From Macrostomum lignano (taxonomy: Eukaryota): DNA of 64,000 bases. The notes under the pieces were generated by a model, which was given only the letters and a program-made list of their open reading frames with translations, made no database searches and was not told where the DNA came from. Shown here in pieces: positions 1-64,000 of the stretch. A program made the translations under genes and the position numbers. Location of the stretch: positions 1-64,000 of the forward strand of contig NIVC01002152.1 of the NCBI GenBank assembly GCA_002269645.1, written 5' to 3'. Positions within the stretch are counted from its first letter, which is position 1. Every line of letters starts with the position of its first letter.

Positions 1-1925
1 AGGCCCTTCGCAGTCAGCGTAGCAGGATTTCTCACTTTGGGTGGCTTTTATTCTGAGTTAGGCTGACAAAACCAATACTTAATAATTCATTTCGGGACCC
101 ACCTATGTGATGTTGTCAGGTACATGCAGTTTGCAAAATCTGTTTTTTGTGTTATCCGGATGCCAAGATTTCATGTTAGCTGCCGCCCCCCCTAAAGAAA
201 TCTTACCTGTGGCGTTAAATTATTAATTACCTAGGATGCTTCCTGGAATTTCTAGTTTCTAGAATTGTTTTAGGCTAACCTGGAATGCCACATAGCAGCA
301 TGGTCCTGCCCAAGAGATTTAAGTATATCCAAGATTGCAGAGAACCTACTTATTCATAATTCATCAACTATCCAATGGAATGGCTGCACCTGTATCGAAA
401 TCCTAAGAATCCAATAATTAAGTTCATGTCATGACACTAAACTTCTGCTTTGACTGTGATTTACTCATATTTATATCGTTAAAAAATTGCTTTACAGTTC
501 GGCTCGGTTATTTTAAATGTTTTCATTACAGTAAGCTCTATATTGAACTATATGCATATAATCTACCAGTTTGTGTTTATCTGGCACTCAGCCGGGCTGA
601 GTCTGATCTACTAGCGCGTTTAATTAAATAATTGCCTGCTTTATATCAAATGCCGTGCAATCTCAATGATCAATTGTTGGTCGGCTTGCTCTAGTTCAAT
701 TTTAATTATTGATTGATTTTTCAAGTTAAGATTGAAATTACTTCACTGTAAATAACAAAAGCAATCGTATCTTTGTCTGCTGCAAGGCCTAATTAAGTAG
801 AAGGATGGGGAACTACGTTTATAGTGAAAACCTCTGTAAGGTATTTTTACAATAGAACCTGCCTCCTGAGTTTCCAAGAAATGAAGTTTTCCCGTCCTAC
901 TTAAATAGTCCTTGGTTTTGGTCTGGTTTTGTTTTTTTTAGAAATCTCGAAGCCCCGGTCCCAATTCCTAAGAACGCTGGGAATCTCTAATTTCTAGCAG
1001 TGAGTCAGCATTGAACTAGAGATATGAGACGGATATATATGCATTTGATTTCCAGTTCTTTCTGGCCCAACACTAAGCCCGGGTCGCAAGGTCAAGAGCA
1101 ACACTTTATTATCAGTGGGCCATCGTGGGTGGAAGGGAACGGGTCAAAGCCACAAAGTGTTTATGTTTGCCTATTCTAGCTGGGGCAGTTTACATTGGAT
1201 GCCTGATTGCGCAACAGTTAAGAGAAATTCAACGGAAGGTCACGAGGTCTGGGGCTTATCTTCCCAACTGCTTAGATCTCTACAGATTTCATTCAGAGGC
1301 CTATAGTTTCCCACGGTAGCTTTTCTCTTTCTCTGTCTCTCTGACTTCCAAGTGTCTTCATTCACTAAACCGGTTCTTGTTTGCTTTCCATAATTTGCTC
1401 TTCTATAATCCGCGCCTGACTTAATTGCGTCATAGCGCTTTAGAGGTTTATTATATAATATTTGCAACAGTCTCAGGCAACTGCGCCAAAGATAGGGTCC
1501 CGATAAAGGGTGCAAGTTTCCCATCGCCTCCGGTGTTTGTTTAACTTGCTTGATGAATAAATGCATACAAGTTATTTTATAGGCGGCCATGAAAGGTTGC
1601 AGCGCAAATGTAACCAGATGCTATTTCCAATCGGCTACAACTGCAATTTGTTCTCGAGTCCAATATTTGGGTCTTTTTTATTCTTGCCTGCTATTTGCCA
1701 AGACTGTTAGTTTACTCCCCATCCCAGTTTCAGGATATTTGCTGGCTTCAACTTTATGACTTAGCATATCAGATTGCCAGTAGCATTCATTCTTATTTGC
1801 TGCGCTTAACTATATAAATTAACCGATGATGCAGTTGATTTTATTACATAAAAATATTATATTCTTTTCTTTCTACTGTACAGTAGTCTAACTCGAATGT
1901 ATATTCGTATTTGTTTTATTCCCAG

Positions 1926-4891
1926 CCTAACCGAAGAGGCCCGCAGCCAGCTGCACGGCTGGGGCTCCGTTGTGTCTATCGAGGCCAGCCCGACCACCGG
2001 CAAGCAGATCGCCATCGGCTTCAGCTCCGGCACAGTGGCCGTGCTGAATAGCTCCGATTGCAGCCTGCACAGTGTGGCTCCCGGCGCCGCCGAGCTGCGC
2101 TGCCTGAGCTGGCAAACCGACGCCAGCGCCATCTACACCGGCCACTCGGACGGTAGCTACGCCGTTTGGCGGGCCGACGAGCCGGCCGAGGCTAGTCGCC
2201 TATTGAAAACTGCCGACAATCCGCAGACTGTCTATGGCCCGTTCCCCTGCCTGCCAGTCACGCACCTGGTGCACCGCACCGCTAAACTAGGCAGCATCAC
2301 CGTGCTAGCCGGCGGCATGGCTAAGAACACTCACGCCGATCGGCACACCGTCACTCTGCTTCGCGAGCAGGAGCACGTCTGCTTGGACCTGTGCTCGCCA
2401 GTTGTCGACTTGGCGCTGCTGTGCTCGCCAGGCGATGGCAATACTGGCCAGGCTGGCTATGACGAGCCACACACTTTGCTAGTGCTGTGCGAGTCCCAGC
2501 TGGTGGCCTTGGACCTGTACGGTGCCCACTGGCCGGAGTTCCGGCTGCCTTATCTTTCGGCAGTTAGTGCCACTGGTGCCCCAATCACGGCCGCTCGAAT
2601 CTACGGCGCCGAGACTGCCGGCACAGAGCAGATCCGGGCCGCTTTATTGGCCGCCGCTTCTAATAGCAGCAGCTCCGGCTATTCAACTCGCGCTTGGCCA
2701 ATCAACGGCGGCAAAACGCTGGTGCGCCCAGCCGCCGAGGAGTCGGAGAAGCCACCAGCCACTGAGCCGGCTGCCGCTAATCAGGAGGCCACCACGTCTG
2801 CTGGCGGAGACAGCGAAGCGAAGCAGGCCATCTGGGACCTGCTGGTCACCGGGCACGGCGACGGCTCCGTAGCCTTCTGGCAGATTGGCCAAACCGGCTC
2901 CGGCACCTCGGCCGCTCTGCTGTACACTCTCAACACTGCCGACGTGTTCTCCGACGCCCCGGCTGCCGAAGCTGCCGAGCCGACCGTAGCCGGTGGATTT
3001 CCGCCATTCCGCGCTGTTGGACAACGCTGGCGACGCTCGGAGATGGTAGACGATCGGTTCGCTGTGACTGTCATAGACCTGGCCAGCGATTGCCTGCTTG
3101 TTGGCGGCGCCGCTGGTCAGGCTACGCTGTGGCGCCTTGCCGCTGCCGGTGCCGCCGCCGCCCCGGTGGAAGTTGACGTGCGCACCGTGAACGCGGACAT
3201 TGTGTCGCCGGGCAAGGACAGCCCCTACGCCTGGGAGGGTCAGGCGCCTTTGCGCGTCCGCGAGGAGCCCTGGCAACCGCCTGCCGGCCGTCTGTTCGAG
3301 CCGGCCAGCATTATTTCGGCCTTCCCGCCTGACCGAATCTGCTCGCTAACGCTGGACGTTGGCCGCGGCCTGGCCGCTGTTGGCACCGGCTTCGGATTGG
3401 CGCTTATCGACACCGGCGCTAATCGCTGCTTGACAACCCACTGCACTCTGGCCGTCGCCAGCCAGACTGGCGCCGCCGCCGCTCCGCCGGCCACCCCGGC
3501 CAAGGGCAGCGGCTCGGCTGCCGCCGCTCCATCGCACAGCAGCGCCGGCTCCTCCATCACTAAGAGCCTGCGCCAGAGTTTCCGCCGGCTAAAGAAACTA
3601 CGCGGCGGCAAGCGTCAGGAGTACACCGTCACCACGAGGAGGCCGCTGAGGCCGCCGCCGCCGCCGGGCCGTCAACTTCCGCCGAGACGCAGCCGGAGGC
3701 GGCTTCCGAAGAGCCAGCAGCCGGTACCCCTGCGGAAAAAAAGAAAGAGAAAAAAGAGAAGGAAAAGAAAGAGAAAGAGAAGAAGGACAAGAAAGATAAG
3801 AAAGAGAAAAAAGAAGAGAAAGCCGAGGAAAAGAAAGAGGAAAAGCCGGAGGAGAAGAAAGAGGAGAAGGCCGAAGAGGCTAAGACTGAGTCCAAGACGG
3901 CCGAAGCAGAGCCCACGGAATCGGCTACTCCAGCAGCCGAGTCAGCGCCCGAAGCCGCCGCTGCGGTCCCAGAGAAGCTGAAGCAGCAGCCGCTAACCAC
4001 AGAGTTGGCCTCCGAGAGTCCTGGCCGCATCCGCTGCCTGCTGATTGCCGATGCCCACCTGGTAGCCGCCGGTGTCAGCACTCCGGCTCTGTTTGCCGGC
4101 GATCGCTCCGGTCGGGTGTACGCCTTCCAGGTGAGCGTGACAGACACTGCCGCCGCCACTGGCGAGGCCGCTGCTGCCGCCCCATCCAAGCAGGCCAACC
4201 TAGTTAAGGAGCTGCACCTGCGCCACGGCGCTCCTGTGGTTGCTATGCACGTCACCGGGGAGCAGCAGCAGCTTCTAGTAACCTCCGAACAGCAGGTGAA
4301 ACTGTTCTCCCTGCCCAGCCTTCGGCCAAGGTGCAAAGCTAGAATCCTGCCGGCCGAAGCTCCGGCCAAGCTGCGTGCCTGCGGCCTGGCCCAGTTCCGA
4401 CCCGCTCCGGGCAGCAGCCAGCAGCCGCTGACCGGCCTGGCAGTTGAGGACAGCCTCGGCCGCCTCATGGTGCTGGGCCTGCCCCAGCTGAAGATCCTCG
4501 CCCAGCTTGATCGCAACGACGCCGCTTTTGGAAGCCTCGCCTATCAGCCCGCCGGCGCCGTCAATCCTCTGGCCGTGGCCGTGGCCGGCCGGTCCCGCGT
4601 CCGTCTGGTCCACCTGTCCCCGGCCGCTGACGGTCGCTACGTGGCTCCGACCGGCCTGGACCTGCCCGATTGGGCCCGCCCGGTCAAGGCGGCGCCCGCT
4701 CAGCAGGCCAGCCCGGCCGCAGCCGCTGTTGCCGCCTCCGCTAGTCCGGCTGAATCCGCCGAGGCCGACACACCGGCCGCCGTCGGCGCCGAGCAGCAGC
4801 AGGAGCCCGAGGCCGAGGCCGCCGATCGAAGCCATCACCAGGTGGCCGCCGACATCACCATGGACGACATTAAGGAGTACGCAGCCGCCGC
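1926..4891 (+). CDS. lgl: Lethal(2) giant larvae (LLGL) WD40 polarity protein, large internal exon; 5' exons not identified; frame break at ~3590-3640
   Basis: Acceptor ttttattcccag|c (1925/1926), donor gc|gtaagt (4891/4892). Lgl-type motifs YGPFPC, GGM..HADRHTVTLL, WPEFRLPYL, WPINGG, LLVTGHGDGSVAFW, PPFRAVG, aPKC-site motif KSLRQSFRRL, and C-terminal ADITMDDIKEY. The first part is in the frame of ORF 1897-3981; the second is in the frame of ORF 4005-4895, which is open from 3564. Confidence 0.9.
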
Positions 4892-5372
4892 GTAAGTGTT
4901 AAGGCTAACTACTCGTGTGTGCGTTTTTTGTTAATCGCCCTATAATCTTTAAAGAATCGACTCAAGAATAGCTAACTAATAATCCTGTCGAAAATCGCCT
5001 ATTAATCCCCTAAATTATCGCCTTCTGATCCTCTCAAGAAGCGCATATTAATCTCCTAAAAGTGGCTATTAATCCTCAACTAGATAGGCTACTCAGCACA
5101 TTTTCGTGCAAGCTACTTCAGTTCAGTAGTAGTAGTTAAATTGAAGCATTTTAATGTATTTTTATAAAGACAAACCTCATTTATTGGCTCTTACCCCCCA
5201 AATCTACCCCAGAGTGGCCCAATAGCCCATTCTACAATTGCACATTAATCCTGTAAGAGTCGCTTATTTACGAGTATTCACCGAAAAGATCCGGCAGCGT
5301 GTAGATCCGCTTATTCACTAATATGCGCTTAAATATCAAGGTGCTAACCCAACTCGCCCTGCTCCGTTGCAG

Positions 5373-5632
5373 TCCCCTGCCACCAACCGAGACAATCCCG
5401 GAGACCACAGACGAGAAATCCGAGCCAGCCGCTGTTACTGTTGAAGCCGCCGCGGAGGAGGCACAGCAGGAGCAGGAGGAGAAGCCAGCCCCAGCTGCCG
5501 TCGAGGTGGTTGTCGAGCCGGCCGCCAAAGAGGACGCCAAGATTGAGGAGGCCCCTGCGGTGTCCCCTGCCGAGATCAAAGCGGCCATTGTCAACGATGG
5601 GCAGGAGGCTCCGGACGCCTCTGCCGCCGCTG
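5373..5632 (+). CDS. lgl: Lgl penultimate exon (acidic Ala/Glu/Pro-rich tail)
   Basis: ccgttgcag|t acceptor; phase 2 matches the 4891 donor; donor g|gtgagt at 5632/5633; GC-rich codon style. Confidence 0.75.
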
Positions 5633-5703
5633 GTGAGTTAAAATCCGGTTCAAATCTTGATGAAGCAAAAGTAAATCAGCACAGATCCTTTCATAACTAA
5701 ATA

Positions 5704-5998
5704 GGCTGTGCCTTGGAGGCTGTGCCTTGGAGGCTGTGCCTTGGAGGCTGTGCCTTGGAGGCTGTGCCTTGGAGGCTGTGCCTTGGAGGCTGTGCCTTGG
5801 AGGCTGTGCCTTGGAGGCTGTGCCTTGGAGGCTGTGCCTTGGAGGCTGTGCCTTGGAGGCTGTGCCTTGGAGGCTGTGCCTTGGAGGCTGTGCCTTGGAG
5901 GCTGTGCCTTGGAGGCTGTGCCTTGGAGGCTGTGCCTTGGAGGCTGTGCCTTGGAGGCTGTGCCTTGGAGGCTGTGCCTTGGAGGCTGTGCCTTGGAG
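5704..5998. repeat. 14-bp minisatellite (ggctgtgccttgga) x~21 in Lgl last intron
   Basis: Perfect tandem copies visible. Confidence 0.97.
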
Positions 5999-6127
5999 GT
6001 CTAAATCGCAGGACAACCCCCTTGGCCATTTTTCGTGCACACAAACCAAAAAAGAACAAATAAAATGCTCCTCATTTTGTTTCTACTAAGAGTAGTTTAT
6101 TCAATTGTGGTATTAATCTGTTTCCAG

Positions 6128-6153
6128 GCGACACCGTGGCTGCCGAACAGTGA
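6128..6153 (+). CDS. lgl: Lgl last coding exon (GDTVAAEQ-stop)
   Basis: tttccag|gc acceptor, phase 1 compatible; TGA at 6151-6153; ATTAAA about 100 nt downstream. Confidence 0.65.
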
Positions 6154-7692
6154 TCGGGGGAGGCTGGCTAGGATTGCAATGTGAAATTCGGACTGTTCGT
6201 GTTAGCCCGTTGCGGATCAGCTTGAACTTTTATTCGTCACTATATAAAGTTTATATTAAACACAACAATTTTATTGTGCGCGAGTGTGACCATTAACTTA
6301 TTATGGTTGAGAATGGGCCAGTTATATCATCGTTGTTTTCTTATCGACCAAGCGGTAATATAAGAGACTAAAAGTCTATTGCTGTTGCTATTTATCCAAG
6401 CCGTAATGTTTTTATCTGACCGCGTGTGTACATGTTCAGCCTTTTCCCGCGTCCATTTCTGTTTTTAAAACTAAAATTCCGTTTTATAATTACATAATAA
6501 TAGTTGCAATTCTCTCTCCTTAGCAGGGGCCCAGCAATTGCTTGCGTTTTATTTAGTCAATTTTTATTTTAGAAGGCTTGATCTCAACCAAATTCTTTTT
6601 TTTTAAATAAACTAATAATATAAATTTCAATATAAATTAGAATTTCTATAATGTAACAATCTCGCTTTGCAGCAAATTCGGCCTGCCATAGCCTATTAAT
6701 ACTACTGACACTGATGATCTCCCAGTAGACAGTCGCGTCTATTTTTGTCCATTCTCTACCCCTCGCATTGTGCTTGCCGCCCGAATTCATTAAAAACGTA
6801 ATTATAATTATCACCAATACGACCCTCGGTTTTATCCAAATATACTTTGCGCTGGCTTAACCTAATTGCACTAAACTGTTATTTTTCAATTATATGTCTC
6901 GCACACTACTACTATAGCTTATTATAAGTAGCATTGTCTCACCATTTACTTGGCTTTAAATATTCGCTGTAACTATAATAATCATAGCCATCTCGACCCG
7001 TCTGAGAGTAAAACAGTTTGGTGTGTCTGAGCTTATTAATATATTTTATGCTATAATTATCGCTTTTCCAACTATTTCGGGCTATGGAATTTTTATCTAT
7101 AATCTCTGCACCGCGAGCATTGCGGCAACCGGTCAGTACAATCAGCAATGCATAACCCCCCTTCCTTTTTACTGTTTTTATTACGTAAGTTATTATTTAT
7201 TATTATTTCGCTTCTATGAAAACAACCGGTTCATTTTCCGCGCGACTTTTGTGCAGCATATGGAACGCAATTTTTCTACCTATACAGGTATAAACCAGTA
7301 AGGGACAAGTGCTTCAAACTGCTATTCTTGTTGTTTATTATTAACATTTAATATTGTATTGATATTTAATAATTATTTATTGCATCCTCCATAGTATTTT
7401 TATTATTTTCCTAAATCTACACAACTATAACCGGTATTTGTTAAGCTTTTCCCGCATTCTGTTTTTTAATTGATAATTAGCTAAGCTTAATTAAAATTAT
7501 CTGTCGATTCGCTTTGCAATTTTTGCTGTCCACGTTATCAATAATAATAATTAATAATAATCATAATACCAATTCTATAAATATTTTGTGACAGTGTTGG
7601 AAAACAAAGCGCGTTAGCAACTCCATTAAACATGCTTGTGCCTGTTTTTGCCTACGTTTTTTCAGTTGAAATAGCAAATTTACACCCCGTGA

Positions 7693-9090
7693 CCCCAGTT
7701 CACATACATGTAGTGAATCAGGCCCAATGACCCCTGTTTACATACATGTAGTGAATCAGGCCCAATGACCCCAGTTCACTTACATGTAGTGAATCAGGCC
7801 CAATGACCCCTGTTCACATATATGTAGTGAATCAGGCCCAATGACTCCAGTTCACTTACATGTAGTGAATCATAGCCCAATGACTCCAGTTCACATACAT
7901 GTAGTGAACCATAGCCCAATGACTCCAGTTCACATACATGTAGTGAACCATAGCCCAATGACCCCTGTTAACATACATGTAGTGAATCAGGCCCAATGAC
8001 TCCAGTTCACTTACATGTAGTGAATCATAGCCCAATGACTCCAGTTCACATACATGTAGTGAACCATAGCCCAATGACCCCTGTTCACATACATGTAGTG
8101 AACCATAGCCCAATGACCCCTGTTAACATACATGTAGTGAATCAGGCCTAATGACTCCAGTTCACTTACATGTAGTGAACCATAGCCCAATGACCATTGT
8201 TCACATACATGTAGTGAACCATAGCCCAATGACCCCTGTTAACATACATGTAGTGAACCATAGCCCAATGACCCCTGTTAACATACATGTAGTGAATCAG
8301 GCCTAATGACTCCAGTTCACTTACATGTAGTGAACCATAGCCCAATGACTCCAGTTCACATACATGTAGTGAACCATAGCCCAATGACCCCTGTTAACAT
8401 ACATGTAGTGAACCATAGCCCAATGACCCCTGTTAACATACATGTAGTGAATCAGGCCCAATGACTCCAGTTCACTTACATGTAGTGAATCATAGCCCAA
8501 TGACTCCAGTTCACATACGTGTAGTGAACCATAGCCCAATGACTCCAGTTCACATACATGTAGTGAACCATAGCCCAATGACCCCTGTTAACATACATGT
8601 AGTGAATCAGGCCTAATGACTCCAGTTCACTTACGTGTAGTGAATCATAGCCCAATGACTCCAGTTCACATACATGTAGTGAACAATTAGCCCAATGACC
8701 CCTGTTCACATACATGTAGTGAACAATTAGCCTAATGACCCCTGTTCACATACATGTAGTGAATCAGGCCCAATGACTCCAGTTCACATACATGTAGTGA
8801 ACAATTAGCCCAATGACCCCTGTTCACATACATGTAGTGAATCAGGCCCAATGACCCCTGTTCACATACATGTAGTGAATCAGGCCCAATGACTCCAGTT
8901 CACATACATGTAGTGAACAATTAGCCCAATGACCCCTGTTCACATACATGTAGTGAATCAGGCCCAATGACCCCTGTTCACATACATGTAGTGAATCAGG
9001 CTCAATGACTCCAATTCACTTACGTGTAGTGAATCATAGCCCAATGACTCCAGTTCAATTACATAGTGAACCATAGCCTAGTGACCCCAG
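7693..9090. repeat. 38/39-bp satellite (catacatgtagtgaaccatagcccaatgactccagttca) with 155-bp higher-order unit
   Basis: About 36 monomers; the cacttac variant recurs at 7856, 8011, 8166, 8321, 8476 and 8631. Confidence 0.95.
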
Positions 9091-9596
9091 TTCACGTGAT
9101 AAGCCGCAGCTCTGTGACAACTACATGTGTACATGTATTAGATTAATTTGGGTCGCATAGATGGTCAACTCCGCACCAACTTCCAAACAGTAATAAACTT
9201 TGCAGTTGATATTCCTGCCAGCTCTGGGATTGCATGGCTGGCATGACAGGTTGATAACTGTGTAGTGTTTACAGGACTTCAAAATGTTGACATGTTTCGG
9301 CTTAAACTCGATTGATAAGGGGTCTGTTGGCTGATTGATATTTTTGCTGACTGAGATGATTTATTAGCTCGTACTGGTAGTTGGAACTACAGAGCTTCAT
9401 ATCGTATCAGATTTCGAATGATTGTTGAAGTCCTACGGTCCTGAGCGAGTGTAATAAATTTCCGGGTATACGAGCATATATTGAGAGAATTGCTACCAAA
9501 GCCCCATGGCGACCACCCGGAAATAATAAACGGCCTGGAGGGCTCGAGAACCCGGAGTCCCTGGTTCGATTTTGTGCGCGACCACATTCATATGGG

Positions 9597-11163
9597 CAGG
9601 GGCGTCGCCATGGATTTTACCGTAGGGGGGGGGGGACAAAGTCAAGAATTCTACATAACATGAATAAATTATTATATGTACAATATATTTCGTGACCGGT
9701 GTCATCACTCATTTTGTCGCTGCAGACACTCATTTTAGCGCTGCAGACACTCATTTTGTCGCTGCAGACACTCATTTTGGCGCTGCAGACACTCATTTTG
9801 GCGCTGCAGACACTCATTTTGTCGCTGCAGACACTCATTTTGGCGCTGCAGACACTCATTTTGTCGCTGCAGACACTCATTTTGTCGCTGCAGACACTCA
9901 TTTTGTCGCTGCAGACACTCATTTTGTCGCTGCAGACACTCATTTTGTCGCTGCAGACACTCATTTTGGCGCTGCAGACACTCATTTTGTCGCTGCAGAC
10001 ACTCATTTTGTCGCTGCAGACACTCATTTTGTCGCTGCAGACACTCATTTTAGCGCTGCAGACACTCATTTTGTCGCTGCAGACACTCATTTTAGCGCTG
10101 CAGACACTCATTTTGGCGCTGCAGACACTCATTTTAGCGCTGCAGACACTCATTTTGGCGCTGCAGACACTCATTTTGTCGCTGCAGACACTCATTTTGT
10201 CGCTGCAGACACTCATTTTGTCGCTGCAGACACTCATTTTGTCGCTGCAGACACTCATTTTGGCGCTGCAGACACTCATTTTGTCGCTGCAGACACTCAT
10301 TTTGTCGCTGCAGACACTCATTTTGTCGCTGCAGACACTCATTTTGTCGCTGCAGACACTCATTTTGTCGCTGCAGACACTCATTTTGTCGCTGCAGACA
10401 CTCATTTTGTCGCTGCAGACACTCATTTTGTCGCTGCAGACACTCATTTTGGCGCTGCAGACACTCATTTTGTCGCTGCAGACACTCATTTTGTCGCTGC
10501 AGACACTCATTTTGTCGCTGCAGACACTCATTTTGTCGCTGCAGACACTCATTTTGTCGCTGCAGACACTCATTTTGGCGCTGCAGACACTCATTTTGTC
10601 GCTGCAGACACTCATTTTGTCGCTGCAGACACTCATTTTGTCGCTGCAGACACTCATTTTGTCGCTGCAGACACTCATTTTGTCGCTGCAGACACTCATT
10701 TTGTCGCTGCAGACACTCATTTTGTCGCTGCAGACACTCATTTTGTCGCTGCAGACACTCATTTTGGCGCTGCAGACACTCATTTTGTCGCTGCAGACAC
10801 TCATTTTGTCGCTGCAGACACTCATTTTGGCGCTGCAGACACTCATTTTAGCGCTGCAGACACTCATTTTGTCGCTGCAGACACTCATTTTGGCGCTGCA
10901 GACACTCATTTTGGCGCTGCAGACACTCATTTTGTCGCTGCAGACACAATTTTGGCGCTGCAGACACAATTTTGGCGCTGCAGACACTCATTTTAGCGCT
11001 GCAGACACAATTTTGGCGCCTAAGGCATTTTGACATCCTGAAGCAAAATTTCTGATTTTCACAACGGGTCAGTCACAAGGTGGGGTGGGTCAAGCATGGC
11101 GTCCCCCATAGCTTTTACTGGGGGGGGGCATTCCCCCCTGTCCCCCCGGTGGCGACGCCCCTG
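9597..11163. mobile_element. hAT-type MITE carrying a 21-bp tandem array (x~63)
   Basis: 14-bp TIRs CAGGGGCGTCGCCA/TGGCGACGCCCCTG; 8-bp flanks catatggg/tatatggg (7/8); internal gcagacactcattttgtcgct array ~9703-11030; second family member at 60019-60771. Confidence 0.85.
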
Positions 11164-12388
11164 TATATGGGGCTTGGGAGCACGATAATTGGCCGGGTGG
11201 CTGTCGTGCGATTCACTGCAGCCATGAGGGCCAACCCCAAGGCGCAGAGAGTGTTCATGCCAGACGATTGGGAAAGTCAGTGCCGTTGTTGCACACCCTG
11301 TTTGAGCATAACATGAGCGCTTGCAGGTCCATCAAAGGACCACTGGTAGTAAAAGGATGTTGAAAAATTCAGAAAAAATGGATTTGAAGGCCCCGTTTCA
11401 TTTTTATAAAAACGATTTATTCATGTAAATTTAGCAATTTCAAAGAAAAGAGCAAACTATTGAAGTCGGGAAGCGATGTCAGTTGGCTCGTGATGTCGAG
11501 AGCGAGAAGAGAAGACGAAATTAGTAGCTGTATATCAAATGTATATGAGAGACCTCATGTAGGTGCATAAAAAACAAAGTTGAAAATAAGTGTGCAGGGC
11601 GAATCCAAGTAACAATGATCGCCAGTCAGCAAATAACGTATCCGTGTGTGTTGCTCAGAACGGAGGGCCACTTCCAGTCTCTCCATCTCCGTCTCTCTCT
11701 CCTGTCTCCTATTCCTCTCTCCCTCTATCGAACCCTTTCTTTCACTCTGCTTCTGAAGCCTGCAGTTCTGCCCGAATTCAGTTGTCCTTTACAAAAGTTG
11801 TTTACAGCGCAGAAAATTCCAGAATGTATTGCTACTCGGATCTCTATAAACATTGTAGTTTCAGTCTCTACCCTACCGTCTGCGATCCAGCTACTCACCA
11901 GTGTGTATGCATTATTTTTCTTTTCATTCTGTCTAGCTGTATCTGCTGGAAGAAAAAACGTGACTCGAGCCTCACGTGTGCGCTCGGGACCACTTGCTGA
12001 GTGGGAGGGGGGGGCTCTTATTGTCCAGATGCGATGCAGCAGGGGTTTACAGAGGCAATAAGATTTAGACAGCATTCTAGCACAATAGAATAGAGACTGG
12101 CCTATTGCATAGCCTGGCGGCTCTTATCGCTGCTGCACGTTTCTGATGGACCCCGTGCGAGACTCACCCGATTCGAGGGACCCGTGCCGATCCCCCCGCA
12201 GTGGCTGCATGGTTGCCGTGGTCTCACCCTACCTATCATTGTTTTCAGTGCTGCATAAATAAAGGCTAGCCATAGCTCTAAGCAGCGAGTCGACTTGACC
12301 TTCTCTCAGTCTGTTTTCGGTTCAAGCAAATAACTATAATTTTTGACAAAGAGAAGATTTTCACTGCTCCCTGCTTTATTGCAACGTC

Positions 12389-12409
12389 ATGAGGCTGGGC
12401 GGCATCGCT
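12389..12409 (+). CDS. Orphan secreted VWA-like/cationic-aromatic repeat protein, exon 1 (MRLGGIA)
   Basis: ATG at 12389 followed by GCT|gtgagt donor; phase 0 joins exon 2 and completes a signal peptide. Confidence 0.7.
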
Positions 12410-12768
12410 GTGAGTCAAAGGGGATCTCATGGGATCTGCCCCATACTTCATGCTCCCTTCATTTCCCATCAACCCGAACCACATGGCTACTTCTCTTTGA
12501 GTTCGAGAACAGAGGACGACACAGAGACACTTCTAGATGCGGTCTCTAGCTTTGAAATTGTAGCCAATTTGTACCCTAACACCTGCAGCCTGAGTCCAAT
12601 ACCTAACAGAAACGCCTGCTGACTGAATTCAGTATCATTTAGAGTGGCTTAGTCGGTGGCATTATCTGGGAGGAGATTGCTTAATTAACCTATATCATTT
12701 ATTATTGCATTGGGTATATAGTGGCGCGAGCCTTAGAAAAATTCAAAATTCAGATACATGGGACTGTC

Positions 12769-12925
12769 AACCTCAGAGATATGGGGGCGCCAGCCTCAGG
12801 GATATGGGGGCGCCAGCCTCAGAGATATGGGGAGCGCCAACCTCAGAGATATGGGGAGCGCCAACCTCAGAGATATGGGAGCGCCAACCTCAGAGATATG
12901 GGGAGCGCCAACCTCAGAGATATTG
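12769..12925. repeat. 22-23-bp minisatellite (cctcagagatatggggagcgccaa) in intron 1
   Basis: About 7 tandem copies. Confidence 0.9.
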
Positions 12926-12991
12926 GGAGCCAGCTAGGAATCGAACTCAAGGACTCAAAGCTCAAAGCTGTTGTCTCGGCCACTCCCTCAG

Positions 12992-13197
12992 CCGCTGTAT
13001 GCGACGGCAGTCCTCCTCCTGATAGTGGCGTTGGCGCCCACCGCGACGGCCAAGCGCGAGACGAAGACCTACACAGTCAACACCGGTGACGGGCCGGTCA
13101 CGGTGACAGAGACTCACGTGTCCGAGACCTCTTCGTCCTCGTCTTCACCGTCCGAATACAGCAGCAGCTCGGAGGTGGTTGAGACCAGCGGCTGGAG
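12992..13197 (+). CDS. Orphan secreted protein exon 2 (signal peptide h-region plus acidic Ser/Thr-rich segment)
   Basis: tccctcag|ccg acceptor; PLYATAVLLLIVALAPTATA-KRETKT...SSSSSSPSEYSSSSEVVETSGW; ag|gtaaga donor. Confidence 0.85.
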
Positions 13198-13384
13198 GTA
13201 AGATCGGCCTATTAATTCTAGAAGGACGTTTTAATGTCAAATGCGAATTTCGCAAATAAAGTGCAAATTTCGTTGGAAGCCGGTTGCTGTTTGTCTCTTT
13301 AGTCTGGTTTTTCTCTACCGAATATGTCTATGGTCAAACCCCATTCGGCGCCTTTAAAATGCAACGGTATTTTCAGCGTTACTA

Positions 13385-13615
13385 TTTTTATTGCCTTAAT
13401 GGGCAGATGCCCGGCGCATCTCTGGAGGCTGCGTACGGCTGTTCAGTCCAAGGGTCGCCACACAGCCTCAATTACCCCAGCTAATGCTGGCACCCATTTT
13501 ACAGCTGGGTGAACTGAAGCAATGCAGAGTTAAATGTCTTGCTTGAGGACACAAATTGTTCTCAGTGGGTTGAGAATCGAACTCCTGACCTTTCAGTCGT
13601 GACAGTAATTTTAAT
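13385..13615 (-). mobile_element. tRNA-derived SINE with conserved central domain, in intron 2
   Basis: Minus strand has the B-box-like ggagttcgattc, then gtgtcctcaagcaagacatttaac and cacccagctgtaaaatgggtgcc, motifs typical of metazoan core-domain SINEs (recognised by eye). Confidence 0.55.
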
Positions 13616-13884
13616 TTTCCCTTAATAATTTTCCCTAATAGTTTTTTCTCAAATTTTTCTCGGATACAAAATAGTGCATCAAACTAATACGACAGAAATG
13701 CTTGCTCCAGTTTTAATTCGATAGTCCAGAAGGAGAAACATTGGGAGTTCAGTGCTAAAAAGCTGAAACTCCCCATCTTGCCAATGCATATTTTGTAGCG
13801 AACTCTGCCCTATTTGACATTGTAGCGTCCTTCGACTTGAGTTTTCTGTCTTTAAAAAACCCATCGATCATTGCCCCCCCCCAG

Positions 13885-14107
13885 CTCGAGCGCCAAGGAG
13901 CTGCTGAAGGATTCGAAGGTCAGCGACATGTCCGCTGGGGACCTAAGCGGCAGTCTGGTGCTGGCAATCGATAAAAACGCCATCTCCAAAGGTCTGAAAA
14001 AGTACATCATGGACGCTTTGAAGAAGCTACCGGTGAAGACCAAGAAGATTAAAATTGGCTTCGTGGAGTACACGGATCGTCCTTATACGATTGTGTCGCT
14101 GAAGCAG
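13885..14107 (+). CDS. Orphan secreted protein exon 3 (N-half of degenerate VWA-like domain)
   Basis: ccccag|c acceptor, phase 2; LVLAID...KIKIGFVEYTDRPYTIVSL resembles VWA strands A and B; cag|gtgagg donor. Confidence 0.8.
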
Positions 14108-14127
14108 GTGAGGACGGCTGAGATCCC

Positions 14128-14385
14128 GGCACCTGACCCTGACACCCACCCTGAACCTGGCACCTGACCCTGACAACCATTCTGAACCCGGTACCTGACC
14201 CTGACACCCACCCTGAACCTGGCACCTGACCCTGACACCCACCCTGAACCTGGCACCTGACCCTGACACCCACCCTGAACCTGGCACCTGACCCTGACAC
14301 CCACCCTGAACCTGGCACCTGACCCTGACACCCTACTCCAAACCCGGTACCTGACCCTGACATCCTACTCCGAACCCGGTACTGG
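14128..14385. repeat. 31/32-bp C-rich minisatellite (cctgaccctgacacccaccctgaacctggca) in intron 3
   Basis: About 8 copies; reverse complement of the array at 14827-15219. Confidence 0.92.
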
Positions 14386-14555
14386 ACCCAAAAACTTACA
14401 TGAACTCTAACACACAGAAACCAATTAATCAGCATCAAATTCATGAATAGTGAGGTTTATAGACAGTCTTATAAGCTGTCCGGCAGCCCGATGTACTGCA
14501 TGCAGCTTGTACACCGCTGGCTAAGTGAAGCTCACTGATTCAAATCGCTCTCCAG

Positions 14556-14821
14556 GGCTGGTCGCTTGACCGGATCTTGGCCAGGCTCCAAATCGAGCTA
14601 TCCAAGAGTCGCCACGCCAAGCGGAGCGGCAAAGTTTACGATTACGTCGGCATCCAGGCGGCCTACAACGAGTTGCAAAAGTTCGGCAAGTCCTCCGGAC
14701 CGAGGATTGTCATGCTGCTGAGCTCCGGGCGGGACGCCAACACGGCCAAGACAGAGAAGTGGCGGCACAAACTCATGAAAGAGTGGATCAGCCTTTCCGA
14801 GATTGTTGTGGACTCGTCTTC
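14556..14821 (+). CDS. Orphan secreted protein exon 4 (C-half of VWA-like domain)
   Basis: ctctccag|ggc acceptor, phase 0; GIQAAYNELQKFG...PRIVMLLSSGRD resembles VWA ALxxA...PKVVVLLTDG; tc|gtgagt donor. Confidence 0.8.
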
Positions 14822-14826
14822 GTGAG

Positions 14827-15219
14827 TACCGGGTTCGGGGTAGGGTGTCAGGGTCAGGTACCGGGTTCGGGGTAGGGTGGCAGGGTCAGGCACCGGGTTC
14901 GGGGTAGGGTGGCAGGGTCAGGTACCGGGTTCGGGGTAGGGTGGCAGGGTCAGGTACCGGGTTCGGGGTAGGGTGGCAGGGTCAGGTACCGGGTTTGGAG
15001 TAGGGTGTCAGGGTCAGGTACCGGGTTCAGAATGGGTGTCGGTCAGGTACCGGGTTCGGGGTAGGGTGGCAGGGTCAGCTACCGGGTTCGGGGTAGGGTG
15101 GCAGGGTCAGCTACCGGGTTCGGGGTAGGGTGGCAGGGTCAGCTACCGGGTTCGGGGTAGGGTGGCAGGGTCAGCTACCGGGTTCGGGGTAGGGTGGCAG
15201 GGTCAGCTACCGGGTTCGG
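14827..15219. repeat. 32-bp G-rich minisatellite (taccgggttcggggtagggtggcagggtcagg) in intron 4
   Basis: About 12 copies, starting within the donor hexamer. Confidence 0.92.
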
Positions 15220-15620
15220 ATTTTCGCTGTGTTCGAGCAAACATGAAATGAAACGTTTCCCTGAATTTTGTTTCTACAAACGGTAATTTTTAAACTGGTA
15301 GTGATCGATGACGTCAGGTTATTCAACTATTCCTTCAGACAGAATGTAGATTTTTTCTGCACTAAAATTTCTGAGTATTTCCTATTTACCAAAATCGATT
15401 TTTTCTTGGCTTATCGGAAATCAAAGGGATGATGTAAAATTTTATTAAAAATTCCGAATTTAAAATTCCAATTCCAACCTTATGCGCATGAGGGGGGCTG
15501 TGGGCACCGCAGTCAAGGTCAATTCTAAAGGGTGCCTGCTATCACGCTAAGCACACGCTCTCAAAGGCTGCACACAAGGACTGCTTAAGCACAATTCCAA
15601 TTCCCCTATCCGAGATCCAG

Positions 15621-15748
15621 ATTACTGTGGCCGCACATTGAAACCTTTTTTAGGGGCATCTTCAACGTGAAAGAAGGCGGCAAGGAGACATCCACGGACA
15701 AAACCTTGGAGCACACGACATTCCTGACTACCCTGCTTAAGTCGTACA
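15621..15748 (+). CDS. Orphan secreted protein exon 5 (LLWPHIETFFRGIFNVKE...LLKSY)
   Basis: gatccag|a acceptor (phase 2) and a|gtaagg donor (phase 1) reconcile the phases of exon 4 and exon 6 with no stop. Confidence 0.75.
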
Positions 15749-15831
15749 GTAAGGATATAAGCATTTATTTGCTGTTCAATAATGCCTAGATGTGCTGTCA
15801 GCAAATAAAAATCCAATATTGATCTCTTTAG

Positions 15832-18800
15832 GCCACTCAACTATCCAGTACTACAAGAAGATCTATGGCGAAGCGTGGGAGTTCTACATAGTCCTCAAGC
15901 ACTACAAGACTCTTTACCCCGGCAGCTGGCAGACGCATTTGAAGACCTGGTTTACCAATAAATATGGCGACTCTACCAAGTTCGAGACCTACTTGCACCG
16001 GACCGAGAGCAAGACTGGCTCCCCGGTTTCTCCGGAAGACAGAATGCGAGCTACTTTCAAGAAGAAGTACGGCTCAGCTTGGGAGAAGCACTTCCTAATT
16101 TGGAAGTACAAGAAGCTCTACGGTTTGAAGTGGAAAATCCACTACGAGCAGCATTTGATGAAGAAGAAGTACGGCAAGGACTGGTTCTCGGAATGGGAGA
16201 AGTTGCGATTTAAGAAGAAATACGGGAAGAAGTGGGAGCCCCACTATGTGAAGTGGTATTTCAGGAAATACCGAGGGGCCACCTGGATTTACAGCTGGAA
16301 GAAGTGGCAGTTTAGACAAAAGCACAAAGAGGGCAGCAAGGCGTACGTTGACGAGTTCATGAGATGGTACTTCAAGTACACTAAAAAGGGTGACAAAGCG
16401 CTTGAGGCGTGGAAATCCGCTACCAAAGACCTGTCTGAGGACGAAGGCGAGAAGAAGTTCCGCTGGTTTTACTACAATTTAGTATTCCAGAAAAAGCAGG
16501 CACTGATCAAATACACCAAGTGGTTCTACAGGAAGCGGTTCGGCAAAAAGTTCCTACCAAAGTACAAGTTGTGGCTGAACAGGTTCAATACAAACAAGCA
16601 CTGGATGAAATATTACAAACTGATGGAAACGCAACTAGCCTACACTACTACCAGTTCTGTGACTGTTCATGTACACAGCATTCGCTGGTTTAAAAAGAAG
16701 TTCGGTTCCAAGTGGAGAACGCACTACGAGAAATATCAAATGAAGAAAAAATACGGCAAAAACTGGTTCTCCGAGTGGGAGAAGTTGCCATTCAAGAAAA
16801 AGTACGGCAAGAAATGGGAGCCGCACTATGTAAAGTGGTATTTTAAAAAATACCGACCTACGACTTGGATTTACAGCTGGATGAAATGGAAGATCAAGCA
16901 AAAGCATAAGGAAGGAAGCCAGGCCTATGTTAATGAGTTTATGCGATGGTACTTCCGGTACAAAAAGGCAGGAGGCAGTGCTTTTTCAGAGTGGAAAGCT
17001 TTAAACAAGGATCTGTCGGCTGACAAGAAGGAAATGATGTTCCGCTGGTTTTACTATAACCTAGTCTTCAAAAAAAAGAAAGCTCTGATAAAGTACACGA
17101 AATGGCACTACAGAAAAATATACGGAAAAACGTTTCTAACGAAGTTCAAGGAATGGGGAAAAAAAATCAACTCTGGTAAAGCCTGGATTCGGTTATACCA
17201 AAAAACTAACCATCAACTCCAATACCAGGTCGAGTGCGGGAGGGGAAAACCACATGTTAAAACTGCAACCTGGTACAAGAGACACTACGGTCGCAAGTGG
17301 CGCTGGTACTACACCCGAGTGGTCTACCGTCGACGCTACGGTCGCAAGTGGCGCGTGCACTTTAGGAAGTGGCTGAAGAGAGTGTGGAAGAAGCCGTCAC
17401 CGAAGCGTCGCGTCCTGCGCAAGGTCACCTGGTACAAGAGACACTACGGTCGCAAGTGGCGCTGGTACTACACCCGAGTGGTCTACCGTCGACGCTACGG
17501 TCGCAAGTGGCGCGTGCACTTTAGGAAGTGGCTGAAGAGAGTGTGGAAGAAGCCGTCACCGAAGCGTCGCGTCCTGCACAAGGTCACCTGGTACAAGAGA
17601 CACTACGGTCGCAAGTGGCGCTGGTACTACACCCGAGTGGTCTACCGTCGACGCTACGGTCGCAAGTGGCGCGTGCACTTTAGGAAGTGGCTGAAGAGAG
17701 TGTGGAAGAAGCCGTCACCGAAGCGTCGCGTCCTGCACAAGGTCACCTGGTACAAGAGACACTACGGTCGCAAGTGGCGCTGGTACTACACCCGAGTGGT
17801 CTACCGTCGACGCTACGGTCGCAAGTGGCGCGTGCACTTTAGGAAGTGGCTGAAGAGAGTGTGGAAGAAGCCGTCACCGAAGCGTCGCGTCCTGCACAAG
17901 GTCACCTGGTACAAGAGACACTACGGTCGCAAGTGGCGCTGGTACTACACCCGAGTGGTCTACCGTCGACGCTACGGTCGCAAGTGGCGCGTGCACTTTA
18001 GGAAGTGGCTGAAGAGAGTGTGGAAGAAGCCGTCACCGAAGCGTCGCGTCCTGCACAAGGTCACCTGGTACAAGAGACACTACGGTCGCAAGTGGCGCTG
18101 GTACTACACCCGAGTGGTCTACCGTCGACGCTACGGTCGCAAGTGGCGCGTGCACTTTAGGAAGTGGCTGAAGAGAGTGTGGAAGAAGCCGTCACCGAAG
18201 CGTCGCGTCCTGCACAAGGTCACCTGGTACAAGAGACACTACGGTCGCAAGTGGCGCTGGTACTACACCCGAGTGGTCTACCGTCGACGCTACGGTCGCA
18301 AGTGGCGCGTGCACTTTAGGAAGTGGCTGAAGAGAGTGTGGAAGAAGCCGTCACCGAAGCGTCGCGTCCTGCACAAGGTCACCTGGTACAAGAGACACTA
18401 CGGTCGCAAGTGGCGCTGGTACTACACCCGAGTGGTCTACCGTCGACGCTACGGTCGCAAGTGGCGCGTGCACTTTAGGAAGTGGCTGAAGAGAGTGTGG
18501 AAGAAGCCGTCACCGAAGCGTCGCGTCCTGCACAAGGTCACCTGGTACAAGAGACACTACGGTCGCAAGTGGCGCTGGTACTACACCCGAGTGGTCTACC
18601 GTCGACGCTACGGTCGCAAGTGGCGCGTGCACTTTAGGAAGTGGCTGAAGAGAGTGTGGAAGAAGCCGTCACCGAAGCGTCGCGTCCTGCACAAGGTCAC
18701 CTGGTACAAGAGACACTACGGTCGCAAGTGGCGCTGGTACTACACCCGAGTGGTCTACCGTCGACGCTACGGTCGCAAGTGGCGCGTGCACTTTAGGAAG

Positions 18801-21800
18801 TGGCTGAAGAGAGTGTGGAAGAAGCCGTCACCGAAGCGTCGCGTCCTGCACAAGGTCACCTGGTACAAGAGACACTACGGTCGCAAGTGGCGCTGGTACT
18901 ACACCCGAGTGGTCTACCGTCGACGCTACGGTCGCAAGTGGCGCGTGCACTTTAGGAAGTGGCTGAAGAGAGTGTGGAAGAAGCCGTCACCGAAGCGTCG
19001 CGTCCTGCACAAGGTCACCTGGTACAAGAGACACTACGGTCGCAAGTGGCGCTGGTACTACACCCGAGTGGTCTACCGTCGACGCTACGGTCGCAAGTGG
19101 CGCGTGCACTTTAGGAAGTGGCTGAAGAGAGTGTGGAAGAAGCCGTCACCGAAGCGTCGCGTCCTGCACAAGGTCACCTGGTACAAGAGACACTACGGTC
19201 GCAAGTGGCGCTGGTACTACACCCGAGTGGTCTACCGTCGACGCTACGGTCGCAAGTGGCGCGTGCACTTTAGGAAGTGGCTGAAGAGAGTGTGGAAGAA
19301 GCCGTCACCGAAGCGTCGCGTCCTGCACAAGGTCACCTGGTACAAGAGACACTACGGTCGCAAGTGGCGCTGGTACTACACCCGAGTGGTCTACCGTCGA
19401 CGCTACGGTCGCAAGTGGCGCGTGCACTTTAGGAAGTGGCTGAAGAGAGTGTGGAAGAAGCCGTCACCGAAGCGTCGCGTCCTGCACAAGGTCACCTGGT
19501 ACAAGAGACACTACGGTCGCAAGTGGCGCTGGTACTACACCCGAGTGGTCTACCGTCGACGCTACGGTCGCAAGTGGCGCGTGCACTTTAGGAAGTGGCT
19601 GAAGAGAGTGTGGAAGAAGCCGTCACCGAAGCGTCGCGTCCTGCACAAGGTCACCTGGTACAAGAGACACTACGGTCGCAAGTGGCGCTGGTACTACACC
19701 CGAGTGGTCTACCGTCGACGCTACGGTCGCAAGTGGCGCGTGCACTTTAGGAAGTGGCTGAAGAGAGTGTGGAAGAAGCCGTCACCGAAGCGTCGCGTCC
19801 TGCACAAGGTCACCTGGTACAAGAGACACTACGGTCGCAAGTGGCGCTGGTACTACACCCGAGTGGTCTACCGTCGACGCTACGGTCGCAAGTGGCGCGT
19901 GCACTTTAGGAAGTGGCTGAAGAGAGTGTGGAAGAAGCCGTCACCGAAGCGTCGCGTCCTGCACAAGGTCACCTGGTACAAGAGACACTACGGTCGCAAG
20001 TGGCGCTGGTACTACACCCGAGTGGTCTACCGTCGACGCTACGGTCGCAAGTGGCGCGTGCACTTTAGGAAGTGGCTGAAGAGAGTGTGGAAGAAGCCGT
20101 CACCGAAGCGTCGCGTCCTGCACAAGGTCACCTGGTACAAGAGACACTACGGTCGCAAGTGGCGCTGGTACTACACCCGAGTGGTCTACCGTCGACGCTA
20201 CGGTCGCAAGTGGCGCGTGCACTTTAGGAAGTGGCTGAAGAGAGTGTGGAAGAAGCCGTCACCGAAGCGTCGCGTCCTGCACAAGGTCACCTGGTACAAG
20301 AGACACTACGGTCGCAAGTGGCGCTGGTACTACACCCGAGTGGTCTACCGTCGACGCTACGGTCGCAAGTGGCGCGTGCACTTTAGGAAGTGGCTGAAGA
20401 GAGTGTGGAAGAAGCCGTCACCGAAGCGTCGCGTCCTGCACAAGGTCACCTGGTACAAGAGACACTACGGTCGCAAGTGGCGCTGGTACTACACCCGAGT
20501 GGTCTACCGTCGACGCTACGGTCGCAAGTGGCGCGTGCACTTTAGGAAGTGGCTGAAGAGAGTGTGGAAGAAGCCGTCACCGAAGCGTCGCGTCCTGCAC
20601 AAGGTCACCTGGTACAAGAGACACTACGGTCGCAAGTGGCGCTGGTACTACACCCGAGTGGTCTACCGTCGACGCTACGGTCGCAAGTGGCGCGTGCACT
20701 TTAGGAAGTGGCTGAAGAGAGTGTGGAAGAAGCCGTCACCGAAGCGTCGCGTCCTGCACAAGGTCACCTGGTACAAGAGACACTACGGTCGCAAGTGGCG
20801 CTGGTACTACACCCGAGTGGTCTACCGTCGACGCTACGGTCGCAAGTGGCGCGTGCACTTTAGGAAGTGGCTGAAGAGAGTGTGGAAGAAGCCGTCACCG
20901 AAGCGTCGCGTCCTGCACAAGGTCACCTGGTACAAGAGACACTACGGTCGCAAGTGGCGCTGGTACTACACCCGAGTGGTCTACCGTCGACGCTACGGTC
21001 GCAAGTGGCGCGTGCACTTTAGGAAGTGGCTGAAGAGAGTGTGGAAGAAGCCGTCACCGAAGCGTCGCGTCCTGCACAAGGTCACCTGGTACAAGAGACA
21101 CTACGGTCGCAAGTGGCGCTGGTACTACACCCGAGTGGTCTACCGTCGACGCTACGGTCGCAAGTGGCGCGTGCACTTTAGGAAGTGGCTGAAGAGAGTG
21201 TGGAAGAAGCCGTCACCGAAGCGTCGCGTCCTGCACAAGGTCACCTGGTACAAGAGACACTACGGTCGCAAGTGGCGCTGGTACTACACCCGAGTGGTCT
21301 ACCGTCGACGCTACGGTCGCAAGTGGCGCGTGCACTTTAGGAAGTGGCTGAAGAGAGTGTGGAAGAAGCCGTCACCGAAGCGTCGCGTCCTGCACAAGGT
21401 CACCTGGTACAAGAGACACTACGGTCGCAAGTGGCGCTGGTACTACACCCGAGTGGTCTACCGTCGACGCTACGGTCGCAAGTGGCGCGTGCACTTTAGG
21501 AAGTGGCTGAAGAGAGTGTGGAAGAAGCCGTCACCGAAGCGTCGCGTCCTGCACAAGGTCACCTGGTACAAGAGACACTACGGTCGCAAGTGGCGCTGGT
21601 ACTACACCCGAGTGGTCTACCGTCGACGCTACGGTCGCAAGTGGCGCGTGCACTTTAGGAAGTGGCTGAAGAGAGTGTGGAAGAAGCCGTCACCGAAGCG
21701 TCGCGTCCTGCACAAGGTCACCTGGTACAAGAGACACTACGGTCGCAAGTGGCGCTGGTACTACACCCGAGTGGTCTACCGTCGACGCTACGGTCGCAAG

Positions 21801-24422
21801 TGGCGCGTGCACTTTAGGAAGTGGCTGAAGAGAGTGTGGAAGAAGCCGTCACCGAAGCGTCGCGTCCTGCACAAGGTCACCTGGTACAAGAGACACTACG
21901 GTCGCAAGTGGCGCTGGTACTACACCCGAGTGGTCTACCGTCGACGCTACGGTCGCAAGTGGCGCGTGCACTTTAGGAAGTGGCTGAAGAGAGTGTGGAA
22001 GAAGCCGTCACCGAAGCGTCGCGTCCTGCACAAGGTCACCTGGTACAAGAGACACTACGGTCGCAAGTGGCGCTGGTACTACACCCGAGTGGTCTACCGT
22101 CGACGCTACGGTCGCAAGTGGCGCGTGCACTTTAGGAAGTGGCTGAAGAGAGTGTGGAAGAAGCCGTCACCGAAGCGTCGCGTCCTGCACAAGGTCACCT
22201 GGTACAAGAGACACTACGGTCGCAAGTGGCGCTGGTACTACACCCGAGTGGTCTACCGTCGACGCTACGGTCGCAAGTGGCGCGTGCACTTTAGGAAGTG
22301 GCTGAAGAGAGTGTGGAAGAAGCCGTCACCGAAGCGTCGCGTCCTGCACAAGGTCACCTGGTACAAGAGACACTACGGTCGCAAGTGGCGCTGGTACTAC
22401 ACCCGAGTGGTCTACCGTCGACGCTACGGTCGCAAGTGGCGCGTGCACTTTAGGAAGTGGCTGAAGAGAGTGTGGAAGAAGCCGTCACCGAAGCGTCGCG
22501 TCCTGCACAAGGTCACCTGGTACAAGAGACACTACGGTCGCAAGTGGCGCTGGTACTACACCCGAGTGGTCTACCGTCGACGCTACGGTCGCAAGTGGCG
22601 CGTGCACTTTAGGAAGTGGCTGAAGAGAGTGTGGAAGAAGCCGTCACCGAAGCGTCGCGTCCTGCACAAGGTCACCTGGTACAAGAGACACTACGGTCGC
22701 AAGTGGCGCTGGTACTACACCCGAGTGGTCTACCGTCGACGCTACGGTCGCAAGTGGCGCGTGCACTTTAGGAAGTGGCTGAAGAGAGTGTGGAAGAAGC
22801 CGTCACCGAAGCGTCGCGTCCTGCACAAGGTCACCTGGTACAAGAGACACTACGGTCGCAAGTGGCGCTGGTACTACACCCGAGTGGTCTACCGTCGACG
22901 CTACGGTCGCAAGTGGCGCGTGCACTTTAGGAAGTGGCTGAAGAGAGTGTGGAAGAAGCCGTCACCGAAGCGTCGCGTCCTGCACAAGGTCACCTGGTAC
23001 AAGAGACACTACGGTCGCAAGTGGCGCTGGTACTACACCCGAGTGGTCTACCGTCGACGCTACGGTCGCAAGTGGCGCGTGCACTTTAGGAAGTGGCTGA
23101 AGAGAGTGTGGAAGAAGCCGTCACCGAAGCGTCGCGTCCTGCACAAGGTCACCTGGTACAAGAGACACTACGGTCGCAAGTGGCGCTGGTACTACACCCG
23201 AGTGGTCTACCGTCGACGCTACGGTCGCAAGTGGCGCGTGCACTTTAGGAAGTGGCTGAAGAGAGTGTGGAAGAAGCCGTCACCGAAGCGTCGCGTCCTG
23301 CACAAGGTCACCTGGTACAAGAGACACTACGGTCGCAAGTGGCGCTGGTACTACACCCGAGTGGTCTACCGTCGACGCTACGGTCGCAAGTGGCGCGTGC
23401 ACTTTAGGAAGTGGCTGAAGAGAGTGTGGAAGAAGCCGTCACCGAAGCGTCGCGTCCTGCACAAGGTCACCTGGTACAAGAGACACTACGGTCGCAAGTG
23501 GCGCTGGTACTACACCCGAGTGGTCTACCGTCGACGCTACGGTCGCAAGTGGCGCGTGCACTTTAGGAAGTGGCTGAAGAGAGTGTGGAAGAAGCCGTCA
23601 CCGAAGCGTCGCGTCCTGCACAAGGTTGGTTGGTTCAAGCGACGTTATGGAACAAACTGGCGTTGGTACTACACTCGAGTTGTTTATCAGCATCGATTTG
23701 GTCGGAAGTGGAGGGTGCATTTTAAACTATGGGAAAAGCACACGTGGAAGCGTCCGGCTCCAAAACGTCCGCACGTTATAGTGCACACTTTGAGATGGTT
23801 TAAAAAGCATTATCCTAAGAATTGGAGGTGGTATTACACTCGGCTGGTTTATCATCGAAAATTTGGAATTAAATGGAGATCTCACTTTCGAAGGTGGGTG
23901 AAAACGGTCTGGAAGAAGCCGTCGCCGAAGCGTCGCGTCCTGCACAAGGTCACCTGGTACAAGAGACACTACGGTCGCAAGTGGCGCTGGTACTACACCC
24001 GAGTGGTCTACCGTCGACGCTACGGTCGCAAGTGGCGCGTGCACTTTAGGAAATGGCTGAAACGCGTTTGGAAGAAGCCGAGCCCAAAGAATGTGCGCAA
24101 GGTCACGTGGTTCAATCGCCGATCTGGGCGGCATGCTTGGCGTTTGCACGTAAAGCGCACGAAGCATCGTTTAAGGAAGTACAGCATCGCATGGTTTAAG
24201 CACCGATACGGGTCCAACTGGAAGTGGTTCTACGTCAAGCGAAAATATCGTCGGCGCTATGGTTCTAGTTGGCGCGTACACTTCAAGAAGTGGCGAAAGA
24301 CCGTCTGGAAGAGGCCGGCGCCGAAGAGTGTGCGCAAGGTGACGTGGTTCAATCGCCGAGCTGGGCGGCATGCTTGGCGTTTGCGCGTAAAGCGCACCAA
24401 GCATCGTGTGAAGAAGCACTAA
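15832..24422 (+). CDS. Orphan secreted protein exon 6: ~2860-aa K/R/W/Y-rich repeat region
   Basis: ctctttag|gc acceptor; 8.6-kb open frame; non-repetitive DNA at both ends encodes the same motif with different codons; TAA at 24420-24422. Joined CDS 21+206+223+266+128+8591 = 9435 nt = 3144 aa. Confidence 0.9.
17271..23630 (+). repeat. Coding tandem repeat, 159 bp (53 aa) x40
   Basis: 6360 bp / 159 = 40; only the first copy visibly differs (cgc vs cac). Confidence 0.97.
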
Positions 24423-25110
24423 TTAGATGCGGCCTGAAAGTGATTTTATTTCAGCTGGTTCGCTTGTGATTGCATATCTGACGACAGTGTGTTGAGTAAA
24501 GTGCAACTTTATAAGTGTCACAGAATGATTTTCAACAATTCAACAGCTACGATTTCTTATCTTGCTGGGCCAAGGCTGGCTTCATTTTTTACATTTTACG
24601 CAGGTTAGGTGTCTATTACGAAGATGTTCCCGATCTGAAAGTATTTTTATCTGGTTCAAGCGGCAGACTGAAATCTAGTAGCAGACAATGTTTTCTAAAG
24701 CATAGCTTGTGATACTAACTACTTCTAATGATACTACACATCTGCGAGTCTGTTCTATTTACTGTGTATGAACTTCAATTTGTTAACACTCGTCATAAAT
24801 ATTTATTGAATTCTTCAGCTGCTAACAACGTAACAAATTTTATTGGACTGAAAATTTCTCGAACAAACACCATAACAGCTTTTTCTAAGAATCTCTAAAA
24901 ATACATAGCGTAACACTTTAAACAGCATTCAATAGCTGCTTTATTTGATTAATTCAACATTTGGTAGCTTAGCAAAACTATTAATTTTCGAAATGTATCA
25001 GACTAAAATACTTCACTCAGGAAGACTACGTAAAAATGGACAATAAGAAGGAAAAGACAATAAGGCTTAAATGCATTAAGCCACGAGTGCTCTGAAAGAC
25101 TAAGACACTC

Positions 25111-25430
25111 AGATACTAAAATATTAAGACACCCAAACATTAAGACACTGAGACACTCAGACACTAAAACAGACAACAAGACACTCAGACACTAAGACAC
25201 CAAGACACTCAGACACTCAAACATTAAGACACTGAGACACTGAGACACTTATAGACACCAAGACATCAAGACACAGAAAGACACTAAAACACTAAAACAC
25301 TTATACACAATAAAACACTCAGACACTCAGACATTAAAACACTGAGTCACTCAGACATTAAGACACACCAAGACACTCAGACACTAAGACACTTGGACAT
25401 TAAGAAACTAAGACACTCAGACACTGAGAC
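25111..25430. repeat. Degenerate agacact(c/a/g)a simple repeat
   Basis: Recurrent 8-9-bp units. Confidence 0.75.
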
Positions 25431-26014
25431 AAACCAGAATCGTGACACAAAGGCAGACAGACAAGGCAGAATGCAATGGGAGCCGTTCCCATTGGCCTAC
25501 AGCTGAAGGCACGGGAGTCTGGGAAAGCCGAATCCAATGAGGCTGCTAGGAGCCAGATGTAGGGATGGGGCGCAGCTTCTGAGCAGGTCTGTGAGATGTT
25601 TGTGAAAAGCAGACGCCGCATTGCCGAGGACCCGATAGCTACAGGGAATCGCGAGCAGCCCCAGAGATTCGGCTAATAAAGTCAATTCGAGCGCAGACTT
25701 CTTACCTGAACAGCTGCCAGGATTCTGCACTGTAAGATCAGCTACTTATCTTGCCGCGTGAGCTATCAGTTTGCTCAATTTTCCTGTGTTTTGGCAATCG
25801 TTTTTGGGAACAGCTGGCAAAATTTCCCGCGTGGTTGAGTATTCAAAAATATGCCTTTCGTTCTGTACTATTGCTTTCGTAGGTATTTGATTGTTAGGGT
25901 GGCTGAGAATTGGCGAGTGAATAGATTGTGTGGTAGACAGTGAATAGACACAAACATCAGTGAGTAAACAGACTATACTATACAGATATATAGTAAACAG
26001 ATTATAGTGAATAG

Positions 26015-27049
<1,035 letters not shown>

Positions 27050-27674
27050 CTGGCAGAGTTTAAAAATATTTGAGATAGGAGTAGAATGACGCAAGTTCTG
27101 TCCAAGTGAGAAAATAATGAATTACTGACACTGCAATGCGCTGCACTTACAGAGAACTCCGATAATAAAAACGCTTTTAAAATAGTAGATGTCGTCGAAC
27201 CCAAGGAGCAATAAAACTGCATGCAGAATTAATTTGATTGTCTTCTGTTTGGGTGGCCAGAGTATGTTCTTCCCTATTCAAGCCGCAGTGCAGTCGACTG
27301 GGCCGCCTCTACTTCCCTAGGGCGGACAACTAAGCAGCCTCGCTGGTCCGCCATAAAAGAATCCCCAGATTAAAGAGTGATGAGGCTGCGGCCGGAGACT
27401 GAGAGAGGGCGATAAAAATGGAAAAAAAAGTTCACGCGTTTGGCCCGTGCTCAGGGGCTGGGAATTCTGGTATGAGGAGCTCCTTTTTCGCCTTTTTTTG
27501 AATTAAATCTGGGATCAGATCCAGAGGAGACAATGGAAAAATGGGGAAATCGTTATTAACCTTTGTTAAAGAGATCAGGAATTTCTATGGGAGCTTCACT
27601 CTCAATGCACAGTTTTAGTCGCTAGAGTATTCTATATACATTGAGTGCCCTCAATGCCACTAACTGGCGCCCCA

Positions 27675-28672
27675 CAGTGTCTTCAGTTAGTGTCCCTCAG
27701 TGTCTTCAGTTAGTGTCCCTCAGTGTCTTCAGTTAGTGTCCCTCAGTGTCTTCAGTTAGTGTCCCTCAGTGTCTTTAGTTAGTGTCCCTCAGTGTCTTCA
27801 GTTAGTGTCCCTCAGTGTCTTCAGTTAGTGTCCCTCAGTGTCTTCAGTTAGTGTCCCTCAGTGTCTTCAGTTAGTGTCCCTCAGCGTCTTCAGTTAGTGT
27901 CCCTCAGTGTCTTCAGTTAGTGCCCCACAGTGTCTTCAGTTAGTGTCCCTCAGTGTCTTCAGTTAGTGTCCCTCAGTGTCTTCAGTTAGTGTCCCTCAGT
28001 GTCTTCAGTTAGTGTCCCTCAGTGTCTTCAGCTAGTGTCCCTCAGTGTCTTCAGTTAGTGTCCCTCAGTGTCTTCAGTTAGTGTCCCTCAGTGTCTTCAG
28101 TTAGTGTCCCTCAGTGTCTTCAGTTAGTATCCCTCAGTGTCTTCAGTTAGTGTCCCTCAGTGTCTTCAGTTAGTGTCCCTCAGTGTCTTCAGTTAGTGTC
28201 CCTCAGTGTCTTCAGTTAGTGTCCCTCAGTGTCTTCAGTTAGTGTCCCTCAGTGTCTTCAGTTAGTGTCCCTCAGTGTCTTCAGTTAGTGTCCCTCAGTG
28301 TCTTCAGTTAGTGTCCCTCAGTGTCTTCAGTTAGTGTCCCTCAGTGTCTTCAGTTAGTGTCCCTCAGTGTCTTCAGTTAGTGTCCCTCAGTGTCTTCAGT
28401 TAGTGTCCCTCAGTGTCTTCAGTTAGTGTCCCTCAGTGTCTTCAGTTAGTGTCCCTCAGTGTCTTCAGTTAGTGTCCCTCAGTGTCTTCAGTTAGTGTCC
28501 CTCAGTGTCTTCAGTTAGTGTCCCTCAGTGTCTTCAGTTAGTGTCCCTCAGTGTCTTCAGTTAGTGTCCCTCAGTGTCTTCAGTTAGTGTCCCTCAGTGT
28601 CTTTAGTTAGTGTCCCTCAGTGTCTCAGTTAGTGTCCTTCAGTGTCTTCAGTTAGTGTTCCTCAGTGTCTTC
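27675..28672. repeat. 23-bp minisatellite (cagtgtcttcagttagtgtccct) x~43
   Basis: Directly visible. Confidence 0.97.
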
Positions 28673-28901
28673 AACTGGAGCCCCACAGAGTCTCCAACTA
28701 GTGCCCCACAGGCTCCCTAACTGGTGGCCCACAGGGGACCAGTGGAGGGGATAGAGGAGAGGGGATGTCTTCATCTGGTGCCCCAGAGGCCCTCTAACTG
28801 CTGATTCTTTACAACTCTCTCCTTCTTCATCCCCAGGAAGTCTGGTGAACCATTCCGCTTCTGACATCCGGAATAGTTCGGCTGCGATATGTTTGCCAGC
28901 A

Positions 28902-28903
<2 letters not shown>

Positions 28904-28985
<82 letters not shown>

Positions 28986-29002
28986 CTCTCTCTCTCTCTC
29001 TA
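28904..29002. repeat. (CT)n microsatellite
   Basis: Directly visible. Confidence 0.97.
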
Positions 29003-29329
29003 TTTATTCCTGTCAGACTCTCCGTCTTCCTCTTTGATCTACATAAATTAGGCTAGCACTTGAAATAGCGAGTTCGACAGACTGAATCCTGTTAGCTCGT
29101 ACGACATTTAATTCGGCGAAAATATTTCCGTTATTGTTTTCTCCGTTACACGGACAAAAAATTTCCGTACAAGCTTGTTTTGTCCGTTCTGTTACACGGA
29201 CAAAACAAGTCGCTTTGCTCGAGTCTGTGCAGTATTATTACTCGTAAAGGTCCTTTGATCGCTTTCTTTGAAGGATTGCATTAACAAGAACAATTTTTAC
29301 ATTTTGGAGACAACCGACACTGGGAAAGA

Positions 29330-29900
29330 GAGGGGATAGATCAGAGGGGAGAAGGGAAAAGGGGATGGATCAGAGGGGAGAAGGGAAAAGGGGATAGATC
29401 AGAGGGGAGAGGGAAAAAGGGGATAGATCAGAGGGGAGAGGGGAAAAGGGGATAGGTCAGAGGGGAGAGGGGAAAAGGGGATAGATCAGAGGGGAGGGGA
29501 AAAGGGGATAGATCAGAGGGGAGAGGGAAAAAGGGGATAGATCAGAGGGGAGAGGGGAAAAGGGGATAGATCAGAGGGGAGAAGGGAAAAGGGGATGGAT
29601 CAGAGGGGAGAGGGGAAAAGGGGATAGATCAGAGGGGAGAGGGGAAAAGGGGATAGATCAGAGGAGAGAGGGGAAAAGAAGATAGATCAGAGGGGAGAGG
29701 GGAAAAGGGGATAGATTAGAGGGGAGAGGAGAGAGAGGGGATAGATCAGAGGGGAGAGGGGAAAAGGGGATAGGTCAGAGGGGAGAGGGGAAAAGGGGAT
29801 AGATCAGAGGGGAGAGGGGAAAAGGGGATAGATCAGAGGGGAGGGGAAAAGGGGATATATTAGAGGGGAGAGGAGAGAGAGGGGATAGATCAGAGGAGAG
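29330..29900. repeat. 29-bp purine-rich minisatellite (agaggggagaggggaaaaggggatagatc)
   Basis: About 20 copies with recurring G4 runs. Confidence 0.93.
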
Positions 29901-30402
29901 GAGGGCATAACTGATGGGACTAGATCACAGCCAGAGATGGACGCAGAGCAGTACTGGAAACCGGGAATAAAAGTATTCAAATAGGACCGACCGCGAATCT
30001 GAAAGTAGCTAAGAGTTCGAAGAAGCAAACACAACAAGCAAGCAATTTTTTAGTTCATGGCGAGAGCGAAGAGTATTAGGTCCTAGCAAACTTTGAGTTG
30101 GCGCTTCTCAGTTGCCTGGCGGAACCGCTCTGTAATTGGTTAGTAAGGGGGGGGGGCTACGCTAATGCTTTCTGGCTAACAAACAAAACTGCAAAAGCTA
30201 ACCAGTTAGATGTAAAAGAGAAAAGTTACAGTCACCACTCGAACAGACGAGGGAAAAGAGAGACAGAATTAGTAGAGAGAGCAGTGAGTTGAGCAGCTGA
30301 ACCACTGGGGACTTTAAGCTCAAAATTTGACTGAAATATACAAAAGTACCTCGTAGTATTAGTACAAGGGAACATTTTGAATGACTTAAATAGTTCCCTA
30401 CT

Positions 30403-30803
30403 ACCGATTCTCACAACCGATTCTAATTACCGATTCTCATTACTGATTCTAATTACCGATACTCATTACTGATTCTAATTACCGATTCTCATTACTGATT
30501 CTCACAACCGATTCTCATTACCGATTCTCACTACCGATTCTCACAACCGATTCTCACTACTGATTCTCACTACCGATTCTCATTACCGATTCTCACAACC
30601 GATTCTCACTACCGATTCTCACTACCGATTCCCACTACCGATTTTCACTACCGATTTTCATTACCGATTCTCACTACCGATTCCCACTACCGATTTTCAC
30701 TACCGATTTTCATTACCGATTCTCATTACCGATTCTCATTACCGATTCTCACTGCCGATTCTCACTACCGATTCTCATTACCGATTCTCACTACCGATTC
30801 CAA
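30403..30803. repeat. 13-bp minisatellite (ccgattctcacta)
   Basis: About 30 copies. Confidence 0.93.
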
Positions 30804-31143
30804 CTATTGAGTATTCAGTATTGTTGGTTTTAGCAAAAGCCATCGAATTCTGCAATTCTGAAATCTGCACATTTAAACAGCGGGCGGAGCAGCATGCTTA
30901 AAAATTAAAAACGCGCTATGACAGAGCAGTGGTCAATTCACTCAATAGTTGCTGGATTCACACTCGGCCGCCTGAGACTAGCTCTGGCTGGCGCGGTTTC
31001 CCCGCCTGTCTCTGGGGAGTTGCGACAATGCAGTGTCCGAGTGGGGCTCCCGTCCAAACTAGATTAAATTGAGGCTGGCCTGGCTGACGCCAGCTGCGGC
31101 CTCTGCCGTGAGTGCTGACAGAAATTGAAGTAGGAATTAGGGG

Positions 31144-31398
<255 letters not shown>

Positions 31399-31405
31399 CC
31401 GCAGG

Positions 31406-32836
31406 ATGTCTGACGCCAGACGCAACAACTGCTCGGAGAGCTTAGTCGCTCAGGCCTTCAACCAGATCAGCCTGCCGCTAATCGCAGTCATATCCGTGAC
31501 CTCAATCCTGCTGAACGTGTTGAACATACTCATCTTCAGCAAGAAGAAGATGATCTCGCCAACTAACAGCATACTGTTAGGCATCGCGGTGAGCGACCTA
31601 ATCAAAGTGCTCATGTTCCTGGTCACCTCGGTAGTTCCCCTGGACCAGATGAGCCACAGCTACGACTACCAGGTGTTCTACCTGTTCTGCAACGTGGCCA
31701 TGTACCTGATGCACGCTTTCGCCCTGTGGTGCGGCGTCCTGCTGGCTCTGTTCCGCTTCTTCTACCTGCGCTACTACGCCTCCAGCCGCACCAAGGTGTG
31801 GTTCAGCCTGGCCCGCGCCCGCCTGGCCGTCTGCCTGGCCTTCCTGGCCAACCTGGTGGCCGTGGTTCCCTATGCCAGCAGCCTGCAGATCCGCGGCTTT
31901 AACGACACGCACAATAACACCGGGCAGAGCGGCCACAGCCCGGTGATGTACAGTCCGAGTCTGGACGAGCGGCACGAATTCAAAATCCGATTGTTCAACG
32001 GCCTGGCCCAGAAGGTTTTGCCCTGCCTCATCATGACCTGCTTCTGCTTCATCATCATCAAGAGTCTGCGCAAGACAGAGAAGCGTCGCGAGTCGCTGGT
32101 GAATCTGAACAGCCGTTCGAGGACTGGCGGGATGAACCGGAACAACAGCAGCAGCAGCAGGCGCGGCTGCGAGAGCTTCGCCAACTCGGAGGTCGAGACT
32201 ACGCGGCAGCCTTCGCCGTCGCCGCAGCACTCGCTGTCGCAGCTGTCGCCAACGCCGACCCAGGGGACACAGCGATCGTCGAGAGGCTCAGCGTCGAAAA
32301 ATTCTCGACGACAGCGTCGATCGAGGGATCACCGACGAACTACCAGCTTCCTGCTGGTCATCATTGTGCTGTACATCCTGTACGAGATCCCGATGAGCAT
32401 GCTGAACATCCTGGAGGACCCGATGTTCAACCTGCCGGGGGTGCAGTGCTTCTTCTATTTGTTCATCCGCATGCTGAACACGCTGGGCCTGATCAACAAC
32501 TCGGTGAACTTCGTGCTCTATTGCTTCATGAGCAAGCAGTTCCGCCAGGTGTTTAAGCGCATGTTCGGTCTGCTCTGCTTCCGGCAGCCCAAGACTGGCA
32601 ACGCTGGCTCGGCGCGCTCCACCACCGGGGCCCCAACACAAGGAGGTTCCGCCGGCGGCGGCGGCGGCGTCGACAGGACGAGGCGAAAACGGCTCGGTAC
32701 CGACAACAGCTGCGGCGGTCGCAGCGGCGGTGGCGGGGGCGGCTTGATTCACCTCTCGCTGAGGTCCACCGGCGACGACGAGCGGTCCCGGTTCAGCGTG
32801 TCCGAGGGACCCAGCAACGCATTCTACGATCCCTGA
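31406..32836 (+). CDS. Rhodopsin-class peptide GPCR, myosuppressin/DMSR-like (Srw group), 476 aa, single coding exon
   Basis: Seven hydrophobic segments; NILIFSKKKMISPTNSILLGIAVSDL (TM1-2), HAFALW..LALFRF (TM3), KVLPC (TM5), NNSVNFVLYCFMSKQFR (TM7/H8); N-glycosylation sequon NCS. Confidence 0.88.
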   Translation: MSDARRNNCSESLVAQAFNQISLPLIAVISVTSILLNVLNILIFSKKKMISPTNSILLGIAVSDLIKVLMFLVTSVVPLDQMSHSYDYQVFYLFCNVAMYLMHAFALWCGVLLALFRFFYLRYYASSRTKVWFSLARARLAVCLAFLANLVAVVPYASSLQIRGFNDTHNNTGQSGHSPVMYSPSLDERHEFKIRLFNGLAQKVLPCLIMTCFCFIIIKSLRKTEKRRESLVNLNSRSRTGGMNRNNSSSSRRGCESFANSEVETTRQPSPSPQHSLSQLSPTPTQGTQRSSRGSASKNSRRQRRSRDHRRTTSFLLVIIVLYILYEIPMSMLNILEDPMFNLPGVQCFFYLFIRMLNTLGLINNSVNFVLYCFMSKQFRQVFKRMFGLLCFRQPKTGNAGSARSTTGAPTQGGSAGGGGGVDRTRRKRLGTDNSCGGRSGGGGGGLIHLSLRSTGDDERSRFSVSEGPSNAFYDP

Positions 32837-33504
32837 ACTGTTTGAGCAGGGATTTTGCTAAGCATCCGAGATTAACTTTGCAACAGGCACCATTGGATGA
32901 ATTTATTTCTGTTAAATTAAAACTTTAAATAACTCGACGGCTCAATCCTGAAAGGATCTGAGAAGAGCAGAGAAATTATTTCTTCGCATTGCCAACCTTT
33001 TATTTACTATTACTATTTAAAAATAAGCTGGAAAGTTTTGAATGGAAAAAAATTGTTATCTCAATTTAGGGATAAGCATCCCTACTACTGTTCAACTGCG
33101 CGGGAAAAATGAATATTAGGGACATTGCGAATGGCACAGGAGTTGCCGCCAGATCGCGTGTCTATCAGATTTCCCTGCGATCAGCAGAGAGCTGTGGCGT
33201 GGCGTGACAGCGGGCGCGCCTGCTACTAGCGAAACAAGTGCAAGGGGAGCCAGGGGTGTCCGCTTGCGGAGGAGGGCTCTGCCAGCTTCTTTGCAGTGAC
33301 GAACAAGGACAAGAAGTCTTGACGAGTGACCTGCTTGATTGCAATACTAGTGGCTACCGACTTGTGCCCATATTTTTACAAGAATATCGGCACTTGTAGT
33401 TTTTGAAAGATTGAACTTTCGAGTAAAGTTCTCAACGATCGCGCACTGGCGAACTCAGAATTTTAAGATAACAAGAATCAAGAGTCCGAAATAGTGTCAG
33501 AAGT

Positions 33505-35145
33505 TGCTGCTGCACCTCATCAAATCTTAGCTGTCTGTCTGAAGCTGCACCTCATCAAATCTTAGCTGTCTGTCTGAAGCTGCACCTCATCAAATCTTAG
33601 CTGTCTGTCTGAAGCTGCACCTCATCAAATCTTAGCTGTCTGTCTGAAGCTGCACCTCATCAAATCTTAGCTGTCTGTCTGAAGCTGCACCTCATCAAAT
33701 CTTAGCTGTCTGTCTGAAGCTGCACCTCATCAAATCTTAGCTGTCTGTCTGAAGCTGCACCTCATCAAATCTTAGCTGTCTGTCTGAAGCTGCACCTCAT
33801 CAAATCTTAGCTGTCTGTCTGAAGCTGCACCTCATCAAATCTTAGCTGTCTGTCTGAAGCTGCACCTCATCAAATCTTAGCTGTCTGTCTGAAGCTGCAC
33901 CTCATCAAATCTTAGCTGTCTGTCTGAAGCTGCACCTCATCAAATCTTAGCTGTCTGTCTGAAGCTGCACCTCATCAAATCTTAGCTGTCTGTCTGAAGC
34001 TGCACCTCATCAAATCTTAGCTGTCTGTCTGAAGCTGCACCTCATCAAATCTTAGCTGTCTGTCTGAAGCTGCACCTCATCAAATCTTAGCTGTCTGTCT
34101 GAAGCTGCACCTCATCAAATCTTAGCTGTCTGTCTGAAGCTGCACCTCATCAAGTCTTCTGTCTCTCTGAAGCTGCACCTCATCAAGTCTTCTGTCTCTC
34201 TGAAGCTGCAACTCATCAAGTCTTCTGTCTCTCTGAAGCTGCACCTCATCAAGTCTTCTGTCTCTGAAGTTGCACCCCATCAAATCTTCTGTCTGTTTGA
34301 ACTGAAGCTGCACCTCATCAAATCTTCTGTCTGTCTGAACTGAAGCTGCACCTCATCAAATCTTCTGTCTGTTTGAACTGAAGCTGCACCTCATCAAATC
34401 TTCTGTCTGTTTGAACTGAAGCTGCACCTCATCAAATCTTCTGTCTGTCTGAACTGAAGCTGCACCTCATCAAATCTTCTGTCTGTCTGAACTGAAGCTG
34501 CACCTCATCAAGTCTTCTGTCTCTCTGAAGCTGCACCTCATCAAGTCTTCTGTCTCTGAAGCTGCACCTCATCAAATCTTCTGTCTGTCTGAACTGAAGC
34601 TGCACCTCATCAAGTCTTCTGTCTCTCTGAAGCTGCACCTCATCAAGTCTTCTGTCTCTCTGAAGCTGCAACTCATCAAGTCTTCTGTCTCTCTGAAGCT
34701 GCACCTCATCAAGTCTTCTGTCTGTCTGAACTGAAGCTGCACCTCATCAAGTCTTCTGTCTCTCTGAAGCTGCACCTCATCAAGTCTTCTGTCTCTCTGA
34801 AGCTGCAACTCATCAAGTCTTCTGTCTCTCTGAAGCTGCACCTCATCAAGTCTTCTGTCTCTGAAGTTGCACCCCATCAAATCTTCTGTCTGTCTGAACT
34901 GAAGCTGCACCTCATCAAATCTTCTGTCTGTCTGAACTGAAGCTGCACCTCATCAAATCTTCTGTCTGTTTGAACTGAAGCTGCACCTCATCAAATCTTC
35001 TGTCTGTTTGAACTGAAGCTGCACCTCATCAAATCTTCTGTCTGTCTGAACTGAAGCTGCACCTCATCAAATCTTCTGTCTGTCTGAACTGAAGCTGCAC
35101 CTCATCAAGTCTTCTGTCTCTCTGAAGCTGCACCTCATCAAATCT
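33505..35145. repeat. 35-bp satellite (gctgcacctcatcaaatcttagctgtctgtctgaa) grading into 31/33/38-bp variants; continues at 40911-41133
   Basis: Directly visible; the same core resumes after a 5.8-kb insertion. Confidence 0.95.
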
Positions 35146-35939
35146 TCCTATATACTAAAAATGTGATGTCTATATATATATATGTGATAGATTAGAGAAA
35201 AAATGGCTGGACCGATTTTGTTCGAACTTGCGCTGTTCGATCAGAAATTTTCCCGTGACGGTACATGCATCATGGCTAAGAAATTTCCATATACTAAAAA
35301 TGGTCTGTCTGTGTCTATGTGATCGATTAGAGAAAAAATGGCTCAACCGATTTTGTTCGAACTTGCACTATTCGATCAGAAATTTTTCCGTGACGGTACA
35401 TGCATCGTGGCTAAGAAATTGCTCGATGCTAAAGGCATTAAATATTCGGAAAACATGCTTTTTTGCAAAGGTCAAGCATTAAAATGCATTGTAAGAATGC
35501 TAGCAGAAAAACTGACTGGTTGAATTCTGATTCTAAAATAGATTGCATCACAATACACTTTATTTATCGTCTGTGTACTGGCTGAATTTGACACTCAATT
35601 GAATTGCGTAACAGCTTTGAGTGTGAAAGCATAGCGCAGTACTGAATTTATATTACGTAACCATATTGTAAACTTTCATAGACACTGGTACTGACTTGCC
35701 TAAGAAATTGATTATGTCATAACTGATTCGTGTGACTTTTTACTCTACCTGAATTGGTGTGAGTGTTGAATTATATTAGTAGTACAAATTCACTGATAAC
35801 TTCGATGAGAGCTAGCCTAGAGCTGAACAGACCAGACTGCTAATGCAGCAACCTGGGTTCGAATCTAAGTAGTTTAAAAGTAGTACTGTAATTTTTTTTA
35901 TTAAAAGCTTTTATTCAAGGACTAAATAAAAACACTTAG

Positions 35940-38035
35940 ATTACTGCACTCGATAAGCCAAGAATTATTGCTATTAATAAACCAAGGATTACTGCACTCG
36001 ATAAGCCAAGGATTATTGCTAATATTAAACCAAGGATTAATGCACTTGATTAATCACTTGATATTGCTATTGATAAAACAAGGATTACTGCACTCGATAA
36101 GCCAAGGATTAATGCTATTAACAAACCAAGGATTACTGCACTCGATAAGCCAAGGATTATTGCTATTAATGAACCAAGGATTACTGCACTCGATAAGCCA
36201 AGGATTATTGCTATTAATAAACCAAGGATTAATGCACTTGATTAATCAAGGATTATTGCTATTAATAAACCAAGGATTACTGCACTCGATAAGCCAAGGA
36301 TTATTGCTATTAATGAACCAAGGATTACTGCACTCGATAAGCCAAGTATTATTGCTATTAATAAACCAAGGATTACTGCACTCGATAAGCCAAGAATTAT
36401 TGCTAATAATAAACCAAGGATTAATGCACTTGAATAATTAAGGATTATTGTTATTAATAAACCAAGGATTAATGCACTCGATAAGCCAAGAATTATTGCT
36501 ATTAATAAACCAAGGATTACTGCACTCGATAAGCCAAGGATTATTGCTATTAATAAACCAAGGATTTTTGCACTTGATTAATCAAGGATTATTGATATTA
36601 ATAAACCAAGGATTACTGCACTCGATAAGCCAAGGATCATTGCTATTAATAAACCAAGGATTAATGCACTTGATTAATCAAGGATTATTGCTATTAATAA
36701 ACCAAGGATTACTGCACTCGATAAGCCAAGGACTATTGCTCTTGGCAAACCAAGGATTACTGCACTCGATAAGCCATGGATTATTGCTATTAATAAACCA
36801 AGGATTACTGCACTCGATAAGCCAAGGATTATTGCTATTAATAAACCAAGGATTACTGCACTCGATAAGCCAAGAATTATTGCTAATAATAAACCAAGAA
36901 TTAATGCACTTGAATAATCAAGGATTATTGTTATTAATAAACCAAGGATTACTGCACTCGATAAGCCAAGGATTATTGCTATTAATAAACCAAGGATTAC
37001 TGCACTCGATAAGCCAATGATTATTGCTATTAATAAACCAAGGATTACTGCACTCGATAAGCCAAGGATTATTGCTATTAATAAACCAAGGATTAATGCA
37101 CTCGATAAGCCAAGGATTATTGCTATTAATAAACCAAGGATTACTGCACTTGGAAAACCAAGGACTACTGCACTCGATAAGCCAAGGATTATAGCTATTA
37201 ATAAACCAAGGATTATTGCTATTAATAAACCAAGGATTAATGCACTCGATTAATCAAGGATTATTGCTATTAATAAACCAAGGATTACTGCACTCGATAA
37301 GCCAAGGATTATTGCTATTAATAAACCAAGGATTAATGCACTTGATTAATCAAGGATTATTGCTATTAATAAACCAAGGATTACTGCACTCGATAAGCCA
37401 AGGATTATAGCTATTAATAAACCAAGGATTATTGCTATTAATAAACCAAGGATTAATGCACTCGATTAATCAAGGATTATTGCTATTAATAAACCAAGGA
37501 TTACTGCACTCGATAAGCCAAGGATTATTGCTATTAATAAACCAAGGATTACTGCACTTGGAAAACCAAGGACTACTGCACTCGATAAGCCAAGGATTAT
37601 TGCTATTAATAAACCAAGGATTATTGCACTTGATTAATCAAGGATTATTGCTATTAATAAACCAAGGATTACTGCACTCGATAAGCCAAGGATTATTGCT
37701 ATTAATAAACCAAGGATTACTTCACTCGATAAGCCAAGGATTTTTGGTCTTAATAAACCAAGGATTACTGCACTCGATAAGCCAAGGATTATTGGTCTTA
37801 ATAAACCAAGGATTAATGCACTCGATAAGCCAAGGATTATTGCTATTAATAAACCAAGGATTACTGCACTCGATAAGCCAAGGATTATTGCTATTAATAA
37901 ACCAAGGATTACTGCACTCGATAAGCCAAGGATTATTGCTATTAATAAACCAAGGATTACTGCACCCGATAAGCAAGGGTTATTGGTCTTAATAAACAAA
38001 GGATTACTTCACTCGATAGCCAAGGATTACTGCGC
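35940..38035. repeat. 48-bp dimeric satellite (ccaaggattattgctattaataaa + ccaaggattactgcactcgataag)
   Basis: About 2.1 kb of alternating 24-bp monomers. Confidence 0.95.
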
Positions 38036-38084
38036 TTGATAAGCTTGGCTACATGTATAGGATTATTTCTATCCAGGGATGCTT

Positions 38085-38360
38085 CCTATTTATGGATTCT
38101 TGCTATGTGCAGGATGCTTGCTATTTATGGATTCTTGCTATGTGCAGGATGCTTGCTATTTAGGGATTCTTGCTATGTGCGGGAGGCTTGCTATCTGGGT
38201 GGATGCTTTTATCCAGGGGATGCTTCTATTTGGGGGATGCTTGCTATCTGCAAGATGCTTGCTATCTGGGTGGATGCTTGCTAGGAGTATTAGGGGATGC
38301 TTGCTATCTGCGGTTGCTTACTTTTGGAGGCGGGTTCTTGCTACTGGGGGGATGCTTGCT
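38085..38360. repeat. Degenerate ggatgcttgctat repeat
   Basis: Recurrent ~20-bp units. Confidence 0.75.
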
Positions 38361-39104
38361 GTCTTGGGAATATTTCCTATTTAGGGGTAATGACTGTGAT
38401 CTTTGTGAAAGCTATATTTTCTTGTCTGTTTGTTAATTTTAGAAAAAAAGAGATTCATAGCAAATATTATTGTCCGTGACAATTTTAAATGAATAAGGTG
38501 ATTTTTAAAAGTGATGAAGGACTTTGTTTTTAAGAAAATGTGCTTTTTAATTGATTTCCATAAGCTATTTTTGCTTCGTTCTTATTGGGCGCCCCGAAGG
38601 GGGGCCGCACTAGATTGCTTCTCGATGCTAAAGGCATTAAATATTCGAAAAACATGCTGTTTTGCAAAGGTCAAGCAAACTTTTTGACTTGAAATGCATT
38701 GTAAGAATGCTAGAGAAAAAACTGACTGGTTGAATTCTGACTCTGAAATAGATTGCATCATAACTGAATTGTAACTCCGACTTGAATTGAAAATGCAGTG
38801 TGGAAGCGTAGCACCAGACTTGATTTAAATTGCGTAACCATATTGTTAACTGATACTGACTGACTGAGAAACTGATTATGTCATAACTGCTTCGTGTGAT
38901 TTACTCTATGCTTGGATTTAAAAGTGTTGAGTTATATAAGTGCAAAAGTTGATGTTATCAAAACGATGAGAGCTAGCCTAAAGGTGAACAAACTGAACTG
39001 CTAAATGCAGTGACGATGGTTTGAATTTTCATAGAGTATAATTTTTTTAATTAAAGCTTTTCAACGTCAGGAAAACTAAAAGACTTTTTAAAAAGAAGCG
39101 TCAT

Positions 39105-39790
39105 GTAAAAATCATAGAAGCGTCATTTACAAAATCATAGAAGCGTCATGTAAACAATCATAGAAGCGTCATTTAAAAAATCATAGAAGCGTCATATAAA
39201 AATCATAGAAGCGTCATTTAAAAAATCATAGAAGCGTCATATAAAAATCATAGATGCGTCATTTAAAAAATCGTAGAAGCGTCATGTAAACAATCATAGA
39301 AGCGTCATGTAAAAAATCATAGAAGCGTCATGTAAACAATCATAGAAGCGTCATGTAAAAAATCGTAGAAGCGTCATGTAAAAAATCTTAGAAGCGTCAT
39401 TTAAAAAATCATAGAAGCGTCATATAAAAATCATAGATGCGTCATTTAAAAAATCGTAGAAGCGTCATGTAAACAATCATAGAAGCGTCATGTAAAAAAT
39501 CGTAGAAGCGTCATGTAAAAAATCTTAGAAGCGTCATGTAAACAATCATAGAAGCGTCATGTAAACAATCATAGAAGCGTCATGTAAACAATCATAGAAG
39601 TGTCATGTAAAAAATCGTAGAAGCGTCATGTAAACAATCATAGAAGCGTCATGTAAACAATCATAGAAGCGTCATGTAAACAATCATAGAAGCGTCATAT
39701 AAAAATCATAGAAGCGTCATGTAAAAATCATAGAAGCGTCAAGAAAAAATTATAGAAGCCTCATTTAAAAACTAATGAAAGTGTCATTTA
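39105..39790. repeat. 22-23-bp minisatellite (tagaagcgtcatgtaaaaaatca)
   Basis: About 30 copies. Confidence 0.93.
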
Positions 39791-40625
39791 AAAAATTAAG
39801 AAGCGTCACGGTAGAATAAAAGAAACGTCATGTCAGACATGAAGGGTTCATGTAAAAATTAAATGCAATTATAATGCTGTGCTGGGGAGAAAAACTGAGA
39901 CGTAAAGGCTCTCAGAGAATAACTGAGATTACGGGGGGGGGGGGTTTCTGAGATGTCAAAGCAAAAGTCAGAAGCTACTTCAAAGTTCATGTCACGGGGG
40001 GGGCGCTGATAGAAGAAGAGTCATGTAAAAAATAAAAGTAGCACTATGTATACATAAAATAAAAGTCATGTCGAAGTTAAAAGATTCATTTGGGAATTGC
40101 TACGATTTCAAAGCTTGGTGGAAATCGTTATAGTGCTGTTATTCTTAAAGAAGGAATCACTAAAATGTCAAGGCTTAGGGGAGAAGAATTGCTGAGATTT
40201 CAAGGCTTTAGGTTGGCTTAAAGTTAGGTTTAGGTCAGGTGTGGGTTGAGGGTTATATTTTATCGGGTTTCAAGGTTAACAGGGGATTTTTTAGATTTCA
40301 AGGTTTATGGGGGCCATTGCTGACATGTCAAGGCTTACGGGGGGAATAGCTGAGATGTCAAGGCTCACGGGGGTATAAATGAGATTTCAAGGCTAAAGTC
40401 AGAAGCTACATGTAGTTTATTGAAAACTTTTTATTACATTATTTGATGCCTCCTCAGGGGAGGGATCGCTGATAAAAAAGCGTAATGTAAAAAATAAAAG
40501 AAGCTTCATGTCGAAGTTAAAAGATTCATTTGGGAATCCCTACGATGTTGAGGCTTGCAGGGAATCGCTATAATGCTGTAGTAGTGCTATAATGACTCTT
40601 AAAGAGAATTACTGAAATTTCAATG

Positions 40626-40687
40626 TTAGGTTAGGGTTAGGGTTAGGGTTAGGGCTAGGGTTAGGGTTAGGGTTAGGCTAGGGTTAG
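40626..40687 (+). repeat. Interstitial telomeric repeat (TTAGGG)~10
   Basis: ttagg ttaggg x4 ctaggg ttaggg x2 ttagg ctaggg ttag. Confidence 0.9.
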
Positions 40688-40910
40688 AAGGTTGACAGAT
40701 ATTTTTAGATTTCCAAGGCTTATTGGGGGCATTGCTGAGATGTCAAGGGGGGAAGTTGATATGTTAAAGCTTGTGGGGGGGAATTACTGACATGTCAAGG
40801 CTTACAAGGTTTGACAGAAGATTTTTTAAGATTTCAAGGATACATGTAGCTTATTAAAAAAACGTGTATTGCATTTCTTTGGCTCCCCAACGGGGGGCGT
40901 AGATTGCTAG

Positions 40911-41133
40911 TCTGTCTCTAAAGTTGCACCTCATCAAATCTTCTGTCTCTGAAGCTGCACCTCATCAAATCTTCTGTCTCTCTGAAGCTGCACCTCATCA
41001 AATCTTCTGTCTCTCTGAAGCTGCACCTCATCAAGTCTTCTGTCTCTCTGAAGCTGCACCTCATCAAGTCTTCTGTCTCTCTGAAGCTGCACCTCATCAA
41101 ATCTTAGCTGTCTGTCTGAAGCTGCACCTCATC
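40911..41133. repeat. Distal part of the 33505-35145 satellite
   Basis: Same gaagctgcacctcatcaa core. Confidence 0.92.
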
Positions 41134-41647
41134 GAAGCTTTGTTCTTCGCAGCGAACCAGGTTAAAAAACGAGAAAATTTTTATCTTTAATGAAAGTCCA
41201 TTGTTGAGTAATGCGGCTGGTCTTGAGACGGTATTTCAAATCGCATATTTTTGTATAAATTTCTTAAGCTATAAGGCTTGACTCGTCTTATTTCTGTAAT
41301 ACTTTAAAAACGAACCAACTACGATAACTTGAGATTGGCTAAATATTAAATCTAAAACTCGGTTCATTCGGTGCAACCAAGATTTTAATTAAAAAACAAA
41401 ATGATATCACAAAAGTCTGTCTGAAGTTGCGCTGAAGTCACTAACGCCTAAGGAATGATTAATAGCACGTACCTTTCAGCAGAAAGATGTCCGAAAGTGG
41501 AAATTAGGTCAATAAGAAAGAAACTAATCATCAACTGATCTAATTCATTTTTCATAAAAGACGAAGCTTTGATACAGATTTCAGAAAACTGTCAGCCGGC
41601 AGACTGAGGCCGAGGTCTGTCAGTACAAATTCTTCACATAATTTAGC

Positions 41648-42385
41648 TGAGACACCAAAGTACGGACTGGGGATGGCACTAAAGTGAGACACCAAAGTAC
41701 GGACTGGGGATGGCACTAAAGTGAGACACCAAAGTACGGACTGGGGATGGCACTAAAGTGAGACACCAAAGTACGGACTGGGGATGGCACTAAAGTGAGA
41801 CACAATACGGACTGGGGATGGCACTAAAGTGAGACACCAAAGTACGGACTGGGGATGGCACTAAAGTGAGACACCAAAGTACGGACTGGGATGGCACTAA
41901 AGTGAGACACCAAAGTACGGACTGGGGATGGCACTAAAGTGAGACACAATACGGACTGGGGATGGCACTAAAGTGAGACACCAAAGTACGGACTGGGGAT
42001 GGCACTAAAGTGAGACACAATACGGACTGGGGATGGCACTAAAGTGAGACACCAAAGTACGGACTGGGGATGGCACTAAAGTGAGACACCAAAGTACGGA
42101 CTGGGGATGGCACTAAAGTGAGACACCAAAGTACGGACTGGGGATGGCACTAAAGTGAGACACCAAAGTACGGACTGGGGATGGCACTAAAGTGAGACAC
42201 CAAAGTACGGACTGGGGATGGCACTAAAGTGAGACACAATACGGACTGGGGATGGCACTAAAGTGAGACACCAAAGTACGGACTGGGGATGGCACTAAAG
42301 TGAGGCACAATACGGACTGGGGATGGCACTAAAGTGAGACACAGTACGGACTGGGGATGGCACTAAAGTGAGACACAATACGGAC
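41648..42385. repeat. 37/34-bp minisatellite (gagacaccaaagtacggactggggatggcactaaagt)
   Basis: About 20 copies. Confidence 0.95.
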
Positions 42386-43217
42386 AGGGGACAGGGAATG
42401 ACATTAAATTGAGCCAAATTAATCAAGCAGCTTTCTTACATGTACATTCAAGCGCAGGCTCGCAGAGTAAAACAAGATATACGAGCGTAAGTACAAATTT
42501 TTCGCGGTTCCTGCACAACAAACAAATTCATTATTCATCACACGCAAGCTTCTGCCTGCTATGCCCTTCATCATGCAGACAACAGCTGGTTTCGAGAGCT
42601 GCTGAAGACTAATGCTGGCCAATTAATGCAAACGCCCTGTTATGAGGTACCTGCTTTGCGGCTCAGACTCCTGCAGTTTATTCTTTCAATCAAGGAAAGC
42701 ATCCAGACTGCAATATTCCATAGGTCTCAATAATAAAAACACTCTGTGCAGGTACGGGCAGGGAGGAAGGAGGGTAAATTCTAAATGCCAAATTCTGGCG
42801 ATAATTTGCTGAGCACCTTGCTTATGATAGCTTTAATAACCGTAGGCATTAAAACAGATTGCCTGTCTGGTTAAACTGATGGATGCACTCATCCCGGGCC
42901 TGAGTGACTCGCATACAGGCAAAAAGTCACTAACAGAATTGGAACAATTTCCTTTCAGGCGTGTGGTGCGCTATTCGAGCGGCAGCCAGACATATTATCT
43001 TCTCCCGGTCTCTCCCGAGCTTTTAGGGCGGAAACTGGAATTTGGGTGTGGCTCCGGGGGAGAAGAGCTGGGACTGAGGGAGGCAGAGTGAAGAGAAACT
43101 GGAGACAGGAGGCAGATGAGGCAGGGGAATTTTGCCAATTATTCAGTAAATGCGGGTAGCGAGCGTTTGGAGACCAAATGATGCGGGAGACAAGTGTATC
43201 TGCCTGGCAACTGTGCG

Positions 43218-43845
43218 ATGTTTACCTGTTCGACTATGATGCTGGTGCTACTTTACACAGCATGCTTACCTGCGCTGTTTACCTGTTCGACTATGATGCT
43301 GGTGCTACTTTACACAGCATGCTTACCTGCGCTGTTTACCTGTTCGACTATGATGCTGGTGCTGCTTTAAACAGCATGCTTACCTGTACTGCTTATCAGT
43401 GCTACCTGTGCTGCTTATCAGTGCTACCTGTGCTGCTTATCAGTGCTACCTGTACTGCTTATCAGTGCTACCTGTGCTGCTTACCAGTGCTACCTGTACT
43501 GCTTATCAGTGCTACCTGTGCTGCTTATCAGTGCTACCTGTACTGCTTATCAGTGCTACCTGTACTGCTTATCAGTGCTACCTGTACTGCTTATCAGTGC
43601 TACCTGTGCTGCTTATCAGTGCTACCTGTACTGCTTATCAGTGCTACCTGTACTGCTTATCAGTGCTACCTGTACTGCTTATCAGTGCTACCTGTGCTGC
43701 TGCTTATCAGTGCTACCTGTACTGCTTATCAGTGCTACCTGTACTGCTTATCAGTGCTACCTGTACTGCTTATCAGTGCTACCTGTGCTGCTTATCAGTG
43801 CTACCTGTACTGCTTATCAGTGCTACCTGTGCTGCTTACCTGTTC
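43218..43845. repeat. ~57-bp x3 repeat followed by 22-bp array (tgctacctgtactgcttatcag)
   Basis: Directly visible. Confidence 0.92.
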
Positions 43846-44276
43846 CTGTCAATGCTACGAACTTTGGTTTGCAAGTTTCCAATACAGGCCAGAATCGCAA
43901 TGCACTTATCGTAGCTCGTATATGCCGATAATCAGGTCCAGAAATACAATATTTATGTAAAATAAACGCATGGGCAGTAGGTGAGAGTGACTGAGCAACT
44001 TGGTAAATATCGTCACTTTTATTAGCTAAAAGCACTCAGTTTGCCTAATGCAGCCCATATACATGTACACATGTAGAAGCAACAGTTGCTATTTGTGCTA
44101 TCATTAATTCAATAAGCCTGTTCTTTGGTGTGTCTTGACATTACTGGCGCACTGACCTAGTTAGCATATTTGAGCTGCTGCCTGAGCTGAATATTCATCT
44201 GCCGTAAAAAAACACATTCCGAATTAGACCATTTTCAATTTGCGCGTGCCTACTAAAACATGTGTAGCTGCGAGCG

Positions 44277-45200
44277 TAGATTAGCAATCCAATGTCGCTA
44301 AATGATATAGATTAGCAATCCTATGTCGCTAAATTATACAGATTAGCAATCTAATGTCACTAAATTATACAGATTAGCAATCCAATGTCACTAAATGATA
44401 TAGATTAGCAATCCAATGTCACTTAATTATACAGATTAGCAATCCAATGTCACTAACTGATATAGATTAGCAATCCAATGTCACTTAATTATACAGATTA
44501 GCAATCCAATGTCACTAAATTATACAGATTAGCAATCCAATGTCGCTAAATTAAATAGATTAGCAATCCAATGTCACTTAATTATACAGATTAGCAATCC
44601 AATGTCACTAAATTATATAGATTAGCAATCCTATGTCGCTAAATTAAATAGATTAGCAATCCAATGTCACTTAATTATATAGATTAGCAATCCAATGTCA
44701 CTTAATTATAGATTAGCAATCTAATGTCACTTAATTATATAGATTAGCAATCTAATGTCACTTAATTATATAGATTAGCAATCTAATGTCACTTAATTAT
44801 ATAGATTAGCAATCTAATGTCACTTAATTATATAGATTAGCAATCTAATGTCACTTAATTATATAGATTAGCAATCCAATGTCACTAAATTATATAGATT
44901 AGCAATCCTATGTCGCTAAATTAAATAGATTAGCAATCCAATGTCACTTAATTATATAGATTAGCAATCCAATGTCACTTAATTATAGATTAGCAATCTA
45001 ATGTCACTTAATTATATAGATTAGCAATCTAATGTCACTTAATTATATAGATTAGCAATCTAATGTCACTTAATTATATAGATTAGCAATCTAATGTCAC
45101 TTAATTATATAGATTAGCAATCCAATGTCCCTGAATTATATAGATTAGCAATCCAATGTCACTAAATTATATAGATTAGCAATCCTATGTCACTAAATTA
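44277..45200. repeat. ~31-bp satellite (tagattagcaatccaatgtcacttaattata)
   Basis: About 30 copies. Confidence 0.95.
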
Positions 45201-45221
45201 GATGGCTATTTATGCTAATCT

Positions 45222-46035
45222 AACCATGGACTGCTAATCTAGCCATGGATTGCTAATCTAGTCTGGATTGCTAATCTAGCCATGCTGTGACTATCATAAA
45301 TTGCTAATCTAGTCATCGATTGCTAATCTAGTTATGCTGTGACTATTATGGATTGCTAATCTAGTCATGGATTGCTAATCTTGTCATGGATTGCTAATCT
45401 AGTCATGGATTCCTAATCTAGCCATGGATTGCTAATCTAGCCATGAATTCCTAATCTAGCCATGGATTGCTAATCTAGTCATGGATTCCTAATCTAGCCA
45501 TGGATTGCTAATGTAGCCATGGATTGCTAATCTAGCCATGGATTGCTAATCTAGCCATGGATTGCTAATCTAGTCATGGATTGCTAATCTAGCCATGGAT
45601 TGCCAATCTAGCCCTGGATTGCTAATCTAGCCATGCTGTGACTATCGTGGATTGCTAATCTAGCCATGCTGTGACTATCATGGATTGCTAATGTAGCCAT
45701 GGATTGCTAATCTAGCCATGGATTGCTAATCTAGCCATGGATTGCTAATCTAGTCATGGATTGCTAATCTAGCCATGGATTGCCAATCTAGCCCTGGATT
45801 GCTAATCTAGCCATGCTGTGACTATCATGGATTGCTAATCTAGCCATGCTGTGACTATCATGGATTGCTAATCTAGCCATGGATTGCTAATCTAGTCATG
45901 GATTGCTAATCTAGCCGTGGATTGCTAATCTAGTCATGGATTGCTAATCTAGCCGTGGATTGCTAATCTAGTCATGGATTGCTAATCTAGCCGTGGATTG
46001 CTAATCTAGTCATAGATTGCTAATCTAGCCATGCT
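45222..46035. repeat. 19-bp satellite (tggattgctaatctagcca), inverted relative to the 44277-45200 array
   Basis: Core tggattgctaatcta is the reverse complement of tagattagcaatcca. Confidence 0.95.
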
Positions 46036-46624
46036 GCGGATTTTCTAAAAACCCGTGCAATAGAAAAAAGGCTGTCAGCCCTGAATATCAAACTAAACTG
46101 CTGGCTGGCAGAACAAAGCAGAAACAGAGAAACGCGAACAGCAAGCTTTCAAACAGCTAATTAAAATGTATTAGAAACCCAGACAGCACAGACAGAGCCA
46201 GATATATATATTTAGATCGAAAAAACTGGTTTGAGGGTTTAAGAGGAAATTGCAGACAATATATGCCCAAAAATAGAGAAAGCGAGAGCTCAACTCTTTT
46301 TAAAAAACCCAATTCGCAGTGCTCGCTTCGCTTTTGTATTGCGGAAACAATAGATAGGGCGAAACTGAATAGCGCGCGGGCGCGGGGGTTTAGTTGAAAT
46401 ACAAGGAATAGAAAATTTAATATTATTCACTTGTACTATTGTACTATTAGTAGAAGTTCGAGCATTTTAATTGTCTGGTCTCCGGGACAGATGGAAAATT
46501 ATTACTAGGATAATTGCACTAAGCAAGCGAGACGGGTCTTATTTAACTTCCGAATGTTACTACTGAATAATTAAACGTGAGTAGTTAGTCACGGGCTGCA
46601 CTGAAACCTTTAGATCTTGTCAGT

Positions 46625-47314
46625 TCAACTCTCGTCCATTTTCTCCTCCTCATCCTTGGCGTCAGGCTTGGCAGCGGAAGCGGCCATTTCGACATCCTCG
46701 CTGCCTTCAGCAGCAGCAGCGGCGGCAGTCGGCTTCGGCTGCTGCAGGGCGCGCATAAACGCCTCGGCGTTGCCTTCGTTAGCCGCTTGAACGGCGGCCT
46801 CGCCGACGCCGAACTGGGCAACCAGCGGTCCCAGCTCGCCGGTGCGCAGAGCGGCCGCGAACGCCGACACGCACTGGCGAAATTGCGGCGATTGAACTGA
46901 ACGACGCAATTCGTCGACGCTGCGCGGCAGATCCGGACTGTCGGGCAGGAAAGGCATCAGACGGGCCTGCAGCTGGGCGTCGGCTAGCAGGGGCAGCAGC
47001 GATTCGATTGGCAGGGCGTCGTTCAGGTCAAACTGGGCGCCAGCTGAGCCAGCCGAAGCCGGAGCGGCGCCTTCGGGAGCCTGGATGGAGGTGAGGATTG
47101 TCTGCAGATCGCTAAGCTGAATTCGACCGCCGGCTGTGCGCTGCTGCTGCTGCAGTGGCGTCTGTTGAAGCTCGCGACCTCCGCCGCTGCCGGCGGCGAC
47201 TCCACCGGCGGAGGCGGCCGCGGTGGCCGGGCGCTCCGGCATTGTCTGTCTGGCGCCCGAAGCCGCGGAATTGGCGCCGCTGCCGGCGGGGCGAACTCCG
47301 GGCGAGCTTTGCAC
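46625..47314 (-). CDS. ADRM1: Proteasomal ubiquitin receptor ADRM1/Rpn13, last exon (DEUBAD/UCH37-binding domain)
   Basis: IQLSDLQTIL, SPQFRQCVSAFAAALRTGELGPLVAQFG, KMDES-stop; cccag|gtg acceptor, phase 0. Confidence 0.93.
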   Translation of the reverse strand: MQSSPGVRPAGSGANSAASGARQTMPERPATAAASAGGVAAGSGGGRELQQTPLQQQQRTAGGRIQLSDLQTILTSIQAPEGAAPASAGSAGAQFDLNDALPIESLLPLLADAQLQARLMPFLPDSPDLPRSVDELRRSVQSPQFRQCVSAFAAALRTGELGPLVAQFGVGEAAVQAANEGNAEAFMRALQQPKPTAAAAAAEGSEDVEMAASAAKPDAKDEEEKMDES

Positions 47315-47354
47315 CTGGGAGCGGGATGGAATGAGTAGGCTTAACAATGGACAA

Positions 47355-50300
47355 TTCTCATAGATCTGGGGCGATTCTCATAGATCTGGGGCGATTCTCA
47401 TAGATCTGGGGCGATTCTCATAGATCTGGGGCGATTCTCATAGATCTGGGGCGATTCTCATAGATCTGGGGCGATTCTCATAGATCTGAGGCGATTCTCA
47501 TAGATCTGGGGCGATTCTCATAGATCTGAGGCGATTCTCATAGATCTGGGGCGATTCTCATAGATCTGGGGCAACTCTCATAGATCTGGGGCGATTCTCA
47601 TAGATCTGGGGCGATTTTCATAGATCTGGGGCGATTCTCATAGATCTGGGGCGATTCTCATAGATCTGAGGCAATTCTCATAGATCTGGGGCGATTCTCA
47701 TAGATCTGGGGCGATTCTCATAGATCTGGGGCGATTCTCATAGATCTGGGGCGATTCTCATAGATCTGAGGCGATTCTCATAGATCTGGGGCAACTCTCA
47801 TAGATCTGAGGCGATTCTCATAGATCTGGGGCGATTCTCATAGATCTGAGGCGATTCTCATAGATCTGGGGCGATTCTCATAAATCTGAGGCAATTCTCA
47901 TAGATCTGGGGCGATTGTCATAGATCTGAGGCGATTTTCATAGATCTGAGGCGATTCTCATAGATCTGGGGCGATTCTCATAGATCTAGGGCCATTCCCA
48001 GAGATCTGTGGCGATTCTCATAGATCTGGGGCGATTCTCATAGATCTGGGGCAACTCTCATAGATCTGGGGCGATTCTCATAGATCTGGGGCGATTCTCA
48101 TAGATCTGGGGCAACTCTCATAGATCTGGGGCGATTCTCATAGATCTGAGGCGATTCTCATAGATCTGGGGCGATTCTCATAGATCTGGGACGATTCTCA
48201 TAGATCTGGGGCAACTCTCATAGATCTGGGGCGATTCTCATAGATCTGGGGCAACTCTCATAGATCTGGGGCGATTCTCATAGATCTGGGGCAACTCTCA
48301 TAGATCTGGGGCAACTCTCATAGATCTGGGGCGATTCTCATAGATCTGGGGCGATTCTCATAGATCTGGGGCGATTCTCATAGATCTGGGACGATTCTCA
48401 TAAATCTGAGGCAATTCTCATAGATCTGGGGCGATTCTCATAGATCTGGGGCGATTCTCATAGATCTGGGGCGATTCTCATAGATCTGGGGCGATTGTCA
48501 TAGATCTGGGACAACTCTCATAGATCTGGAGCGATTCTCATAGATATGGGGCGATTCTCATAGATCTGGGGCGATTCTCATAGATCTGAGGCGATTCTCA
48601 TAGATCTGGGGCGATTCTCATAGATCTGAGGCGATTCTCATAGATCTGGGGCGATTCTCATAGATCTGAGGCAATTCTCATAGATCTGGGGCGATTGTCA
48701 TAGATCTGAGGCGATTTTCATAGATCTGAGGCGATTCTCATAGATCTGGGGCGATTCTCATAGATCTGAGGCGATTCTCATAGATCTGGGGCGATTCTCA
48801 TAAATCTGAGGCAATTCTCATAGATCTGGGGCGATTGTCATAGATCTGAGGCGATTTTCATAGATCTGAGGCGATTCTCATAGATCTGGGGCGATTCTCA
48901 TAGATCTGGAGCGATTCTCATAGATCTAGGGCCATTCCCAGAGATCTGTGGCGATTCTCATAGATCTGGGGCGATTCTCAGAGATCTGGGGCGATTCTCA
49001 TAGATCTGGGGCGATTCTCATAGATCTGGGGCGATTCTCATAGATCTGAGGCGATTCTCATAGATCTGGGGCGATTCTCATAGATCTGGGGCAACTCTCA
49101 TAGATCTGGGGCGATTCTCATAGATCTGGGGCGATTCTCATAGATCTGGGGCGATTCTCATAGATCTGGGGCAACTCTCATAGATCTGGGGCGATTCTCA
49201 TAGATCTGAGGCGATTCTCAGAGATCAGGGGCGATTCTCATAGATCTGAGGCGATTCTCATAGATCTGGGGCGATTCTCATAGATCTGGGGCAACTCTCA
49301 TAGATCTGGGGCGATTCTCATAGATCTGGGGCAACTCTCATAGATCTGGGGCAACTCTCATAGATCTGGGGCGATTCTCATACATCTGGGGCGATTCTCA
49401 TAGATCTGGGGCGATTCTCATAGATCTGGGGCGATTCTCATAGATCTGGGGCGATTCTCATAGATCTGAGGCGATTCTCATAGATCTGGGGCGATTCTCA
49501 TAAATCTGAGGCAATTCTCATAGATCTGGGGCGATTGTCATAGATCTGGGGCGATTTTCATAGATCTGAGGCGATTCTCATAGATCTGGGGCGATTCTCA
49601 TAGATCTGAGGCGATTCTCATAGATCTGAGGCGATTCTCATAGATCTGGGGCGATTCTCATAGATCTGGGGCAACTCTCATAGATCTGGGGCAACTCTCA
49701 TAGATCTGGGGCGATTCTCATAGATCTGGGGCAACTCTCATAGATCTGGGGCGATTCTCATAGATCTGAGGCGATTCTCATAGATCTGGGGCGATTCTCA
49801 TAGATATGGGGCGATTCTCATAGATCTGAGGCGATTCTCATAGATCTGGGGCGATTCTCATAGATCTGGGGCAACTCTCATAGATCTGGGGCGATTCTCA
49901 TAGATCTGGGGCGATTCTCATAGATCTGGGGCGATTCTCATAGATCTGGGGCAACTCTCATAGATCTGGGGCGATTCTCATAGATCTGAGGCGATTCTCA
50001 TAGATCTGGGGCGATTCTCAGAGATCAGGGGCGATTCTCATAGATCTGAGGCGATTCTCATAGATCTGGGGCGATTCTCATAGATCTGGGGCAACTCTCA
50101 TAGATCTGGGGCAACTCTCATAGATCTGGGGCAACTCTCATAGATCTGGGGCGATTCTCATACATCTGGGGCGATTCTCATAGATCTGGGGCGATTCTCA
50201 TAGATCTGGGGCGATTCTCATAGATCTGAGGCGATTCTCATAGATCTGGGGCAACTCTCATAGATCTGAGGCGATTCTCATAGATCTGGGGCGATTCTCA

Positions 50301-51640
50301 TAGATCTGGGGCGATTCTCATAGATCTGGGGCGATTCTCATAAATCTGAGGCAATTCTCATAGATCTGGGGCGATTCTCATAGATCTGGGGCGATTCTCA
50401 TAGATCTGGGGCGATTCTCATAGATCTGGGGCGATTGTCATAGATCTGGGACAACTCTCATAGATCTGGAGCGATTCTCATAGATATGGGGCGATTCTCA
50501 TAGATCTGGGGCGATTCTCAGAGATCTGGGGCGATTCTCATAGATCTGAGGCGATTCTCATAGATCTGGGGCGATTCTCATAGATCTGAGGCGATTCTCA
50601 TAGATCTGGGGCGATTCTCATAAATCTGAGGCAATTCTCATAGATCTGGGGCGATTGTCATAGATCTGAGGCGATTTTCATAGATCTGAGGCGATTCTCA
50701 TAGATCTGGGGCGATTCTCATAGATCTAGGGCCATTCTCAGAGATCTGTGGCGATTCTCATAGATCTGGGGCGATTCTCAGAGATCTGGGGCGATTCTCA
50801 TAGATCTGGGGCGATTCTCATAGATCTGGGGCAACTCTCATAGATCTGGGGCGATTCTCATAGATCTGGGGCGATTCTCATAGATCTGGGGCAACTCTCA
50901 TAGATCTGGGGCGATTCTCATAGATCTGGGGCAACTCTCATAGATCTGGGGCAACTCTCATAGATCTGGGGCGATTCTCATAGATCTGGGGCGATTCTCA
51001 TAGATCTGGGGCGATTCTCATAGATCTGGGGCGATTCTCATAGATCTGGGGCGATTCTCATAGATCTGAGGCGATTCTCATAGATCTGGGGCGATTCTCA
51101 TAAATCTGAGGCAATTCTCATAGATCTGGGGCGATTGTCATAGATCTGGGGCGATTTTCATAGATCTGAGGCGATTCTCATAGATCTGGGGCGATTCTCA
51201 TAGATCTGGAGCGATTCTCATAGATCTAGGGCCATTCCCAGAGATCTGTGGCGATTCTCAGAGATCTGGGGCGATTCTCAGAGATCTGGGGCGATTCTCA
51301 TAGATCTGAGGCGATTCTCAGAGATCTGGGGCGATTCTCATAGATGTGGGCGATTCTCATAAATCTGAGGCAATTCTCATAGATCTGGGGCAATTCTCAT
51401 AGATCTGAGGCGATTCTCATAGATCTGGGGCGATTCTCATAGATCTGAGGCGATTCTCATAGATCTGGGGCGATTCTCATAGATCTGAGGCGATTCTCAT
51501 AGATCTGAGGCGATTCTCATAGATCTGGGGCGATTCTCATAGATCTGAGGCGATTCTCATAGATCTGGGGCGATTCTCATAGATCTGGGGCGATTCTCAT
51601 AGATCTGAGGCAATTCTCATAGATCTGTGGCGATTCTCAC
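47355..51640. repeat. 20-bp satellite (tctcatagatctggggcgat) x~214 filling ADRM1 intron 2
   Basis: Stays in exact 20-bp register from ~47361 to ~51340. Confidence 0.98.
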
Positions 51641-51671
51641 TGGCTTGACCTAAAAAGCTAAGCAAACCTAC

Positions 51672-52028
51672 CCGACTAGGCACTGAAGAGCCCGTAGGCG
51701 CCTCCGAGGCCCCATCAGAAGCAGTAGATCCCGCCCCAGTAGAGGCCGGTCGCATCATCCCGGACGGGCTAAGGCCCATCTGCATGCCCATCTGCAGCAG
51801 TTGCATCAGCTCGCTCTGGGAAATATTGCCAAACATACTACTGAGCTCCGACTCGCCTAAGCCGCTAAGTGCGGAGCTCAGGCTGCCCGAACCGCCGCCG
51901 GCTCCACCGATGCCGCCAGCCGAGGCCGCGCCGCCGCCGCCAGCCCGACCGGAGCCCGGCTGAGGCGGGTTGTTCAGCGAATCGTTCACCTTCTTGCACA
52001 GATCGGCGTCTTTGTCCTCTTTCGGCTC
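51672..52028 (-). CDS. ADRM1: ADRM1 middle exon (EPKEDKDADLCKKVNDSLNNPP...)
   Basis: Continues the Pru domain and Gly/Ser linker; tgtcag|gag acceptor, cgg|gtaggt donor, both phase 0. Confidence 0.9.
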
Positions 52029-52169
52029 CTGACAGGGTTGAGGATTTATGGGAGGGGGGGGGGTTAACTGAACTGTCCTTACAGCACAGCTAAGGACACA
52101 TGATAACACATGATAGCAGTAGGATCTAATCTGACCCGCCCCCCTATTTACTAAATCTGCCATTCTCAT

Positions 52170-52740
52170 CCTCTGAATCTTCCCACATCTTCCGAATCTG
52201 CCATCCTCATCTTCCGAATCTGCCATCCTCATCTTCCGAATCTACCATCTTTATCTTCCGAATCTGCCATCCTCATCTTCCGAATCTACCATCTTTATCT
52301 TCCGAATCTGCCATCTTTATCTTCCGAATCTGCCATCCTTATCTTCCGAATCTGCCATCCTCATCTTCCGAATCTGCCATCCTTATCTTCCGAATCTGCC
52401 ATCCTTATCTTCCGAATCTGCCATCCTTATCTTCCGAATCTGCCATCCTTATCTTCCGAATCTGCCATCCTCATCTTCCGAATCTGCCATCCTTATCTTC
52501 CGAATCTGCCATCCTTATCTTCCGAATCTGCCATCCTTATCTTCCGAATCTGCCATCCTTATCTTCCGAATCTGCCATCCTCATCTTCCGAATCTGCCAT
52601 CCTCATCTTCCGAATCTGCCATCCTCATCTTCCGAATCTGCCATCCTCATCTTCCGAATCTGCCATCCTCATCTTCCGAATCTACCATCTTTATCTTCCG
52701 AATCTGCCATCCTCATCTTCCGAATCTGCCCTCCTCATCT
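52170..52740. repeat. 22-bp minisatellite (cttccgaatctgccatcctcat) in ADRM1 intron 1
   Basis: About 26 copies. Confidence 0.95.
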
Positions 52741-52819
52741 ACTGAATTTACTATCCCAGTCTGAACTCTGATTAATCCAGGTTCCAATTCTCAGCATCTC
52801 GATAGCCCCAACCGCACAC

Positions 52820-53140
52820 CTGCATCCAGAAGAAGTACTTCTTGCTGCTGGATTTGAACTTGAGCAGATAAACCCGTCCAGTTGTGCACTGAGTCACCCG
52901 TTTAAATTCGCAATCATCAGGAAAGATGATCAAATCGTCTTCAACCAAGCCGCTGGTTCGATCTTTCCAACAAAAGTGCATCAGATTGTCGTCGCTCTGG
53001 TGCACGTAGACCATGCCCTTTTTATTGATAGGCCGGACCCAACCATCCTGCAGTGTCATCTTGCCAGCCTTGAATTCCACCAGATAGCGAGAGGCTGGAG
53101 CTACGGAACCGCCAGAGCCAGCGAATAAAGCGTGCGACAT
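52820..53140 (-). CDS. ADRM1: ADRM1 first coding exon (Pru domain)
   Basis: MSHALF...[10 protein letters not shown]...[39 protein letters not shown]...[20 protein letters not shown]; cag|gtgtgc donor; joined CDS about 455 aa. Confidence 0.95.
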
Positions 53141-54402
53141 TGTTGATTGGCGTGGGGTTTTCATGAAAGATTTGACAGTCTATTAGTGACTTTGGCTAGA
53201 TGCAGAGTTGATGATCTAGGTGATGACGTACATTAAAGTTTCAATACTTGTATCGCCTATAATTGCAAGTAAGCAATATAAGATCTCATGACTCAGGATT
53301 ATAATATGATATATTTTAACTAGACATGATATATAATATTAAAATAGTAATAATAGCATGTTTATTTAATTAATAGAATAGCTAAACAAAACTATATATT
53401 TATCTGGATATCCCAATATGAACATATAGGAAGGGTGCCCTAGACACTATTGCAAATAAATATTTGTGAACAAAAACATCTAAGAATATAGCACATGGCA
53501 GAATACATTATCAACTATAACTATATTATTGTCAGGTTATACTTATACATATATTGTCATTTATGTTGATACATATCAAAAGCTATATATCTAAAAAACT
53601 CATAATTAGGGCCTAGTTAAAAATAGATAAAAGCTTGTTTTTAAAAATAAAAGTTCAAGATACAAAAGTACGAGTAACTACGAGTATATCTTTAAACTTA
53701 AAGAATCTTTATCTAAGCATGTGGGGTTGTTTAGGTTGTCTAATGCTTTTTTTAATGGCTTTTTATGTACTTTGAGTATGTCACACAAATAATTTTATAA
53801 CATGAAAATAGATGAACTTGCAATTGCAGATAAACAAAACTATATTAATCAACAATAGTTTCCCTATATATGATCCTTTGGCAATGCTTAATATAGATTG
53901 TCCATTTACACTTGCAGGTTTTTCCTCCAACTACTAGAACTAGTACAATGTAGCCTATTTGACCTTTATAGTTTGCAAAACTTAGAAAAGCTAGCCTGTC
54001 AGCCATTTGAATAGAAATATATCATTCAAATTAAAGTCTAGACTATAGAGCCTCTGCCAAAGCAGAAAATGCAATTAGGAATATAGCTATAAATTGTCTA
54101 TCTACTATAGTACCTTGTCCAAATGAATTGGAATAGGATTTGATAAAATCAACCTTAGCATTTGGCAGAGTTGTCTAGATATAACCTCATTTTCGATAGA
54201 TGGTTGACATTGATATTCTTTGTTATCCTAGTTAAACTAGTTAGTTATATCTAGCAGCATTTCCTAATTCAAACCGAGGACTACTTATTGAAGTCCTAAA
54301 ATGGGGGCCAATCATTTTGTCTAAAAATAATTTGTCTGCTGAGCAGACAAAAACTCTTTTTAAACTGTTCATCTGCTAGGAAATAAGAGTAGGAATGCAG
54401 AG

Positions 54403-55187
54403 GGCTCATTCCATATAAGATGGACATATTTGGAAAATAGAAAAAAGTCAATATTTTTGCTTGCCATTGCCTAATTAGCCTATTTTTTACCAAATGTTTA
54501 TATTGTGCAATATATACAATCTAAGAATAAAGGAATGGTAAAATGTTGGATTAGTATGTTATCAATTGGCAAAAAGTCATTTTTGTAAAAATTTGGACAT
54601 TTTTCGAAGCAAAAGACATCATTAAGATTTTGTACCTTTTAAAAACAAATAGAAAGCTTTTGAAGGTTGAAACAAACTATAGATAAAAGTATAGTACTTG
54701 CATCATCAGATAAAAGCATTGGTGACCAAATAATCTATTATATTTTTAATGTATTAGTACCTCAAAGTTACTGAATTGACAGAAAAAAATATGTTACGAC
54801 CATAATGTTACGACCATAAGGCTGCCTTTTCTTTTGTATCTTTGTTGCCTTTTGAGTTTATATATTCTCATAAAAGAGTATGATTTCTAAAGATGTTCTT
54901 AGTCAAATTTTAAAAATGTATTGCAAAATATCAAAAATGAAAAATGTTATAAGACTTTTACCTTTTAGTTTCTATATGTCAAAAATCCTGTTGTTACGAC
55001 CATAAGTGTCATTTAAGGTTTAATAGCATCTATACTAATGATGATATCTATATGAAACTCTATAAATATATTCTAGACAAAATAATCTTTCATTTAAAAT
55101 ATTGGTTTAGTATATTCTATTATTAGATTTCATTTTATAAGTAAAAATAACCTGTCATGTTACGACCATGCTTATATGGAATGAGCC
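54403..55187. mobile_element. 785-bp MITE, 17-bp TIRs, 4-bp TSD, superfamily unassigned
   Basis: GGCTCATTCCATATAAG...CTTATATGGAATGAGCC; AGAG on both flanks; internal gttacgaccat motif x4. Confidence 0.75.
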
Positions 55188-55644
55188 AGAGTGAGATTGG
55201 AGCTACCTAACAATCTCTGTTGATATTGGTAAAAGTGCTGCAGGGGTTGGTCTTTTCAAATATGATAATCTAAACTAGTTTATAGACAAGCCATTAGGGA
55301 AAAGGTTATTTTAGAAGGGTGAGACATAGTATACAACAACTCTAGATTTGAAACAAAGCATGTCTTGTAGGCCTATCCAAGAATTGTTGAAAAAGAAAAT
55401 TTTTATTGATATTTTTAATCTCTAGAAAACTTTCAAAAGTTTTAGTTTTATTGGTTTCTAATCAAGCTTATTATTCTTTCTGTAGAAATTACTACAGAAA
55501 AGTAAAAATTCTATACAGTAAATAAAAAAATTAAATGCATGTGCATATAAAGTTTCACTACATTTTTTTCTTAGGCTTTAAAGGGCTCTAAATTAATATT
55601 TGCAATTTGGCACTAGTTAGGGCCTACTATTGCTACATTTAAAT

Positions 55645-56028
55645 TAGAGGTCGGGCGGGATCCTGATCCCGAAATCTCGGGATCCCGAGGAAAATTGAAT
55701 TCCCGCGGGACCAGACTCCCGACCCTAAAAAACTCGAGATTCGGGAACAGGTCTTTTGATTAAAAATTTATAGAATTAGTGATTACTTGAAGGTATTTTG
55801 CTTTAACTTGTACTCGTTACATTATTTACTTTGTTGGTTACAAAACTTCATATCAATTTCGTTGTTTTACTTCTTGATCTTTACAATCTTTTCTCAATTT
55901 TGTTTAACTTTACATGGACAATACACTAAAAGACCTGATCCCGATTCCTAAATCCCGATCCCGATCCCGAGAAAAAATTATTCCCAATCCCAATCCCGCC
56001 CAAAGATTTCAATCCCATCCAACCTCTA
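55645..56028. mobile_element. 384-bp hAT-type MITE
   Basis: TIRs TAGAGGTCGGGCGGGAT / rc TAGAGGTTGGATGGGAT (14/17); perfect 8-bp TSD ATTTAAAT; subterminal atcccg repeats. Confidence 0.8.
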
Positions 56029-58444
56029 ATTTAAATCCAACAATATGCACAGTTTTCTAACAAAAAAATCCATTATTTTATATATCCTTCTTGCATTTTT
56101 TGCTTTGCATGCTTGATGTATAAAGTAAACCTTAGGTAAAATAGTTAGGTCTAGTTAAAATGATAGAACCCATAACATTTTAACAATATTAACAGACATG
56201 CTATTAAGTGGCTCCTCACCCTAGGCCTACTCCTTTACTCCCTCCTATTTCCTAGCAAATGAATAATTTTAGAAGCAAAAGGCTTTTTGTCTACTTAACA
56301 AATGAATGAATGAGAAACCCCTAAAACCTCTATTGGAATAAATTGACAATAGGTGTCCAACCATCTATTGCTATTTTATAATTTTCTAGTGTTACATTGT
56401 GGTTTGAAATCAAGGGACCAGGGTTGGGAGTAGCTATAAGTGCAGTGCAATAGGCTACAGTATAAGTATTAACTAGGATTTTTAAATGAAATTTTGACCC
56501 AGCTTTATTTGCCAGAGACCACAGGGACAAAGTGTAGACTGATGACTGTCATGCTGAAATGAAAGTAGGGTGCTCATTCTAAGATTTTACAATTATTTTG
56601 CCTGGCTTAACAGCTTTGGCTTTAGAAGGTTCAATCAGGATTAGCACTGTCACATTGCATCAGATTCTGTATAGTAAAAGATTAAATGTTGCCTTGCATT
56701 TTTGAGCCACAATTTTAGACCCCATGTTGCATGTCTATCAACTATAGGTTTTCTATTCTTATTCCAATAAGGCCTAAAACCACCAAAAAATTATCTCAAA
56801 AGTTGGACAAATTGAGTTGTCTAGCTAGAAATTTGGGCTATCTTCTCAAATCGTTTGTTTAATTCCAACCCCCACCCCCCACCACCCTTGAATAGAGGGC
56901 GAAATAATCCCAGAAATAATTAAACGAACGATTCAAGAAGATTGCCAAAATTTGGTCTAGAGAGATTTTCCTCAACTTTGACTATAGATTTTTCCCAATA
57001 AAAGCAAACAAAAGCATAGAACTTAGAACTAGATATGTCTTGTCATGCATGATTCTTGGTAGGCCCTAATTTTTGTTTATTGCATAAATAAGTTTTTGTC
57101 TTAAGTTATAACACCCAAAATATTTAAAAGATTCTTAATTTTATACTTTGCTATTTTAATATTTCAGATACAGCCATCATGCCCATAGGCATAGCTAAAT
57201 TATAGATTTGGAATAAGCCTAACTAAGCAGTGTCATGTTAGTGAGACGTGTGTCAGGATTTTTCTCAAATAAATTTTTCGAAATCAATACGATTAAGTTG
57301 ATGAGTAAAAAAGGTGGTTCGTCCTATTTGGGTGTAAAAATCAATTGAACTTCGAATTCACCAATTTCAGATTTACCAATTTTCATTTATCAACAGCGGA
57401 CTCAGCACAGTCAGGCCAGTCAGCAGCTATATACATAAATGCGCTAGTAGCTGCAGTGGCAGCACGGCTAATTAAAATCTGCTAAATAATTTAGCAGTTA
57501 ATTCCTGAATCTTAGATAGAAGTGTACACAATAAGATTAACCAAATTTTTGAAAATTAATTTGTTCACTTTTTCGTCTATTTTTATCAGGGCTTAAAGCA
57601 ACGAAAAGAGTGATTTTATTATAACTCATAACTAAACTCGGAAAATATAGTCGCTAACTTTTAGGACTTTCTCAATAAAATTTTAGAATTCCGCCATCGT
57701 AGAACAGAACAAAAGCTGCAGGGGAGGTCATTGCTAACAATTATTACTAGGAGTTATGTTTTCTTAAAAAATCTTGAATGTGGCGCTTAATGAACTCTAA
57801 AATCTCAACGGTATTTTACACTTTGTTCCATGTGATGAGGACGCACTTTTTTGCAAATTCCACGCTAGCACATGGGCTCCAGACTTGCTAGCCTACTAAC
57901 AGCAGGCTATGGGAATTTTTCTCCTTTTTATGTAATTTTCCTAGAATTCATACTAGTAGGACTTTTGTAGCTATATACTTTTGCCATACTTGTAGTTATA
58001 ATAACATAGGCGCGGTTTTCGCTACTTGGGGTTATAAATCATCGCTTTTGAACTGGTTTGACAGCCACCTGCGCCTTACTCGGTGTTGAGGCTGGCGCCA
58101 GATGGTCTGAGAGGATGCGGGCGGTAGCTTTTTTCTCATCATTTTTTGACAGGCCATCAGATTATTAATGACGCCAGGGCCTAAGTTCGTGTTCACTCAA
58201 ACGTTTTGACAGCTTTGACAGCTTATGCGTTTTACCCCTAAAAGTACTTTGGGATTAGCGATTAGCGATTTCTCTTCATCATCTTCACTTTCTACTTAAT
58301 AAGATCTTTCTAATGTGTATTTTTTCATTAATTTTTGTCATTCCCATGCGAAAGGTCATAAATAATTATGTAGCGATTTTGAGAGATTTATGACTGCACC
58401 TGGCGTATTTTTATGGCCCTGAGGGAACTGATAGGATCTTCTGG

Positions 58445-58600
58445 TCACGTGAGTTTGGGTGGCAACAAGCTCAGCCAATCAAAAAATTCGACGTCAGTTA
58501 TAACAAATCGGCTCAGCCAATCAGCGTCGAGGTGTTTCATTATAACAAATTGCGGTCCAGTTGGCGGCTATAAAAACCGCCGTTTATGGCCTGCTCAGAC
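58445..58600 (+). promoter_or_regulatory. Pol II promoter-like module: E-box, two CCAAT boxes, CRE-like site, TATA, Inr
   Basis: TCACGTGA 58445-52; CCAAT 58475 and 58517; GACGTCA 58490; TATAAAAA 58569; TCAGAC with A at 58597 (28 nt after TATA). Confidence 0.55.
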
Positions 58601-60018
58601 TGCAACTTGGCCGGTCATCTGTCTTCTGACACCCGGCTGCTACTCGCGACCGTCGTCTCTTGATCATCGGATCGCGATCCTCCCCCCGTCATCATCAAGG
58701 ACGAATCCCCCCGGTCGTCAGCAGCGAACATCAAGGTTAAAGATCATCACCTGCTAGCTATCTGCGAAGATTGTGACATCAGCATATCCCGGGTCTACAG
58801 CTGCGAAGCACTAAGCCGATTCGGTCACTGTGGATTACCTGGTCTCCGGCTGTTGAGTTTCTGATTGGTTGGGTGAGAGGCTACCTAGAATTGCTTGATT
58901 GGGTGATTCCTTATCTGTCCCCTATTTCAGTAGCTGGATTAGGCGCACACTTTTGCTCATTTTGTTCAGTAGTGCTGTTATCGAGGCAGAAATATATAAT
59001 AATACTGTTAGTAGTCTGATTGCTCCAATTCTTTGGAGATGTACTTTGTGCACTCTAGGTCCGCAAAGCGGCTCGGGTAATGAATCATGCGGTCTCTGAT
59101 GTTCGAGTTAGCCTATCATCAGCGCTATGAGAGGCTGGTTGGCGCGTTGAAGGCCAAAAGTACAATTCCTCGTATTTAGCAATGTAATAGTACATGTAGC
59201 TACCCCATTAGCTCGCCACTGCAAGAATCCCCTGCACAAGTCCCCTCTGTACCTGCATGGCCAATCCGATCAAGTCCCAGCAGTGTCCCTTATCATCGGC
59301 TATGACTTCGAGATTGACAGCAAAAAGACACTAGTTGGCAGGTAAGTGCAAAGCCCCCTCTGGTCGGAAGCCCGATTTCGAGAGTCCCGGTTTGGTGAGC
59401 CAGGACACACGGGCTGGTGGCAGCGGGTTAGTTAATCTGCAGATCTCTACCTTCGAAATTCTCCCTGCTTGTCTCTCGCTGTCCCTCTCTTAGCTATAGG
59501 ACCTAGACTGCTCGCCACACGATCAAGCTACCATCGGGCTGACCATCTGACAGGAGTGGGGGGCCAGGACTCTAATTGATTTATTTCTGAGACCTGAGGC
59601 CCGAAGGCTTCCCGAAAGGGGCCGAAAAGACCGAAACCCATCACATAGGGCCAATGAATCCAAATAAAAAACCACGGCCTGTCTTTTGAATTGGTCTTTT
59701 GTTCTTTTACTTATACACTGAGCACACTATTTAGATTCTGTCGACCGTTATCTAGTTAATGCTCAAAGACTTCCCAAGGACTACTTAACACTTTACACTT
59801 TCAAAGTACACTTTAGAAACGCATCTAGGAATCCCGTTATTTATGGTATTTCTTTCTGGCAAAAAGGCCACTAAAACATATAGACATACATTCAAAGCGG
59901 ACTTTTAGAATTCTGCCAATATTTGCAAGTGTAACGTCCTGTGTTGTTAAGCAGTCCTTGAGACTTCCACACCCAAAACCAAATTTTTCTATTTTCAGTA
60001 GTAAATGACAAAATTGAC

Positions 60019-60771
60019 CAGGGGCGTCGCCATGGAATTTATGGTGGGGGCGGGACAAAGACAAGAATTCTACATTTTAGAATCCTACATCCTACTCATT
60101 TTAACGCCAAAAGCACTCATTTTGGCGCCGTACGCACTCATTTTAGCGCCGCAGGCACTCATTTTAGCGCTGCAGGCACTCATTTTAGCACCACAGGCAC
60201 TCATTTTAGCGCCGCAGGCACTCATTTTAGCGCCACAGGCACTCATTTTAGCGCCACAGGCACTCATTTTTGCGCCGCAGGCACTCATTTTTGCGCCGCA
60301 GGCACTCATTTTTTAGCGCCGCAGGCACTATTTTAGCGCCACAGGCACTCATTTTAGCGCCAGAGTCACTCATTTTAGCGCTGCAGGCACTCAGTTTAGC
60401 ACCACAGGCACTCATTTTAGCGCCACAGGCACTCATTTTAGCGCCACAGGCACTCATTTTAGCGCCACAGGCACTCATTTTAGCGCCACAGGCACTTATT
60501 TTAGCGCCACAGGCACTCATTTTAGCGCCGCAGGCACTTATTTTAGCGCCACAGGCACTCATTTTAGCGCCACAGGCACTCATTTTAGCGCCACAGGCAC
60601 TCATTTTAGCGCCACAGGCACTCATTTTTGTCGCCATGCAGCAAAATTAATGATTTCCACAATGGGCCACAAGGTGGGGTGGGGGGGACAAAGCACTGGC
60701 ATGCCCCCCCCCCAGATCTTTTACTGGGGGGGACATGTCCCCTGTCCCCCCCGCCGTTGGCGACGCCCCTG
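60019..60771. mobile_element. Second copy of the satellite-carrying hAT-type MITE (21-bp array x~25)
   Basis: Same 14-bp TIRs; flanks aaattgac/aaatggac (7/8); shared subterminal gggacaaag.caagaattctacat; array gcaggcactcattttagcgcc. Confidence 0.85.
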
Positions 60772-61304
60772 AAATGGACAACTAAAGCAGAAAATTAGCG
60801 CTGCGCTAGCGAATCGTTCAAATTTCGCCGGAGCTGCCGGTTTTCGGTGTACATGTAGACGTAATTAGCGAGTTTTCAGTACACTCACAAGTTTGTCGAG
60901 AAAGATTTTGAAAAAAATATGATTAGAGTTATCGCAATTTTGGTCGCCTTGGGTTGGAGAACCTCGCGGGAACAGTCAAAATATACATTTAAAAGTATAT
61001 CATTTCTGCTGAATTAAATGGATTTTGTAAAGATTTGCTTTTTTGGATATGGCGCTGATTGGATTTCGCGATAGACAAATTTGGTCAAGAAAAATCGACC
61101 GAGACCAAACTCTACACTAAAGAGATTTATAGATATATGAGAGCGGAAATTTCGGCGGAACTTGGCAATTTGAAGAACTTTTTATTTCATTTTTCATTTT
61201 AGTTCGGTGCCACATGTAGTATGTACAGACACGCGCAGTGTATTCGTATGTGCATAACCGTACTTGCTGATCTATAATCGTATTTTTAGCCAATGCCCAA
61301 GAGT

Positions 61305-61486
61305 GGGGGGCCGGGGGGCATCACAAACCCGAAATATCACAACTCCGAAAACCAAAATAGACATTATTCAGAGTTATGATATTTCGGGATTCTGGTACGC
61401 TCGTATTTCGGGTTATGATATTTCAGGTTTATGATGGGAAGTGCTTTCGGAGTTGTGATTTTTCGGGTTTATGATGGCGACCCCCC
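61305..61486. mobile_element. Short foldback/MITE-like element
   Basis: 32-bp inverted repeat (30/32) catcacaaacccgaaatatcacaactccgaaa; TSD unclear. Confidence 0.45.
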
Positions 61487-62538
61487 AGGAGTAGCTATTT
61501 TCTAGCTATTTGTGATCGTCCGCAGTCCAACTTCAAAAGCCGGTATGATTCAGATAAAAGTCTCAATCGATCGCAACTAACCGATAGTACGTAGATTAAG
61601 GTGTAATTTTGAACCAGAATTTAGCTCGTATGCGTACACACAAATGTCTGCTTGCACAACTGCAGAGCACACACAGTAAATTGTATGTACAATGTCAGCT
61701 TCCTGTTTATAGCCAATTCACCGCACCGGACAACATGTATAGCTTTTGTTAAGATTTTTGGCATACAAAGAAATCCCTTTGTGCGTCAACATAGCTGTTC
61801 GGGTCGTATGTACACGTTTAGCATGCCCGCGGGATTTAGTAGGGTTAAACTAATTGGCTCGAGGGACGTCGGAAGTTGTCATAGCAACCAAGGTTGGGGA
61901 TGTCGCGCACTACGCGTATTTCGTACCCACCCCACAGGTTGGGCAATGGCCGGAACCTAATAGAGAGGAAGCGAGGCCAGGGCAAACAATTCCGTCGGTG
62001 GCTGGCCAGGACCCCGGAGGGCCTCTCAAAGCTGTGGTTGTCAGGACCAACCCAAATATGCTCTGTAGCTGCAGTCGGCTTCCTGTAGGAGGTATGGGAG
62101 AGGATTTTCTAGGGAAGGACAGTGAGCATGCAGTGGACGGTTGCCTGTACTCAAAATGGGGTTGCAGTCAATGGCAGCTCTTTAACGACTCCCCCAAGCT
62201 GATTGCTGCGGACTGTAGGGCGAGGGAAAGAGTCCTTCACACACCAATGATCCCCTCGCGTGGCAACGCCAATTCTGAGCTGAACAGAAGTACATGCATG
62301 CACTCTCCTCTCTCTCTCTACCACCTATGCGACAGTTTCTCTCCCCCACTTTCCTCCCTCTCGCCCACCGTATCCAAGCCCTTTGCATCAGCCATTGCGC
62401 CAATACTAGCTATAGTTCCACAATAAAGAGCCGCTTCTGAGAAGCGATTGAATGGACTGGCTGGTGCCGGAGTTAGAACCTAGATTTCTTCATTTTCGAT
62501 CTGCGATCGCCTAAACTGAACCTTAACCTAAAAGCGAC

Positions 62539-62680
62539 ATGTCGGCCACTATTTCGACAATGCCGTCGCCAGCGACTAACACGACGGAACAGGACAAGTA
62601 CAGCCGGCTGACTGTGCCCTCCTTCTCCATTCAGTGGGCCGTGGCGTTGTGTACATGCAACTTTATTGTGCCTGGCTTGG
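62539..62680 (+). CDS. SPEC3/stum-family small membrane protein, exon
   Basis: ...VPSFSIQWAVALCTCNFIVPGLG matches the SPEC3/stum P....A..C...N...PGLG pattern; g|gtgagt donor, phase 1. Confidence 0.8.
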
Positions 62681-62717
62681 GTGAGTCCATATATGAGTGT
62701 CTGAAGAAGCATGTAGT

Positions 62718-62960
62718 GCAGGGTCCTGACATAGCTGCACTGTGCAATGTGCTGTCATTGCTGCAGGGTCCTGACATAGCTGCACTGTACAATGTGCTGT
62801 CATTGCTGCAGGGTCCTGACATAGCTGCACTGTGCAATGTGCTGTCATTGCTGCAGGGTCCTGACAGAGCTGCACTGTGCAATGTGCTGTCATTGCTGCA
62901 GGGTCCTGACATAGCTGCACTGTGCAATGTGCTGTCATTGCTGCAGGGTCCTGACATAGC
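62718..62960. repeat. 45-bp repeat x~5 in SPEC3/stum intron
   Basis: gcagggtcctgacatagctgcactgtgcaatgtgctgtcattgct. Confidence 0.93.
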
Positions 62961-63050
62961 TTCTCAACGCAGGATTCTTGGGAAAAATTTTAGCATTTTT
63001 TATAGCTGAGCAACTGTTTAAAAGTGCAATCATGTTTATCCTTAATTTAG

Positions 63051-63239
63051 GCACTCTGATGGCCGGGCTCTCTCTGTGCTGCCCGTGCAGCAATAGGAAA
63101 GATTTCGACTGTCGGGACACCTGCTGCTCCGCCTGCATCCAGCTGGGCATCGCCCTGATGCAGCTCCTGCTGACTCCCGTGTGCCTCGTTGGCTGGATTT
63201 GGAGCTGCGTTTGGGGCTTTGCTTTTATCGGACAGTCTG
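63051..63239 (+). CDS. SPEC3/stum-family protein, next exon; the gene continues and its end was not identified
   Basis: aatttag|gc acceptor; GTLMAGLSLCC...LGIALMQLLLTPVCLVGWIWSCVWG (GWIWS.VWG signature); g|gtgagt donor at 63239/63240. Confidence 0.82.
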
Positions 63240-63384
63240 GTGAGTTTCAAGTGTCGCCTTGGTACACGCGAATCATTTTACAGCCTCATTTGACCCCAAT
63301 AGGTTTGGGGCTCAGATTTCCACATGGCGTTGAACTCAGATACTAGCAAACGACATTGTGAGGTTGTTTGGTCCTATATAAAAC

Positions 63385-63895
63385 CGGATGTCATTTGGTT
63401 AGCTGAAGAACCCAGATGTCAATTGGTTAACTGAAGAACCCAGATGTCAATTGGTTAACTGAAGAACCCGGATGTCATTTGGTTAGCTGAAGAACCCGGA
63501 TGTCATTTGGTTAGCTGAAGAACCCGGATGTCATTTGGTTAACTGAAGAACCCGGATGTCATTTGGTTAACTGAAGAACCCGGATGTCATTTGGTTAGCT
63601 GAAGAACCCGGATGTCATTTGGTTAGCTGAAGAACCCAGATGTCATTTTGTTAGCTGAAGAACCCAGATGTCATTTGTTAACTGAAGAACCCAGATGTCA
63701 ATTGGTTAACTGAAGAACCCAGATGTCAATTGGTTAACTGAAGAACCCGGATGTCATTTGGTTAGCTGAAGAACCCGGATGTCATTTGGTTAGCTGAAGA
63801 ACCCGGATGTAATTTGGTTAGCTGAAGAACCCGGATGTCATTTTGTTAGCTGAAGAACCCGGATGCCATTTGGTTAGCTTAAGAACCCGGGTGTC
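63385..63895. repeat. 28-bp minisatellite (gatgtcatttggttagctgaagaacccg)
   Basis: About 18 copies. Confidence 0.95.
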
Positions 63896-64000
63896 ATTTA
63901 GTCAGTAGTTCTAGAGTAGTTCTAGTTCATGTAGTTCTAGAAGCAGGATATCGTTTGGCTATTTAGTTAAACCAAAGTGTTGATTTTCTAGTAGGATCAG

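What the first reader, a model, noticed from the sequence alone, without database searches (positions are those of the whole stretch)
12389..24422. Giant orphan secreted protein: signal peptide + acidic segment + VWA-like domain + ~2860 aa cationic-aromatic polymer (candidate glue, eggshell or rhabdite material)
Seen: six exons join through consensus GT-AG sites with all phases consistent into a 3144-aa ORF starting MRLGGIAPLYATAVLLLIVALAPTATA (signal peptide). The ORF track shows only the last exon. The 53-aa unit has 13 R, 9 K, 6 W, 6 Y, 3 H, 1 F and no D, E or C, giving +22 per unit and about +880 over the array. Known: Lys/Arg plus Tyr/DOPA/Trp cation-pi chemistry underlies mussel foot and sandcastle-worm cements, and flatworm eggshell precursors are Tyr/Lys/His-rich. 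The Macrostomum adhesive Mlig-ap1 is K/R-rich but has a lectin/vWD/EGF architecture, not this one. Inference: an undescribed class of secreted self-coacervating biomaterial or defence protein. I recognise no family for the repeat region.
Basis: partly seen in the sequence, partly recalled or inferred. Interest (0 to 1): 0.92.

Follow-up and report, generated by a model that had tools for sequence, protein, structure and literature searches.

The report
Giant cationic secreted repeat protein, Macrostomum
The window holds a real, transcript-supported gene of the flatworm Macrostomum lignano for a secreted protein of about 3,100 residues whose tail is an extremely positively charged, tryptophan- and tyrosine-rich repeat found in no other organism; public databases list it only as a truncated hypothetical protein, and its function, most likely a granule-packed glue or matrix material, is untested.

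Summary
Window 12389-24422 (+) is a six-exon gene with GT-AG introns. The parts are a signal peptide, a Ser/Thr-rich acidic linker, a diverged collagen-VI-type VWA domain without MIDAS, and 2863 aa of cationic-aromatic repeats.

The window is Macrostomum lignano contig NIVC01002152.1. The gene is already annotated from transcripts as BOX15_Mlig004350g1 (PAA60436.1), with the same start, stop and five junctions. That model has only 958 aa because 6525 nt of the array are dropped. No GT/GC-AG junction fits that gap, so it is a collapsed-repeat artefact.

The repeat is built from a 17-aa module, YGxxWxxHYxxWxxKKK. Old diverged copies show saturated synonymous change with conserved protein sequence. 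38 of the 40 array units are DNA-identical, which points to recent amplification.

Searches of 1.84 billion representative proteins, Pfam and the PDB found no relative of the repeat outside M. lignano. I found no published characterisation or expression data.

The closest known kind is the giant polycationic cohesive proteins of flatworm adhesives (Mlig-ap1 flanks, Tmed-ap3). Composition and head domain differ, and there is no sequence similarity. Function remains inferred: a polyanion-condensing, cation-pi cohesive material.

The parts
12389..12409 (+). Exon 1: ATG and first 7 residues (MRLGGIA) of the signal peptide; donor GTGAGT
   Evidence: identical in P0001/P0006
12992..13051 (+). Start of exon 2: rest of the signal peptide (aa 8-27, PLYATAVLLLIVALAPTATA); predicted cleavage after TATA
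   Evidence: only Kyte-Doolittle window above 1.6 in the whole protein; sequence read
13052..13197 (+). Rest of exon 2: predicted beta-hairpin (KRETKTYTVNTGDGPVTVTETHV) and Ser-rich acidic stretch (SETSSSSSSPSEYSSSSEVVETS)
   Evidence: AF2 gives pLDDT about 85 for the hairpin; composition
13885..14107 (+). Exon 3: end of the linker and N-terminal third of the VWA domain (beta1 LVLAIDKNAIS, alpha1, beta2 IKIGFVEY, beta3)
   Evidence: Pfam VWA E=2.9e-4; PDB collagen VI alpha3 E=9.4e-7 and VWF A1 E=0.04; alignment
14556..14821 (+). Exon 4: middle of the VWA domain (beta4 PRIVMLLSSG, beta5 EIVVDSS)
15654..15748 (+). Exon 5: C-terminal end of the VWA domain
15832..17267 (+). Exon 6, first part: 479 aa of diverged 17-aa modules (YGxxWxxHYxxWxxKKK), including two super-repeats of about 200 aa, A (aa 345-552) and B (aa 553-749)
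   Evidence: module list; A vs B 62% aa identity, pS 0.87 (saturated), dN 0.275
17268..23627 (+). Exon 6: array of 40 tandem 159-bp / 53-aa units (TWYKRHYGRKWRWYYTRVVYRRRYGRKWRVHFRKWLKRVWKKPSPKRRVLHKV); 38 units are identical in DNA
23628..24422 (+). Exon 6 tail: two diverged units, one canonical unit (23952), two further diverged and truncated units, stop TAA at 24420-24422
   Evidence: pS 0.61-0.87, pN 0.19-0.34 against the canonical unit
14128..14362 (.). Intron 3 minisatellite (31 bp x 7.5). It is the reverse complement of the intron 4 minisatellite, so the two arrays form inverted repeats flanking exon 4
   Evidence: arms up to 94 nt, 90% complementary
14826..15219 (.). Intron 4 minisatellite (32 bp x 12.4), the inverted partner of the intron 3 array
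12768..12930 (.). Intron 1 minisatellite (24 bp x 6.9)

Best explanation
This is a real, expressed, lineage-restricted gene of Macrostomum lignano. It encodes a secreted protein of about 412 kDa with two functional parts. Shown from sequence: a cleavable signal peptide; a short beta-hairpin plus a Ser/Thr-rich acidic linker; a collagen-VI-type VWA domain that has lost its metal-binding MIDAS residues; and a 2863-aa tail of about 160 modules of roughly 17 residues (YGxxWxxHYxxWxxKKK). The tail is 38% Arg+Lys and 24% Trp+Tyr+Phe, has almost no acidic residues and carries a net charge of about +1060. An old set of diverged modules is conserved at the protein level. One 53-aa unit (three modules) has recently been amplified to 40 near-identical copies by the same tandem-duplication process that fills this genome with minisatellites. 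Inferred mechanism: the protein is a gland-cell secretory-granule material, a polycationic cohesive or matrix component. The tail condenses with polyanions such as sulfated or carboxylated glycans and phosphoproteins for dense packing in granules. After release into sea water it holds together and binds anionic surfaces through Arg/Lys-Trp/Tyr cation-pi and pi-pi contacts, which survive high salt. The abundant Tyr may add oxidative cross-linking by a secreted tyrosinase or peroxidase. The MIDAS-less VWA head supplies a specific protein-protein anchor to a partner matrix protein, to a cell surface or to itself. I put the gene and its giant product at about 0.8-0.85. I put the cohesive/matrix mechanism at about 0.4, and the confidence figure below refers to that mechanism.
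For: Gene reality. The junctions, start and stop are identical to the transcript-derived NCBI models. The Mlig_3_7 annotation is built only from RNA-seq and transcript evidence (PMC5730564). Exons are 99.2-100% identical to the homeologous loci, against 90.5-96.5% for introns. The 749 pre-array codons compared with L002 show 8 synonymous and 6 non-synonymous differences, pN/pS 0.19. Diverged repeats have saturated synonymous sites with dN 0.2-0.4. Array retained in the mRNA. None of the 37 possible junction positions for the 6525-nt gap in the annotation has GT/GC...AG. The array is in frame with both coding flanks. Homeologous loci carry 40+3 units and at least 41 units, and their frame breaks are almost all 1-bp deletions in a CCC homopolymer, which is a typical PacBio error. 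Secretion. The single N-terminal hydrophobic segment has a signal-peptide layout and there is no other hydrophobic segment. Head domain. VWA hits are closest to collagen VI. Material-like tail. There is no family match. There is one Cys and no N-glycosylation sequon. Precedent in the same animal group. Mlig-ap1 KR regions and Tmed-ap3/Mile-ap3 are giant secreted polycations that act as the cohesive component. They are inhibited by heparin, and a secreted tyrosinase has been proposed as their cross-linker (PMC6410801; PMC9229212).
Against: There is no expression, localisation or protein-level evidence. The gene ids do not occur in the full text of the paper library. They also do not occur in the held supplements of the four papers whose supplements could be searched; a fifth paper had none held as text. 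They are absent from the complete compilation of ISH-tested transcripts (PMC7336406 file 16). Those screens concentrated on tail, prostate, antrum and gonad, so this absence weakly argues against an adhesive-organ or prostate product. The tail has very little Gly/Ser, unlike the known GRK/GRKHS cohesives. AlphaFold without an alignment predicts helices but at low confidence (pLDDT 53), so it is open whether the tail is a folded solenoid or disordered. The perfect identity of 38 units could be partly a polishing artefact, because Pilon was run on multi-mapping reads. The true copy number in the mRNA is unverified.
Confidence: 0.42

Rival explanations
1. Polyprotein precursor of defence peptides. 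The 40 identical 53-aa units would be cut apart at the basic site in the PSPKRR|V linker by a proprotein convertase. This would release many copies of an Arg/Trp-rich cationic peptide that kills microbes, deters predators or attacks prey membranes.
For: The units are identical and head to tail, as in multi-copy peptide precursors. Arg/Trp-rich composition is typical of membrane-active antimicrobial peptides (general knowledge). A KRR site sits at each unit border. A signal peptide is present.
Against: There are no acidic spacers or propieces to neutralise +22 per unit. Dibasic sites occur every few residues, so convertase cleavage would not be unit-specific. The older diverged modules (aa 271-749) lack the PSPKRR linker and look like one continuous domain. 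The hydrophobic moment at 100 degrees is not above that of shuffled sequence, z about 1.3. A VWA head is not a feature of known peptide precursors.
Confidence: 0.13
2. Precursor of a covalently tanned structure such as eggshell, cement or a stylet-like hard part. The Tyr/Lys/His-rich tail would be a substrate for phenol-oxidase quinone tanning, so the product works as an insoluble cross-linked wall rather than a reversible non-covalent coacervate.
For: The tail has 10.7% Tyr, 17.5% Lys and 5.4% His. Secreted tyrosinases occur in flatworm gland systems (PMC9229212).
Against: Known eggshell precursors are small and Gly/Tyr-rich. They do not have 21% Arg and 10.5% Trp. No similarity to any flatworm eggshell protein appeared in the searches. 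The gene ids are absent from the ISH compilation, which includes ovary and developing-egg genes.
Confidence: 0.15
3. The working protein is the product of about 950-1000 aa: head, diverged modules and tail. The 40-unit array would be a very recent, essentially neutral in-frame minisatellite expansion. Alternatively it could be inflated or homogenised by assembly, or variably removed from the mRNA. On this reading 'giant' is incidental.
For: 38 units are DNA-identical. 15% of this genome is simple or tandem repeat (PMC5730564), and the window alone has 61 TRF rows. The deposited model has 958 aa. Polishing used multi-mapping reads.
Against: No canonical splice junction can produce the 958-aa product. 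Short-read assemblers collapse perfect repeats, which explains that model. Three independent contigs and the ML2 assembly all carry 40 or more units. The arrays keep their frame apart from homopolymer errors, and their commonest variant, A112C, which most units carry, is synonymous.
Confidence: 0.15
4. Intracellular nucleic-acid or chromatin condenser, for example a sperm nuclear basic protein, with the N-terminus not acting as a secretory signal.
For: Extreme Arg/Lys content and pI about 12.
Against: The N-terminal segment has a classical signal-peptide layout. An extracellular-type VWA domain closest to collagen VI is present. Aromatic content of 24% is unlike protamines or histones.
Confidence: 0.03

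Closest known systems
Flatworm cohesive adhesive polycations: Mlig-ap1 KR/GRK flanking regions (M. lignano), Mile-ap3 (Minona ileanae), Tmed-ap3 (Theama mediterranea; 3700 aa)
   Same: All have a signal peptide followed by thousands of residues of repetitive, extremely basic sequence. All are flatworm gland products that are hard to assemble from short reads and hard to see by tryptic MS. Charge-based binding to polyanions is the proposed working principle (PMC6410801, PMC9229212).
   Different: Their repeats are Gly/Arg/Lys(/His/Ser) low complexity. Here Gly is 4% and Trp+Tyr 21%, arranged in a defined 17-aa module. Mlig-ap1 has a C-lectin/vWD/C8/TIL/EGF core, whereas this protein has a single VWA (type A) head. 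No sequence similarity was detected to any other M. lignano protein. Expression in the adhesive gland has not been shown.
Collagen VI / von Willebrand factor type A (VWA) domains
   Same: The head domain aligns over the whole VWA fold. The best hits are collagen VI alpha3 (PDB 9han, E=9.4e-7), a collagen alpha-4(VI)-like protein (E=5e-5) and VWF A1 (E=0.04). UniProt labels the protein 'VWFA domain-containing'.
   Different: The Pfam score of 21.6 bits is just under the gathering threshold of 23.8. The MIDAS motif DxSxS...T...D is degraded to DKNAI, and the TDG stretch to SSG. There is one domain, not an array, and it is fused to an unrelated repeat.
Mussel foot proteins and sandcastle-worm cement proteins (tandem-repeat, Lys/Tyr(DOPA)-rich polycations; cation-pi coacervation). 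Recalled from general knowledge, not tested here
   Same: They are secreted, basic, aromatic-rich and tandemly repeated. Cation-pi cohesion that tolerates sea-water salt is an established principle for them.
   Different: There is no sequence relationship. Their units are 5-10 residues with Pro/Hyp/Gly and no Trp, apart from the Perna viridis hydroxy-Trp case. Arg dominates here. DOPA is untested.
Multi-copy cationic peptide precursors (for example apidaecin-type polyproteins) and Arg/Trp-rich antimicrobial peptides. General knowledge
   Same: Many identical units sit in one ORF behind a signal peptide, with Arg/Trp chemistry.
   Different: There are no acidic spacers and no unit-specific processing sites. 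Units are 53 aa with +22 charge. The protein also has a large diverged non-unit region and a VWA head.

Membership tests
VWA domain (Pfam PF00092 / PROSITE VWFA) | Profile match at the curated threshold | tested here: not met
   Pfam gives 21.6 bits, E=2.9e-4, against a gathering score of 23.8, so the match falls just short. UniProt nevertheless names the protein 'VWFA domain-containing'.
VWA domain (Pfam PF00092 / PROSITE VWFA) | Sequence similarity to structurally solved VWA domains across the alternating beta-alpha core | tested here: met
   phmmer against the PDB: collagen VI alpha3 E=9.4e-7 (several domains matched) and VWF A1 E=0.04 over query 36-135. HMMER over 1.84 billion proteins hits a collagen alpha-4(VI)-like protein on aa 108-213. 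The alignment spans beta1 to beta6.
VWA domain (Pfam PF00092 / PROSITE VWFA) | Intact MIDAS metal site (DxSxS, T, D). This defines the metal-dependent subclass only | tested here: not met
   DxSxS is replaced by D-K-N-A-I, and the TDG stretch by SSG.
VWA domain (Pfam PF00092 / PROSITE VWFA) | Rossmann-like 3D fold | tested here: inconclusive
   AF2 without an alignment gives pLDDT below 50 over most of the domain. A fold search was therefore not run.
Flatworm cohesive adhesive proteins (ap1 KR/GRK regions, ap3) | Signal peptide plus a repetitive Lys/Arg-rich region of several thousand residues | tested here: met
   definitions from PMC6410801 and PMC9229212.
Flatworm cohesive adhesive proteins (ap1 KR/GRK regions, ap3) | Gly/Arg/Lys (His, Ser) low-complexity composition | tested here: not met
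   Gly 4.0%, Ser 2.5%, Trp 10.5%, Tyr 10.7%, Val 9.7%.
Flatworm cohesive adhesive proteins (ap1 KR/GRK regions, ap3) | Sequence homology to ap1/ap3, or the ap1 core domains (C-lectin, vWD, C8, TIL, EGF) | tested here: not met
   Pfam finds none of these domains. Searches return only copies of this same gene from M. lignano, whose annotated proteome is in the database.
Flatworm cohesive adhesive proteins (ap1 KR/GRK regions, ap3) | Expression in adhesive gland cells, and a non-adhesive RNAi phenotype | not testable with these tools
   No expression data were found. The ids are absent from the ISH compilation.
Multi-copy antimicrobial-peptide precursor | Identical peptide units separated by spacers and processing sites, with amphipathic or otherwise active units | tested here: inconclusive
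   Units are identical. There are no acidic spacers, and basic sites are everywhere. The hydrophobic moment is not significant, z=1.3 at 100 degrees.
DOPA-type marine adhesive proteins (mfp-like) | Tyr converted to DOPA in a short Lys/Tyr-rich tandem repeat | not testable with these tools
   Only the composition (10.7% Tyr, 17.5% Lys) can be read from the sequence. There is no sequence similarity to anything outside M. lignano.

The most novel reading that the evidence does not exclude
The 17-residue YGxxWxxHYxxWxxKKK module would define a new, Macrostomum-restricted family of secreted biomaterial proteins that use Arg/Lys-Trp/Tyr cation-pi chemistry rather than Gly/Lys/Arg or DOPA chemistry. 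It would give a salt-proof cohesive or granule-condensing polymer of about +1060 net charge, anchored through a MIDAS-less VWA head. It would be a second, chemically distinct polycation system in the flatworm where temporary adhesion is best understood, and among the most highly charged secreted proteins described. It could be the matrix of rhabdites, eggshell or cement, whose proteins are unknown in this animal.
Probability: 0.3. Interest if true: 0.8.

Novelty: new variant of a known kind. Interest (0 to 1): 0.6.

Why it matters
M. lignano is the reference model for reversible underwater adhesion, and it is genetically tractable (transgenesis, RNAi, ISH). A second giant polycation with Trp/Tyr/Arg chemistry would widen the known repertoire of natural wet-adhesive or matrix materials. 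It would also give a simple, fully repetitive 53-aa unit that can be made recombinantly for coacervation and adhesion studies.

On the practical side, this case shows that the deposited annotation under-reports the protein more than three-fold (958 against 3133 aa), because short-read transcript assemblies collapse perfect repeats. It also shows that tryptic proteomics would be blind to the protein, which has a Lys or Arg every 2-3 residues. Such proteins are therefore systematically missed in secretome studies.

If the array proves to be a neutral minisatellite expansion, the gene is still a clean example of how a repeat-prone genome inflates a coding exon.

Tried and rejected
1. I searched the literature for the gene, protein and UniProt ids (Mlig004350, Mlig034012, Mlig031229, PAA60436, A0A267EG50, A0A1I8HZJ0, A0A1I8FLB2). 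There were no hits in full text. There were also none in the supplements of PMC5816591, PMC7336406, PMC5946080 and PMC12896417. PMC10786194 has no held supplements (Mlig025189 was added). A caveat: the v3 transcript ids used in supplements may not always equal the NCBI locus tags.
2. I searched the window for the primers of the numerically neighbouring, ISH-tested gene Mlig004354. They are not present, so whether ids follow genomic order was left open.
3. AlphaFold2 on single sequences gave a head model at pLDDT 50 and a repeat model at pLDDT 53, pTM 0.23. These are too weak for a fold search, so none was run. Only the helical tendency of the modules and the N-terminal hairpin are mentioned.
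4. The amphipathic-helix idea (AMP-like) was not supported. The hydrophobic moment is not significantly above that of shuffles.
5. The repeat does not match known aromatic repeats (choline-binding, TPR-like). Pfam finds nothing at E<=1 and the best PDB hit has E=0.81.
6. C-mannosylation: only 2 WxxW sequons in 3133 aa and none in the unit. N-glycosylation: no sequons at all.
7. The annotated 958-aa isoform as a real splice product is rejected, because no GT/GC-AG junction is possible.
8. Pseudogene status of the homeologous copies is rejected. Their frame breaks are CCC-homopolymer deletions typical of PacBio data.
9. No second copy of the gene exists elsewhere in the window.
10. Absence of orthologues in other Macrostomum species could not be judged. 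Their genomes and transcriptomes do not appear to be represented in the protein collections searched.
Full report
**Where the window comes from.** A protein search with the spliced N-terminal 802 aa returned only Macrostomum lignano entries. The encoding-contig look-up for PAA60436.1 gave a locus identical to window 9389-27422, with the same coordinates in the source record. The window is therefore the first 64 kb of contig NIVC01002152.1 of assembly Mlig_3_7, GCA_002269645.1.

**Check of the gene model.** Reading 12200-16000 and testing all GT/AG combinations gives six exons:
- 12389-12409
- 12992-13197
- 13885-14107
- 14556-14821
- 15654-15748
- 15832-24422

The donors are GTGAGT, GTAAGA, GTGAGG, GTGAGT and GTAAGG. 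Every acceptor is AG preceded by a pyrimidine-rich stretch.

Two deposited models, P0001 (709 aa, partial) and P0006 (958 aa, complete), have exactly these five junctions, the same ATG and the same stop. P0006 equals my model over the first 799 and the last 171 residues. The Mlig_3_7 annotation was derived only from transcript evidence: StringTie/TACO on RNA-seq, plus the de novo assembly MLRNA150904 mapped with BLAT (PMC5730564). An mRNA that joins the signal-peptide exon to the last exon and runs to the same stop therefore exists.

**The 958-aa against 3133-aa discrepancy.** P0006 lacks 2175 aa, which is 6525 nt lying roughly between 17382 and 23940. Because of the repeats, the junction could sit at any of 37 positions. 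None of them has GT or GC at the 5' end together with AG at the 3' end. The gap is therefore what one expects when a short-read transcript assembly collapses perfect repeats and is then mapped back to the genome. It is not an intron.

The array is in frame with the coding sequence on both sides. Independent contigs of the homeologous or duplicated locus (L001, L002) carry 40+3 units and at least 41 units. An ML2-based UniProt model (A0A1I8IPI2, 4094 aa, misnamed 'Reverse transcriptase domain-containing') contains at least 51 units. The frame breaks in L001 and L002 are almost all single-base deletions in the CCC run at unit position 47, a typical PacBio error. Most units there carry A112C, a synonymous AGA-to-CGA change. 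I rate the giant product as likely (about 0.8) but not proven, because no long-read cDNA was available.

**Is the repeat coding, or just an open minisatellite?** An open frame over a tandem array is weak evidence. The 21-bp minisatellite at 9706-11019 in this same window yields ORFs of 434-456 aa on both strands, and the window has 61 TRF rows. The real evidence lies in the diverged copies.

The 479 aa before the array and the 264 aa after it are built from the same 17-residue module, YGxxWxxHYxxWxxKKK. The 53-aa unit is two such modules plus a third, degenerate one containing PSPKRR.
- Super-repeats A (aa 345-552) and B (aa 553-749) are 62% identical in protein, while their synonymous sites are saturated (pS 0.87, dN 0.275).
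- Diverged 53-aa units against the canonical unit give pS 0.61-0.87 and pN 0.19-0.34. Third codon positions are 45-53% identical, against 64-81% at first and second positions.
- Between the window and the homeologous loci, exons are 99.2-100% identical and introns 90.5-96.5%.
- The 749 pre-array codons differ from L002 at 8 synonymous and 6 non-synonymous sites, pN/pS 0.19.

The module family is therefore old and under protein-level constraint. The 40-unit array, with 38 units identical in DNA, is a recent amplification or a strongly homogenised block. Part of the perfect identity could come from Pilon polishing with multi-mapping reads.

**Anatomy of the protein.**
- *aa 1-27:* MRLGGIAPLYATAVLLLIVALAPTATA. 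This is the only hydrophobic segment of the protein, with a basic n-region, a 16-residue h-region and A-T-A before the cleavage site.
- *aa 28-95:* a predicted beta-hairpin (pLDDT about 85) followed by a Ser/Thr-rich, mildly acidic stretch (net -5, pI 4.6).
- *aa 96-270:* a VWA domain. Pfam gives E=2.9e-4, just under the gathering score. The PDB search gives collagen VI alpha3 at E=9.4e-7 and VWF A1 at E=0.04. The exhaustive HMMER search hit a collagen alpha-4(VI)-like protein on aa 108-213. The alignment covers the whole fold, but the MIDAS residues are lost: DxSxS becomes DKNAI and the TDG stretch becomes SSG.
- *aa 271-3133:* the repeat tail, with R 20.8%, K 17.5%, Y 10.7%, W 10.5%, V 9.7%, H 5.4%, D+E 1.3% and one Cys.

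The mature protein is about 412 kDa with net charge about +1069. There are no N-glycosylation sequons and only two WxxW motifs. AlphaFold on a single sequence predicts helices for the modules at low confidence (pLDDT 53-65). The first modules next to the VWA domain reach pLDDT 74-86. The hydrophobic moment is not significantly above that of shuffles. Whether the tail is a helical solenoid or disordered is open.

**Relatives.** HMMER over 1.84 billion representative proteins found only copies of this gene plus two weak VWA hits. Word-indexed searches with the N-terminal 802 aa and with the C-terminal 317 aa found only M. lignano copies. Pfam and the PDB have nothing for the repeat. The repeat is an orphan as far as these collections go. 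Other Macrostomum species do not seem to be represented in them, so the age of the family within the genus is unknown.

**Literature.** None of the identifiers occurs in the searchable full text or in the held supplements of the four M. lignano papers whose supplements could be searched; a fifth paper had none held as text. PMC7336406 contains a complete table (file 16) of ISH-tested transcripts mapped to Maclig_37v3 ids, and this gene is not among them. I therefore found no expression or functional data.

The nearest described things are the cohesive polycations of flatworm duo-gland adhesives. Mlig-ap1 has more than 3600 aa of Lys/Arg-rich flanks around a lectin/vWD/EGF core (PMC6410801). 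In other flatworms the Gly/Arg/Lys repeats form a separate protein, ap3; Tmed-ap3 has a signal peptide and 3700 aa, 88% of which are K, R, G, H and S. A secreted tyrosinase has been proposed as the cross-linker (PMC9229212).

**Interpretation.** The best-supported reading is a gland-secreted polycationic material. The tail would condense with polyanions in granules and, once released, cohere and bind through cation-pi and pi-pi contacts. The VWA head would act as a protein-protein anchor. All functional steps are inference from composition, architecture and precedent.

The rivals are:
- a polyprotein precursor of Arg/Trp-rich defence peptides;
- a covalently tanned eggshell or cement precursor;
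- a short working protein with a neutral, recent array expansion;
- an intracellular nucleic-acid binder, which the signal peptide and the VWA domain make unlikely.

The absence of the gene from the tail-, prostate- and gonad-focused ISH screens slightly disfavours those organs. Body-wide glands (rhabdite, mucus, pharyngeal) remain as open candidates as the adhesive organ.

**Verdict.** The protein is real, secreted by all sequence criteria, giant if the array is retained, and has no known family for its repeat. However, it is already deposited as an uncharacterised and mis-modelled protein, and it belongs to a known kind of flatworm secretory polycation. I class it as a new variant of a known kind, with moderate to high interest.

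Noticed in passing
window 14128-14362 and 14826-15219: The minisatellites in introns 3 and 4 are reverse complements of each other, so exon 4 (14556-14821, 266 nt) is flanked by inverted arrays with arms up to 94 nt at 90% complementarity. In the pre-mRNA they could pair and favour exon-4 skipping (which would shift the frame) or back-splicing.
   Followed up: partly
window 17382-23940; NCBI PAA60436.1, UniProt A0A267EG50, A0A1I8IPI2, A0A1I8FLB2: The public models of this gene are inconsistent. One has 958 aa with the array dropped at a non-canonical 'intron'. One has 4094 aa and is named 'Reverse transcriptase domain-containing'. One has 521 aa and is named 'CARD domain-containing'. The homeologous loci are split into partial genes: Mlig034012g1, and Mlig031229g1 plus Mlig025189g1.
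   Followed up: yes
L001 18875-25872 and L002 16403-23540 (NIVC01001672.1, NIVC01002000.1): The homeologous arrays carry a synonymous A112C variant in most but not all units, whereas all 40 units in the window have A. L002 has a different large-scale order (30 units, diverged pair, unit, diverged pair, at least 9 units) and is cut by the contig end. This suggests concerted evolution or unequal exchange, or mosaic polishing.
   Followed up: partly
window 15832-17267 compared with 17268-24080: Synonymous differences between old repeat copies exceed the random expectation (pS 0.77-0.87, above 0.75). GC content rises from 0.49 in the diverged part to 0.59 in the array. This suggests a shift in codon or base composition between old and amplified modules. 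It is unexplained.
   Followed up: no
window 1897-3981 (+): A GC-rich (64%) exon encodes an LLGL/WD40 beta-propeller protein of the lethal-giant-larvae or tomosyn type (Pfam LLGL E=7e-21). The same gene lies upstream of the homeologous copies.
   Followed up: partly
window 31112-32836 (+): An uninterrupted 574-aa ORF encodes a rhodopsin-type GPCR (7TM_GPCR_Srw E=5e-32, 7tm_1 E=7e-14), preceded by an ACT trinucleotide run at 31144-31394.
   Followed up: no
window 46625-47347 (-): An ORF has an RPN13/ADRM1 C-terminal UCH-binding domain (E=4e-28). A 4.3-kb minisatellite (20 bp x 214, 47354-51639) begins immediately beside it.
   Followed up: no
window 9699-11033 and the whole window: The window is packed with minisatellites (61 TRF rows). 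Several create long spurious ORFs on both strands, for example 434-456 aa over the 21-bp x 63 array at 9706-11019. This serves as an internal control showing that ORF length inside arrays is not evidence of a gene.
   Followed up: yes
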